Shown here: piece after piece, positions 1 through 64,000 of the stretch
Numbering within the stretch: the first letter of the stretch is position 1
Layout: each line of letters starts with the position of its first letter
Assembly (NCBI GenBank): GCA_003427395.1
Contig: BFEA01000018.1
Coordinates: forward strand, 3,239,461 to 3,303,460
Origin: Chara braunii
Lineage: Eukaryota; Plantae; Charophyceae
Direction of reading: 5' to 3'
DNA length: 64,000 nt
Made by a program: the position numbers and the translations under genes
Notes under the pieces: generated by a model
Seen by the model: only the letters and a program-made list of their open reading frames with translations
Database searches by the model: none
Told to the model about the DNA's origin: nothing

Positions 1-463
1 AAATGAGAGAGAGGTCGGCAACACTGCACCCAACACACCTTCCTTGCTCGTCTCACGGGCCCAATATTTGAGTCTTTTGAGGATAAATGCCTTGGAGGGG
101 TTGCCCCTCCAGCCTTCCAACGTCAGGCCATCGGGAGTGTGGTTTGCGGAGAGGCAGTATCCTGTTGTGGTGGCCTGAGGCCCAACACCCAATGCCCCTC
201 TTTTTTTATTCTGGTGAGGGGGAGGATGACAACCCCTGGTGGCATCACAACCGGGGCGTTGTCATCCTCCTCCAGTCCCACCAGTTGCCTCAGCCCTTTG
301 GGGGAAGTTTCAGAGCTATGGTCTTCGTCTGTCTCAACCAAGCATTCATCCTCGTCATTATGGATAATCTCAACCACCGTGGGATGTTGTTGAGGGGGGT
401 TGGAAGGGATCATCGCATATTTGTTGCCCTTGTTCTGCTGCTCGTCGTTTCATGAGTTGGGGC

Positions 464-585
464 GGTGGGCCCACAGCCTGTCAAATCTATAATTGGCCCT
501 GCTGCGGGTCACATCCAAGGTCTGGTGGGCCCACATCCTGTCGAATCAGTGATTGGCCCTGTTGTGGGTCACATCCAGGGTCTCG
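464..585. repeat. 60-bp tandem duplication inside the LINE ORF1 remnant
   Basis: ggtgggcccaca..ggtcacatcca(a/g)ggtct occurs twice; it encodes GCDPQQGQ twice on the minus strand. Confidence 0.85.
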
Positions 586-2810
586 TGTGGGGGGTGGGCT
601 GTTCTGGTGGCCTACGCCACCGTGATAGTTACCGCTTCCCGGCCCTGTAGAGGTCAGATCTGGGAGGGTATACAGCGTGTTACACAGCTCATGAATCAGC
701 ACTTTGGGCCAAGCTAGGCCTTTATGGAAGAAAGCCTTAGCTTGCGTTTGTGTTGGCCCGTGGGGTTTTTGGTCCTCCTCGACCCCAAATGTGTGTTTCG
801 CGTATGCTTCAATTTTGTCAAGAAACTCATTTACGACGAGGACGATCGCTGCCCCCACATCCATCCAGTCAATGGCAGTCACATTCTCGTATTTCTCCAC
901 CGTTGCCAACACTCGCGGACTGTACATTAGGACAGTTTTTGCTTCGCCCCAATGTTCGTTTTTTAGTCTGTCTGCTGGTCTGTCATCCGACAGTGAGAAT
1001 ATATTCACTAAAGTCCATTCCATGAGAGATTCTAGCTTTTGTTTGACCTCGTCGTTGGCCACGATAAGTCGGGGCGGAGAGCAGTCTTCCTTGCTCTTTG
1101 ATAGTACAGAGGTTGGCAGTTGAACTTCCATGTCCATAGGCGAGTATTGCTGGTGCTGTTCAGGCACCGGGGGGTCTATCAGGGCCGAGGTATCCATATC
1201 TTGGGTCTGGTGGTCTTCTATTTGGGGAATCGGCTCGTTAGCGATCGCCTTCAGCTGGTGTTTGTGGTTCTCAGGCATGTCAGTTTGATTTTCAGCTTGT
1301 TGTTGCCAGAACCTCTGTAGTTGTTCCTGCTGCTGCTGGAGCACCTGTTGGTGTTGCCAGCATAGCTGATGTTGCCATTGTAGGTGCATGTGCTGGAGGA
1401 GTTGTTGCTGCTGTATCGTTCTCTATTGGTGTTGTTGTTGGTGATATTGTGTTAGTTGGGCTTGCAGTAGGAGGTGGTATTGTTCGTCATGTTCCCTCTG
1501 CTGCATGGCCTGTTGCTGTTGAAGTTGCTGGGTTTGTTGCCTCGTTTGGAGCATCATGTGGAGTTGTGTTTGGTGCATGCCCTGTATTTCCTGATGTTGG
1601 GTTTGTACATGTTGTGCCTGCTGCAGTTGTGCATGGTGGAGTGAGTGGAGTTGCACTTGGTGATGGTGTTTGCAGGCCTAGGTGTTGTTGCTGGGCATTC
1701 TTCTGTTTCATTTGCTCCCACTCGTGTTGTGTCTGGTGGGTCAGCTTTTCCAGTAGCACTTGGCAGGGCAGTGGCTGTTGTTGTTGTTGTTGTTGTTGTC
1801 GGGCACCCTCCTGCTCTTGGCGTTGTGTGTGCATATCTGGGCAGGGAGGGATTTGATGCTGCAGCAGGGCTTGTGGTTGCTGCTGCTCGGCAAGCCCAAT
1901 CATGTGTTGTTGTTGTTCCAGGCGCAGCTGCTCAGTGTGTATGATTATGTGTTGTTGTTGTTCCAAGCAGAGCTGCTCAGTGCGTATCTGTGGCAGTTCC
2001 ATCTGTTGGGTCTGCATCTGGGTAGGGGACAGCGGCTGGTCCTGGTGTATGGTATCCTGCTCCCCGTACGGTTGGGAGATATCCGGGGTGTGGTGGAGCT
2101 GGGGAGGCCGCTCCAGTTGGTGTAGCAGTCGGGGCTGGTGATGTACCTGTCGTTCTTGTTGTTCCTCTATCACCCCTTTGAGTGACTTCCGGGAGGCAGC
2201 TTTTGGAATGTCGCTGGTCGTCAGCTTGGCAGGAAGGAATTTCCTTTCTCCTGTGATCTGAGAGACCTCTCTCGCTTGGGAAGTTGTCGCCACGGTGAGC
2301 GATTCCGTGAGCTGTCCAGTCCCTTCCAGGCCCTGGCTGTATTCCGCCAATTGTTGCTAGGGCTGCTCCCCGTCGTATTTGTGTTTGTGGTTATTGTCGT
2401 CCCCTCCCCCCTGAGGGTCATCCTGGGGGGGTGCGTCCTTAGTGTTGTGTGCCCAATTGGCCTGGATGTCAGTGCTCTTATCCGAAGTGTCCCCTACCTC
2501 CAGTCGAAGAGGCTGTATGTCAGAGTTGGCGTCTCGATGGAGAGGAAAGGCAACGCCTTTTATCTTATTGAGGAGCGAGTTCGCTTTAAGCCACATATGT
2601 TGCGGCGAGGGGAGTTTTGTGTTTCCCTTCTCAAGCCTCTCATCCTTGGGATCGTGTGCTTGGGCCGTTGCCTGTCCCCCCTCTGTGGGCTCCAAGGAGG
2701 CGACTTTACTGACAGATAAGGGGCTTGGTAGTTGTTGGCGGCCAGAGCTTATCGGTCGGGGGGGGCGCTGCTACGTCTTTTGCTGTCGGGAGTGGATTTG
2801 TGTTTCTACA

Positions 2811-2940
2811 TGGGTCACCTCTAGCTCCCCTTGTGCTGGAACAGCAGGCAGAGGTGCGGGAGGAGGCACGCTTTGGGTCACCTGTAACTCCCCTTGTGCT
2901 GGAACAGCAGACGGAGGCGTAGGAGGAGGCACGGTTTGTG
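2811..2940. repeat. ~64-bp tandem duplication
   Basis: tgggtcacct..ctccccttgtgctggaacagcag..ggaggaggcacg occurs twice. Confidence 0.85.
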
Positions 2941-5545
2941 GCTGCCGCCCTTCTTCTTTGTTGGTGGCTTGTACAGTTTCCGGTGTCATGTCCTTCCTCC
3001 CTCCACTGTTCCTCGCAGTCTGCAAGTCGGCCCCTCGCATCCTTCAGAACTACCGAGGCCAGGGGTTGTACTCCTGTGGTCGAGTGAGGTGTCTGTCCCT
3101 TACCCTCTGTCCGGTTCGGCCCTCCGCCATTCATGGTTTTGGCTGCAGCAGTCGTGTCTTGGTGCTGCGAGTCAGGTTTCAAGGTTTCCTTCCTCTTGAG
3201 TTGGTACTTTTTGCGAGGATGGGGGGGGCCTTGATTTGTAGGGGAAGGTCTTGAGTGGTGGGCATTTCCTTTTGATGCGATGTTCCCTGTTCGGTTCGCT
3301 GGGGGTCGGCCCTCACTTCGCCCACCTTTCTCCAATTCTAGGGTGGCTTCCTATTTGCCTTTGAGTTTGGTGTTATATGTGGTCTGCAGTTTGGCACCCG
3401 AGGGAAAAGCCTATGGTTTGTCACTGCCCTGCCATATCCATTTCCCGGGGCGGCCATCTGCATATGCCCTCAAGATCCATCCCTCCAGCTCCCGCTCCTC
3501 AGGATACCACCATTCCTCAAATGAGGGGTGGGGGACCACTAGCCCTTTGATTTTGGCTCTGGCCCTGTTTTTCGGGCATGAATCATATGTGCTAAGGTGG
3601 CCTCTATGTTTGCAGGCGTAGCACCACGGATCCTAGGTATGGCTGACCGGGACCGAGAATTTGTTTCCCCCTTGAGAGTACCGCCACTCTTCATTGAGGG
3701 GAAAGGGGTAATATGGGTCCCATTCCACTACCACTAGGAGTGAGTCATCTCTTTTTCCCATAAATTGGCACAGATCTGTGATGTATCCTTTGATAGGAGT
3801 TATGTTTTCCAAATCAGTTAGTATTGCTCCCTGCACACAAAGCGGAGTGAATCTGAATTCCACCCAAAAGTTGGACTTCATCAGATACTCTCTTCTTTTG
3901 TTAGTCGATTGCGGGTTGGTCGGTGACCACGCAGCCAGCTGCACTGGGCAACCCCTGAATTGCAAGCCCCTGTTTCTTAAGACTAGGTGTTTATCTGTAT
4001 GGTATAGGGCCACGACGGTAATGCAGTCAGGGTTATCTACCTCCACCAGAAAGTGGTCATGCACCAGCTGACGATCCTGCTTGATTCTGCCAAGCTTATC
4101 GGCGATCCATTTCACCTTATCATTAATCAGTATTGCTGACTGGGTCGATTGGAAGCGAAAGTGTACTGCCTTATGTGAGTAGATTGCATCCCGAGCTGCC
4201 TTTGCCTGGGCCAGATAGATCGAGTGGGAGTAGATGTATCCCTCCCTAACCTGGAATTTCTCTCCGGTTCCACACGCAGCTGTTGTATAAGGTGGCTCTT
4301 CAACGGGGCCATGGGATCCAAGGTGGAGGAGCTGAGCGCATCTGTTCGGGCTGGGGCTGAGAGCGCTCTGATCAGCTGGGGGGGTGGCTTATTGGATTTG
4401 TCCAGGCGGGCGGTTTCTTCCGGTCGAACGGCGCCCTGCTTCGCCACTTTATCCTTCTAGGTGTCACCCTCCTTTAACGGTTAGTATCCCATGTGATCCT
4501 CCCCCGCTCCCTGAGGCATGCGAGGTCCCATCCTCATGTTTGTTGTGTGGTTGGGGGGCAACTTGTTTTTGGCTTTGCTTTTGGCTAGGGGTCAGAGCTA
4601 ACTTCTTCGTCTCCATCTTCTCGCCCTTCATGCTCTTCTTTCACTGGCTTGCTGAACGTAAGGTATTCAATGTGAACCCTAATATGTCTTGTTTGCGCAT
4701 TTAGGGTGTGTGTTATCCGCGGTCAAGCCCAGTTATGTTTTCTTATAATTACGGTATGACTGGGCATTGACCACAAGCGGTCAATCCGCATGTGGGGGGA
4801 GTTTGTAGGGCCAGGTAGGGATGTGCAAGGTCAGGGCGGGGGTCAAGGGGGGGCGATAGTGGGAGAAGGTGGGTGTCGGGAAAAAATTCATGGGGCGTTG
4901 TTCGTCCTCTCTCTTCGTAACCGAATTGAATCTTCGCTGCGTATTCTGTCCGCTCCCAACTTCTCACCCCGCATCTATCACCATGTCGTGCGGTCGGTGT
5001 CGCTCCTCGATGCCCCTCTTCGTGTGTTGTCCTCTCTTTCACCTCACTCTTTCTCATCCGTCTTCCCTGCCAACTTCTTCGACGTTCTCTCCTCATGCTC
5101 GTTTATGCCGGGTTCCTTCTATCGTCAATGTCTGTGTCGTTTCTGTCGTCGGTATCAGTGTCTTGGGTCACTCCTGTTGGTATCGGTGTCTTTCAGCGTC
5201 TCTCCCTCTCTCTGCAGTGTTGTCTTTGTCTCTCGTTTTCAGTAGCGGCCTTTCCAACGTCCGTCGTTCCCAGCTTCTGCCAACCCCTTTCCATCGTAGC
5301 GATGTCCTTCAGCTTGCTCTCGTCGCAATCAATTGCACTGGCGTCAACGCATGATGTGCCCCCAGCGCGGAGGTTCCACTTCGGTTGCAGCGCAACCGCG
5401 GGGTAACATGTGCTCAAGCCACATGGCTATGGCACATCTATCTTACGGCCATATCCATCGGGTTTACGCGGATCTTGGCAGGCGGGCTTAGCCGTCCGCG
5501 GGGCGCAAGGCACTAGCGCGGATCCTGGGGGGCGGGCTTCATTGG

Positions 5546-5885
5546 GACAGCGTCTTCAGGGATTCGAGTGATCTTCATTTTTTTTTTATTTTTTTTTGAA
5601 TTTTTCGTAATGTCCTTATTGGTCCGCAGGTTGGCTGATAGGGCTTATGTGATGATGAGAAAAAGGAAGGGTGTTATAGGGTCGCCCTGGCGTACGAATA
5701 ACATTGAGAATCGAAAATGCGACAGCGTCTTCAGGGATTCGAGTGATCTTAATTTTTGAATTTTTCGTAATGTCCTTATTGGTCTGCAGGTTGGCTGATA
5801 GGGCTTCTGTGATGATGAGAAAAAGGAAGGGTGCTATAGGGTGGCCCAGGCGTACGGATAGCATTCAGATTCGAAAATGCGACAT
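5546..5885. repeat. ~175-bp direct tandem duplication
   Basis: gacagcgtcttcagggattcgagtgatctt...gaaaaaggaagggtg...cgaaaatgcgaca at 5546-5724 and 5721-5884. Confidence 0.9.
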
Positions 5886-6470
5886 TCCAAGGACTTCGGA
5901 CCAACAGTGCTACGGACAGAAAAGGTTGGCAGCGCCAGCCAAAAGAAACAAAACAGTGCTACAAAACAGTGTTGTGGCGGCTCATTTTTATTTGGCGCAC
6001 AGGGGGAATCTGCCTCGGCAGAAAGAGGCTTGGAGATGGTGGTGGTTTAAGGACCTGCTGAGCCATCAAGACACACTTCTTACACTATCAAAGGCATCCT
6101 TACCTCCTATACTCTTTTTCCCAATCTGCAATTTCGCCTGCCTCTAAAGTACTAAATTGTCCAAGGTAAGGGCTTATCAGGTGCTGTGAACTTTTTGTTT
6201 GTTTGTTTGTTTAATAAACGGTGTCGTGAACCTTCGTGGTCCAGTAGGCCAAGCCTTTCTATGACATTGTGTTACCCAGCACATTCTCATGGGTCGGTGG
6301 GTGGGTACTGGTGTTTTGAAGGGGTTCCAAGGAGGGATCACTGTTCACTTAGAGCTGACCATTGGAGCAAGCAAGGAAATGTTTGGTAGCCTCTACCACA
6401 CATGCAATCCCAGATATGACCATAAACAGTAGGTCCAAAGGGAGAATTCCCTCCAAGCCTTTCATATAAA

Positions 6471-6580
6471 CCCCAAAGCAGGAACTCCCTCACCCTCACA
6501 AAAGGAAGCTACCTCCACGCAACTAATCCCCGAAGCAGGAACTCCCTCTCCCTTACAAAAGGAAGTTACCTCCACACTAT
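6471..6580. repeat. ~57-bp tandem duplication
   Basis: cccc(a/g)aagcaggaactccctc..acaaaaggaag(c/t)tacctccac occurs twice. Confidence 0.85.
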
Positions 6581-9445
6581 TAATTCACGTGGCCCTGATG
6601 TGGTGGCCATCCTTTTTCTTTTTACTTAACAACTTCAGTTCAGGGGCCCCTCACTTAAAGGGGTGATAAAAGCATCCCCATTAAGTGGGTCCCCATTGTG
6701 AAGGCTCCATCTATTGGTGGGGAGCAGTACCTTGTGACGAACCACTTCCCGACCCCGTGCTATCTTTCGTACCCCTTGGCTCAATTCTTTCCTTTGCATC
6801 ATGTTGGCCCAACAAAGCCCCCGTCGCTTTCTTTGATTTCAGGTGCCTTGTTCAGGACCCCATTTTTCGGAGGTTCTATTGATTTTTGGAATTCTGCTTT
6901 TTGTAATTCGGGAAATGCATGGGAAATGGCGTGTGCCTTATCGAGCGCACTAGGAATCGGGATCGACAGTTAGGAATTTCGGAATAAGCGGAACCCGACG
7001 TGTCTTTTTTGTGCATGAATGTTCTCGGTCACGTCGGAAAAAACTCTAGGAATTTTGTGAGAATACGGACAGGCATAGGACTTTCTTTTCCCGCGTCGAC
7101 TTTCGTGCGCGGATATGGTGATTTCAATTTTTTTATTGATTTAGGACATAGGCAAGCTGTAACTGTTTTGGTGCCTTTTTCTTTTGTTGTCGGCGCCGCG
7201 CATGCGAGCTTCCTCCTCCTTATTTCCCGCGTCCTTCTTCCTCCATGCTCTTTTCTCTCTCCCTTCCCCCCCTCCTCTTCTTCTCCTATCACAACTGTTT
7301 TTCCCTCTTTCTGTTCTTTGCGCGCCTGTTTTCCCTTTCTTGATCATCTGAATCTTGGAGCCGTCTCGCGCTGCTTCTCGCGCCTCTTTCCTTCTCGCTC
7401 TTCAACCTTGGCTCGCGAAGCCCGGTTGATCCTTCGAGTACCCCCGCTCACCAATCAGATGCGTTGAGTAAGAGGATCTTCCTATTGTGCGACGAATCTG
7501 ATTGGCCGAACATTGGGTTCCGAAGGATCAACATGGCTTCCCTTGAGCACCCCTCGCTGAATCTTCTCCTCTTACACCTCGATTTCCCCTCTGTCTTCTC
7601 CCCCGTCTGTCTTCTTTCTCGCAACTATAAATTCCGCAAGCGCGCCCGCAACCCTCTCTTGCGTTTTCAACTCCCAAGCCAGCTTCCCGGAAGCAGTGGC
7701 TAGGTAATGCGTTTGGTGCGAGTCGAAAAGTCATGACGGGCTGACTGTAGGCTGGCCGGTTGCGAGCTTGATCGCCACGACGGACTGTGGGATCCGGGCG
7801 AGCCGTATCGAGCTTGCGTCAGCGGGGTGACGATCGCAGCGGCGGAAGTTAGCACGCAACGGCCGGGATCGTTGGTGCGGGTATGAGGATCGGTAATTGG
7901 AGTTGGATGGATGATTGGCCCGAGGCCATATTAGAATTTCACGTCGAATGCGCCTTCACTATTGCGGATCATTTTCTTTTGGTGTGAGTTCACGGCTGCG
8001 ACGCCGAGCATTCTCTTTTCAGATCCCAGTGTCTCCTGTCTCGACATTTCTCGTCTATCTCTCTCATCTCTCTCTTCGATTTGAATGATGATGTGTTATG
8101 AGTGTGTCTCTCCTATGAACAAAAGTGAATCCTCGTGATTTCCCGCGCAGAAGAACTTCTTCCGGAATTCTTCCATTAGTTTCGTGGGTAATCCCCGGAT
8201 GCAAAGGAACTCAATTTTCTTGTCTTGTGAACGGTGGATGCGTGTGTACTATCCCCCGATTTGTTTTTGATGCACCATTGTCATTTTCGCACCTTCCACA
8301 GTGGATATAGGCATGGAAAGGAAGACGTTTGTATGTGAATTTTGTTTTGGTTAGACCCAGAGCTCGACGGGATCTTGTTCGAGAATGCAAGAGTGTTTAG
8401 ATCTGTTGTTCTTAATGCATTGCGCATGCCTTATACTGCACGACATCTGCAGACAGTCTATGGGGCAGCCTCGAAAGAGCCAGGCGCCTCGGATTTTTGA
8501 TCTGGTCTGCTGAACCTGAGTCGCGGGTTGATCCCTCGAAACTCCAACTCGATTATTGCATGGTTGTACGGGCTTTGTAAGATGCTTCCCTCGTGGCGAA
8601 AGGAAGGAAAATGTTAGTTGGGTTTTACGATTGTGCTTTTTGATGACGTCCCGGGGTTTTTGCAAACTCGTTCCGATTGATTGACATGTGGACTAACGGG
8701 CGCACCTCGATTGGGTGTCAGCCTTCCGTGTCTCTCACGCCAACGCGCCCCTTCCCTTACAACAAGGAAAGGACACGTGTTTGCGAGTGGGACGTACGAG
8801 AAGTTGTCGCACGGATCGGTGGGCGATATTACTTCCCTCTCGAAAATCGTTGCTCTGGATTCGTGGACGCGGACTTTGTCATTGTCGATACGCTCTTCCC
8901 GCCTTACTCAGTATTGTTGCCATTTAACGAGTTGATCGTCATTCCGTGGATGGCAGTGGCGCCCCATTGGCCTCGAACTCTGTGCACCGAGTGCCAGCGT
9001 TTCGATCGCTACGAGCAAAAGGGTTTCCACTACCTTATACGGAGTGAAGACGAGCACAAGGAAAGAGCCACGCGGCTGAGACCCTCCACGTCGGACTCGG
9101 AACTGACCAATGAGCGACGTCGAGACTTGATACGGAAACGGGACACGCGGAGCATACCGAAGTCCTTTCGCTCTAAACGAAGAGTCGTAGCGTGGTAGGA
9201 AGTTCGACAATACTTTTTGGATTGAATTTGGGTTTTTCTCTTTTCGCGCCGTGCCCACGCGCGCATTCCGTGACGCGCGAAAGCAACCGACTTACTTCAT
9301 CGGGCCAACACGGGGGATTTCAGTTTTGTCTGTGTCCCCACACTCAATTTTCCAAAAATCCTTGGCACAACCATCTTGATGTTTTCCTGGGCCGTCTTTT
9401 CGGACCCTTAGCACTCCGAACGGAAGACAGCACAGGGCGTGAGGT

Positions 9446-9458
9446 TGGCATCGGAGCC
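9446..9458 (+). promoter_or_regulatory. Putative primer-binding site (tRNA-iMet type)
   Basis: tggcatcggagcc differs at 2 positions from the canonical TGGTATCAGAGCC. It follows gggcgtga, resembling the GGGCGTGACA LTR ends of chromovirus-type elements, and lies ~120 bp before the gag ATG at 9576. Confidence 0.55.
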
Positions 9459-9575
9459 GACACGTGTCGGTTCTGATGATAGTAAGTCGAGTTGGCGAGA
9501 GGTAGAAGAAGATCTCAACCTGCTCGTCGAGATCGCCCGGTGACCAGATCAAGATCTGGTGAGCCTAGACCAGCT

Positions 9576-11018
9576 ATGCCAATGGACGACGGCAACGCAG
9601 CCTCCCCTAGGGTGATTGTTAGTATTCCCGCCGCTTTTCCTTTCTTTCCTAATCACACCCACCCCGAAGCTTGGTTGGAAGCCGTCCAAGCTCAAGGATA
9701 TAGCGCGGAAGATCTCCCGCGCGTCATCACCTTGCTGCTTCGCAACACGGCGCATTATTGGTTTAGGAAACACAGATGGGTAGATTGGAACACCTTCAAG
9801 CAAGCGTTCTTGGCCAGATTTGATACGGTCAGCGAAGACGCCACTTGGTATGTGCTCAAAACTCGACCACAAGAACCAGGGGAATTGCTGCCTGACTTCG
9901 TGGATCACGTTGGACAAATTAGGGCGAGATGAAAATTTCGCCCGAGATTTGCTCATCGATCATCTACGAAATCCGGCGCTAAAAGCTAAGTTGCAGAAAA
10001 AGGTTCCCCCTAAAACGAACCAGTTGTCCGCTATTAAACCAAATCGCTCGAGTTAGACCTGACGGATACAAAGAAGTATATCAGTCAGGGAGACGAAGAC
10101 ATTAGAAATATGATTCAAGATGTAGCGGCGAAACGACGATCGTGGTTACGAGCCGTAGGACGATTCTATCCCCGGCCTGATCATGACCTTCCTGGAGGAT
10201 TCGCCTCTGATATCCCGCCAGCTCTTTCTCCCCCTCCTCCGACTCTCTCAATGAACCAACAGGTAGCAACTGTTAAACCCAGAAGCTCCCAGGATCCTGC
10301 CTCTATGTCCATAACAAATATGCACTTGGCACAGATGTTCCATACAACTACTGCCAAGCAATCTGAATGGATGAGCAATCTGGTCCAAATACAGGCGGCT
10401 CACATGGATCGAATGAAACAGACTATGAGCAGGCTAATTAAGCCCAACCCGGCTCCTGCTCGATCTACCCCTGCATCGTTCCCACTTTTGCCTGCCCCGC
10501 CTGCACCTGGACATGCGCCACAGTTCCCTCATGCAGCTAATTTGACAGGGAAGATCGAGTGTTACAATTGCAAACAGCACGGGCATTTTGTCCGGGACTG
10601 TCCGCAGCCAAAACGAAATCAGCCCCCACCTGTCGCAGCCCCCGTAGCTCTAAATCAAGGACGAGTAGCTGCACTAATGGATACGGCCCGAAATGAGGAG
10701 ATCATTGCGTACGCTCCTGAGCGATCTTTCCCCTCAATAGCAGTTGCATCGACCTCGGGGACTTCTTCTTCCGAAGATGCTGACGTGGTTGATCCGGTCG
10801 AATACCTTCATCTCGCCGGCATGGTCGGAGCAATCCGACCGGCCCAGGACGATCTTGAATGGGTCGAACGCGAATCTAACCCTGGACCACAGTTTCGGAC
10901 GGGAAAAATTGATGTACTACGAACGTTTAAGCAACTGGATATTCGCGTTCCGGTCCCAGTAGGACATTTGCTCACCATATCCGAAGATGCAAATAACAAG
11001 ATGTTGCAACAATGTTAG
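9576..11018 (+). pseudogene. gag: gag (capsid plus CCHC zinc knuckle), disrupted
   Basis: ORF pieces 9492-9932, 9820-10056 and 10110-11018 carry gag motifs and are separated by stops and a frameshift. Confidence 0.8.
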
Positions 11019-11174
11019 AAGAATCAAAAACGCTTTACATACCAGCGCATACAACGAATGTTGAAAAAGAAGAAGGAAGAAGGGTCAGAAGGTGTAGCAC
11101 CACCCGAACTCGAAGTTGGTGAACCCGAAGCGGCGTGAGTAGCTACGATTTCTTTAGCTGAGAAATATCATTTC

Positions 11175-12467
11175 GTGCGAGTTCGACCAGTGTTATGGAA
11201 AAGTGCAGAATGTGATTGTGAAGTATGGGGCAAACCTTTTAACGCCCTCATCGATACTGGCTCCTCTGCGGTCGCCATATCATTAAATACGGTGAAAATA
11301 ACGGGACGACTCAACTCGATTCTCCCTCAATATGGCAAAGACAATTACGTCTCTGCTGACAAGGAAGCAATGAATATCGTAGGAGTCATTGAGAATGTGG
11401 TCGTGAAAGTTGGACGAGTACACGTCCTCGTTAACGCCTTGGTCATAGATGTGCACTCATATTCGGTATTGTTGGGACTGCCTTGGGCAATGGCGGTAGG
11501 TGCCCGCATGCATTTCGATTCCAAACAGTTGGTGCTTACGCAAACAGGTGGAAAGCCCCAGACAGTTCCGTTGCGGATTTCTACCCAAGCAGTAAAAAGG
11601 AATCCTAACTCTGGTCGGATAGGGATGATTCAAGGTCCCGATCACGAGGAATTTCCATCTCCGGATGATAGTAGCGGATCCGAGGAGCAGGAGTGCGAAG
11701 AAGAGATGCCTAGTGAAAGTGAATGGAAACACTTAGTCGAACTTTTCGAGCACGAATCTCCAGAGGAATTTCGGATGGTTCCCAGAACCACACGAACTTT
11801 CCACTTGAGTCTGGAAGATAACACGCTCGTGCATGCGAGAGCCCAGGTCAGTTCCTCGACCTTTCTCGGGAAACCCATCTTGCAAATATTTGACCTAGCG
11901 GACGATTTGGAACCCCCTCGCATTTTGTACGAAGGAACACTTTCCCTCCAAGCACGCTATCAACAGGTGAAACAATACCTTGATGTTTCTGTTTCCCCTC
12001 CAAGGTCGCTACTTACAACAGGAGCGACCATCGCTCTGATAAAACGGAAAGTTGAAGTTCCCGTCGACGATGTGCCCAATCTAATGCAGGAAATGGTGGA
12101 TTTAATAGGACTAACCGTGGAAGAAACTACGGCTGATTCGGAAACTGACGCCGAAGTTGAAGAAACCGAGATGATTAGCCCTGCCGAATCCCAGATGATT
12201 GCGATTGTATTTTCTGTTCGCACTAGCAGCTCTATTTTCTCTAGCGTCCATGACCGACGAAATCAACCTGATGATTGGATCGACATGCCTCTTGAGATAC
12301 CCGATCGACCGACAGTCACTCTCCCGAATCACGTTGTAGGGCCAAACCCCGGTAGACTTTCGAGCCTTGGTCGACCCCACTACGGGTCCCAGTTGGCTCG
12401 GCCCGCCCACGCTCATGCTCAGGGCGCGGGCCGTTCGTCCCGAGGTCACCCCCACGTAGTGCTTTGA
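11175..12467 (+). pseudogene. Retroviral-type aspartic protease plus acidic linker (5' part of pol), truncated
   Basis: FNALIDTGSSAVAIS ... VLLGLPW retropepsin signature; no RT motifs downstream. Confidence 0.8.
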
Positions 12468-15400
12468 GATGGATGGGGGTGGGCCATCGCGCGAGAGAGC
12501 TTTGACATTGGGGATGTAGCTCAGCCCTCACGTCGGGTGGTAGTCTCGCTGGTCATTCCGTAGCGCCGAATCTTTTTTGATTTTTTGTTGTGTTCTCAAG
12601 CAATTGCTCCTTCCAATACGCAGGCGGTCCAGGGGTTCTTTGAGAGTTTTCTTCTTTCGTGCGTAGGCTAAGCGTCATCCTTAGGCCGCACACCATTTCC
12701 CTAAACCTTGTGTTCCTATGGCGTCATCGGGGTGCGGCGAAGCCGTCCTCCCCCTCGCCTCTATGCACCCCTTGAGCCTCATAATTCACACTCAACTTAT
12801 TGAAGCAGGCCCCTTAGTCTTTTCGGGACCTTTACATGCATGCACACATGACCTCACATTTCCCTTGGCAAGATTGTACGCCCTTCCCTCATTCGCACTC
12901 CAATCTCAAGCGCAAAGGTCATTTTCATGGGTCGGCTTTATGTTAAGGGTCCCTTAACCCCTTTGTCCTTCTTCCCTTTTCATTTTGATGCCATATTCCT
13001 CCCGGCCCTATTTCGCTCAAGGCATCCTTAGCCTTCACTTACCTGCACAATCCCACACGAGCAAAGATCCATACAATCCTCCGTTGGGGGTCAACACATA
13101 GCCCTTCCCACATGTCTATCCTTTTCATACTCTTTGGCTTTTCTTTGTTCCCTTTCCTTGCTCAATCAGCCCATCTTCTTCTCATAGTCATGCAGTCGGG
13201 GAAATGGTTGAGTCAGCTGAAATTGCTTTTACTTATACTCAATCTTCCCTTTTACATAATGCGATGAAAAATCTTATGAAATAATGTCATTATTATGGTT
13301 CAATGTCTTCAAGTTTTTTTTGGTAAAAAAAAATATGATTTTTAATATGCGGTTACCATTCCCCTAGTGTTCTTGTAGAGAACTTGAAGTTATCTCTTGC
13401 TAACTATTTTCGTTTTTATTGAATATGATAATATAAAATAAAAGATATGAAGTTATGTTAGCTATTCAAACAGAATAGGTACGAAATCTACCGACGTAAG
13501 ATATACTATGTTTAAAAGAAATGCAAAAAATATTAACTTGGGCAAGAAAAACTTTATTTTTATTGACAATATAATACTTTTTCATAGCAAAGCTCAATAT
13601 ATTAATTAATATCGGTAGTAAATAAATATTTTCAATCCAACATTTTGGGATTATTAAATTACGCATTCTCTTACTTATTCCCCTCCTCCTTTCTTTTTTA
13701 ATTCTGTACCTTTTTTTTTTTTAACAATAATATATCAAATTTGTAACTTCATGTTTATCCTATGAAAATTATTATATTGTCTATTAAATTATGCAAAAAT
13801 ATTTCTTTACGACAAATGACACGATATGTTACCCATTCTCACAAGACAACAAAACATTTTTCGTCAAAATCGGTGTTAAAGACGTTGCGTCAAGTACTTC
13901 AAAATTCTTCACATAATTTTTTTATCGCTTTATATTAACTCAAAGTTCGAGATGTCTTTACTATCATGCTTATGTCGTCGATGATGAAATAGCCCTATGC
14001 TTTTTCATAACATAGTTTATACTGTCATAAAACATTTTGTTTCTGTCAGTTCTTACTTAGACAAAATTTCAGATATCAAGCCATGTAACTCACATTGTTC
14101 AATATGTTGGACTTTGTCATCAACAGTCCAAAAATAACGAAAACGTTATTATGTCATAATACAATATTACAAAGTGTTTTAGTTGTTTCACATTTTACAA
14201 TACTTTCCAGTGTTACTATAGTAAGTAATTAAGCCATAGTATGAAATAGTTACGAATGTTATGCAAAAAAAATTATAACGTTCTCACACTGTTTCATTTA
14301 TCATCTTTGAACGGGAAGTCAAAAGATCGCAGAAGTGTATTTTTTTATAGGATATATAATTTTTTGAAAGGTTGAAACCTTTCCACCACATTTTCTTAGT
14401 ATGTAATTGGAATAGTTTTATAACAGATGTTTTTTTACCTACTTAAAGACGAAGTTGAAAACATTAATTCATGTTTGTAATCCGAGAAAAATAATTACGA
14501 AGTTTATTAATACAAAACTTTCACTGCTTCAATAGAGCGTAAAGACTGTCAACATAGTAAAATTTGATACGTAGTTTCTTTTATTCAAACATAACTTTAT
14601 TGAGCTCGTAACTACCCTTTTGTAGGTAATGTTAATAATCCCATGTTTTTTTGTTTATGCTAAGATAAAAAAACACAAAATAAATGTAGAGCGATATATA
14701 TCACTTTAGAAAAAAATATTGTTGATGTAATAATTTTTTTCGTTTATATTAATACAAAGTTCAAAGTATTAATCCGTATGAGTAACCCAATATATTATCA
14801 TAACATAATTTCTTTAAATCTTATATGGGAGAGGGGAGGGGAGGGGAGGGGGCAAGGCGGATAGGGAAGGTTTTTTTTTATGTAATTAACTTGGATATTG
14901 CACGCCAAATTTTTGGTTTTTTTCTTGGATAATACGGAGGTAAGACGAACAGAACCGACACAAAGGCTGCCAAAACAGATGACCCTACGATCACTATATT
15001 GCATAACGATCCCGTTGTAAAAGAGTCGTCAACTTTATTTTTGTTGAGTCTATGGAAAACTCTACTTTGCCTTACAAAAATGATTCATGACCATCAATTA
15101 GGGTTTTTTTGTATCCACCAAAGTAAGGTCTGAAGCGAACACCGATTGAACATGAAAATGAGGAATAACCCTTTAAGCCGACCTCTTCGCCTTCGACTTT
15201 CATATTTGGTCAAACTATCTTCGTTACACTGCAAAGAAATGAAAATTTGTGAGGTGCAATTTGGTCAGGACTGAAAAAAAGAAAGATCTAGGTCAAAGCC
15301 TAGATCAGATGGTGGACCTATTAATTGTTGGAATACAAACCAGAGTACCCACGAAATTAAAAAATATCTTAATTATCCGGGCCAATGAGCTTGAAGATTG

Positions 15401-15529
15401 TTTATTTTTTTCACAAGCACGCACATACAACCCAGGTAAGCACTCTCACCAAATCTATCAAATTGGTTTCATAGTAGTTCACTGGTACCCCGTATGATTA
15501 ACCATTTCTTCCAATTTTACATATGGTAC

Positions 15530-16016
15530 GATGCTAGACCATTATGCTCAAAAATTTATATAAGATGTATTAATTATATACAAACAAAAAGCACAATAAC
15601 TCTTTTCTTCTTTGGGCATGCGACTAGACCATCCTTCTTAGAAACAATGCATAATCTTCCCAGAACTGGTTAATAGCTAACTTTTGAATATTTTTTAGTC
15701 TTTGACTTGGATATGGGCATGGGCTGAACCATTCTGCTTATAAATAATGTTCATCTTGCCCATATTACTTCCAATTGTACTCTTAAGTTTATTTTTTTTC
15801 TTAGTGATGTAACTTAAGACATACCATTCTGCTTAGAAACAATGTTTAACTATCTCTTCGCATACAATATGAGAAACATTGTTTAACTTTCCTCCAAAAT
15901 TTTGTCTCAGTCATTCTGCTTAGAAATCATGCTCGGCCATTTTTGGAAGAAGAAAGGAAAAAAAAAAAAAAAAAGGAAGTTGGGTTATTTTGCTTAAAAA
16001 AAATGTTCAACCATTT

Positions 16017-16053
<37 letters not shown>

Positions 16054-16162
16054 GATAAGGAAGTAGGTTCATTCTGCTTAGAAACAATATCCAACTTAAG
16101 TGATAAACCCAATAAGAAACCAGTTGACCCAAGTCATTCTGCTTAGAAACAATGTCTAGTCT
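15530..16162 (-). repeat. Hairpin array A: 8 interspaced copies of a 20-nt core (plus strand cattctgcttagaaacaatg) with variable complementary flanks
   Basis: Cores start at 15540, 15630, 15730, 15825, 15912, 15986, 16070 and 16135 (spacing 65-100 bp). Spacers are unrelated. Flanks pair, e.g. tgaac/gttca, gttgggt/gttcaac, aagtaggtt/atccaactt. Confidence 0.8.
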
Positions 16163-16337
16163 CACAATATCAGACAAACAAACCTAAAACATAAATATAG
16201 CAATCAGACCATTTAAGTCTAACTAAGTTGTGAAAATAAACAACAATCATAGAGTTGCATGCATACATATGAGAAAAACTAGAGAGATGCAATGATAAGG
16301 GTATAGTGGGCACACACAAAGATAAAAATTATACTTG

Positions 16338-16720
16338 TAATTTCTCTGCCTACAGCACCTTGCCTAGGTTTCGGTAGAACTCCCGCAATCTGTCGGGTAA
16401 CTTACCACAAAGGCGTTGACATAAATTACGGTTTACAATCCCCGCCTGTTGTCGTCCTCTCTGAACCAAATAAATTAGACTTGTAGCACGAAAGACAGAG
16501 AGAGAAATCGTTTAGCCTCTCGTGACATAAAAAAGGTTCACTCAGATTCGCGTAAGAAGGTCTTGAGGCCATTCACTCCTGAGGGTCCGCATATTAATAA
16601 CCAATCACAAATTGTAGCGCTCAAATGAGCGGGTCACAACAAGATTTAAAAAAAGGACGCAATGATGGAGGTACTAACAGACTGCGTTCGAACAGAACTC
16701 GAGATGACCTTTTTAAACAT
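16338..16720 (-). ncRNA. Conserved structured non-coding module, copy A (homologous to 20865-21190)
   Basis: Collinear shared motifs with copy B: aatt(t)ctct(g/a)cc..gg(t/c)aga, ct(c/t)cc(g/a)caatc, caatccc..tcctct..gaacc, ggttca(a)ctcag..cttgag..cctgag. Helices appear preserved despite sequence divergence. Confidence 0.55.
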
Positions 16721-16830
16721 AATACTCAAATAGTTAGCAATAACAGTCGAGTATGCAGCAACAATTTCGCGTCACTCAATTAGTAGTCAATTATTCTTGT
16801 CGCTATAGTGTGCTTAGTGAAGTTGGTCGT

Positions 16831-17405
16831 TGTGGAGCACATCGGTCCCGCAAGGGGACCCTCTCGACCGCGTCATACAGGGTTTCGCAGGACTTTGTTG
16901 CAGAGCGTTGTCGCTTCGGTCAACTGTTCTAGTCATACCTCTCACGAACCCCTACGACAGGATAGGGTGATGCAAGGTACAACTTACCTCCACCCGTGAG
17001 AGTTGTCGCAATCCTTTAGGTGGACGTATCCTCATCGAGCTATTGAACCTTGTATGAAAGTTTTTCGTACGAAATAGCAGATGTGGTTCAAACAAGGGCA
17101 TTTCTCGTTCGTTATAGCATAGGGGGTACGTGAGGTTAACGCCCACGTCGACCCCGTGCACGAATCGTCGGTCGAGGCGCTGATCTCTTGAACACGATCT
17201 TATGTCGGTTGACTAGGACGGTCAAGTCTAACCACCAAAGAATTGTGTTGGTGTCACGCGCGAGAGTCTAAATAGATATCGCGACAACATAAACTTTATC
17301 ATTTCGACCAACCATGCATAAATATGCAAGCGATCGCAATCGTGGCGTACTATGTGGTTCTCATGAACACGCGATTCTCAATGATTTTGAGGGTTACTTT
17401 CGACA
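16831..17405 (-). mobile_element. Short (~575 bp) LTR of element B, related to the termini of the 5.2-kb LTRs of element C
   Basis: Starts tgtggagcacatcgg (cf. tgtcgagcgtatcgg at 21680) and ends gagggttactttcgaca (cf. aagggtttctgctccgata at 26887). It shares the block acaactta..gttgtc..tagg..cgtatcc..agcta..tgaaagttttt with 21910-21990 and 29440-29520. Confidence 0.7.
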
Positions 17406-17875
17406 CTCAAATGTCAGATGACACGCGTCTTGAGGGGTTGATCCCTCGATGCTAGACAATTGCAAATGCGATTATGAGAGTTACCCTCTTCTGCAATCTG
17501 CGAAGAGGGGTAGACGAGTTTCGGCCCTTAGTGGCAGCCAAGCGCTCCTAACCTTGAAAGTCGGGTTCCATCTTCGGAGGCCTGGAAACAGGTCAAGAGG
17601 TTTGACTTTGACGGTCGCGACCGGACCTCAACGCCCAACTGTAAAAGTCTAAGAAGCAGAAATGAAAGGGCATCTGTCTTTTCTCTCGACACAAATTTGT
17701 TCAATCCTTACGTACTATCAAAGTAGACTGTGCGTCTACACAAAATATAAATATAACGAGGTTATAAAATACGAGGCGATCATTCTCACAATCACAGTTT
17801 GATTTTTTTCAAAATATACACATGATTACAGATGAAGTTAAATCTGAATTTTGATTCACAAAATATACTTGCAAT

Positions 17876-18639
17876 TAGGGTTGCCGGCGTGCCGAACGCC
17901 CGAACCCGAACGCCTGAACGTTCGCCACCCACTATCGACGCGTTCAGCCGAACGCGGATCCCTAAAAAAAAAAAAAATAATAAAAAATAATAAAAAAATT
18001 AAAAAAGTTGAAAAAAAAATATATCTTATGTAAAAGAATAAACTAAATAATATTTGCTTTAACGTTTTATTCAAATTTTTTACCAAATTTAAAATAAAAA
18101 TTAAATACTAAAAATAAATAATAATAATAAAAATTAAAAAAATAAAACGATAATTAAATTATTGAGTGAACGAGCATGTTTTTGACACCTCCATCTTTGG
18201 CGATTTTTCATTTTGTTTTGGCTGTGATAAATGCCATGAAAATTTATATTTGTGTATCTTACATAATAGAGAATCTAAGAATAAATTTTCAAAAAGTAAT
18301 AAATTGTTTTGTGCCCCGAAATAAAGAAAAAACAAAAAGTGTAAAGAAAAAAAAAACAAATTTGTGAGTGGGCAAGCAAGTTTTGACACCACCACCTTTG
18401 AGGATTTTTCAGTTTTTTCTGGCTGAACAGAACGATTTCAAAATTAATCGGGGGATACCTTACATCACAAAGAACGCACAATACAAAATTCAAAAAAATA
18501 TATATATATGTTTGGGTATCAAAATAATTGTTTGCGGGGTTCGAACCCTTTCAAGTTCGGGCCCCGTACGGGAACCCGAACGCCCGAACGTTCGGGGGTC
18601 AGCTTAGGGGGCCTTCGTACGTTCGGCCTAGTAACCATG
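17876..18639. mobile_element. hAT-superfamily MITE (764 bp) with perfect 8-bp TSD
   Basis: TSD cttgcaat at 17868-17875 and 18640-18647; imperfect TIRs tagggttgc / gtaaccatg; subterminal ccgaac repeats at both ends; AT-rich non-coding interior. Confidence 0.9.
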
Positions 18640-19089
18640 CTTGCAATCTCACCAAAGATTTAACATCGACATACCACACACTACACGAGGTCAACTTCAA
18701 CCACTCTATGCGCTCACACCCGTTGCCTTATTTACACAAGCCCCAACCTTTGTCCAACTCTCCAAAAGAACACACTCAGTCTCTTTTTAAATAAACACTT
18801 GATAAAAATCCGGATAACAAAAAAACAAAAAATCCAATTTAACGCATAATGGCTAAGGTCTTAGGTTGAGTAGCGAGAATGAGTTAGAGTTGAATAGCGG
18901 AAACTGACTTGTTATCAAAAGAAAACGGAAAATGATCATCGTAGGACCGACTTGAAGCTAGTAAAGCCATAAAATAATCTGAATGAAAATGACATGCAAC
19001 ACAACACAGGTCAGTGCCCAAGCTATGTGTCAGTGAGTATGAAATACTCCTACCTTCCTACCTTACCTGTCATATCTGTCTGAAAATGC

Positions 19090-19510
19090 ATGAAATTTCG
19101 GAAGTATCTCTTCTAAGCAAGAGTAAACTGTTAGATTTTCGAAGTTATAAAATAGTATAACTCCTTCAGAAGTAAGGAAGTTTCGGCAACGCTTCCGAAA
19201 GGAAACATGTCCTTACATCATTTATATGAGATTGAATATGAAATTTAAAGGCGATCTTTGATTTTACAGTATCAAATTTTGTCTAACTCCCTGAATCACG
19301 AAAACATTGGGCAGCATCTCCTTTAGAGTATAAATCGGATATAAAGTCAAGATAAATTTAAAATTTTGTAAACACAAAATTTAACTAACTCCTTGGTTTT
19401 GCAAAATTTTTGGCATCACTTCCCTTAGCGGAATTGTTTTTTCAAAATTTATAGAAAGCCAAGTATGAGAAATAAACTTTTAAAATGCAAAAAATGAACT
19501 AACTCCTATA
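19090..19510. repeat. Degenerate ~100-125-bp periodic repeat (taactcc ... ttyggca..ytcc)
   Basis: taactcc at 19158, 19284, 19386 and 19500; a second motif near 19096, 19181, 19307 and 19409. Confidence 0.6.
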
Positions 19511-19675
19511 GTTTCAGCACGTGGCGAGCATTTAAAACAACTACCTATCAAAGATAAGATTCATAACAGGTCGAACTCACACTCAACCACATGCCAGTTC
19601 ATACCACAATGAGTAAGTACTCTGATCGAAACCTTTAGTTCTTCTTCTCATAAATAATTAGTTGTCTCTCGGTTA

Positions 19676-19803
19676 GATAAACCCCAGTACCCTTTCTTAC
19701 ATATGGTATAAGAAAGGTAACCCTTGGCTTCGTATACATAACCTCAATATCCTTCCTTACATATGGCGTAAGAAATTTAACCATCGTCTTTGTATACATA
19801 AAC
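19676..19803. repeat. 60-bp tandem duplication, each unit with a hairpin around catatgg
   Basis: cctttctta-catatggta-taagaaagg, with a second copy at 19751-19780. Confidence 0.8.
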
Positions 19804-19839
19804 GGACGACGTAACTATTTATCTCTTCATTAGGTAGTT

Positions 19840-20626
19840 AACTAGACTAAATCGAAGTCACATTGTCTAGTTTTGTCAAGTGTTTAATATCCAATTTATG
19901 TTACACTCAAGCGTTTTATGAACCTTTTATCTTTTAAAGACTAGGGTTGAGCTAAACCGAAGCCATATTGCTCAGTCCGCCTAATGTTACATTATTATAT
20001 TCTTAATTAAATATTTTCTTTCTTTTGTGATAAGCTGTAGTCAGACAAAGTTGAAGCCACATTATCTGAGTAGGTTGGTTCAATAATTGAAGTATAATAT
20101 ATTTATATAGGAAGTCATATTTTCATATTCATATTTTATGTGCTCGACCTTAAAATAAGCCAAAAGGAAGTCACATTGCTTAGTCATCAGTCCAAACCTC
20201 CTTCATAAAAAATAAGTAGTTGAATCTGATAAAAGTCACCTTACCTTACTTTTAAACTCTTTCAACACGCAAATCACCACAAGAACAACAACTAGACCTG
20301 ACCAAAGCCATATTGTTCGGTAAGAGTAAGGAATATAACGACATAGCATAGTCAACTAGGTTAAATCGAAGTTGCATTGCCCAGCTGCACGAATAACAAC
20401 TTATTGAGGTATGGCAATCAAACATGACCGTAGCCACATTGTTTGATTTTCAAAAATACGAACAATACAACAACCAAGTCTGAGCAAAGCCACATTGTTT
20501 GGTTGTAAATACGACACATCAAGAAATATTACAATAACTAAACCTGATCGAAGCTACATTTTCTAGTTGCAGAGGAAACAAAGTAAACAAAGAGGTCAAG
20601 CGAAACTGAAGTCACATTATCTGACC
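19840..20626 (-). repeat. Hairpin array B: 12 interspaced stem-loops with a conserved 17-nt core (plus strand ~ytrayCGAAGyCACATT) and covarying stems
   Basis: Cores start at 19848, 19953, 20047, 20105, 20161, 20226, 20298, 20362, 20424, 20480, 20544 and 20602. Stems include aactagac/gtctagtt, tgagc/gctca, taagc/gctta, aatcaaac/gtttgatt, caaccaagt/gtttggttg and ggtcaagc/atctgacc. Spacers are unique. Confidence 0.9.
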
Positions 20627-20864
20627 CTTTGGGGACCCAATTAATTCAAACGAAATTACCTTTCTCCCACCTTTTCCTCAATTCATCTCCTTCAACCTGA
20701 ATTTCAAGCAATAGAATAATATGAATTTCAGAAACCGTTCTTTTTAAATTAAGTTCATAATAAAGTAAAATTCATAGGGATGCACACATACAAAGCAATC
20801 AGCGTACAGAGATGTACTGATAAGGGATTAGTGGATTCACACAAGTCATAAGTGGTATACCTGA

Positions 20865-21190
20865 CAATTCTCTACCTCCATAACTCATCCCGAGTCGTGG
20901 CAGAGCTTCCACAATCGCAGGGTGGACCTTCCATAAGATCTTGTTGCGGTTTTGTTGGTTGCAATCCCACGTGTCGCCTTCCTCTTCGAACCTAAGATTA
21001 AGGAAAGTTGGACTCTCAAGATACAGGAGGGGTTCAACTCAGTCTCACGAGAAATGACCTTGAGATCCCAATGCACCTGAGAGTTCCACAATGGTGGCAA
21101 AAAGTATAATACGCAGAGTAAACTGCACTCTGACAACCTTCAAGTCGCAGTTGTAATCCCTCTTTCAGAGTGTGATCACTCCCTTCAAAT
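20865..21190 (-). ncRNA. Conserved structured non-coding module, copy B
   Basis: Homologous to 16338-16720 (see motifs there); helices ctctacc/ggcagag, gaacc/ggttc and ctcag/ctgag. Confidence 0.55.
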
Positions 21191-21679
21191 CACAATATTT
21201 CCTCCTCTGGCCAAATTGAGTTCACGCAGCCGGAAAAAAACACGTTGAAATAAAGCACACTCTCTGTACTATATTTGAATCGTAGACAGACGAACAGGGA
21301 AAAAAAAATGTATCGTTAGTTGGTTCCACAACACAGCTGTAGTAACTACGATGCACGACGGTCCGCAGCAAACATACAGCAACGACAGCAAAAAGCTCTG
21401 GAATAACACAATCAAGAAAACCCAACAATAATGTCAGGTGACAACACAACAATTGTGTTGGCAGAAAGACTCAGTTTTGTGAGAAAAAACAGAGATAGCA
21501 CAACCGAAAAAAAAAAAAAAAAAAAAAAANNNNNNNNNNNNNNNNNNNNNNNNNNNNNNNNNNNNNNNNNNNNNNNNNNNNNNNNNNNNNNNNNNNNNNN
21601 NNNAAAAAAAAAAAAAAAAAAAAAAAAAAGTGGTAACACTGTAGAAGGACATAGCGATATAGGAACCCAACAATCTTTG

Positions 21680-24600
21680 TGTCGAGCGTATCGGCCATCG
21701 CCTTTTTCTCGCGAAGAGGTAGGAACCCTCCCAGCCATATTACGCAGGAGTAAAACAAAATAAAATTAAGGAGACAACTTGGGGACGACGCATAATTAGC
21801 ACCCCGAACCGTCGAGACGGGTGTGGTCGCGTCGTCCCTTTGTCGTTCTAGCCGGGGGCGCCAACTGTACTTCCCACAGTCCCCTACAACCGGATAGGTT
21901 CCCACGGGGCACAACTTACTTCCCTAATAGGTTGTCACCACCCTTAGGGGCGTATCCCTACCAAGCTACTGACCCACGTGTGAAAGTTTTTAAATGCAAT
22001 TGCAGAGGTAGGTCAGTCGAGGGCGTTTGCTCGCTCGCTGTAGTATAGGTACGCGCGGTTAAAACGCCTATTCAACCCTGATGTCGCTCGTAAGTACGAA
22101 GTGTACGCTGGTCGACAAGGACGGTCTCAACCAAGCGTAAACCCCCTTTGTCCCTTTAAACATTAGTCAAAAGAAAGCTATAACACCACAGATAGTTACG
22201 TCAAAATGAGTTACCGTAATCAACATGAATATATATCCAATCTGAAATGATAACTGAAAGAATCAAAATCATCATTAAATACATCCAATAACACAAGATC
22301 AAAATAAAATCCGACCATTTTGGGTCGAACTCCATAAAAACCATACAGCCGCCAACAAGGAGTTAACTTTCGACAATAACATAGATGCAACCGACAAAGT
22401 AGTCGAACAACCTCCGTTTTGACTTGATGAGATGTGTTACCAAACTTATTCATTCTAACCCACCGCCAACTTAAGATTAGGCATGCACACATTTGTCTCC
22501 ATACATTTCTAATATTTTTGGATGACAGATTGCTTTGCAGATGATTCTTTATCAGGTGCATTGCTTGAAGTGTTGCATGACTCTCCATTTAGAAAGTGGT
22601 TTGGGGTACTTCTTCTCCTCGCCCGACCACAAGATTGAGATCTCAGAAGTCGGGTCGTCTCCACCGAATCGGCAAAGTACCCCTCCATAGAACGGTCCAC
22701 TCTGGGTCGATACCAGGGTCGGCTTCTAAAGCAGCGAACCCCGCCCCATATACATTCCTTGAAAGAGAGGTGTTCACCGGAATTATTTTTGAGTTGTTAT
22801 CACCCTCCCCTGGTTAAGGTCATTTAGACGAAAAGAGTCAGAGATGATAAAGATGAGAATCATTTGGACAGGTGTAGGTAGATAAGGTCATTCGAGATAG
22901 AAAGGGTCAATCCCTGGGAAAAGCTAAGACTGTTTGACCTTATCTACCATATTTCAATCGAATTCATTCTACGGTACACACAAAATTAACATTTTTCAAA
23001 ACAACAAATCATTTTTGGCGTGCATGCAAGTAAAATACAAAAGGAAGATAATTTTTTCGTCTTTCCTCAAATAGGCATAATCAATCTCCTTTGCAAACAT
23101 CCTTCTAACTACCTGCACACACTTTAACAACCACAGGTGCAGAAAATTCAGCAACCCATACTCCCGTCAGATCTCACTTTCCACATGTATGATCACACAT
23201 GTGTTACTTAACCTTTTCTTCAGAATGTTCAAAAGAAACAGGGTCAAGCAAAGTGTGGGTTCACACAGGTGTGAAAAGGAATCCAAGTAAATCAACTGAC
23301 CGACCTTGAATGAAGTGGTGTCGAACACGCTCTTTCTCATTCAAGAAAGCCAAGTAGAAGTATACTTGTCATCGGAAAAAACCGCAGCCCCGAGGTAAGT
23401 CCCGGGCCGACAAATGGCCTCAATTCACTCTCCACTCACACGTCCCGTACGTGGTGGCCCCAAGTGTGAAAACGGTGAGCTGCACATGCTTCAAAAAAAC
23501 TTCACGGGTCCCACGCCAGTCCGAACTGGTCCCAGGTGATCCCAAATGGTCCCTCACTTTTCCTTCCACCACCTTTATGGCGACAACCTCCAAAACCACT
23601 TCTACCAAGCCTCAAACAAAAAACAATAAAGTTTGAGAGTGTCGATTCCGCCTGTCCTACTCACATGCCCCACTGGTCCAAAAAAATCTCATTAGGCCAA
23701 TGTCAATGGCCCTGCCACCGTCGACACGCATGACGTGTTGTTCCACCTTGACAAGCTTGGTCCCACTAATGAACTATCGCCGATACGTCTAGTGTCGCCT
23801 ATCGTACCGTCGCAATAGTCACATTGCAATTTCCTCCCCTTCACCGGCGTTGACGGCGAGCCCTTCGACGTACCAAAAATATCCAACACTCTCTCTCCAC
23901 TTAGTGTTGCTCGACAAACCCAAATTTCGGCAGCATAATGCTGCAAAAATGGTTGTCGTTGACGCTAAAACATTTCGGCAATATTTTCCCTGAAAAGTGG
24001 AAAAACAGTCTGCCGAGGTCCGTCCGCCGGTACCACCGCCAATGAAGTCTTGATGTCCCGCTGTTGTCGCTAAAAAACACCGTCAAACTAATAAAATTTT
24101 GGGCCTTGGACAAAATCGAGGTCCAAAACAGCCTCCTGTCGTGCCGCTTTGGTCCCGTAGAGTCTTGAGTGCCGCTCCATTGGACCAGCACCAGCTAGGG
24201 GAAGTGGAGCAGAGTGCTCCCTACCTCGGTTATGGCTGCCTTGCTCCTCTCGTGCTCCACTGCAGACCTCCGACCTCCTCCCACGTTGCCTCTGGCAGCT
24301 CCTCCAGCAATCTAGTAGCACTCAAGTGTGTTTGTCACACACTGGCAGCACGAGTGTGTTCTATGTGGCAGTTGGGGACAACTGCCTGTTTTATAATGGC
24401 TGAGGAGGTTTGGACGTCACTCCAACCACCAGGCAAAATCGCGGGCTCTCGGTAAAGGCTAATTGTGGTCGCACGACAACCACAGCCTTAGTGAGGGCAG
24501 TTTCTTTAACTGCCCTATTTTTATTTTTCTTTTCTTTTCCTCAGCTATCTCGGAATTTTACGAGATAGTTGAGATCATGGCATTTCTAAAACTGCTTTTC

Positions 24601-26887
24601 TTTTATTTTTATGATAAGGGGGTTGGAGAGATACAACCCCTTTCATTTTGATGTATTTGGATCCGTTTCCCAAAGCAGATACATCGGGGAAAAAGTTGTA
24701 TTTGGCTTTTTCCTCTATGACCCTTCCATTTTCAGGCTCCCTCTAAAAACGAGACCAGTTCCCTTTGGCAGTTTCAGTAACATCTCGTGAGGACAAGTGT
24801 CCTCACAAGAATGCTGCAAAAATAATAAACCCTAAAGAAAAATAAAACTACATCTAACTGCACACGCCTGACCCGTGTCTTGGCCAAATGCATGCTTGTT
24901 GGAACTAACAGCCTTTTCCCCTTTTCCCTCTGCCCTCCGCCCGAAAACAGGGAGTGTAGTTGTCATGCTGGGAACAACCTCCAATTTTCCCTTTTTCTCC
25001 CTCTCCAACTCCCTCAGCTTCTCCAACTCACGGCCACAGGTATTTGTTTCAGAACGAAGTGGGAGTCATTGTGCTCTCATACAATCTCAAAGACTGTTTT
25101 TTCCTATGAGGCAATGACCTCGTTTTGCTTTTGTTTTTTATTTATTTATTTACTTATTTATTTTTTTACTCGTTTCAACCTCCCCCCTCGTTTTTTTCCT
25201 TGCTGCCTGTGCCCCAACGGCCACGAAATGAGGGGGGGAACAAACAGGACCAAAAAAAAAAAAACGAAAAGCAGCAACCACTTTANNNNNNNNNNNNNNN
25301 NNNNNNNNNNNNNNNNNNNNNNNNNNNNNNNNNNNNNNNNNNNNNNNNNNNNNNNNNNNNNNNNNNNNNNNNNNNNNNNNNNNNNNNNNNNNNNNNNNNN
25401 NNNNNNNNNNNNNNNNNNNNNNNNNNNNNNNNNNNNNNNNNNNNNNNNNNNNNNNNNNNNNNNNNNNNNNNNNNNNNNNNNNNNNNNNNNNNNNNNNNNN
25501 NNNNNNNNNNNNNNNNNNNNNNNNNNNNNNNNNNNNNNNNNNNNNNNNNNNNNNNNNNNNNNNNNNNNNNNNNNNNNNNNNNNNNNNNNNNNNNNNNNNN
25601 NNNNNNNNNNNNNNNNNNNNNNNNNNNNNNNNNNNNNNNNNNNNNNNNNNNNNNNNNNNNNNNNNNNNNNNNNNNNNNNNNNNNNNNNNNNNNNNNNNNN
25701 NNNNNNNNNNNNNNNNNNNNNNNNNNNNNNNNNNNNNNNNNNNNNNNNNNNNNNNNNNNNNNNNNNNNNNNNNNNNNNNNNNNNNNNNNNNNNNNNNNNN
25801 NNNNNNNNNNNNNNNNNNNNNNNNNNNNNNNNNNNNNNNNNNNNNNNNNNNNNNNNNNNNNNNNNNNNNNNNNNNNNNNNNNNNNNNNNNNNNNNNNNNN
25901 NNNNNNNNNNNNNNNNNNNNNNNNNNNNNNNNNNNNNNNNNNNNNNNNNNNNNNNNNNNNNNNNNNNNNNNNNNNNNNNNNTTTTTTTTTTAAGTTGATG
26001 ATGCCGCTGGCATAAGCCAACGGCTACAAGAGTCAGCGTCTCACTTTGTTGATGCCTCCCGTCCCTACCTGAGTGCAAAACCGAGTTTGATTCCCACAGA
26101 GGAATCGAAAAACAAAATTTGGACTACTTCTCTGTTTATGCGTGTCATTCTTGCGCAGGGGCCATGCTATTCGCACGACTTTTTTTTCAACCGCGAGATC
26201 TGAAGATTTCGCGGTCGAAATTGACCGCGCCTCCATTCTACCCCAATGTGCAACTCCAAAAGGAGCCCAAGTAGGGTTTCGCCGGGGTCGATCCGGTATC
26301 CGTCAGGTGAGAATCTGGCATGTTATCCTACTGGGCTAACTCCTATTTCACACTAGATAATATTGAAGGGCTATGCCCAGCAGGAACAACCAGCACATAG
26401 TCAGTAGGCCTCCGCCTGCCCTCGCCTATTCTCTGACCCCTTGAGACAAACGTGCACCTATCCTCGTAGGGTAGAAGGCATGTCGCCCTGACATACCGCT
26501 ATCCGTTCCAAATCCCGGCGAGGCAACCCTTTAAAATATCAAGTCTGAATCTATACTTTCGTGTTGTGAGATAATGCGGTCATCTTTTTTTGCCTCGTTA
26601 AACCTTGAATCGTGTGGCTATCATTATTTTAGGTAGAACAGGTTTCTATTTTAGCATTTCCACTCCCGCTCCCCTTTGCGGCCCTGCTAGAAATTGTCGA
26701 CTACCGTCATACACAATCGTCCGGACTGAGGTTCAAAAAAATTATAGTCTCTCGGTCATTGGTTAATCTGAATGAACTTCTGGCAGACGTCAATCTCATC
26801 AAGTCCTTCAATTCAACGAAAAAGTCGGACAACGTCCGATATTGAAAAACCTAAGCAAATACCCTTGTAAGGGTTTCTGCTCCGATA
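21680..26887 (-). repeat. 3' LTR of element C (contains N gap 25286-25981)
   Basis: tgtcgagcg ... ctccgata; aligns along its sequenced length with 29395-34613. Confidence 0.85.
26114..26169 (-). pseudogene. U6: U6 snRNA 3'-half fragment embedded in the LTR
   Basis: The reverse complement reads TAGCATGGCCCCTGCGCAAGAATGACACGCATAAACAGAGAAGTAGTCCAAATTTT, matching the plant U6 3' half (AGC triad, ISL, 3' U tail). The 5' half and ACAGAGA box are missing. Confidence 0.9.
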
Positions 26888-26902
26888 GTATTCCCAGACC
26901 CC
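26888..26902 (-). promoter_or_regulatory. Putative polypurine tract of element C
   Basis: Minus strand ggggtctgggaatac directly abuts the 3' LTR; it is only moderately purine-rich. Confidence 0.4.
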
Positions 26903-27054
26903 ATTGAATTACTTCCACGTTTTTCATCATTTACTTTAAAGGTCAGGATTCGTATGGGAAAATTCATGTAAAAGGAACGATTACAGTACACAATAATTCC
27001 AACAATTGTTCAGAACTAAGTTGGGACTTTTCCACCAACATACAACAATACAAC

Positions 27055-27270
27055 AACAAAACTGGATTTAGCCTCTAGAAACCTTAACTTAATACAACAA
27101 AATTGAATTTAGCCTCTAGAAGCCTTAACTCAATACAACAAAACCGAATTTAGTTGTCAGAAGCCTTAACTCAATACAACTCATAAGTGGATGAAATGAT
27201 ACAAAATTTTGCCTCTGGCAAGCCTTATCCAAACTTGGACGCATGTCTAGCCCCTGAAAACCTTCAGTTT
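27055..27270 (-). repeat. Hairpin array C: three 41-bp tandem units plus two diverged units, 17-nt core tagcctctagaagcctt
   Basis: Cores at 27069, 27110 and 27151, diverged at ~27209 and ~27248. Flanks ttgaatt/aactcaa and ccgaatt/aactcaa pair fully on the minus strand using G-U. Confidence 0.75.
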
Positions 27271-28603
27271 AGAGGAACTTTTTTTAAATCATCCCAGCAT
27301 CATCCCACTGGCGGCCACTCAAAAGTTTTTCTCTCTGAATGGTACCGGAAGCTCTTCGACGAGTTCCAAAATGAAATTCATTTGGTTGATACCTTTGTTG
27401 TACCTTAGTATAACTCAAGTGAGTCAGGAATAACCCCTGACAGACCGCTCAAGCGTATCAACCTCCTGGAGTTGTTCAGACATAGTCTGAAAGACCCTTT
27501 TAGAGAGAAACTGTTTGTTCAAAGTTCTTCGTTCAAGCTTGAAACTCACCTCACTCCACATAAGTTATAATGCCCGTTATTTACGAACACCTTGTGATAG
27601 GCGTCGAGGAGTGGTGTAATCCACTTAACGGGATAGCATCTCTACATCAAGCCCCGATTTAGATTCGAGTCTGACCACATTCCTTTCGATTCCAGTGTTG
27701 TGATCTTGTCAATCCCCTGTACATAGAGTAGGACAACCCCACCTCATACAACCGAGGTTGACCAGACTTCGATTACAGAGATAAGGTGACTCTGTTTGAA
27801 ACGAGGTTAGGTGATCACTTCTCCCATCATAGCAAACAATAGTCGCCTACTTCTACATGCAGCGTTTCAGCAAGGCCTCAACACCTCCCTCCTTTTCAAT
27901 GATAGTGTAGTCTTTCTCCCTTAAATCACACAGGATTCGGAAGACAACATCCAACTACGGACCAGGAGCATAGATCCGGCACGAGCCTCACTACCATCGA
28001 GACAACTCACAAATCCATCAGAAATTTATCATAACATGATAACAGGCGTATGATCGTTTCATTCACGACACAAAAAGTTAAACATTATATTCAAAATCAA
28101 CTGTAAACAGTACAATTCACAACAATTCACAATGAACGCTTTCACATAGAATTTCATAAGGATTTTTGGTTCATCATCCCCCAATCACAACGAGGGTTCA
28201 TCCATATCACACGAAAAATGAACTTAGGAAAAAACGCTTTATAAAATATTGCATAAAATCAATAATCGATTGATAATAATCCAAAATTCAACGAGTAATA
28301 ACAATCGGCTGAACCTTGAAAAATATGAGCGTAGATCATGAGATCTGCAAGACTTAAAAATAATGCCTCAAAAATAAAATAACAGAGCCAAGACCATTAT
28401 AACTCCTCAATTTTTCCCACATGCGATCAATAAGCACATCTCTGATAAATTTGTCTTCCTTCTTAGCTGGGAAGATGGACACATTATTCCAATTTACACA
28501 GACTTCGTCCTCTCCTCTATTCACAATCCCGTTTTCAATATCAAGGCGTCTGCAAAATTTTATCTTATGACTTTAAATACCACAGTACACACATCTTCAG
28601 GGC

Positions 28604-29080
28604 TTATAATGAATGTATTTTCTTCATGTAATCCCTCTGATTCGAACATTCACCTTGTTCCTGTATGTTGATGCAGTGACTATTTTTATCATCATGTAGT
28701 GATGCAGTGACCATAGCTTGAGTCCCTTCACCTCGTTGAGTCAAGTTCCAAGCGACCCTCTCAACCTTAGTAAGCTCACGAGGTCGTTCTAACTGATCGG
28801 ACTCAGTCTGCTCTTTACTCTTTAATTCCACTATCTTCCTTTTCCCCTTACGATCCCTATTTTTAGATGATTCTGAGAACTTCGTAGCCATTAGTTTTTC
28901 AAACTCGCTCCAAGTCTTAGAGACTCTTAAAAGAAGCCGAATATCGGATTTCAACCTTTCATCAATGAAATTCAAAACAAAAAAGAATTTGTGTTGCTCC
29001 TCCCAAAACATTAACATTGCTAAGTTCCAGAATGCTTGCAGAAACTCAACAACCTCGCTACCTCCGAAGAGAGGAGCCAT
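28604..29080 (-). pseudogene. gag: gag N-terminal remnant of element C
   Basis: APLFGGSEVVEFLQAF..W..K..TWSEFEKLMATKF resembles Retrotrans_gag; it lies ~300 bp downstream of the PBS. Confidence 0.65.
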
Positions 29081-29374
29081 ATGAGTAAAAACTCCTTTTC
29101 GCCATCGTGTCGCCCTGCAGAAGGCATAAAATTATATTAATAATCGAACAACTGAAGTAATAAAATAATATTTTTTTGAGATAGAACTTAAACCTTCATC
29201 AATATTTTTAAAAATCACAATATCTGTAAATCTAATGCAATAATTAAAAAAATTATAAGAAATTTTAAACTTAATTTATGTATTATATAAACAAATATTT
29301 ATAATTCAATATTAATCATCAAAATTGAATTATCTCAGTGTCGTTCGAACAGGGACAACGGTAGTTTGTCGTTA

Positions 29375-29392
29375 TCCCCGGCAATGACACCA
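29375..29392 (-). promoter_or_regulatory. Primer-binding site complementary to tRNA-Asp
   Basis: Minus strand TGGTGTCATTGCCGGGGA versus the Athila-type TGGCGCCGTTGCCGGGGA (3 transitions); it starts 2 nt after the LTR end. Confidence 0.85.
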
Positions 29393-32121
29393 CCTGTCAA
29401 GCGCATCGGCCCCCGACTTTTTCTCACGAAGAGGGGGGGCACAACTTGCTTCCCCAAGGGGTTGTCACCACCCTTAGGGGCGTATTCCTACTGAGCTACT
29501 GACCTATGTGTGAAAGTTTTTAAATGCAACTGCAGAGGTAGGTCAGCCCATGGCGTTTGGTCGCTGACTTAATATAGGTACGAGCGGTTAAAACGCCTAT
29601 TGAACCCGAACGTCGCTCGTCCGTTAGAGCGCTGATCTCCGAAGTACGACGCGTACGTTGATCGATAAGGACGGTCTCAACAAAGTGTGAAACCCCCTTG
29701 TCTCTTTAAACACTAATAAAAAGAAAGCTATAACAACCACACATAGTTATATTAAAATGAGTCATCGTAATCAACATGAATATATATCCAATCTGAAATG
29801 ATAATCGAAGGAATCAAAATCATGATTAGATACATCCAATAACACAATATCAAAATAAACTCCGACCACCCTGGGTCGAACTCTACAAAAATCATACAAC
29901 CGTCAACAAGGAGTTGACTTTCAACAATACCATACAGCCGCCAACAAGGAGTTGACTTTCAACAATAACATAGATGCAACCGACAAAGTAGTCGGACAAC
30001 CTCCGTTTTGACTTGATGAGATACGCTGCCAAAGTTATTTATTTCAACCCACCGCCGACTTAAGATTAGACATGCACACACTTGTCTCCATACATTTTTA
30101 ATTTATTTGGATGACAGGCTGCTTTGCGGATGATTCCTGATTAGGTGCATTGCTTGCAATGTTGCATGTCTCTCCGTCTAGGAAGTGGTATTGGGTACTC
30201 CTCCTCGTACGAGCACAAGACTCGGATCTCAGAAGTCGGGTCGTCTCCACCGAATCGGTAAAGTATCTCTCCGTAGAACGGTCCACTCTGTCTCGATAAC
30301 AAGGTCGACTCTTAAAGCAACGAACCCCGCCCCATATGCTTCCTTGAAAAAGAGAACGAGTTCACCGCAAGTTTTTTTTAGTTGTTCTCGTTTTTTCCTG
30401 GTTAAGGTAATTTAGACGAAAAGAGTCAGAGATGATAGAGAATATCAATAATTTTGACAGGTATAGGTAGATAAGGTCATTCGGGATAGAAAGGGTCAAT
30501 CCTTGGGAAAAGCTAAGTCGATTTGACCTTATCTGCCATATTTCAATCGAATTCATTCTACGGTACACACATAATTAACGTTTTTCAAAATAACAAATCG
30601 TTTTTGGCATGCAGGTATGTGAAAAACAAAAGGAAGACAATAATTTTATTTTTTCTCAAATAGGCATAATCAATCTCCTTTGCAAGCATCCTTCTAACTA
30701 CCAATACACACAAAAACAACCACAGTCCAGAAAATCCAACAACTAATAATCTAGTCAGATCTCACTTTCCACATGCATGACCACACACGCTTTGTTCAAC
30801 CTTTTCTTCTGAACGTTCAAAACAAACAGGGTCAAGCAAAGGTTCACACAAGTGTGAAAAGGAATCTGAGTCAATCAATTGACCGACCTTGAATAAAGTG
30901 GTGCTGAATGCGCGCTGGCTCACTTAAGAAAGCTAAGTAGAAATATATTCGTCGCTGAAGAAAACCGTAGTCCCGAGGTAAGTCCTGACCGACAAATGGC
31001 CTCAATTCACCCTCCACTCGCACGTCTCGTACGTGGTGGCCCAAGTGTGAAGGTGAGCCGCACACGCTCCAAAAAAATTCATAAGTCTCACGTTAGTCCC
31101 TACTGGTCCCAGGTGGTTCTAAATGGTCCCGCACTATTCCTTCCAGCACCTGATGACGACAACCGTCAAAACCACTTCTACCAAGCCTCAAATAAAAAAC
31201 AATAAAGCCCGAGAGTGTTGATTCTCTCGACACCGTCCGTCCTACTCACATGCCCCGCTGGTCCCATAAGATCTCACTAAGCCAATGTCAATGGCCTTGC
31301 TACCGCTGACTCGCACATACAAAAAAAAACGACGTGTCGTTCCACCTTGACAAGCCTGGTCCAACCAACAAGCTATCATTGATACCTCTAGTGTCACCTG
31401 CTGCACCGCCTCAATAATCACGGTGTAATTTTTTCCCCTTCACCAGCGTTGACGGCGAGCCTTTTGATGTACCAAACATATCCAGCACTCTCCCTCCACT
31501 TAGTGCTGCCCGACGAACCCCTATTTCGGCGGCATAACACTGCAAAAATGATTGTCGTTGATGCCAAAAAAATTTGGCAACATTTTCCCTCAAAAGTAGG
31601 AAAACAGTCTGTCGAGGTCTGCCCGTTGGTACTACTTCCAATGAAGTTTTGATATCCCGCCATTGCCGCTAAAAACCACCATCAAATTAATGAAATTTTA
31701 GTCCCTGGACAAAATCAAGTTCCAAAACAGCTTCCTGTCGTGCCGCCTTGGTCCCGCAGAGTCCTGAGTGCCGCTCCACTGGACCAGCACCAGCTAGGGG
31801 AAGTGGAGCAGAGTGCTCCCTACCTCGGCTATGGGTCCCTTGCTCCTCTCGCGCTCCACTGCAGACCTCCGGCGTCCTCCCACATTGCCTCTGGCAGCTC
31901 CTCCAACAACCTAGCAGCACTAAAGTGTGTTTGTCACACACTGGCAACACGAATGTTTTCTATGTGGCATTTAGGGACAGTTGTCTGTTTTATAATGGCT
32001 GAGGAGGGTTGGACGTTACTCCAACCACGAGGCAAAACGCGGGTTCTTAGTGAGCCCTTGATTTGCCCAAGATCAAAGGCTAACTGTAGCCGCACAACAG
32101 CCTTTGACTTAGTGGGGGCAG

Positions 32122-32249
32122 GTTTTTTTTTTTTTTTTTTTAATGCTTCAATCTATTCGTGGGGAGCAGCACGTGTTGGGAACCGCGCCCAACGTCCCTT
32201 ATAATTGGAATACATCGATGATTGATGAAAAGTTCAAATGATTAAGGAA
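32122..32249 (-). mobile_element. Short poly(A)-tailed retroposed insertion with 12-bp TSD in the 5' LTR
   Basis: TSD tagtgggggcag at 32110-32121 and 32250-32261; a T19 run at the left end; the site is empty in the other LTR (~24489). Confidence 0.85.
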
Positions 32250-33822
32250 TAGTGGGGGCAGTTTCTTTAACTGCCCTATTTTTTTTTCTTTTGTTTTCCT
32301 CAGCTATCTCGGAATTTCACGAGATAGTTGAGGTCTTGGCATTTCCAAAACTGCTTTTCTTTTATTTTTTTGATAACCCCTTTCAGTTTGATGTATCTAG
32401 ACCTGTTTCCCAGGGCAGATACATCGGGGAAAAGGTTGTACTTAGCCTTTTCCTCTATGACCCTTTCATTTCCAGGCTCCCTCTAAAAACGGGAGCCTGA
32501 CAGTTATCTCTGATAGTTTCTACTAGTGGTAGCGTCTCGCGAGGACAAGTGTTCTCAGAAGAATGCTAGAAAAAGAATAAAAACCTAAAAGAAAAATAAA
32601 ACTACATCTAACTGCACGCGCCTGACCCTTACCTTGGTCAGGTGCATGCTTGTTAGAACTAACAGCCTTTTCCCCTTTTCCCTTTGCCCTCCCATGAAAA
32701 CGGGGACGATAGTTGTAAGGTTGGGAGAGGTAGGTCCTCCCTATCCTAGCCTCCCAATTTCCCTCCTCCTCCCTTTCCAACTCCCGCAGTTAAACTCACG
32801 TGCACACTATGAGCCGCGAGATGTTGGATCTCGCGGCCATAGGTATTCGTTTCAAAACGAAGTGGGAGCCATTGTGCTCCCATACAGTCTCAAAGACTGT
32901 TATTTCCTATGAGGCAACAACCTCGTTTTGCTTTTGTTTTTTATTTATTTATTTACTTATTTATTTTTTTACTCGTTTCAACCTCCCCCCTCGTTTTTTT
33001 CCTTGCTGCCTGTACCCCAACGACCATGAAATGAGGGGGGGAACAAACAGGAAAAAAAAAAAAAAAACGAAAAGCAGCAACCACTTTACCTGTACGTCCT
33101 CTCCCTCGACTGTGGAAACACAGACCTGAGTTTGAAACCAAGCCGACTGGGTGGGGCTAGTGTTTATTTTCATGTTCTGACTAACGGTTCATTCTGATTT
33201 TACTCAACCTATCGTTGGGGGTAGCGTGGGGCTATCTTGCAGGTAAGTTGACAACTCCTCTTTCTCTCTCTCTCTATCACACACACACACACACTCACAC
33301 ACACATACAAGTAGTTAGTGCATTCATCCGCATTATAGGGGTAGATTCAGTCGATTTTGCTCATTCTATCGATGAAAGTATTATGAGGTCATTCGCAAAG
33401 TTAGGAGCTTCGCCCGTTCGTTCTCAATGAGTGGCCGTTTTTCAGTAGCTCGTTAAAACGAGAACGAAAAAAGAAAATTCTAAAAAAGAAGAAAATTTAA
33501 AGAAAATCATCTACCTGAAATAAAAATTTTAAGCCAATGAATCTAAAAAGAAAATTTAAAAACAGGGGGAAAATCATCTTTCCTGAAATAAAAATGGTTG
33601 TCCATTTTCAACGGGCGCCTGCTGGACTATTTGGGGACTCTGGGTCCCTTGCCACTCCTCTGGGCGCCATGTGGCGCTGTTCGTTTTTTTTTTTTTTTTT
33701 TAGGTGATGATGCCATTGGCATAAGCCAACGGCCACAAGAGTCAGCATTTCACTTTGTTGATGCTTTCTCTCCCTACCTAAGTGCAGACTCGAGTTCGAT
33801 TCCCACAGAGGAATCGAAAATC

Positions 33823-33878
33823 AAAATTTGGATTACTTCTCGGTTTATACGTATCATCCTTGCGCAGGGGCCATGCTA
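33823..33878 (-). pseudogene. U6: U6 snRNA 3'-half fragment embedded in the LTR (second copy)
   Basis: aaaatttggattacttctcggtttatacgtatcatccttgcgcaggggccatgcta is the reverse complement of the U6 3' half. Confidence 0.9.
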
Positions 33879-34669
33879 TATTCGTGCGGCTTTTTTTCGG
33901 CCACGAGATCTAAGGATTTTACGGTCGAAATTGACGGCGCCTCCATTCCACCCCAATGCGCAGCTCCTTTAGAGCTAGCCGAAGTAGGGCTTCGTCGGGT
34001 TCGATCCTGGTATCCGCCAGGTGAGAATCTGGGATGTTATTCTACTGGGCTAGCTCCTATTTCACACTAGATAGGAGCAGCCGTTCAATATGAAGGGCTA
34101 TGCCTAGCGGGAACATCCAACGCACAGACAGCAGACCTCTGCCTGCCCTTGCCTATTTTTCGACCCCTTGAGGCAACCCGCGCCTATTCCCGTAGGGCAG
34201 GACACATGCCCCCCTGACATACCGATGTCAATTCAAAATCCCGGCAGGGCAACCTTTTAAAATATTAGGTGTGAATCTAGACTTTTGTGTCGTGAGATAA
34301 TGCGGTCATCCTTTATTGCCCCGTTAAACCCTGAATTGCGCGACTGTCATTATTTTAGGTAGAACAGGTCTAATCTCAGCATTTCAACGTCCATTCCCCT
34401 CTACGGCCCTGCTAGAAATTGTCGACTACCGTCATTACACAAGCATCCCAACTTAGGTTCATAAAATTTATAGTCTCTCGGTCATAGGCTAGTCTGAATA
34501 AACTTCTGGCAGATGTCAGTCTCATCAAGTCCTTCAATTCAACTAAAAAGTCGGATAGCGTCCGATATTCAAAAAACTGAGCAGATACCCTTGTAAGGGT
34601 TTCTGCTCCCACACCGGTTATCAACAGTATAAAAAAAAAAAAAAAACATTTTCACATGTTCAGGTTATC

Positions 34670-37600
34670 ATGGGAGCAAGTCAAGGTCAAATCCCTGTAT
34701 TGGACATGAATCCAGCGATGGAGGCCACGACCTCATATTTAAGGAACTTGCCGCCTCACCCGTTCACCTTGCCTTGGTTTGGTGCAGCGCTATCTAATTA
34801 TCATTTCGACATAAACCCATCCATGGGGAACCTGCACGCATTTAACGTATGGGTCCCGACGTGAATCCCTCAAGGTTATGCCGGAGGAGACCTCATGGCA
34901 AAGCAATCGGGCCAGTCACCGTGGGGTGCTTCGATTTCGCCTCCTGTAGGTAGCCGCCACGAGGCGAATCACAGGGTAAGCAACGTAGGATAAGTGAAGG
35001 AGGTGTTGGCATCCGGGCCGATCTCCAAAATGAAGATTCTGGCAGCTCCAATGGATCTCTAACCCGGTCATCGGTGGCGGGTAAGAGTAAACCATCTTAC
35101 TCCCGTATGAAAGACTTATTCAAAGGGGGGTCGGTATTGGAATCAAGGTTCCTACTTGTTATATGTGCTGTTGTGAAAGATTCTCTTTGGATTGTATTTT
35201 GGATTGGATTAAATGGATTACTCCTGTTCGTTAACTCTGTATGTCCAGAATCTGCTATACCTCACGCAACAGAAACAACCGCTCGAATGTTGTTTCATGG
35301 CAAATTTGCCCTCCAGATTATTTAAACATCGATGCCTAGGTTTCTTGTGGACATTGTACGACATTGTTCAATGCTCATTTCCTACTAGGGCAACTAGAAC
35401 AATTGGACCAAGAAGGTCTCCGACTGGTTTCGTTGACCTAGTTGATGGAAGGAAAGAAACTTGACTTACGTCGGATCAAGGTTTCTTCTACTATCACAAT
35501 GGATCTTTTTTCGAATTTAAACAAGAAACTTGGTAAAGATAAGAAGTTGGGGTCCCCTTTTTTTATTGGTATAGATAATAAGTTGGACTCCCCCTTTTTT
35601 AGACGTGTCTTGACATAAGTTTGGCCATTGCCATCTGCTTCCGATGCTCTCGGACCCAATCTGCTGGAGTTGTTGCCCTTATTGGGCAAGCTTAGAATAA
35701 CTACATAGAATGTTTATGGGCTAGGGGACTCATTTGGGAGGAATAAGAAAGGTCGCCTTAAGAGTTGGGTGCACGAACTTGTAATCGATATTTTATGCAT
35801 ACAGGAAAGCAAACTGTCGGAAACCAAAGTTGTTGAGTTGGGCTTATGGTGGGACGACCCACAAATTTGGTCACCGACCAGAGGCTCAAGGGGAGGGGTG
35901 ACAATTTTGATTCATAGGAATTTGAATGCGGAGATTATTGATTGCTACGTTGATTCATGGGGAAGATGGGCTTGGGTCAAACTTTGGATTGAGGGTCAGG
36001 AATGGGTTATAACTTCGATCTACTCCCATACATACATGGCTGAACGATCGTTTTTTTTTTAAGATCTTTCTCTATTTGTATCAGATTGCGACTACCTTGT
36101 AATGGTCGGCGATTGAAACATTGTGTTAGACAAACAAGTGGGAGTACATGACGGCTGAGATGTAATTGCGCTGACCAACTTAATGTTCGATCTTGATTTG
36201 ATTGAACCCTATCCTCTCCTCGATCTGGGTAAACCAAGTTATACCTGGTTTTCGAATGAGAGAGAAGGCGTAGGTAACTATCTGTAGGAGACTGGAATTT
36301 TTCTTACTCTCGCCTTCGGTTTGGCACGCCACCATGCAAATTGATGAAGTATTAAATCCCATCGCATATCATGAGCCCGTTGTCGCTGCCTTTAATTCTC
36401 AAAAGTTTGTAAAATGGTCTCAATATTTTAGGGTAAATATCCAGATCATGCAAAACCCTAGAATTGAGGATTGGATGAAGTGATTATGGATTGATTGGGA
36501 ACGCAATGCAGATTCTTTTGGGTCCAAGGATGCATGGTGGGATATAGGTGTTCAGATCTTTTCTAAACACCTTAGCATTTTTTTTTTATCCTGGCCGCCA
36601 AGCGAAATGACAAAGAGCAAAGTTTAATCCGCAAAATAGAATCTGCAGAGTCTTAGATGAACCTTCACCCAATCTCCATTTTGGTTTGGAGCTCCATTTG
36701 AAGGAAATATTTTGTTGAGTGGGATGCATATGAGCAGGAGCAGTCAGAGATCTAGACCGAACGTTTGAAGGTAAAGGGCATTGCAGTCTATGATTGCATG
36801 AACCGTGAGACTTTCCAACAACTTTCACCAAAATATCTCACTGATTCAATATGTGAATTAACACATCCCTTCGACCATGAGTTACCAATTGCTCGGGAAT
36901 AATCTCAATTGTGCACCTATGATGATATGTGCTACCAAGACATCATCATCTCTAGGAGATCGAACGAAAACATCATCATAGATATTTCGGAAGGTTTCAG
37001 TCATTGAGACCATTTTACAGCGAGAATCTCCCCTCAGGGAAAATTGGACATAGATTGGCCAGTTACCGCAGAGGAGGTATGGAAAACCTTGAGCTCCATA
37101 GCAAAGGGTACGGCCCCAGGAGACGACGGTTTACTAGTGGAAGTATATTCACTCATTTGGGATACCATCAAAGAACCGTTAGTTGAGATCTATAATTAAG
37201 TGTTGTTGGGGGGTAATCTATCAGTGGGTATGAGGAATGGAATTATTTTTCTGCTGTACAAAAAGGTCATAGATCGAAGATTAGGAATTGGTGTCCTATC
37301 TTCATTTTCGATGTATCACACGAGTTGTTGGCTAAGATCTTAGCTAGGCGGTTGGGTAAATATCTGTCGTCTCTAGTTTGCAATGACCAAGCGACCTTTG
37401 TACAAGGCCAATCTATTTTTGATAATGTCGCCATTGTCATTGAGACCCTCGAAGTGATTGAAAATTGGTTGGCCAACGTCTCAGTTTTAATGCTTGATTT
37501 GGAAAAGTCATACGACCGAGTTAATTGGACATATGTGTTAACTATACCGAGGCATGTGAGGTTCGGTGAAAACTTGTGCAACTGGGTCGTGACACTGTAC

Positions 37601-39866
37601 TCACTGTCGACAACTTTTGTGATGGTAAACGACAACATCTCATAAACGCTCCCTCTGACTAAATCATGACGACATGGGTGTCTCATGATCCCTTTCCTTT
37701 TTGTTATTCAGATGGAGAACCTCCTTTGCATTGTAAGATTCAACCAGTGGATCGTTGGTATCAAGGTCGGTCTTTCCCAGGGCAAAGTCAAAGCACTGGC
37801 GGACGACCTTTTTGCTGTCTTTGAAATTCAACACCCTCGGTGAATGCCTTGAAAGCCTGGCTAGACGATTACTCTGACCTCTCTGAGGCATCAGTGAGTT
37901 GGGCGAAATTTGTATTTTTTCTTCATAGCATGCATGAGCTAATCTCAAATTGGGGAATGAAAAGGATTGTAGCAGAAAATTCGGAACACTTCCTACGCGT
38001 CCAATTGTTACTCTCATGCACCGTGGATAAGGAGGGTATTCTGTTGCAACGATGATCTTTGCAATGGGCAGCAACATATGGAAAAGCTACACACCTTTCT
38101 TTGTATGGAAGGGTATTAGTAATCAATAGTAATCTATTGTCCCTTCTTTGGTTCGTAGCGGCGGTCATACCACTGGGCAAACACCTTTGTTCCTTGAGTA
38201 TGAGGAGGGCAACGTGGTTTATATAAAAGTCATATGCATCAGATGATGAAGGTTTTCTGTCGAAAGTGGTTTGGGATCTCCTCTGCTTTTCAAAAGAGGA
38301 AGGTGGTCTTGGCCTTATTTATCCACGAAGGAAAAGCACTGCAATGTTTGTTCGGTGGGTGATTAGGGCTATGCGTATACATGAAGAAGCCTGAATTGCC
38401 TTAGCATAAAAGATTTTGGCCACCGAGTGGAACTTAGCTTGGCCTCCTGACGTAAGGACTGGTTTTCTACTCAACTCCTTTCAAAATCGTCAGATTAAGT
38501 CTGAATTTTGAAGAGCAGTTATGTTCACTTGGAAACAGTTAAACCGAATGTTTGGCGTCAACCATCCACGAGGGCTGATATTATGATGCAACCACTATTT
38601 AAAAATCCTCATAGTAGGAAGTCTGACGGTAATTGGTTCCCTGCGGGCTTCTCGCGCAATGGCTTTGGGAAGAGTTGGATAGAGAGGGTTATCTTAAGGA
38701 TTGAGGATATTTGGAACCACTTGGAGGTCCATTGAATTTCTATAAGAGCTTTGAGAGTATTTCTCTCTTCCAGCGGACACCTCCCTCACCTTTCCGAAAT
38801 TAATCGGTACAGAACAATCCAGGAAAATGAATTTTCAATGTTGGGAAGGATCCAGGTCAGCAAAGCCTTTTCAATTGGTTCAGATGGATGATTCATTGCA
38901 CCCCCCTTGCTAGCTAGCCTAGCTCAGGTACGGGCTTGGGAAGTTTGCGACAAGGAAGGAAACTGATCATGCAAAGTCTTCGCATACGGTGTCGCTGTAA
39001 ATAACTGAAACTAGACCCGAAATTGTGGGGATGGAGATGAGAAGGTTCAGGTGGTGAGGATCTACCTCTCATCTGTTATACTGTGCCACATGGATATGTA
39101 TCTCATACTTCTGCCCGTTTCGCAATAGAGGTAGTTGTTTCCAAATGGAGCCAAGTCCTGGACCGTGAAAGACAAAGTGTGAAGAAAGTTATTTCTAAAT
39201 GTTGGCAACAATTGTCGCTGACACCAAGTTTCAGATTGGCTACTCTCTTTGTTAGCCACATCGTCAGCAGTAAACTTTGTTTAGAGAGGGCTCAAGATTG
39301 AGTTGACTTATAAACGGTGTAGCTAGGTCTTTGAGTCAATGACAAACATGTGGTTTGATTGTCCATCCTCTGGCTGCATTTGGAAGTGGTGGTGTATATT
39401 TTGGGATGATATCACTGGTCAAACCCTAATCTGGGACAGGGAATGGGTTATCTTAGATAACTTGGAACCCAAGAAGGGTTGGGGATATGTTGCTCAGACA
39501 GCTAGGGTTGTGGGTTGTGAGATAGTTTGGAAAGAAAGGAACCTGCAAGCATTTGAAGGATCTGGCAAAATGGTTTTGGGCTTAGTAGGAGTTGAGTACA
39601 AACCTGGTTGCTCGGCTCCCTTTTCGAATGAGGAAGGCAGCGGGATTGGGGGAAGGAGAGAGCGGAATCAAACTCGACCTGTCATATTAGGTAGTTCAAA
39701 AAAAGTAGTTAGGTTGGTTTAAACCACTAGTACCTCCGAGGCTCCGAGCTTGTTTTTGTCGAGCCTGATTTTCACTGCGCTCCAAGTTTGTCGAGCCTGG
39801 GTCCCACTCCATTTCTTTATGGCACTCTCACGGGAAGAACAAAAAAAAAATAAAAATAAAAAAAAT
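34670..39866 (+). mobile_element. Decayed L1-clade LINE: ORF1 tail, then ORF2 with AP endonuclease, reverse transcriptase and zf-RVT, ending in an A-rich tail
   Basis: APE motifs LRITT*NVYGL (~35690), DILCIQESKL, GSRGGVTILI and DSWGRW. RT motifs LAKILARRL..QATFVQGQSIFDN..LDLEKSYDRVNW and ALADDL (~37795). C-terminal ESMTNMWFDCP. A-rich tail at 39841-39865. Many stops and frameshifts. Confidence 0.9.
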
Positions 39867-40043
39867 TGCAGCCGTGAAACTCACAACAGCAGAAAACGAA
39901 ACAAAACTCTGGTTGTGATTGCAGCTATGTACATGCTTGGAAGTGGTAGTGTGAGTGTGCCCTCAGTGAGGGCATCTCAACCCCATGGCCAGGTTGTCAG
40001 ATTCTAAAAATTGGAAAAAAAAAAAAAAAAAAAAAAAAAANNN

Positions 40044-40278
40044 AAACACAAATTCGACTGTGAAAATGGCAAGTTACATTCCCCTAAGTGCCAGTGTGAT
40101 CAGGTTTGCAATCCTCTAAGGAAACACAGCTCGAGCAAATCACAGATTCAGATTGTTAGATGCCAGAAAAAAAAAACAAGGAAAAAAAAACGGAAACACA
40201 AATTCGGCCTTGAAAATGGTTGGATTCATCAGGGTTACAATCCTCTGAGGAAACACAGCTAGAGTAGTTCACGGATTC
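40044..40278. repeat. Diverged direct repeat pair (~90-105 bp units)
   Basis: aaacacaaattcg..tgaaaatgg..atcagg..caatcctct(a/g)aggaaacacagct..cac(a/g)gattc at 40044-40150 and 40194-40278. Confidence 0.75.
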
Positions 40279-43200
40279 CGCCCTGCCTCGTTGGCAAGGG
40301 ACTCATAACAAACTAACGAGGAAAAAAAAAAAAAAAACAGCAAGTTTTTAAGAATGCGACCATCTTTGTTGTAAAATGCATTCAAGACTGTGAGCACGGC
40401 CTCCTAGACTACTCTGCCCGACATCATTGCAATAAAAAAAAAAAAAATTCCCCTTTTCCTCTCGTGCACGGGCAAAAAAAAACTACGATTTTTGGGACCT
40501 TGCCGACCTTGCTGGGATCCCGGTTTCTTAGGGGACAGACCAGTTCATCGTATTTTCCCAACACTGGCGGAGGTGCCAGTGGTTTAATGCTAGGCTAGAT
40601 TTGAATTCGAATACTCTATTTCCAGGTTGTGAGTTTTTTGGGGAATGTGGCTATATTTTGTTTGGTGGCATTGTTGGTCTATGGCATTTTTTTTTACAGG
40701 GGCTGGGATTTCATATCAGTTGCCTAGAGTTGGCACACTCTGTACCTAGATATTTATCGACCTCGAGGCTGTTGTCTCTTCCGTTAGCAAGGAGATTAGT
40801 TATGAACTGTGCTCGTAAGCTAAACTGGCTGATGTTGCCAGGATAACTCTGGGTTAAATGTGAGGTCCCCGACCTTTATTTAACCTACTATAATGAATTT
40901 TGTTCGGAAAAAGTAACTAAAGGCAACCCTAACGGGCTGCAAACTTTGAGGGGTATAGTGCGAATTTTATCTTTTGTATTCGGTGGGGAAAAAAAACAAA
41001 AACAAAAGGTTTGTGTGACGGGGGGGGGGGGGGGGGGGGGGAGGAGGGGGAGCGAAAAACTCCATTAAAAAATTGGACCTCGAGGCAATTCCTCACAAAC
41101 AACCTGGAACGACATAGTCCAAACTGAGACCTTGCCCAGAGACACAGAGGTGGGGAACAAGCCCCAACAATACAACGATCGAAGGCCGGACCAATACCAC
41201 AAAGGTTCAGTCCTAACCCGATGTTACCCATTCCCGAATGCGAAGCTACCCTCCATCCCCCAACTTATCAATTCCCCTAACTAACATTCCACTATTTTAC
41301 TACAGTTATCTTTAACGATCTATGTGCGATTTTTCAGGCCTGGTGGAACTTTTACGTGGACATTCAGGGTAGCGGTCTCTTATTGGTCACTTCTGCCTGT
41401 AGACTTCATCCTAAAGCCCACACCTAAGTTGGGTAATAGTCCCAGTACATTGTTCTCCGGGTGGTTCGCTGAGGAATTTTTGGCCTCTCCCTCTGTTGCG
41501 ACCGGTTTGACTTCATCCCAAGCCCCACATCTAAAAGGTTGATCCGACTAGTTGTAGTGAGGTAGCTTTTGGTGTTTTGCGGGGATCCCACATGGTTCCG
41601 CAATTGACGATAGAAAAAAAAAAGTTGACTGTTTCTTCTTTTTGCCCCTTGTGTGTCTATATCACCACGTGTGCAGCCGCTTCCACTGACCGGTTCTGCA
41701 ACCAGTACCCCTCACCCTGAAAGTCAATCGTTTTGATTTTTTTTTGTTTATTTTTCCTGGCAGCCTGCTATTGGTTCTTGGCGTTGTGGTGCAGCCCGTT
41801 TTGTGGAAAAAGTCCCCCAAATAGCGGGCCTGTGGGTTCGAAATTTGCTTTTGCATCTCGTTCGCAACATGCCCCTGTAACAAGGGACTTTTTCTTTTTT
41901 TTTTACAAGTGCTCTGTCGGATCAGGTACTAAGGGTCGGACTCCTCTATCGTGCGCACAACATTCTTACGATGATTTTTTAGTCTCCACATTCTTCCGCG
42001 GTAAGGGTTTGATCCCACCACTACACTACAACCTAATTACAATGTAGTTTTGATATCCTACCACTTTCCGACGTCGTCGTGGTCGCCGAAATATTTTGCC
42101 TTACTTTAGTTTGGGTGTGGTGTGGCAGCACGTCCGCTAAGGGGGCAAACGTAATTACTACAACTTTTTTGCAGACCGTGAGGGCTTCAGAGCGGTGAAA
42201 AAGAGAGCAATGTTTTATTTTATTTTTTCTCGTCTATCCGTTTGCAACATTAGGAATGTCTGTGGACCACAATGTTGTGTGGCATTTCGGTTGGCGGAGT
42301 TCGTGAGGCCTATTCTGTTGTAGAGTCGCGGTCGATCAGCGATGAGGAAATGCAACGGTCCGCCTCTGTAACAACCCATAAAGAACCACCACGAGTCCAG
42401 GAAAACCACCGAAGAAGTCGCCGTTGTGGGATCCATTTTTTTTTTGTGCCCCGATACAGCCGCTAACATCTTCGTAGTGCTTTTTCACGTCTACATTCGT
42501 AGTGTATTGGTGGGATCAGGCACTAAGTGGGCAAAGTTTTGAGAAACTACTTGACAAATGTTTTCACTCAGTTCTGCACACCAGTTTTCGTGTGCAATGA
42601 CCATCCTGAGGGGGTAGGGGGGGGGCATCTGTTCCCGTTTGACCATTTCGTGCGACAAGGAGACCCAGGTATTGGATGGGGGCTTGTGAATAGGGAAAGC
42701 TTTCCCTGTCGGGTAACCTGGCGAGACAAACCTGCCAGAAAATTTTGTTGCGGTGGGGGCTATTTTTCTTTCTCCCACCGAGGTGGGCTACGATTTCGGA
42801 TATTTTCCAAGCGCACGGCAGTTGCCATGCAGTGGAGTCCCCGACCGTAAGTTGGGTGATGGTCCCAATACATGTTTTTCGTGTTGTTTGCTGAAGAAAA
42901 CTTGACCTCCGTCGTTTTGGGGGGCGGTAATAAAATGAGCAAAGTCTTTTTGTTCGCAGCCAAAGGTTGCGTCTTACCCCGTTGCACTTTGTCGTGTAAT
43001 GGGGCTTTTTTTTTTAGGAATGTCGACGACCATATACAAGGTTTATGGGGCGTCAACAAGGTGCGCGGTCGGGGGCAGGGCACAGACAGATAGGCCAAAC
43101 GGTCGGTGCAAAGGTTGGAGCAAGGGTGACCAACAGTAGGTGGCAATAGGTCGCTCTTTGGTGGCGGCGGACGTCGCACGACCTTTCTTTTCGAGGTTGG

Positions 43201-43514
43201 TCGACCTTCGTTTTGGAAATGGACGTTTTTTTGGGGGGAGTTGTTTTGGGGCGGGTGGGTTTTTGGTGGGATGGGATGTGTGGCATTTTGGTGGGAAATC
43301 GCGTTTGCTGGGCAGTTCGAATCGAAATTGCGTCGGGGTTGCTCAATTCAATTTCCCAAATTTTTTTTTTGGCCGAGACGAAAATTTTATCAAATGCTCC
43401 ACGGCATGTGTCTGCACGACACTTATGACCTCCCGACAAAATGACCACCACCAACTGACAAGGCCTACTATGTCTCAACGCAATCCTTGCTACTGCTTAC
43501 AACGTCCAACATTG

Positions 43515-43577
43515 TCTACCGAGTGGGCACGGGGAACACAACCCTAAGGTAGCCAAATCAATGAGACTAAGAGCTCA

Positions 43578-43636
<59 letters not shown>

Positions 43637-44648
43637 CTACCAGAGAGAGAGAGAGAGAGAGAAAGAGTTTTGTTCCATTTTTTTTGATACGTGTGAGAGA
43701 GAGAGAAAGAAAGAGAGATAGAGAGAGGGAGGCGGGGGGCCTACCANNNNNNNNNNNNNNNNNNNNNNNNNNNNNNNNNNNNNNNNNNNNNNNNNNNNNN
43801 NNNNNNNNNNNNNNNNNNNNNNNNNNNNNNNNNNNNNNNNNNNNNNNNNNNNNNNNNNNNNNNNNNNNNNNNNNNNNNNNNNNNNNNNNNNNNNNNNNNN
43901 NNNNNNNNNNNNNNNNNNNNNNNNNNNNNNNNNNNNNNNNNNNNNNNNNNNNNNNNNNNNNNNNNNNNNNNNNNNNNNNNNNNNNNNNNNNNNNNNNNNN
44001 NNNNNNNNNNNNNNNNNNNNNNNNNNNNNNNNNNNNNNNNNNNNNNNNNNNNNNNNNNNNNNNNNNNNNNNNNNNNNNNNNNNNNNNNNNNNNNNNNNNN
44101 NNNNNNNNNNNNNNNNNNNNNNNNNNNNNNNNNNNNNNNNNNNNNNNNNNNNNNNNNNNNNNNNNNNNNNNNNNNNNNNNNNNNNNNNNNNNNNNNNNNN
44201 NNNNNNNNNNNNNNNNNNNNNNNNNNNNNNNNNNNNTGAGGGCCCTTTTGCATTTCACATGCCCTCACTTTGTTTTGGGGTCCGCTTCCACCTGTGGACC
44301 CGTCCAACGCCCCCCACTTCTTTTTGGGGTCCACTTCCACCCGAGGACCGATCCTTCCTTTTTCCAAAAGTTTCGGTTCTACCAGAGCTAGCTGTAGGTA
44401 GTCCTCGATTTTGACAAGGACTGGTTCCCCAAATTTTTTTGCCCCCAAAGAACCCTTTTTGCGTGCTGGTTGCCCGTCGCCAAAAATGTGACACTTTGAC
44501 ACAGACGTCGAACCCTAGTAAACCGCAGCCTTTGGTCTGTGAATATTTGCCCTCATGACGTGCCCTCGACCCTTTGCCCTTATTGTCTACCGCATGGACG
44601 CGGGGAATGCAGCCCTAAGGTAGCCAAATCAATGAGACTAAGAGCTCG

Positions 44649-44713
<65 letters not shown>

Positions 44714-45556
44714 CACAAAACTAAAATATGGATCAAATTGCGACCGCGATCTATTTCGTAGTTGGAATGATTTTTTTAAATTTATTTAGCGTTTTTCCTG
44801 GAAAGATCACAACAAAATGTACGAGTACTCCAATTTTCAGGTTTTCGCACACATTTTTCTGAAAGTGAAAACTCACCAAATTGCGAATACTTTTTAAGTT
44901 GGCCCACACATAGCTGAGTGGCAAAAATGGAAAATGTGCCGAATTGGCACGACGATTATTTATCGGTCTAAATGTTTTTTTTTTTAATGTTTTAATATTT
45001 TTCCTTGAAAGAGCACGACCTCATCTATGGATTCTCAAAATTTTAGATTTTTCTGCGGGTTCCTCCGAGCAAAGAAAATCACCAAAGGTGGCTTTTGCAA
45101 AACTCCTGTTTCGTTGTGCGTGATCTCCCTGTTTTGAGAAGTCGGTCCTCAACGCCTGGGCCTGAGGGCCCTTTTGCAGTTCACACGATCTCACTGTGTT
45201 CGCAGCCCGTCAGGGTTGCGTTTTCCCCCCCGGAGACATTTTTCGTCGTCGTTCATTATACCGGTCGTTCATTTGGGCCCACTGGTCGTTCAAAGGCTGG
45301 TAAAATGAACGGCACTGGCATTTGGGGGGGGGTGGCAGTTCAAGCAAATCCAGGACCGGTAGCTGTCCGTGGCGTTTTCCTAGGAACCCCGCAGTCCAAA
45401 AAAAATTGAAACGGTGTGCGGGCCGCAGGGCCTTGAAATTCGAATCTGAAACGGTGGGCCCAGGCATGAAACGGCGTGCGGGCCGCAGGGCCTTGAAATT
45501 CGAATCTGAAACGGTGTGGACCCCGATTATTTGCGTGCCATCTGGATTTGTTCCGC

Positions 45557-45614
<58 letters not shown>

Positions 45615-46536
45615 ATCAAGCATATTCGCAGCCCTTAGGCTGCGATATAGTGGGCTTCCGTGTCTGTGTCAAGGTGTCACATTTTTGGCGGCGGGCGACC
45701 AGGACGCAAAGTGGGTTCTTGGGGGGCAAAAAATTTTGGGGGACCGGTCCTTGGCAAATCTGCGGACTACCTACAACTAGCTCTGCTAGATCCGGGACTT
45801 TTGGAAAAATGAAGGACCGGTCCTCGGGTGGAAGTGGACCCCAAAAAGAAGTGGGGGGCGTGGACCGGACCCCGGGTAGAAGCGGACCCCAAAAAGAAGT
45901 GAGGGCATGTGAACTGCAAAAGGGCCCTCAGGCCCAGGCATTGAGCCCCCTCTTCTCAAAACAGGGAGGTCAGGCACAACGAAATAGGCGTTTTGCAAGA
46001 GGCAACTTCGGCGATTTTCTGTGCTTGAACAAACATGCACAAAAATCTGAAATTTTGAGAATCCATAGATGAGGTCGTGTTCTTTCCATAAATAATAATA
46101 GAACATTTTAAAAAATCATTTACACTGCGAAATAATCGTCGCACCGATTCGGCACATTTTCCATTTTTGCCACTCAGCCATGCCTGGGCCAATAAATTAA
46201 AAAAAATCATTCCAATTGCAAAATAGATCGCGGCCGGAAATTGACCCATATTTAATTTTGCCATTCTCTCTCTCTCTCTCTCGCACGCACGCGCGCGTGC
46301 GCGTGCGTATCCCCAAACGGAACAAAACTCTCTCTCTCTCTCTCTCTCTAGAGTAGTCCCCGCCCTCCCCCCTCTCTCTCTCTCTAGAGTAGTCCCCGGC
46401 CCCCCCCTCTCTCTCTCTCTGTGGTTGGCCCCCCCCTCTCTCTCTCTCTCTGGTAGCCCCGCCCTCCCTCTCTCTCTATTTCTTTCTCTCTCTCACACTC
46501 ATAACAATAAATGGAACAAAACTCTCTCTTTCTCTC

Positions 46537-46577
<41 letters not shown>

Positions 46578-46915
46578 TTAGCTCTTAGTCTCATTGATTT
46601 GGCTACCTTAGGGCTGCGTTCCCCTCGCCCATGCGGTAGACAATACAAACTACGGGCTGTGCACCCGTTCCCTCACGGTAAGTCAATTTTGGGTCCGGTT
46701 CCACCAGTGGACCCGTCCAACGCCCCCCACTTCTTTTTGGGGTCCACTTCCACCCGAGGACCGGTCCTTCCTTTTTCCAAAAGTCCCGGTTCTACCAGAG
46801 CTAGCTGTAGGTAGTCCGCAATTTTGGCAAGGACCGGTTCCCCAAATTCTTTTGTCCCCTAAGAACCCACTTTGCGTCCTGGTCGCCCGCCGCCAAAAAT
46901 GCGACACCTTGACAG
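43515..46915. repeat. Complex nested inverted/direct repeat (foldback-like) region
   Basis: Block A (44236-44507) recurs inverted at 45662-45930 and direct at 46690-46915. Block B (44725-45190) recurs inverted at 45910-46260. Block X (43515-43745; also 44582-44710) recurs inverted at 46420-46645. There is a 60-bp tandem at 45407-45517 and several (AG)n/(CT)n tracts. Confidence 0.85.
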
Positions 46916-48072
46916 GCTGCGAATTTCTTGCAGGCTGCACCATCTCGCCTTCCCCTTGCTCCCGACTGGCTGCGCTCCCGCGTCGGCACACAGTCAAAGA
47001 AAAGTGGAAAAACGAGGGACCTCACAGGACGGTGATGGCTCAAGGCCGTCGCCATTTATCTTTTTTTGCCCTGTTGACGTGGCCTGAAGAGGACGAGGAG
47101 CCTCCCGTACGATAGGTAGGCGATCTAATGGTAAGCGCTCGTGTTCGTGGGACCAGGCGAAAACGGATCCTGGCGGGACTTTCCCCGTGCTGCAGTCCCC
47201 GATGGGCGGGTTATACGTGACCTGAAGAGCATTTGCGGCCGGCTGTAAGATTCTCTCGATCGTGCGGTGGAGTGCTGATGTTGTTCAGGTTACGTAGAGT
47301 CCGTAGTCCTTGCTCGACTTCCATCCGGGACCCGCAGATTCCTCCCGCCCGCGGCTGCGTCGTGCGGAAGAGTCGGAGGAGGTGGAGACGTCTTTGGGTT
47401 GACGAGGCGGGTTTGTCTGACCGTGCCACCACCGAAATCCACGCGTGGAATGCGCGGGAAGAGGGTACTGTGATGATTGATTATGCACTGAGTCGCGATT
47501 TGTTGGTAGTGATACATGGCGCTTTCGGTAGTAGACGTATAATCGGAGGACAGAGTGGCCCGCCAGATGCTGATGACGCTGATGACGTGTCTGGCAGTCG
47601 AGTTGGGAAAGGAACACATTAGTGAAGAGGCGGCGAGCGAGAGGATCGAGAGGTGGGTAGCAGCAGTGGGGATGCATGGACAGGGTCAAGTTGTTGAGGG
47701 AGCGCCGGGGATACAAGGAGGGAAGGGAAGCTAATACACTAGTGGAGAGGAAGGGAGGTTGTCGAAGCGGGTTGAAGGAGGAAGTTGGACAGAGAGAGCG
47801 TGTTTTTGTGTGCGGCCACACGTAAGAAAGAAAAAGAGGGCTGAAGAGCAGGGTATTTGTTTGTGTGCGAAAGAGGGAGTTGGGGAAGGAACGACGAGAG
47901 AAAAGGGGGTGTGAGGAGGCGGAGAGGAGAGGCGTGTGAGAATGCGTGCGAGCNNNNNNNNNNNNNNNNNNNNNNNNNNNNNNNNNNNNNNNNNNNNNNA
48001 GAGACAGGGGGGAGGGGGCAAAGAGAAAGGTGAGAAAACGTGGTGGGGTGAAGACCCTCACAAGCCACCACT

Positions 48073-49347
48073 ATGATGACGGAAAGCCGCAAACCGCAGC
48101 CGCAGTTAGACCAGAGCTCAACTCGGGAGCTGAACTTAACGGTTCTTCAGCGTATAGATCATGAGGTCGAGGAGATCCTCACTACTGCCGGCCACGTCAC
48201 TCTGTACGAATTTGATGTGGAGGAGAAATCTTGGAGCCGAAAGGATGTCGAAGGCGCGCTCTTTGTCGTTAAGCGGCGCGCGCAGCCGCGTTTTCAGTTC
48301 ATCGTGATGAACCGAAGAAGCACTGCCAACCTCGTTGAAGATTTGCTGGGCGATTTCGAATTCGAGGTACAGATTCCTTACCTGCTGTACAGAAACGCCC
48401 AACAAGAAGTCAATGGCATATGGTTTTTCAACCAGAAAGAATGCGAACAAGTGTCGAAACTGCTAGAGCGAATTCTTTATGCGTTTGCCAAGGCCCCGCC
48501 GCCGTCCCGACCTCGACCATTCGTTGTCCCGACTGGAGGTGGAGGGGCTGCTGCTGAAGCTCAAGGCCCAGACTCCGCTGTGCCAGGCCCGACCACCGGT
48601 CCCGCTCCCGTCCCCGCTGTGTCTTCTCCTGTCAGAGCGGCTGATCCCAACACAGATCCTGCCATAGAGAAATCCGACGGTAGTATAGTGTCTGCAGTCT
48701 TCAAGAAGCCGCCGCCGTTGGAGGCACGGGAGGAAGATTCCCTTCAGAAGCTCTTCAGGAATGTCTCCGTGCAATCGAAGCCGTCTGACTCATCTGCTGT
48801 CATGATGTCACTTCTTACACCAGCCGGGATGACGGGGACTTCCAGCAGCGATGCTCGCATCTCGTTGAGTTCCAGTATGCCTCCATTACCTCTCCCAACT
48901 CCTCTCTGCTCCTCTTCTATCGCCAGCACTACTTCCAGCATTCTCCCTCCTCCAAGACATGTCCTCCCCATTGAAGACAATCGGTTTCGCCTGCTGAAGC
49001 CGTCCTACTTTGTCTCTTCATCTCTGTCGTCGTCCAGCGCACATACTAATTCGATGGCCCTGTCGTGCTCCCGACTGCATGGACCCTTGCTGAACCCTGT
49101 TCCTGTTTCTGGCCCTGCTGGTCCCGTTGGTTCTATCCCTAATGTTATCCCCGCGCCCTTATCCCCGCCTCTTCCGCCGCCTTTGCTACCTCCACATATC
49201 GGCGGCGGCACTTTGCCCAATCCTAATCATCATCCCATCACCATCACCAAGGATCGGATTCGCACGGCGATGTATCGGTTGCTACACGATGATAGATTCA
49301 TTGATATGATATATCGTGAGCTGGTGGATGGGCTTAATGCCACGTAG
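48073..49347 (+). CDS. DCP1: mRNA-decapping enzyme subunit 1 (424 aa, single exon)
   Basis: N-terminal EVH1 domain closely matching plant DCP1 (LNLTVLQRID..WSRKDVEGALFVVKR..PRFQFIVMNRR..NLVEDLLGDFEFEVQ.PYLLYRNA.QEVNGIWF), a P/S-rich linker, and a C-terminal trimerisation helix (ITKDRIRTAMYRLLHDDRFIDMIYREL). The ORF is uninterrupted from ATG to TAG. Confidence 0.96.
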   Translation: MMTESRKPQPQLDQSSTRELNLTVLQRIDHEVEEILTTAGHVTLYEFDVEEKSWSRKDVEGALFVVKRRAQPRFQFIVMNRRSTANLVEDLLGDFEFEVQIPYLLYRNAQQEVNGIWFFNQKECEQVSKLLERILYAFAKAPPPSRPRPFVVPTGGGGAAAEAQGPDSAVPGPTTGPAPVPAVSSPVRAADPNTDPAIEKSDGSIVSAVFKKPPPLEAREEDSLQKLFRNVSVQSKPSDSSAVMMSLLTPAGMTGTSSSDARISLSSSMPPLPLPTPLCSSSIASTTSSILPPPRHVLPIEDNRFRLLKPSYFVSSSLSSSSAHTNSMALSCSRLHGPLLNPVPVSGPAGPVGSIPNVIPAPLSPPLPPPLLPPHIGGGTLPNPNHHPITITKDRIRTAMYRLLHDDRFIDMIYRELVDGLNAT

Positions 49348-51937
49348 CTCGTTGACTGAGGAGTTTGTTGACGGGAATCTCGTGTCTAACGGTTTTAGGG
49401 CATATTGCTTGTGACAGCCGGAGCAGGAGGAGAAGGCGGCAGCGGCGGCGGCGGCGGCGGAGGAGGAGGAGGAGTAGGAGGAGGACAGACGGAGGAGGAG
49501 GAGGAGCTATTGCTCGACGCGCGTCATGTTGACGTTAACAGCAAATTAATGGTGATGAGCAGCGAGTCGCTGAGCTCAGCTTCTTTTCCATTCCCTTTGT
49601 CGGTGGCGGGAATGGAAGTGATGGACATTTGCGGCGGAGAGTGGATTGTGGGTTTTGGCGGGACTGGATGATGTAGAAGAAAAAGATAAATCCATGAGAT
49701 GATCCAAAGGAACGGAGTTGACCTGGAAGAGGGAATTTGTCGTTGTGTGGACATAAAATTTACGTCGCACCAGCAGTCAAAGCGAGAGATTAATTAAGGT
49801 CTAGGAGGAATGATGATGATGATGATGATGTGCGAGGACCAGCAGCAGGAGGAGGAAGAGGAGGGCGCGGAAGACGAACTTGTACACAAATTCTTCCACA
49901 TTCGTATCGGCTCCGGTGAAAGCATAATAAAGTGAAGCCGTCGGATTGATTTGATTTGCTTTGATTTGATAGTTTTTCATTGGATTGGGTCGTGGCGAAA
50001 TTGAACAAAGGGGAGAAAGATACGACGCCCTCCCCCGTTCAAGAGAGTGAGTGGTCTTGAGAGCCGGTGTTGTTGGGGGGAGGACAAGCGCCCGCGATGG
50101 ACGGCGACAGTCGACAGTGTATCTACGTGTCTCCGCGTTTGGGGTGGGTGGTCGGTGCCAAGCGCTCAAGGCTGCTATTTTGACGGGATTGGAACCTTCT
50201 TGCGGCTGAGGCCACTGGGGGGGTGGGAGGGATGGGGTTGTGGCGCCGGCGATCTGAATGCTGTTTGTGTACGCGGTACAGGGGCTAGCAGCAGCAGACC
50301 AAGCCTATTTTCTCTTGTGGGGGAACTTCCTTTCCTGAAGGTGTTCCGTTAACAAGCGCCTGTGTATGGGGCGTGCCGCAGCAGTTGGGACGAGAGGAGG
50401 AGATGGGTGGGCGGACCAAAGAGGAGGCCAGGAAGGAGGATAAGAGAAGGGGCAGCCTTCTCTTAGTCGTTTTATCTGTGTCGACTGACTGCTACCTATG
50501 TTTGCGAGAGTTTAAGGCCGTGGTCTACGGGCTCTGCGAATCTGACGATGCATACATATCGAGCAGGTTCTTCCTGCTTGGTACGGTTCCCCATGGCGGC
50601 GGAGTTGTGAGGAATGGGTATGCAAGATAGTTGTGTTTGGCGAGGTTCGAGTAATGTTGTGTGCGGCGGCTAGGACAGCGGTCGTGGCGGGGGAAGCGGG
50701 GAGAGGGGGGGGGGGNNGGGCAAGGGGAGGAGATGGGTGGGTGGGATTTTCTGACTTCTTCTGAGTGTATAGCGCTGCGTGCATGCCTGTTGCTAGGAGT
50801 TTGTCGAAATATGGGCTATTGCCGCTGTGCTCGATGCTTTGTTTGGGGGTCGGGAGGGTGCGGGGAAGGGAGGAGAGTGGCCACGGAGTGCAGGCTGGAC
50901 TTCTCGCGGATTGGGTGTTCTTTAACAGGTCTGATGTGACGCGGGAAAGACCGATTGATATGAAGACCAGGTGTTTGCCTCTCTAGCTCCATATTTGAGT
51001 AGATGTATTCGAGTTTGTGAAGGCGCAACGCGACTTGCCTGTGGGAATCTTGTCAGGCCTCTTGGGTGCTGACTCTGGAGAGTGTAGTATCGGGGGACTT
51101 GCTTAACTCTCGAGTTAAAATGCGTCCTGGCTTACAGCGACTTCTTGAGGATATGCTTAGTGGTAGAAGGCTCAACACCCTGTGTCTCAGGGAGCAACTC
51201 ACAGCAGGACTTGAAGATGTGAATTTGTCCAGAACTGCAGTCGGATGCATTCGGGCGAAAGTGCTGGTGCGAGTATGCCCTTATGTATTCCAAGTAGCGG
51301 GGACTATCTTCTTCGTGAGAACGCACGCATTCAAGTGGTGAGGCGCCAGCACTTTCAGGCTTTGACAGCCTTTGGTGAGGAGGATGTACTTGTGTGATAG
51401 GAGGTCTCCCTCCCAAGGCACAATGTGTGCCTTGTCTCGTGTTTGACATGTGACTCTATGGGATCGAGATACGCCGTTTGCTACCCACCCAGTTTTTTTA
51501 AGAGTCCGAATCCTATCTCTACTGCGAATCTTGGTCCCGAGCAGCTTCGTGAGGTCGCTGGTTCAAATCCTGTTGGCCACATTCACAGGTGTTGGGAGAT
51601 CTCCCTCTTGGCTTTATCCATGTCCATGAGACTGTCCTCCCCGGCTTCACTGGGCCCGTTTAGTACCATTTGCGGTCCCGCTTGGTACCGTTTGCCGTTC
51701 CGTTTTGTACCGTCTTCCGGCTTGGAACCGCGTTTAATGCGGTGCTCTTACTCTGCTGGCCGTTCTCAAGATTTCTCATAGTAACATTTCCAGCTGGGTA
51801 TTTATTTCTCTTGGCTCTTGCCCATTTGGATGGTCCACAGCGCGCTTGGGTTGGGTTATTACTTTAATTTGGTGGGGTTTGTGAGAGGCGAGTACCGAAT
51901 GTGAAGTGAGGAGAAAGTGGAAAAGGAGAAAGAGGAA

Positions 51938-51972
<35 letters not shown>

Positions 51973-54899
51973 GGGTTTTGGCGGCCGATGGTAATACTCC
52001 TTGACGCGTTCGTTCAAGATTGACCTTCCTGGGGCTTGCGGTTTGCCCGGTCCGTCTTTTTTTCTGCAAATTGAGGATCTCCATAGGGTAGGATGGGTGT
52101 TGAGGAACGTTCCCTTTTATAGAGCCGGATGTTTCTGGACGGAGGGGAGGGAAAGAGGGGAGGGTATTGGTGATCGTCTTATTGCTTTTGGTGTCTCTGT
52201 TTTTTTCCTTGGTATTCTCGCGTAGTAATTAGTCTGGGAGGTTTGGAAATTGGCTGTTAAAGATTTCTGAACGACGAGGGGGGAGGAGGGGTTGTGAGGC
52301 TGTACCGGGGGAGGCATGAAGAGGTTTTCGGCGTTTTGGTACTTATTCTGGTTAGGCGTGCACGTATGGTGATTGGCCTGTGAGATGTCACAATGGGCTT
52401 TGGAAAGATTTCTGAACGCTAAGCAGTCTAATTAGGCACTGAGAGGCAGATTTGGGAGAAGATCGGCAAGGCGAGGAAGGCTCCATCAGGGAGAGGAGAG
52501 CGTGGAGAGTTTCTCGCTCGTAATCTGTGGATGCGTATATCTTAGGGCGCGCTGGCAAGTAGGACTCCTCGACTAAATGTTTGCCGATATTGGGGAACAG
52601 ATACATACACTACGTTTCAAGTCCCAAAGTGAGTATGCCCATAGTCCGTGGATATAATTGTCTCCAGCCGTTCAATATGCAACAACTAACGGGGCGATGT
52701 TGGGCTTGGTGTGAAGTATATTCGATGGCCAACGCTCGACGGGAGGAGGAGAAGAGGTGATGCGGGTCCTGGAATGTTTCCCCCCATATGGGAAACGCTA
52801 GTGTGTAGGCGACGAACGGGTAAGGATGTAGATGGAGATGTGACAATTCTCCCCCCCGGATGCGGGTGTGGTGATTGCCATGGGGATTCTACGAGTTAGG
52901 AAATGATCGTGGGTCGGGTTGGGCAGGTTTGGGAAAATAGAGTACGTTCTGTGGGGAGAAGAGGTGATGGGAGTGGAGATGATCGTTGTGAGATGAGGAG
53001 GTTTCCTCCTTGAATATCCGTTGTATTTCGTGGATATCGCAGAAGTTAACTGGCGGACGAGTTGGTCGTAAGTTGGGTTGGACAGCAGGGGTGCCAAGCG
53101 CAGGGGGATTCGAGTCGAATGTCCCGTCCCTTTGTGCTCGCTTACCGGTTCGTATTTGGTTACCTGAAGCTGATGGAGAAGCACCCACTGCTGGATCTAT
53201 TATCTCAGATGCACCCACTGCGGGATCTATTACAGTATCTTAGTCGGAACTCTCTTAAAGTTGGGACCTGCCGAATTGGGACCTTGAAAGCAAGGACGGT
53301 GGGAAGTGGCTTGCTTGTAAGGCGGATCCCGTTGTCGGTTGCCTGAGATGATGGGTGCGACGTTACTTTTGGTGTCCAGTGACGAACCTGGTCCCTATTG
53401 GTGTAGTTGTTTCCTCCCTGCGGAGGGGGGAAGGGGAGGGGGGAAGGGGAGGGGGGAAGGGGAGGAAGAGGAGATCGGAGAAGGGGGAGTGGTTTAAGGA
53501 CGGGGTGGAGCGTGTAGATTCGCTGCGGGTGTTCTAATACTTGTATGTCTACATACGTCGTTATCAGGATGTCTACAATGACGAACCTGGTCCCTAATAT
53601 GTCTACATACGTCGTTATCAGGATGTTGGTGGATGAGGAACACAGGCGGGAGTAGGGAGGGGATGCATACCTTGGTTCTGGACAGGATGGGGGAACGCAG
53701 CAGAAGGGAGGAGGCCGGGGTGGAGGGCGGAGGGGGGAGGGGGGGGGGGGGGGGGGGGGGTTGTGTGTGCCCCGGGGGGGAGAGTGGGGGCACTCGAAAA
53801 TAAGAAAGCAACGATAGGAAGACTGGTCTTCGTTGGTCGGACCTGTTCGAATTGGATGAACTCGTCCTTCCAGGATGGGTGAAGATGGCGGTCGAGGATG
53901 CCAGATAGGTAGACAGACCACATATCTGTAGTCTCGTTCCAATCGAGATGAAGTTGGGAAAGGGAACACTAGCTGCTGTGCAATTGGGCGGGGGGCGGGG
54001 GAACGCGGGGAGAGGGGGGCCGAGATGTTAAAGAAAAGAACCACATAAGATTAGGTAATTTCGCTAAGATCATGACTGAAGCAAGCTATAGCGTTTTTTT
54101 TTCTTTTTCGTTTTTTTGTCCTTACATTTCTCCGTCTTGTTTTATTCTTGCGAAAAGGAATAGGGAATACGATTCCCTCGTTTAAACGTTTGATCGGTAG
54201 TATGATAGATGGATAGAGGGATGGACGGTTGGATGAGCTGTCTGTCTGCAATTAGCATGTACGATGCTCTGGATATGGCGGAAGGTTGCTACGTGGCCTT
54301 GGTCCGGTTATTGTGGAGGAGAATACAAAAGGACAGTGTAGCAGCCTCCTTTCAAGCCTTCTGCAGGGCAGGGCTGGGCTTAACAGTTGGTTGGTTAATC
54401 ATCTGGTGACTTCGAATCTGACTGTAGGTATTAACTTTTGCCAAGTTTCCTTTCATTTGTTACGTTCCGGTCTGGTAGGTAGTTGCCCACCCAATTTGAC
54501 GTGAGAAAGGACATGAAGCTAGGGAAGTGGGTCAAGGTTGGTGGAAGCGGAGTGATGGATAAGTCAATGGATTACAAGATTCACTGCGCGAATAGGAACT
54601 TATTTTCAGGCTTTAGGCCGCATCAATAGATCAAATGACCACTCGGGGCCGTCTTTTTGCGCCCCAGCCAGGCTGAAATAAAAGCGGGACCGCTCTCTGT
54701 GGGTCCTCTGCTTGTTTAGATTCTGTGTCTGTCCGTCTGTCTGTCTGTCTCTCTCCCTCCCCCTCTCCTCTTTGTCTCTGTTATCTTTTTTTACTTTCTC
54801 TCCCCCCCCCCCNGGTCTGGCCTCCCCCTCTCGGTTCCTCCATTTGTTGACCGGTGGTTCCCCGAGGATCTGCTGCTTGCTTTTGATGGGTCCACATGA

Positions 54900-54961
<62 letters not shown>

Positions 54962-57900
54962 CTGGCGACTTCCTCTGGGAATCACAGTTGATCGCTGCGT
55001 AAGTCGTCCGTCCAACTTCCTCCTCCCTCAGTCTCTCTCTCTGTCTTTCTCTCTCTTGCTTGATCACTTGCTCTTTCTCCTCTCCTGCCTACCCCACCTC
55101 TTACCCGATCACTCCAGCTTCCACAAGACGATACAGGGTGGTCCCCGAGAAAGACAAGAAGGTTGTCGCGATTGATACAGCATTTCAGTAGCAGAAGTGC
55201 TTCGGGGGTGGTGTCTTGACTCGAGTGCAAAGAGACGTCAACCAAGAGAAACGATGGACTGGCAGGACGGATGCAGTGATCTGGTTTTGACACAGGTTCC
55301 CTACAAATTACTGAAGTCACAGTACGTTCTTGAGCATGGCTGTGTGAGTGAGTGAGATTGGCACTGAGCTGAAACTTCCAGTTTCGGATGTCATGTGGGA
55401 CATCTGGAAAGTGCAACCTCTCATGGGACCTGTTCTCGGGAAGAGATGTATGTCAGGTACCTTTGAACTACTGGTAGTTGTGTATGCCTCAATTATGTGA
55501 GCTGGTTAATGAGAACAAGCTCTTCTTGGTCTGCAATGAGAACCAGATCTTCTTGAATAAGCTCGTCCTATGAACCAGCTCTGCTCCAATTGCTGCTCCA
55601 GGTACACAGGTTCGAACCGAGGCATGGGACATCACTGCTTGATCGTTGCAAGGCCTACTAAGCTAGCAAGTCCTGCTGAACTACACATGATCTGTCGATG
55701 ATCTGATTGCGACACACACTACTGCTGTATAGAGTCAGGATGTAGCTGTGTGAAGCAGCTTATGTCCTCTTCGTGTCTTGGAGTAACTTTGAGAAATCTT
55801 TCAGCTAGATGTCTGATTGGATCATGGGTTATATCCAGGGGGTTTATGCAGCCTTGACCTCCTCTGGTCCTCGTACCCTGGGTTCTGTTCTTAGGACCTC
55901 TTCACAGAGGTACATGATCACAATGATCGCATGTTGTCGAGTGTCGGTGGAGAACGAATCCTGAGTCTTTCCTTACCCTTTCAGCAGCTTTTGTTCGGAA
56001 TGGGGGTGGTTGTGAGGTTCTGTCATGATGAACCAGGTGCCAGTGGTCGACTCGGAGAGGCTATTAATTGACCAGCCACACCAGAAGATAACTTCAACTT
56101 GTCCTATGATGATATCAAAGAGGATGTCAAACCACTTGGGGAGTTGCTCAATCATTTGTAGGTGAATAGTTGGCGCTTGTACATGCAGACGTGTCACTGT
56201 GCAGCATATTTGGCACGCCTTTTGGTCCAACTGAGTGTATAGGGCTTGGACACCTGGTGCTGGGTGAGGGAAGGTTGTATATATAGCAGCAGCTCTGTTC
56301 ACCTTCTTCCAAATGTGTGTACAGGAAACATTCATGAATCGTCGCGCAATTGGTTGCTGTTAAGAACATGCTACCATCACCAAGAACGCAGTGGGTTCGT
56401 TTTTGGTACGGTTGCTGGAGGTGCAAGGTCTAGCTATAGCTGGTCAAGGCACAGTCATGAGTATGTGTGCGATCGGTTGTGGTTAAGTTTCACTCCTATC
56501 ATTGAGAGCGCAATGGGCCCAGTTTTCGTTACGGTTGCTTGTGGTGCCCAGTTCTGGTATGGTTGCTTGTGGTGCGACGGCTAGCCACTCGAGGGCAGGA
56601 TTTAGGTATCCCTTGCCAATCTGGAACGTAATCGGTGCAAGACCAGCTGTCGTTAAGGTGCCCTCCCATCACCGAGCATGCAATGGGTCCAGCTTTTGGT
56701 ATGGTCGCTTCTGATGCGAAAGCTAGCCGCTGATGACTAAGATTTAGGTGTCCCATCCTGATGAGGAAAGTAATTGGTCTGAACCAATATGGCTGGTTGT
56801 CAGACACGTCCGTGCAAAGCTTAACCATGCCCACAGCACATCATGTGATTCATATATCTACCGGCAAAGCACATATGAACACGCGACAACCTGTCACTGT
56901 GACTCAGGAGCAAAATCCACCCGAACAGCGGCGGTGGTCTGGGTGGTTTCGTTGAGACTGTTGGGGAAACTTATGAATACTGTCCGCCTGCTCAGCTCGT
57001 TCCTGGCGGAAGGCCATACACTTGACATGTGTTGGGAAAGGGATTGCAAAGACAACTTTTCTTTTTGTGCCAGGTGTGGCATATGTTCCAGGTCAACTGA
57101 GGACTTGCATGTCCCAGAAGCTGAGAAGGCTTGGGGGGGTATGTACCCTCGAAACAGGCTTGCATGAGGGGCACTGACTCGGCCACTTTGCATTTTCAGT
57201 GGCCACTTTGCATTTTCAGCAGACTATCTTGTCTGCCATATGTGCCTGATTGTCTCAGGACTCGTCATGTGTATTGCGTGTTAAGCTTCTATTGGGTACT
57301 GTCCAGGAAGTGGAGATTTTGGGGAGCTGAGAATGGTGAACTTCTGCCTGACAGGTGTTGCTAGACTAGGCATAAGATTTGCCACCTGCTGAGGGTCAAG
57401 CTGATGTGTCTCGTCTTGTGGATGTTCATGATTCTCTCATGGCGTCCAGAGTGTCGCAGATGCCGTTGTATTTTATTCCGTAGGTTTCAAAAACCGGAAG
57501 CTTAGCTGATGGCAGTTGCTGGCCGAGGGATGTAGAGCTTGACACCCATGTGCGCGGTTGTTAACGATTGTTCTCTTTTGTGTAGCAACGGGGTACGTGT
57601 TGAGCGTCTTCAGTCTTCACCTGGGTGCATTCCAGGAACTGGAGGGCAGGTGAATTAGAGATAATACGATGCTCTGCTGGTCGTCGTTTGTGGCGGTGAA
57701 CGGATGCATAGAGGACAAGTGATAGTGAGTCCACTGAGAACACCGTTTTCTGGAGCAGAATGTAGATCCGTCCCAGCAGGCGATGGATAGCATGTGTTGG
57801 TCAATCGTCTCTGACTCTTTGCTGGTAGCTATGTGCCCAAAGTTCCTGCAATGGCAAAGACAGGCGTCTTGCAATCAGTGCAGGCAGAGCTTGCAGGATT

Positions 57901-58045
57901 TGAGACGAGCTTTTCACGGAATTGTCCACTGCCTTCGGCTAAATTTTGGGAGGCGTTAATTGCGTAGAAACATGTATCCGAGGAGAAATCACTGCACCCT
58001 TCTTGTTTGTTTGTGTGTGTGTGTGTGTGCGTGTGCGTGCATGCA

Positions 58046-58280
58046 TGCGAGGGACAGACCTTACCACCGAGCTTTAGCTGTGGCGCACTAGACAAGCATG
58101 GAGTCGGTCTGTATTACAGCCGCATTGGTGGTGACTCACCACGAGCTAGTTGTGGCGGACCAGACAAGCATGGAGCTGGTTTTTGTTATGACCGCATGTT
58201 AGACTTACCACCAAGCTATAGCTGTGGCAGACTAGACAAGCATGGAGCTGTTCTGTGTTACGGCTGCATTGGTTCTGGTC
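58046..58280. repeat. ~77-bp minisatellite, 3 copies
   Basis: ttaccacc(g/a)agct..agctgtggc..ctagacaagcatggag..gcat occurs three times. Confidence 0.85.
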
Positions 58281-58948
58281 TAGCAACAGTCATGCGAAGT
58301 GGCACTTGACCCATGGTTGGAACAACAGGGCGAACGAGGCTAGTGAGGCCAAGGGTAGGTACACTCAGGACCAGCTGGGGCCAGCATTTTTGGGAGCAGC
58401 CGATTCGGACGGAGCCTACGACCGGACTTGAACCGGAGGTGTGGGGTCCAGTTTTTTCCTTCTTTTCTGTTCGTCTTGTCGCTTCGACTGGGCCCCGCCA
58501 TACTCATTGGTCTATGTGTATGTGTAGGCTTAGCAATTGCCGTTGGCCATTATCCGACTTTACAACTAAGTGGATAGACCCGGACAGTCCAATATCGATA
58601 ACCTAGCGCGGATTCATACTTACTCCAATTGTGCCTAGACTTGGGCCCAAATGTGGCAGTAAGTCAAGGTGGCCCTCATTAATAAGTGATTTCTATAGTT
58701 GACCTGAGGCATCATTTGGTCTTTATCAATCTCATGTGTTGGGCAAGAAACAGAACAGAGCATGCTATAGAGCCTATAGACTGAGGGGCAGAATAAGGTG
58801 TGTGGCACTGCACATGATATGACAACAATGAGAGCCGGCAGTACTCGAGTTGTGCATTTTGGATCACACAATACTATGTGTGTGGCAGTGAAGGGATAAG
58901 GTCCCGAATACTGAAAGCACACAAGGGTAGGGTGTGCATGTGTGTGTC

Positions 58949-59011
<63 letters not shown>

Positions 59012-59399
59012 GTGTGCCCTTCTCATTATGTTGCAAGGCAAGGGAGGAGGAGAAGAGGAAAAGAGTTTTGTGTGTGTGCTCTCTCTTTCTCTCTCTTGCT
59101 ATCGTTCTGTCTTCCTCATGGTTGTGCATATGTGTCTGGAGGGAGCTGGACTCTGTGGATGAAGGTACAAATCTGCTGTTCATGTGGACAAGAAGGGATA
59201 AGGAAGGAGGAGGGGAGTTGCTTTCAGAAGCGTGTATGCCCCCTTGGTTCAGACTTGCTTGTTCTTGTGAGGGCAGCTGCTTCTAAAGCTTCTTGCCTCT
59301 TTGTTTTCGATTACATATTGTCATGAAGGCAGCTGCTTTCAAAAGTCTTTCCGGTTCTCGATTGTTCCATGTATGCCATTTTGTGTATTGGTGGGAAGT

Positions 59400-59507
59400 A
59401 TGTGGCTACCGTCTTTAACCGAATATAACACCTTGTATGGACCGAAAGTTGCCCCAAATACAGCTATAACGAATGGGTGTTCTATTTGGGTGAAGACGAT
59501 AGTACAT
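59400..59507. other. Long imperfect hairpin, paralogous to 59602-59718
   Basis: atgtggctaccgtctttaaccgaatataacacc pairs with gggtgttctatttgggtgaagacgatagtacat. Confidence 0.65.
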
Positions 59508-59601
59508 GGTCTGTTGTTTGTCTTCTTTTCTTCCTTTCCATCTTTCGTCTCTGTGTCAATAAGACCTTCGCGGATATGGAGTTGTTGTGGTTGCTACTAC
59601 G

Positions 59602-59718
59602 TGCTACAGTCCTCCCCCGAACACAACGTATACATTCATTATAGCTGAATTTAGACCGAAAGATACACCAAATTCAGCTATAATGACCGTACGTTGTATT
59701 CGGGGGAAGACTGTAGCA
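59602..59718. other. Near-perfect 117-nt hairpin (pre-miRNA-like or tiny MITE)
   Basis: tgctacagtcctcccccgaacacaacgta..tcattatagctgaattt pairs with aaattcagctataatga..tacgttgtattcgggggaagactgtagca. Confidence 0.85.
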
Positions 59719-60115
59719 ATATTGAGGGTTTTCAACTCTGCATCACCGCAGTCAACGTTTCTCTGGGCTTGGGTCTGCAAAACACAGAACAGCGGAAGTT
59801 TTAGAAATGGAAGTCATCGTTGCGACTGTGTATTTATTCAACAAAAGAGTGCAATCGTAAAACAAATGAACTGCTGAAGTTTCAGAGTGCCAGACCTCTG
59901 ACGTCCCAGTATACTCTTTTACATGTACGCCCTGCGGGAGTGCTTGTGAATCCAATCACGCCTACGAAAATGCTTGCCATAAGTGAAGCATCAGTATGGT
60001 TAATCCGCCTACTCCCTGGCCCCCTCTCATAGCTGTGCATTCTCTGGATGCTATTGCAACAGTGCATTGACTGCTTGATGCTTTTATCATCAGGATGACC
60101 ATCACTATGGAAGTA

Positions 60116-60158
<43 letters not shown>

Positions 60159-61699
60159 CCTCCCCCCCGCCCCCTTGCTCTATCCTCCCTTCCTACCCCC
60201 TCCTCAATTGCTGCTCTTGAAGAGTCTAATGGTGCTAGTAGGATTGCATAGCTCAAGTTTCAGGTCCTTCAGTCCTCAACGTTATTTTCCTTTCTGTATT
60301 GCTGTGCTACCAGATCGGATGTCCGGGACCCCCCTGACCATCCGGCATGTCCGACCGGACAACCTGCCCAACCGTCCGCCAGGGGGTCCCTGTCCGACAC
60401 AGCATGGAAAAAGGGGGGTGTGTAGGTTTTGACGTTGGGGGGGCACGAGGGTGGTGAGTGGGCTGTTGCACCCCCGGGAGAGGAAGGGGCCTTTTTTTGG
60501 GTGGCCAGCACGGCCTCGGAATCGAAAAATGAAAAGGCTCAATCTGGGCCGTCAGATCTGTGAGATCCACGGCACAGATCAGGCCATTTGAATTGCGGAA
60601 GTCTGATAACGAACTGACTCACACCAACTGACTTGCATGGCATCACTCCACACACATACAATCATGAGATGGTGGGGTCTGGGTCATTCATAGACGATAC
60701 CCAGATCCCGTACACACATACGCAGATGAAAGGTGGGAGGAGAGACGAAGGAGGTGGGAGGTAGATCACACCGATAGGTCACAAAGATAGAGTCTGATAG
60801 GTCTCCGAAATGGTAGTCCAGAATGTCATATAACAAGATCAAAATGTCGAGGACCAAAGGTCACCAATGTCCGAGATAACAGAGTCCAGATGTAACCGGT
60901 GTCCAACTGTGATGCAGCCGAGTATCAACCTCAACAATCTCCAAGTCTCCAATCAGGTAAGTACCACAGTCTCGTATCACCGAAGTCCAACTCTGATCTC
61001 TGTCCAACTGGATAGTCTCCAATCTGAAGAAGAAGAAGAAGAAGAAGAAGATAGTCTCCAATCTGAAGAAGAAGAAGAAGAAGGAGGAAGAGGAGAGAGA
61101 GAGAGAGGGGANNNNNNNNNNNNNNNNNNNNNNNNNNNNNNNNNNNNNNNNNNNNNNNNNNNNNNNNNNNNNNNNNNNNNNNNNNNNNNNNNNNNNNNNN
61201 NNNNNNNNNNNNNNNNNNNNNNNNNNNNNNNNNNNNNNNNNNNNNNNNNNNNNNNNNNNNNNNNNNNNNNNNNNNNNNNNNNNNNNNNNNNNNNNNNNNN
61301 NNNNNNNNNNNNNNNNNNNNNNNNNNNNNNNNNNNNNNNNNNNNNNNNNNNNNNNNNNNNNNNNNNNNNNNNNNNNNNNNNNNNNNNNNNNNNNNNNNNN
61401 NNNNNNNNNNNNNNNNNNNNNNNNNNNNNNNNNNNNNNNNNNNNNNNNNNNNNNNNNNNNNNNGGCCAGGCCAGACCCTGAACCGTCCAGATGGACGGTT
61501 CAGCCTCAATCGGCGGGCGGCAGCTTCAAGAGCGCCGCCAGGCCCAAACGAAGTGTCGTTTGGGCCTACCCGATAGGTGATGGTCCAAACTCAGGCCTTT
61601 AGGGCCTGTAAACCCCAAAGGTCGGGCCTTTAGGCCCTGGTGTGTCCCTCCGGCCCTAAGTCGGGTCCGGTAGGACCCGTGTGAGTCGAAGATGTAACA

Positions 61700-62372
61700 T
61701 CTGCTTCTTCTTCGTCCTCCTCTTCATCCGTGTCCTTCTCCTCCTCCGCCTTCACCTCCTTCTCCTCTGCCTCCAACAGTCGTTGCTCGTCCTCCTCGTC
61801 CTCTGCTTCTTCTTCGTCCTCTTCTCTGTCCTCGTCCTTCTCCTCCTCCTCGTCGTCCTCCTGTTGTTCGTTTTGTTTGTCCTCGTCCTTGTCCTCGTCC
61901 TCCTTTTTCTCCTCCTCGTCCTTCTCTTCTTCTTCGTCCTTGTCCTCCTTCCTCCTCCTTCTCTTTGTCCTTGTCCTTCTCCTCCTCCACCTTCACCTCC
62001 TTCTCCTCCTCCAATAGTTGTTGTTCGTCCTCCTAGTCGTCTGCTTCTTCTTCATCCTCCTCTTTGTCCTTGTCCTTCTTTCTCCTTCTCCTCATTGTCA
62101 TCGTCCACCTGTTGTTCTTTTTTCTCGTCCTCTTTTTCCTCCTTTTCCACCTCCTCTTCTTCTTCGTCCTCGTCCTCGTCTTCCTCCTATTCCTCTTCTT
62201 AGTCCTCCCCCTCGCCCTCGTCGTCCTCTTGTTGTACTTTTTTTTCCATTCTCGTTGTCAGGGGAGAGGCGAAACGCGTCGGAGGCCTCTTCGTCCTCCT
62301 CGTTCTCCTAGTCATCCTCGGCCCTTTCCTTCTCGTCTTCCTCCTCCTCCTCCTCCTCCTCCTCCTTGTCCT
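61700..62372. repeat. Low-complexity (CCT/CTT/CGT)n pyrimidine-rich tract
   Basis: Degenerate trinucleotide microsatellite visible directly in the sequence. Confidence 0.9.
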
Positions 62373-62523
62373 CCTCTAATCATTCGGGTTACGCGATAAA
62401 ACTGCTCAGCAGCTGCAACTATCCTGAGGGAAACTTCGTAGGGAGCCAGCTACTAGACGGTTCGATAAGCCTTTCGCCCGTAAGTCTGACGAACGATTTG
62501 GACGTTCCTATCGCTTAGAGCCT
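62373..62523 (-). pseudogene. 28S (LSU) rRNA fragment, LR5-primer region
   Basis: cctctaatcatt..ctatcctgagggaaacttcg..ccagctactagacggttcgat..gacgaacgatttg..tatcgct is the reverse complement of conserved LSU rRNA, with several substitutions and a small deletion. Confidence 0.9.
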
Positions 62524-62600
62524 TGTCTTATATATATATTTTACAACCGGGGTTAAGGTGGATTATCACTCACAGTGTAATCAGTTAGGGGATTCTGCTG

Positions 62601-62652
62601 ACTGTTGAGGGTTCAGCCTCCTGATGAGTCGGTGAAACTCCGAGGAAACAGT
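62601..62652 (+). ncRNA. Type III hammerhead ribozyme (one core-adjacent mismatch)
   Basis: actgt-t | gagg-gttcag-cctc | CTGATGA | gtcgg-tgaaact-ccgag | GAA-acagt. Stems I, II and III all close. The cleavage triplet is GUU (cut after 62606). The G10.1-C11.1 pair is G.G here. Confidence 0.8.
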
Positions 62653-62744
62653 TTGTCACAGCCCTTCGTTTGTTGTCCTCTTCTCCCTCTCTGCCTACAG
62701 TTTACCGGGCAGCTCTGTTTGACCAACTTTGATGATATATATGT

Positions 62745-62910
62745 TAAATCAGTCAATCAATCAGTGAAAAACAGGGAAAAAAAGACCCAGCGAATCAATC
62801 GATTCACTTGAATATTGATTTCGAACTCAGTATCCAATTGAATCGATTGATTTCAATTGTTTTTTTTTCCCTTTTTTTTTGACTGACCGATTGATTGATT
62901 GATTGATGAA
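62745..62910. repeat. ~165-bp palindrome (foldback/MITE-like)
   Basis: aatcagtcaatcaatcagt..gggaaaaaaa..aatcaatcgattca..[ttcgaa]..tgaatcgattgatt..tttttttccc..actgaccgattgattgatt. Confidence 0.8.
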
Positions 62911-63054
62911 TCGGATTACCCGATACTGTTCAACAGCTCCAACTATCCCGATGGAAACTTCGGAGGGAACCAGATACTAGACGGTTCGATTAGTCTTTCG
63001 CCCGTATACCTAAGTCTGATGAACGATTTGCACGTCTGTATCGCTTAGAGTCTC
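62911..63054 (-). pseudogene. 28S (LSU) rRNA fragment, second copy of the same region
   Basis: ggaaacttcggagggaaccagatactagacggttcgattagtctttcgccc..aagtctgatgaacgatttgcacgtc..tatcgct. Confidence 0.9.
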
Positions 63055-64000
63055 ATCTCATAAACGTGTTATTTTCTATGTGGCAAATCTGGGTATCCGG
63101 CAGGCCAATTTCATCCAGATTTTTCAATTTGGATGAAAATTCCGGATTAATTTTGGATGTGGAAAATCTGGCCCTGCATAAAAATATGTTTTCTTAACAA
63201 ACAAAAAAAAATCAAAAAAATCTGGATAAGAAAGTATGTTGTTCATATCTGTGTAGCAGACCGAACATGTTCGGAGCTTTTCCGAACGTCTGAACATGTT
63301 CGGGTGTTCGGCCGAACATATGTGAGGAACAAGCCTCAAGTGGCCCTTTCAGACATCACATTGTTCTGGGCCAAGGCCCCAGCAAGGCGAGTGCCCGCCC
63401 TAAGTGAAGGCGGGCCTGAATATTCGTCTCAGGCGAAATTCGACATTTCCATATGTGGGTATTCAGGCTCTTGCAGCGCGTCAGTTGGTTGAATGAACGC
63501 GCGAGCCTCACTAAGCTGCGCCGTACAGTTGGCCCAAGCCACGAAAGTTGTGCCTGGGCACCTACACACAAAGCAGGGCCGATGTATTGAGAAGCCAGCC
63601 GTCGGCCTCTGGACAAGCAGTACAGCCGACGCACCTACCTGGGGGCCCTGCGCAGATGCAGCTAACAGCCCAAGTCCGGAGACTCAGGCCGCGCCCAACT
63701 GTAAAGGGCCCAGGCCCTCAACTGTAAGTCTAGGCCTGGGCACAGGGTCCGAGGCCCAACCGGAAGCCACTGGAAGCTTCCAGCCAGGCCACACGCAGCA
63801 TGCAGCAGGCTGCCACTTCCATAAAGGAAGTGAGGCAGCCCAGGCCAGGCATTCTGGCCAGCGCTGGCAATGCGGAAGTGCTGCTGCACCCTCGTTTGAT
63901 GCTGCGCTGCTGCCAAGGGTGCTGACGGGGCGCGGGGCCCGAGAGGTGAAGTGGGGCGCTGCAGGGCTGCAGGGCAGCGGGGCGCAGGCGGCCATAGCCG

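What the first reader, a model, noticed from the sequence alone, without database searches (positions are those of the whole stretch)
15530..27270. Three related LTR elements each carry a different hairpin array in the same position: a lineage-wide cassette with family-specific cores
Seen: arrays A (15530-16162), B (19840-20626) and C (27055-27270) have different core sequences but the same design on the minus strand, namely an outer variable stem, a purine-rich internal loop or bulge, a short inner helix and a tetraloop (A: guu-UCUA-agc; B: uggc-UUCG-guca; C: ggcuu-CUAG-aggcu). A and B both lie 3' of a homologous structured module and both end near the motif ttacatatggta (15517 and 19697). 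B and C have homologous LTR termini. Array C is still a near-perfect 41-bp tandem, while A and B have fully diverged spacers. Inference: arrays arise by tandem duplication of one hairpin, and then only the hairpin is maintained. The family-specific core could act as a self-recognition code between an element's RNA and its cognate protein, retained even in non-autonomous copies. Membership of A in the family rests on the shared module, since no LTR for A is visible.
Basis: inference. Interest (0 to 1): 0.88.

Follow-up and report, generated by a model that had tools for sequence, protein, structure and literature searches.

The report
Hairpin arrays in algal retroelements
Three neighbouring, related retrotransposon remnants of what earlier scan notes call a stonewort alga each carry a row of small hairpins built on one shared stem scaffold but with a loop sequence specific to each row, which suggests a testable role for the unexplained repeat arrays of plant retrotransposons.

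Summary
On the minus strand all 23 units (12 in B, 8 in A, 3 in C) fit one plan: an 8-nt arm, a 17-nt loop (B, C) or 19-nt loop (A), and an 8-nt arm. The stem is paired in 75% of cells, against 62% in shuffles and 18-47% in slid controls.

- **Arms:** they keep one purine/pyrimidine pattern, change mostly by transitions, and are no more alike within an array than between A and B.
- **Loops:** they are array-specific (identity 0.80 within A, 0.66 within B, 0.36 between A and B).
- **B spacers:** they have no residual similarity.
- **Inner helix and tetraloop:** not supported.
- **Array C:** it is a young 41-bp tandem of the same hairpin.

A, B and C sit in a head-to-tail chain of LTR and internal regions that share homologous LTR-end and PBS sequences. 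No 3' LTR is visible for A or B.

RNA-seq shows no reads on A or B. Wobble counts do not identify the strand. No other family copies could be fetched.

Best reading: a selected multi-site docking platform on the element's RNA. This is a hairpin variant of the known family-specific arrays in the 3' internal region of plant Ty3/gypsy elements.

This scan has already reported similar arrays elsewhere in the same genome.

The parts
15532..16161 (-). Array A: 8 hairpin units (8-nt arm, 19-nt loop AUUGUUUCUAAGCAGAAUG, 8-nt arm) at 16127-16161, 16062-16096, 15978-16012, 15904-15938, 15817-15851, 15722-15756, 15622-15656 and 15532-15566. The period is 65-100 nt. Poly-G and poly-A runs lie in two spacers.
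15517..15528 (-). 12-mer boundary motif (minus strand TACCAUAUGUAA), followed by a purine-rich, PPT-like stretch. It marks the end of detectable A/B homology.
16221..16470 (-). Non-coding module A, 65% identical to module B.
16810..17154 (-). LTR end of element A. It comprises the U5-like block 16936-17154 (69% identical to B), a splice-donor-like AGGUAAGUUGU at 16979-16989, and two degenerate LTR-end/PBS-like sites near 16905-16927 and 16810-16849.
19697..19708 (-). The same 12-mer boundary motif at the end of element B's internal region. It lies inside a 60-bp x2 repeat (19680-19801) that forms an 8-bp hairpin around a purine-rich AAGAAAGGG.
19840..20626 (-). Array B: 12 hairpin units (8-nt arm, 17-nt loop AAUGUGRCUUCGRUYWR, 8-nt arm). 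The period is 56-65 nt for the first nine steps, then 94 and 105 nt. The spacers are unique and U/G-rich.
20747..20995 (-). Non-coding module B.
21650..21863 (-). Two LTR-end/PBS-like sites of element B: TGGCGCC-type at 21850-21863 and a decayed homologue of the C PBS at about 21650-21678. The roughly 185-nt block between them is absent from C.
21866..26885 (-). A 5-kb LTR shared by C (as its 3' LTR) and B (as its 5' LTR). It contains assembly gap 25286-25981 and a U6 3'-half-like segment at 26113-26173.
27061..27264 (-). Array C: three tandem 41-bp units, each one hairpin (8-nt arm, 17-nt loop AAGGCUUCUAGAGGCUA, 8-nt arm), at 27143-27175, 27102-27134 and 27061-27093. Two loop-only relics without stems lie at 27210-27226 and 27248-27264.
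29375..29392 (-). PBS of element C, TGGTGTCATTGCCGGGGA. It has 3 mismatches to the complement of a plant tRNA-Asp 3' end (tRNA sequence recalled from memory). It lies 2 nt after the LTR end ...TGACA.
29395..34611 (-). 5' LTR of element C (TG...CA), with a U6 3'-half-like segment at 33822-33879.

Best explanation
**What it is.** A, B and C are three versions of one inherited retroelement part. Each is a row of small stem-loops in the non-coding internal region of related LTR retroelements with giant LTRs; a tRNA-Asp-type primer site is clear in C and degenerate in A and B. The copies of A and B here are non-autonomous and decayed. Earlier scan notes name the organism as Chara; I did not check that.

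**The unit.** Each unit is an 8-bp stem closing a 17-19-nt loop.
- Shown: the stem is kept paired while its letters drift, mainly by transitions within a fixed purine/pyrimidine pattern.
- Shown: the loop is held constant within a row and differs between rows.
- Shown: in B the linkers are free to diverge completely.

**How rows turn over (inferred).** Rows grow by tandem duplication of one hairpin, with C as the young stage. They age by linker decay, with A and B as old stages. A new loop type probably replaces an old one by birth and death of units.

**How it works (inferred).** The row is a multivalent docking platform on the element's genomic RNA for a sequence-specific RNA-binding protein. 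My favoured partner is the Gag/nucleocapsid of the matching autonomous element, which would select the RNA for packaging and would explain retention in ORF-less riders. A host export or stability factor, as for retroviral CTE/RTE elements, is the second choice.
For: - All 23 units share the 8 / 17-19 / 8 geometry (alignment A5).
- The stem is 75% paired against 62+-2.2% in shuffles (0/500) and 18-47% when slid. There are 43 double-change cells against 19.9 (0/500). B alone gives 78%, with all 8 pairs compensated.
- A arms match the purine/pyrimidine scaffold of B at 58/64 and 56/64 positions, against 50% background. Transitions to transversions in arms are 61:12 (B) and 39:14 (A), against 30:19 and 9:8 in loops.
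- C units match the scaffold at 15/16 positions, within 1 nt of the register that pairs.
- Arm identity is 0.40 within A, 0.47 within B and 0.43 between A and B. Loop identity is 0.80, 0.66 and 0.36. The 5' half of the loop is partly shared across arrays (0.48-0.62) and the 3' half is not (0.23-0.31).
- B spacers have no residual similarity (z = 0.2) despite a regular period.
- The rate order loop < stem < spacer is the signature of a constrained hairpin.
- The loops have no above-chance complementarity to the rest of their elements, which favours a trans-acting partner.
- The arrays make up about a third or more of the ORF-free internal regions of A and B.
- No Rfam family matches.
Against: - There are no RNA-seq reads on A or B in three oligo-dT runs, each only 6-13% sampled.
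- Most single hairpins are thermodynamically weak. Only 2 of 12 B units have z below -3.
- G:U against A:C counts of 23:20 give no strand polarity, so RNA and single-stranded cDNA cannot be separated.
- The stem of A alone is only marginally supported.
- Two C relics keep the loop but not the stem.
- All units come from one decayed locus and are paralogues, so shuffle tests can overstate support.
- No protein partner, no autonomous relative and no second copy of any of these arrays was seen.
Confidence: 0.45

Rival explanations
1. The arrays are a neutral by-product. They would be ordinary 'hypervariable' tandem repeats of the 3' internal region, made by reverse-transcriptase strand-transfer or template-switch errors. 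The hairpins would be mutational features: RT pause sites that provoke duplication, or stems created and repaired by template switching. They would have no function of their own.
For: - Family-specific tandem arrays at this place are common in Tat/Ogre/Retand elements. They are thought to arise from aberrant strand transfers, and their function is unknown (PMC7004042; PMC11963269; PMC6317226).
- C is a plain 41-bp tandem.
- Template switching can create and maintain perfect stems without stepwise compensation (PMC8794818).
- There is no expression and no strand polarity.
Against: - A neutral repeat should decay evenly. Here the loops are 66-80% conserved, the stems keep pairing with saturated transitions, and the B spacers are unalignable.
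- The same scaffold recurs in three arrays with different loops.
Confidence: 0.2
2. The arrays act at the level of DNA or single-stranded cDNA rather than RNA. Examples would be hairpins in minus-strand cDNA that guide strand transfer or recombination, or repeated protein-binding or enhancer sites.
For: - G:U and A:C mismatches are equally frequent at 23:20, so the complementary strand folds as well as the RNA-sense strand.
- No transcripts were seen.
- Earlier scan notes place similar arrays inside LTRs, where enhancer repeats are common (unchecked).
Against: - Covarying arms around a conserved centre point to intra-strand pairing, not a duplex binding site.
- In C the array is in the internal region, not in U3.
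- The equal mismatch counts are also what random post-insertion transitions would give in a copy whose two 5-kb LTR copies differ by about 17%.
Confidence: 0.1
3. The three arrays are unrelated repeats that look alike by chance, and the elements are not one lineage.
For: - No nucleotide homology exists between the C internal region and those of A or B.
- A covariance model of B does not find A or C units.
- The C scaffold match alone is weak after multiple testing, with about 0.3 chance hits expected.
Against: - LTR-end, PBS and leader homology links all three.
- A arms match the scaffold of B at 114/128 positions.
- All share identical 8-bp stem geometry and a partly shared 5' half of the loop.
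- A and B share the 12-mer and the module.
Confidence: 0.04

Closest known systems
Hypervariable tandem-repeat region between pol and the 3' LTR in plant Ty3/gypsy non-chromoviruses (Tat/Ogre, Retand), per Macas 2009, Vondrak 2020 (PMC7004042) and the Retand survey (PMC11963269)
   Same: Arrays lie in the non-coding internal region near the PPT and 3' LTR. Repeat sequence and length are family-specific. The elements have giant LTRs and some are non-autonomous. The arrays arise by tandem duplication, and C is exactly such a tandem.
   Different: The units here are hairpins with covarying stems and a conserved loop. In A and B the spacers are unalignable, and Tandem Repeats Finder does not report either array. 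One stem scaffold is shared across arrays with different loops. None of the three papers read here mentions hairpins or secondary structure, and they state that the function is unknown. Lineage membership by RT could not be tested because there is no pol.
Retroviral and retrotransposon RNA transport elements (MPMV CTE, IAP RTE, musD transport element, avian DR elements; reviews PMC3856414 and PMC4588558; new CTE in PMC11379458)
   Same: They are cis-acting structured RNA just upstream of the PPT and 3' LTR, sometimes as direct repeats. They are needed by unspliced genomic RNA, and I recall that non-autonomous ETn elements keep the musD-type element.
   Different: There is no sequence or Rfam similarity. 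Those elements are one or two long stems with internal loops, not 8-12 short hairpins. No functional or NXF1-binding data exist here.
Multi-hairpin packaging signals (retroviral Psi; dispersed coat-protein-binding stem-loops of RNA viruses); from general knowledge
   Same: They consist of several stem-loops showing one loop motif on variable stems. This gives multivalent, cooperative recognition by the capsid protein, with virus-specific motifs.
   Different: Psi lies in the 5' leader. The position here is at the 3' end of the internal region in C and ambiguous in A and B. The loops are unusually long at 17-19 nt. No Gag partner is known.
CRISPR arrays (a look-alike only)
   Same: Both have regularly interspaced short palindromic units with unique spacers of about 23-39 nt.
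   Different: The context is eukaryotic retroelement DNA. The repeat stems differ from unit to unit, whereas CRISPR repeats are near-identical. No cas-like ORFs of 90 aa or more flank the arrays.

Membership tests
LTR retrotransposon (Ty3/gypsy-type, tRNA-Asp primed) | Two homologous LTRs ending TG...CA | tested here: inconclusive
   C has LTRs at 29395-34611 and 21866-26885, about 80-83% identical, starting TG (TC in the second copy) and ending CA. A and B have only an upstream LTR end. No homologous 3' LTR was found.
LTR retrotransposon (Ty3/gypsy-type, tRNA-Asp primed) | Primer binding site complementary to a tRNA 3' end, next to the 5' LTR | tested here: met
   C has 18 nt with 3 mismatches to the tRNA-Asp complement, 2 nt after the LTR end, with 0.02 expected by chance. 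The tRNA sequence was recalled from memory. The B and A sites are degenerate homologues.
LTR retrotransposon (Ty3/gypsy-type, tRNA-Asp primed) | gag-pol coding capacity and RT-based lineage | tested here: not met
   No ORF of 90 aa or more lies between 12467 and 21412. The 158-aa ORF of C has no Pfam family and no homologues. These copies are non-autonomous, so the lineage cannot be assigned.
LTR retrotransposon (Ty3/gypsy-type, tRNA-Asp primed) | Target-site duplication | not testable with these tools
   The elements form a chain that shares LTRs, so no element has both of its own flanks.
Hypervariable 3' tandem-repeat region of Tat/Ogre/Retand elements | Array lies between the coding region and the PPT / 3' LTR | tested here: inconclusive
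   For C this is met: the array lies 176-390 nt upstream of the 3' LTR and downstream of the only ORF. For A and B the array is the last recognisable part before a shared 12-mer and purine-rich stretch, but no 3' LTR or ORF exists.
Hypervariable 3' tandem-repeat region of Tat/Ogre/Retand elements | Head-to-tail tandem monomers of 3 or more copies, detectable by TRF | tested here: inconclusive
   C qualifies, with a 41-bp unit at 3.1 copies. A and B are not detected by TRF. Only the 33-35-nt hairpin recurs, and the B spacers are unrelated.
CTE/RTE-type RNA transport element | Sequence and structure match to a described element, or export-factor binding | tested here: not met
   No Rfam match reaches significance on either strand. 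Binding cannot be tested here.
miRNA / small-RNA precursor hairpins | Stem of about 20 bp or more, and a match to a precursor family | tested here: not met
   The stems are 8 bp. The best hit is mir-33 at 21.8 bits against a gathering score of 50.

The most novel reading that the evidence does not exclude
The loop sequence is an address code. Each retroelement family's Gag/nucleocapsid, or another element-encoded RNA-binding protein, would recognise only its own loop type displayed many times on a generic stem scaffold. Non-autonomous riders such as A and B would be mobilised only by the partner whose code they carry. New loop types would spread through a row by birth and death of units as protein and RNA co-evolve. 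This would be a natural multi-copy docking system, comparable to engineered MS2 hairpin arrays, and would give a function to the 3' repeat arrays of plant LTR retrotransposons.
Probability: 0.22. Interest if true: 0.85.

Novelty: new variant of a known kind. Interest (0 to 1): 0.62.

Why it matters
Family-specific repeat arrays in the 3' internal region of plant Ty3/gypsy elements have been known since the 1990s. [quoted passage not shown]

Here the repeats resolve into hairpins with three properties:
- The fold is conserved by compensating changes.
- The loop is fixed within an array but differs between related elements.
- The stem scaffold is shared across arrays.

That is the signature of a selected, multivalent recognition element. 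It turns an old descriptive puzzle into testable questions. Which protein binds the loops? Does loop type decide which autonomous element mobilises which rider? Does it control packaging or export?

Such arrays would also be a natural source of orthogonal RNA-tag and protein pairs.

The scan's earlier notes suggest the phenomenon is widespread in this genome with several loop types, so a genome-wide census is feasible.

Tried and rejected
**Fold details**
- The wobble test for strand gave 23 G:U against 20 A:C, which is uninformative.
- No colinear, unit-by-unit orthology between A and B shows in the arm identity matrix.
- The loops have no above-chance complementarity to their own LTR, leader or internal RNA.

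**Expression**
- Three oligo-dT RNA-seq runs and one contig set show zero depth on the B array bins (19850-20649) and at most about 0.4 in the A array bins. Only conserved LTR blocks and a MITE-like insert are covered. This is no proof of silence.

**Known families**
- Rfam gives nothing credible on the arrays at relaxed thresholds.
- A CRISPR-like reading is rejected because the stems vary from unit to unit, no cas-like ORFs are present and the context is a eukaryotic retroelement.
- The module is not a coding remnant. Translated similarity is equal in several frames and on both strands.

**Fetching other copies**
- The 158-aa ORF of C and a 122-aa LTR ORF have no homologues in the protein collection.
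- A metagenome scan for the 20-nt core of A returned one isolated match that is not an array.
- The gag-protease on the plus strand (9577-12467) belongs to a different element: it has a DTG protease and no Asp-type PBS. I did not use it.

**Element structure**
- Module plus array as part of an LTR is rejected. The module occurs only twice, the two copies are 65% identical with different loops, and neither is homologous to the 5-kb LTRs.
- Homology between A and B does not extend downstream of the 12-mer. The alignment score of 89 lies within the shuffled range, whose maximum is 92.
Full report
**Setting.** The window is eukaryotic. It has 47% GC, a single-exon DCP1 gene, U6-like segments and retroelement remnants. 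Earlier notes of this scan name the organism as the stonewort alga Chara braunii. I could not verify this because run and organism names are coded. No ORF of 90 aa or more lies between 12467 and 21412, so arrays A and B are in non-coding DNA.

**Map, all on the minus strand.**
- A self-comparison shows a 5-kb direct repeat, 21906-26883 against 29436-34609, at about 80-83% identity.
- The upstream copy ends ...TGACA. Two nucleotides later comes TGGTGTCATTGCCGGGGA (29392-29375), which has 3 mismatches to the complement of a plant tRNA-Asp 3' end. By chance 0.02 matches are expected. The tRNA sequence is from memory.
- Both copies begin TGGGAGCAG or TCGGAGCAG.
- Element C is therefore: LTR 34611-29395, PBS, a 2.5-kb internal region, then LTR 26885-21866.
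- The internal region of C has one 158-aa ORF with no Pfam family and no homologues. Array C lies 176-390 nt before the 3' LTR.
- The second LTR is again followed by PBS-like sequence and then a poly(A) run containing gap 21530-21603.
- Next come a 250-nt non-coding module (20995-20747), array B (20626-19840), a 60-bp x2 repeat and the 12-mer at 19708-19697.
- About 2.5 kb further on lies a 219-nt block (17154-16936) that is 69% identical to the end of the B LTR.
- After it come degenerate PBS-like sites, a leader snippet shared with C, module A (16470-16221, 65% identical to module B), array A (16162-15532) and the same 12-mer (15528-15517).
- The three units thus form a head-to-tail chain of LTR, internal, LTR, internal, LTR end, internal.
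- Neither A nor B has a homologous 3' LTR. The body of the presumed A LTR (19685-17155, which contains a MITE-like insert at about 17880-18640) matches nothing else in the window.

**Gaps.**
- Neither gap touches an array.
- Gap 21530-21603 sits between poly(A) runs. The ungapped element A has the same order, LTR end then module (466 nt apart, against 873 nt in B), which supports the join.
- Gap 25286-25981 is inside the B LTR. Its flanks are colinear with the ungapped C LTR, where 602 bp lie between the matching points.
- I laid no reads across either gap. Reading frame is irrelevant because the region is non-coding.

**The hairpins.**
- Anchoring the B units on their core shows a fixed register of 8-nt arm, 17-nt loop, 8-nt arm.
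- On the 12 B units the stem is paired in 78% of cells, against 19-46% when the partner is slid. All 8 pairs carry changes on both sides, and no shuffle reaches the observed pairing or covariation score.
- A covariance model of B finds exactly these 12 units in the 64-kb window and nothing else significant.
- Re-registering A the same way gives 8 + 19 + 8. Its stem is 64% paired against 20-50% slid, with marginal shuffle support (25/500 and 12/500).
- C's 41-bp monomer is the same object: AUUGAGUU, a 17-nt loop, then AAUUCAAU. The stem is 8/8, 8/8 and 6/8 paired in the three units.
- In a joint alignment of all 23 units, the arms fall in the same columns. The stem is 75% paired against 62+-2.2% in shuffles (0/500), with 43 double-change cells against 19.9+-4.9 (0/500).

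**One scaffold, different loops.**
- The arms follow the purine/pyrimidine pattern RRYYRRRY ... RYYYRRYY.
- A arms match the pattern derived from B at 58/64 and 56/64 positions, against a 50% background.
- Arm changes are mostly transitions (61:12 in B, 39:14 in A), unlike loops (30:19 and 9:8).
- C matches the pattern at 15/16 positions, one nucleotide off its pairing register. The per-position background is 4e-4, and about 0.3 chance hits are expected in the region searched, so this is only suggestive.
- Arm identity is 0.40 within A, 0.47 within B and 0.43 between them, so the arms carry no array signature.
- Loop identity is 0.80, 0.66 and 0.36 respectively.
- The 5' half of the loop, A[A/U][U/G]G[U/C]NNCU[U/A], is partly shared by all three arrays (0.48-0.62). 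The 3' half is array-specific (0.23-0.31 between arrays).
- B spacers show no residual similarity (z = 0.2) although the period is regular at 56-65 nt.
- The rate order is therefore loop slower than stem, and stem slower than spacer, with pairing retained. This is what a constrained hairpin looks like, and not what an evenly decaying tandem repeat looks like.
- No unit-by-unit orthology between A and B is visible. Birth and death of units fits better than parallel change of every loop, and C shows the birth stage.

**What did not hold.**
- Individual hairpins are weak. Most z-scores lie between -2 and +0.6, and two B units reach about -3.5 to -3.9.
- G:U and A:C departures are equal at 23:20. 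The strand therefore follows only from element orientation, and an RNA hairpin cannot be separated from a cDNA hairpin. Equal counts are also what post-insertion transitions would produce.
- Three oligo-dT RNA-seq runs show no reads on the B array bins and only stray partial matches in the A bins. Reads at 90-95% likeness pile up only on conserved LTR blocks and the MITE-like insert.
- Two relics in C keep the loop without a stem.

**Comparison with what is known.**
- Plant non-chromovirus Ty3/gypsy elements (Tat/Ogre, Retand) commonly carry family-specific tandem arrays between pol and the 3' LTR.
- These arrays are thought to arise by aberrant strand transfers and to seed satellites, and their function is unknown (PMC7004042; PMC6317226; PMC11963269).
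- 'Family-specific arrays in the same position' is therefore a known kind of feature, and C alone would be an ordinary member.
- The new content is the hairpin: covarying stems, a conserved loop, a shared scaffold, unique spacers. None of the three papers I searched mentions hairpins or secondary structure.
- The functional analogues are retroviral and retrotransposon transport elements upstream of the 3' LTR (PMC3856414, PMC4588558, PMC11379458) and multi-hairpin packaging signals. There is no sequence or Rfam similarity to any of them.
- Template switching as a non-selective source of stems (PMC8794818) remains a rival for how the stems originate. It does not explain the rate differences.

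**Mechanism.**
- Shown: conserved geometry, compensated stems, array-specific loops, relatedness of the host elements, and a tandem origin for C.
- Inferred: the row is a multivalent docking platform on the genomic RNA.
- The loops have no complementary site elsewhere in the elements, which favours a protein partner.
- Retention in ORF-less A and B, where the array makes up about a third or more of the internal region, favours a cis-requirement for mobilisation in trans. I rank packaging by the cognate Gag first and export or stability second.

**Limits.**
- I could not obtain any other copy of these families. The key predictions therefore remain untested: presence in intact members, and loop type tracking phylogeny.
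- This scan has already reported similar arrays with other loop types elsewhere in this genome. I treat those notes as leads, not as support.

Noticed in passing
window 15517-34611 (minus strand): The three elements form a head-to-tail chain that shares LTRs: LTR, int C, LTR, int B, LTR end, int A. The internal regions of C and B are unrelated although their flanking LTRs are about 83% identical. This could be a recombinant or concatemeric structure, or a mis-assembly of a short-read scaffold.
   Followed up: partly
window 26113-26173 and 33822-33879 (minus strand): Both 5-kb LTR copies contain a segment that reaches Rfam's gathering score for U6 snRNA (46-47 bits). The segments are only about 60 nt long, so each is a partial U6.
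   Followed up: partly
window 16979-16989, 21911-21921, 29441-29451 (minus strand): A splice-donor-like motif (AGGUAAGUUGU, AAGUAAGUUGU, AAGCAAGUUGU) sits at the homologous place in the U5-like end of all three LTRs. It lies in the block that related RNA-seq reads cover best. The hairpin rows of A and B lie downstream of it.
   Followed up: partly
window 21679-21905 vs 29395-29436 and 16810-16935: A and B carry two successive LTR-end/PBS-like sites separated by about 185 nt. C has only one, so the true LTR boundary of B is ambiguous (21866 or 21679).
   Followed up: partly
window ~17880-18640: An insert with GC-rich CCGAACG-type ends around an AT-rich core is extremely abundant in the read sets, with contig depth up to about 12,000. 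It is probably a MITE-like repeat inserted in the presumed A LTR.
   Followed up: no
window 19680-19801: A 60-bp x2 duplication lies just after array B. Each copy carries the 12-mer (the second with 2 mismatches) inside an 8-bp hairpin that includes a purine-rich PPT-like AAGAAAGG.
   Followed up: no
window 19840-20626, loops of units B2, B5, B12: The centre of three B loops reads UUCGAU[U/C], the same as the T-loop consensus of tRNAs, and of tRNA-Asp as I recall it. This is a post-hoc resemblance seen in only 3 of 12 units. ARAGORN finds no tRNA in the window.
   Followed up: no
window 62599-62654 (+) and 62300-62571 (-): There is a sub-threshold type III hammerhead match (33.8 bits against a gathering score of 48.5; local E = 2e-5). 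Next to it a fragment reaches the gathering score of the eukaryotic LSU rRNA model (52.7 bits against 50).
   Followed up: partly
window 9577-12467 (+): A gag (zinc knuckle) and DTG aspartic protease from a different retroelement lie on the plus strand. The element is truncated before RT and has no Asp-type PBS.
   Followed up: partly
window 48073-49347 (+): An intronless 424-aa ORF carries a Dcp1-like decapping domain (Pfam E = 1e-45). It is a host gene among the repeats.
   Followed up: no

Follow-up and report, generated by a model that had tools for sequence, protein, structure and literature searches.

Interspaced hairpins with a shared loop motif and covarying stems in a degenerate LTR retrotransposon of Chara braunii: a candidate cis-acting array

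Why would a decayed LTR retrotransposon of the charophyte Chara braunii hold a dozen short hairpins that share a loop motif but differ in their stems, and does this arrangement speak for a functional RNA, for a site in DNA, or for a by-product of mutation? We addressed this question in a window of 64,000 nucleotides (assembly GCA_003427395.1, contig BFEA01000018.1, forward-strand positions 3,239,461 to 3,303,460), where the window denotes the whole stretch of DNA analysed and coordinates are counted from its first letter. Between 19839 and 20627 we identified 12 units of 35 nt each, alignable without gaps in a single register and composed of a 9-nt arm, a 17-nt core, and a second 9-nt arm. The twelve copies and spacings reported in the original prediction were recovered exactly, with all 12 cores located (core ends at 19864, 19969, 20063, 20121, 20177, 20242, 20314, 20378, 20440, 20496, 20560, and 20618; core-to-core spacings of 105, 94, 58, 56, 65, 72, 64, 62, 56, 64, and 58). 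The stem sequences quoted there are present in the units as given, and ten of the 12 units are good, with units 4 and 6 being as weak as had been remarked (1/9 and 4/9 Watson-Crick pairs). The units are as follows:

19839-19873, minus strand: hairpin unit 1, with 8/9 Watson-Crick pairs and the arms aactagac/gtctagtt; 44.1 bits with covariance model R1, by construction
19944-19978, minus strand: hairpin unit 2, from unit alignment, arm pairing, and model R1
20038-20072, minus strand: hairpin unit 3, from unit alignment, arm pairing, and model R1
20096-20130, minus strand: unit 4, which has the core, with unpaired arms (1/9)
20152-20186, minus strand: hairpin unit 5, with a short stem (taagc/gctta)
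20217-20251, minus strand: unit 6, with a degenerate core and weak arms (4/9)
20289-20323, minus strand: hairpin unit 7, with a partly decayed stem
20353-20387, minus strand: hairpin unit 8, from unit alignment and arm pairing
20415-20449, minus strand: hairpin unit 9, with 8/9 pairs and the best fold of the units (z = -3.4)
20471-20505, minus strand: hairpin unit 10, from unit alignment and arm pairing
20535-20569, minus strand: hairpin unit 11, from unit alignment and arm pairing
20593-20627, minus strand: hairpin unit 12, from unit alignment and arm pairing

A tandem repeat or satellite was considered for this region and rejected, since whole units are not copied head to tail. With a minimum score of 30, TRF returned no tandem array in 19840-20626, the 35-nt unit being all that recurs, and the 11 spacers, which are 21-70 nt long and A/T-rich, are no more alike than shuffled spacers (mean local alignment score of 5.65 vs 5.71 +/- 1.6), which bears out the earlier claim that they are mutually unrelated. 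The motif GAAGYCAYATT, allowing at most one mismatch, has 15 matches in the window compared with 4.25 +/- 1.9 expected, and 10 of these 15 fall inside the array, all of them on the plus strand.

Family-specific repeat arrays, described as being of unknown function, are known from the internal non-coding regions of plant Ty3/gypsy elements (PMC11963269). The array described here resembles the "POL-3'LTR" arrays of Retand/Tat/Ogre elements in being a family-specific short repeat within a non-coding internal stretch of an LTR retrotransposon, and in that the repeat differs between related elements at a shared position. Conversely, the Retand/Tat/Ogre arrays consist of head-to-tail tandem units that TRF detects, whereas here only the 35-nt hairpin repeats, and the array lies downstream of the primer binding site (PBS) in a copy without pol. 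The terms "hairpin", "stem-loop", and "secondary structure" do not occur in PMC11963269.

Within the unit, positions 7-17 of the core on the plus strand (GAAGYCACATT, 11 nt) are nearly invariant and positions 1-6 are variable. Identity between units is 66-69% in the core and 42-51% in the arms, which are 64% Watson-Crick paired. The fixed 17-nt core of the original prediction is thus constant in length, while uniformity of sequence is confined to these 11 nt. The consensus of the core contains a CpG and, as a matter of conjecture, may have decayed by transitions. An inner helix had also been proposed inside the core (UGGC/GUCA, capped by a UNCG tetraloop on the minus strand), and this did not hold up: the helix relies on the variable portion of the core, its closing C-G pair occurs in 4/12 units and its U-A pair in 6/12, it shows no covariation, and it is absent from the RNAalifold structure.

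The outer arms behave differently from the proposed inner helix. In a fixed register, arms form 69/108 Watson-Crick pairs with their own partners, compared with 49.5 +/- 4.7 for right arms exchanged at random between units, and a value of 69 pairs was not attained in any of 20000 permutations, so that flank pairing is far better than in the shuffled controls. With the register left free (RNAduplex), the duplex energy of own arms is -73.2 kcal/mol on the plus strand and -77.0 kcal/mol on the minus strand, compared with about -35 +/- 8.5 kcal/mol for permuted arms (p < 5e-5). Under the fixed structure, changes on both sides are found at 9/9 outer pairs (e.g. three pairs differ on both sides between units 9 and 1), paired cells amount to 73.1% vs 64.8 +/- 1.9 in column shuffles (matched in 0/500 shuffles), and a displacement of the partner by 1-3 columns leaves 17-47% paired. 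Moreover, RNAalifold predicted seven outer pairs unprompted, every one with double changes, and thereby recovered the outer stem that had been claimed.

Within this single array, the base pairs of the hairpin are kept by compensatory changes above the level of the controls; the test covers one decayed array whose units are paralogues, and because these share ancestry, the independent compensatory events are fewer than the cell counts imply. Substitutions in the arms are rich in transitions (ts/tv of 3.4-5.6 among the ten good units, vs 2.0 in the core), as expected of change via wobble intermediates. The covarying stems of individual units, together with the randomised spacers, agree with the proposal that stem sequences have been swapped with pairing kept, beyond plain satellite decay. 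The combination of an invariant loop motif, paired but divergent arms, and random spacers argues for a constraint on the loop sequence and on pairing rather than on the arm sequence, and the pairing of the arms would then appear to be maintained by selection.

Against a structured RNA, the stems are A/U-rich and close 17-nt loops, with a consensus energy of only -1.1 kcal/mol (RNAalifold), and folding of the whole 811-nt region is no better than that of its shuffles, whether on one strand (z = -0.30) or the other (z = +0.61). When hairpins of at least 8 pairs were scanned for generically, the 0.8-kb array held 4, and the 22 kb around it about 2.6 per kb. This excess is small; the distinctive feature of the array is that its hairpins are in register with a conserved core.

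These results bear directly on the main rival to a cis-acting hairpin array, namely that the stems are a mutational by-product, in which intra-strand template switching, at the stage of either reverse transcription or DNA replication, would repeatedly restore the arms of a quasi-palindromic repeat in a hypervariable non-coding internal region, without function or selection. Reverse transcriptases often switch templates. Template-switch mutations can create or keep hairpins and can yield several compensatory changes per event without selection (PMC8794818), and the commonest double change in the array does hit two adjacent pairs (columns 4/32 and 5/31). Family-specific tandem arrays are, in addition, common in the internal regions of plant Ty3/gypsy elements (PMC11963269), the pairing is symmetric between strands, and no expression was detected in the sampled poly-A RNA-seq, all of which would be compatible with such a by-product. 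Template switching would explain the paired arms, but not a nearly invariant 11-nt loop beside spacers randomised in sequence and length; it also sits poorly with hairpins held in register with a conserved core, though the excess of hairpins is small. We therefore regard it as unlikely, while giving it real weight.

The strand on which the pairing matters is not indicated by the pairs themselves. The original prediction had taken an excess of A.C mismatches as pointing to the minus strand, and the counts do not bear this out (13 A.C vs 10 G.T on the plus strand); a choice of strand from wobble pairs was rejected likewise, with 79 vs 82 paired cells and -73 vs -77 kcal/mol. Pairing is equally good on both strands and hence does not distinguish RNA from DNA. 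We presume that the relevant molecule is RNA rather than single-stranded cDNA.

A DNA-level element would be either a series of DNA sites bound by a protein, with an enhancer, insulator, or chromatin-targeting role, or a set of hairpins in single-stranded cDNA with a part in reverse transcription or integration. The strand symmetry of the pairing statistics fits this reading, as does the occurrence of the 11-nt motif twelve times in a single orientation at a spacing of 56-105 bp, and plant LTR elements are known to contain cis-regulatory repeats and palindromes, e.g. those in the LTRs of maize Sireviruses (Ty1/copia), which hold several short hairpin-capable palindromes per element (PMC4728375). 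However, a double-stranded binding site gives flanking arms no cause to covary, and the array is internal, downstream of the PBS, and not in U3. The likeness to Sireviruses lies in the presence of several short hairpin-capable units in one LTR retrotransposon (PMC4728375), and the pattern is otherwise the opposite one: Sirevirus palindromes are perfect (8+1+8), GC-rich, and located in the cis-regulatory region of the LTR, with a conserved arm sequence (CACCGGAC) around a single central base, whereas here the loop is conserved (11/17 nt), the arms differ yet pair, and the array is internal. On balance, an explanation at the level of DNA seems improbable to us.

The array is part of a degenerate LTR retrotransposon and lies on its sense strand. 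The features that define this element are the following:

21866-26885, minus strand: LTR B, with a length of 5.0 kb and about 84% identity to LTR C
29395-34611, minus strand: LTR C, 5.2 kb, with TG...CA on the minus strand
29380-29392, minus strand: PBS of element C, TGGTGTCATTGCC, 2 nt past the terminal CA of LTR C
21850-21863, minus strand: PBS-like sequence TGGCGCCCCCGGCT, 2 nt past the terminal CA of LTR B
26113-26173, minus strand: U6 3' fragment in LTR B (Rfam, 46-47 bits vs a gathering score of 44)
33822-33879, minus strand: U6 3' fragment in LTR C (Rfam, 46-47 bits vs a gathering score of 44)

On the minus strand, LTR C starts with TGGGAGCAG and ends in ...GACA, LTR B starts with TCGGAGCAG and ends in ...GTACA, and the two have diverged by about 16%. 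The PBS of element C differs from the tRNA-Asp/Asn PBS TGGCGCCGTTGCC at three positions, all of them transitions. Since a match with three mismatches is not rare in itself (22 in the window vs 10 expected), the weight of the call comes from its position at both LTR ends and from the transition-only differences. The CA ends of the LTRs, each followed by a tRNA-Asp/Asn-type PBS on the minus strand, place the array on the sense strand; this accords with the minus-strand orientation given to the retroelement in the original prediction, as do the U6 fragments and a weak gag-like ORF past the PBS of element C (28604-29080, minus strand; atlas score of 0.81-0.87), for which a homologue search returned nothing. 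The opposite orientation of the LTRs was considered and rejected, there being no purine tract before and no TGG after them on the plus strand.

Within the element, the array occupies the non-coding internal region, about 1.2 kb past the LTR end and its PBS, a distance to which an assembly gap must be added. This gap, a run of N (21530-21603) between two poly-A runs, separates the array from the PBS of LTR B. At about 130 nt downstream from that PBS, a 40-nt copy of a C-type LTR end (21680-21719, 85% identical to 29395-34) suggests past recombination or partial duplication. Both 5-kb LTRs also hold a cluster of at least five different strong hairpins (window 24540-24810 and 32298-32840), with 9-13-bp arms and 8-18-nt loops (e.g. 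24540-24573 and 32298-32333), which are kept between the LTR copies.

We found no similarity to gag or pol in 12400-36000, including by tblastn with 73 relatives of the protease ORF of the window, and ten ORFs from this region, looked up by exact match, were all absent from a protein collection. The polypurine tract before LTR B is weak (GGGGTCTGGGAA), and a target-site duplication is absent, as the flanks CACCG and CTTTG differ. The lack of gag and pol, the weak polypurine tract, and the unmatched flanks indicate that the element is non-autonomous and rearranged. The arrangement of LTR C, internal C (2.5 kb), LTR B, and internal B is a rearranged tandem, and the array described here, array B, sits in internal B. 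A gag-protease at 9609-12335 (plus strand) belongs to a different, truncated element; about 7 kb upstream of it, TTGGGCCGTTGCC (2660-2672, plus strand) is two mismatches from the tRNA-Asp/Asn PBS and may be its PBS, with a very long leader.

In ATHILA elements, the LTR end is followed by a short intervening sequence and then by the tRNA-Asp/Asn-type PBS, and the same order is seen at LTRs B and C. Assignment to the ATHILA lineage is suggested by this one feature, the PBS; unlike ATHILA, the region 12400-36000 has no gag, pol, or env-like ORF, and the LTRs here are 5 kb.

Is the array peculiar to this copy? Three neighbouring modules bear on this question:

19680-19801, minus strand: two 60-bp tandem units that adjoin the array, the first containing a hairpin with 9-bp arms around CATATGGTA
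20747-21190, minus strand: non-coding module between the PBS and the array
15530-16162, minus strand: array A, 8 copies with a different 20-nt core (CATTCTGCTTAGAAACAATG on the plus strand)

The second of the 60-bp units shows a matching layout by eye, and CATATGGTA is also found beside array A, at about 15519, so that it flanks both arrays. Between the first part of the non-coding module (20747-20995) and positions 16221-16470 in the neighbouring element A, identity is 65%, and 16221-17223 is colinear with 20747-22078 at 65-69% identity. This colinearity and the shared CATATGGTA identify array A, in a diverged element, as the positional homologue of array B. The core of array A itself ends in CATT...AATG, and unit-specific pairing of the flanks of array A is not significant (p = 0.23-0.35). 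At 15945-16053, array A is broken by runs of about 17 A and about 34 G.

A third short array (27040-27270) is made up of three 41-bp units, which are near-identical and carry no information on covariation. The array of element C lies about 155 nt before the 3' LTR, and the occurrence of a different core at the same position holds for arrays A and B only. Elsewhere in this neighbourhood, 17880-18625 is an insertion of about 0.75 kb with GC-rich inverted ends (ccgaacg... motifs) and an A-rich core, to whose right end (18500-18700) RNA-seq reads and contigs map in very large numbers (summed contig depth of up to about 1900); this heavy recruitment indicates that the insertion belongs to an abundant, expressed short element (MITE-like).

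Conversely, RNA depth on 19813-20822 was zero, at a likeness of at least 90%, in two raw poly-A RNA-seq runs, sampled at 6% and 12%, and in contig sets from two further runs, all of the same species. Reads did map to neighbouring repeats in those samples, and the zero depth is a lack of detection rather than proof of silence. The array copy is an old relic, silent in the sampled poly-A RNA-seq. Further away in the window, an unbroken ORF of 424 aa (48073-49347, plus strand) contains a full, Streptophyta-like DCP1 decapping domain (E = 1e-45) and is intronless, and thus represents a retrocopy or a compact gene.

We also looked for known families and further copies. Rfam, searched with the region and with the whole window, placed no family on the array (the best being mir-33, with 21.8 bits vs a gathering score of 50); elsewhere, at 62599-62654 (plus strand), there is a weak match to a type III hammerhead, 33.8 bits being below the gathering score of 48.5. 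Across the window, covariance model R1 recovers solely its 12 input units. Metagenome contigs scanned with a two-core pattern yielded 120 stretches; no R1 score exceeded 23 bits among the 80 loci listed, and with all of them at or below this value we consider them chance matches. Relatives of the gag-protease of the window, 70-89% identical, are encoded in GCA_003427395.1, and three Chara braunii loci chosen via such relatives neither contained an R1 unit nor matched 15000-35000 by BLAST. At 22459-22662 of a Chara braunii locus (L121), a 49-bp tandem repeat in 4 copies lies by a related gag gene.

The original prediction had also raised a processing array, in which hairpins would be cut and either spacers or hairpins freed as small RNAs (CRISPR/TIGR-like or miRNA/snoRNA-like). 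The layout of repeats and unique spacers recalls such systems, but little else does. Spacers are irregular in length (21-70 nt) and A/T-rich, and within the window they have no match beyond chance, the longest exact one being 12 nt (E >= 0.19). Dicer-like enzymes need stems longer than the 8-9 bp present here, and no Rfam family was placed on the array. Reads on the array are likewise zero, but poly-A libraries are uninformative for small RNAs. Processing into small RNAs is, on these grounds, very improbable.

One loop motif carried on differing stems is a familiar arrangement among packaging signals, including the GGG-loop series of alphaviruses, MS2-type packaging signals, and the GACG loops of gammaretroviruses, and a layout of multiple stem-loops gives multivalent binding of capsid or nucleocapsid. 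Retroviral Psi also lies downstream of the PBS, as does the array here; compared with known Psi regions, the twelve near-regular repeats are more numerous. In the literature searched, we found nothing comparable for plant or algal LTR elements, and no description of an LTR-retrotransposon array in which hairpins conserve their loop, covary in their stems, and are set apart by unrelated spacers.

We hypothesize that these hairpins act in cis in the genomic RNA of the element, as an array that binds a protein multivalently, a reading that we put forward tentatively and rate at somewhat below an even chance. A non-autonomous LTR retrotransposon with an ATHILA-type PBS would carry the array as a cis-acting element, and its genomic RNA, corresponding to the minus strand of the window, would fold into about a dozen independent stem-loops parted by unconstrained linkers. 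Each stem-loop would have an 8-9-bp stem of its own sequence and a shared loop motif, AAUGUGRCUUC, with about 6 variable nt, such that the array might serve as a multivalent platform on which a protein meets one single-stranded motif in many copies. As a non-autonomous element needs recognition by Gag/nucleocapsid supplied in trans, the likeliest partner would be the Gag/nucleocapsid of an autonomous element, acting in selective packaging, and a host export or stability factor could be an alternative partner.

The sister element A, with an array of diverged core at the homologous position, would count in favour of a cis-acting role, while the missing gag and pol, the non-significant pairing in array A, and the zero depth in the sampled poly-A RNA-seq count against a cis-acting RNA. 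The imperfection of the stems may in part reflect age: if the divergence of about 16% between the LTRs applied equally to the array, it would explain much of the quarter of the stems that is unpaired, and the stems of the active ancestor were then probably nearly perfect. More generally, multivalent hairpin arrays might act in the giant LTR elements of this charophyte as a tag by which non-autonomous elements are recognised in trans, for packaging or export, by the Gag of an autonomous partner, with one loop per family and unconstrained stems and linkers; we consider this extension speculative and, on present evidence, doubtful.

Packaging and export signals are essentially undefined in plant-lineage LTR retrotransposons. 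Non-autonomous elements make up much of large plant genomes, and how they are recognised by the proteins of autonomous elements is unclear. One loop motif on covarying stems is a concrete, short, and mutable candidate for such a signal. Should template switching instead prove to be the explanation, the array would be a clean natural case of this process maintaining the hairpins of a retroelement. Were the wider reading of a packaging or export tag to hold, it would mark the first time that a Psi-like or CTE-like signal is defined for an LTR retrotransposon of the plant lineage, and family-specific loops would constitute an addressing code between parasitic and autonomous elements.
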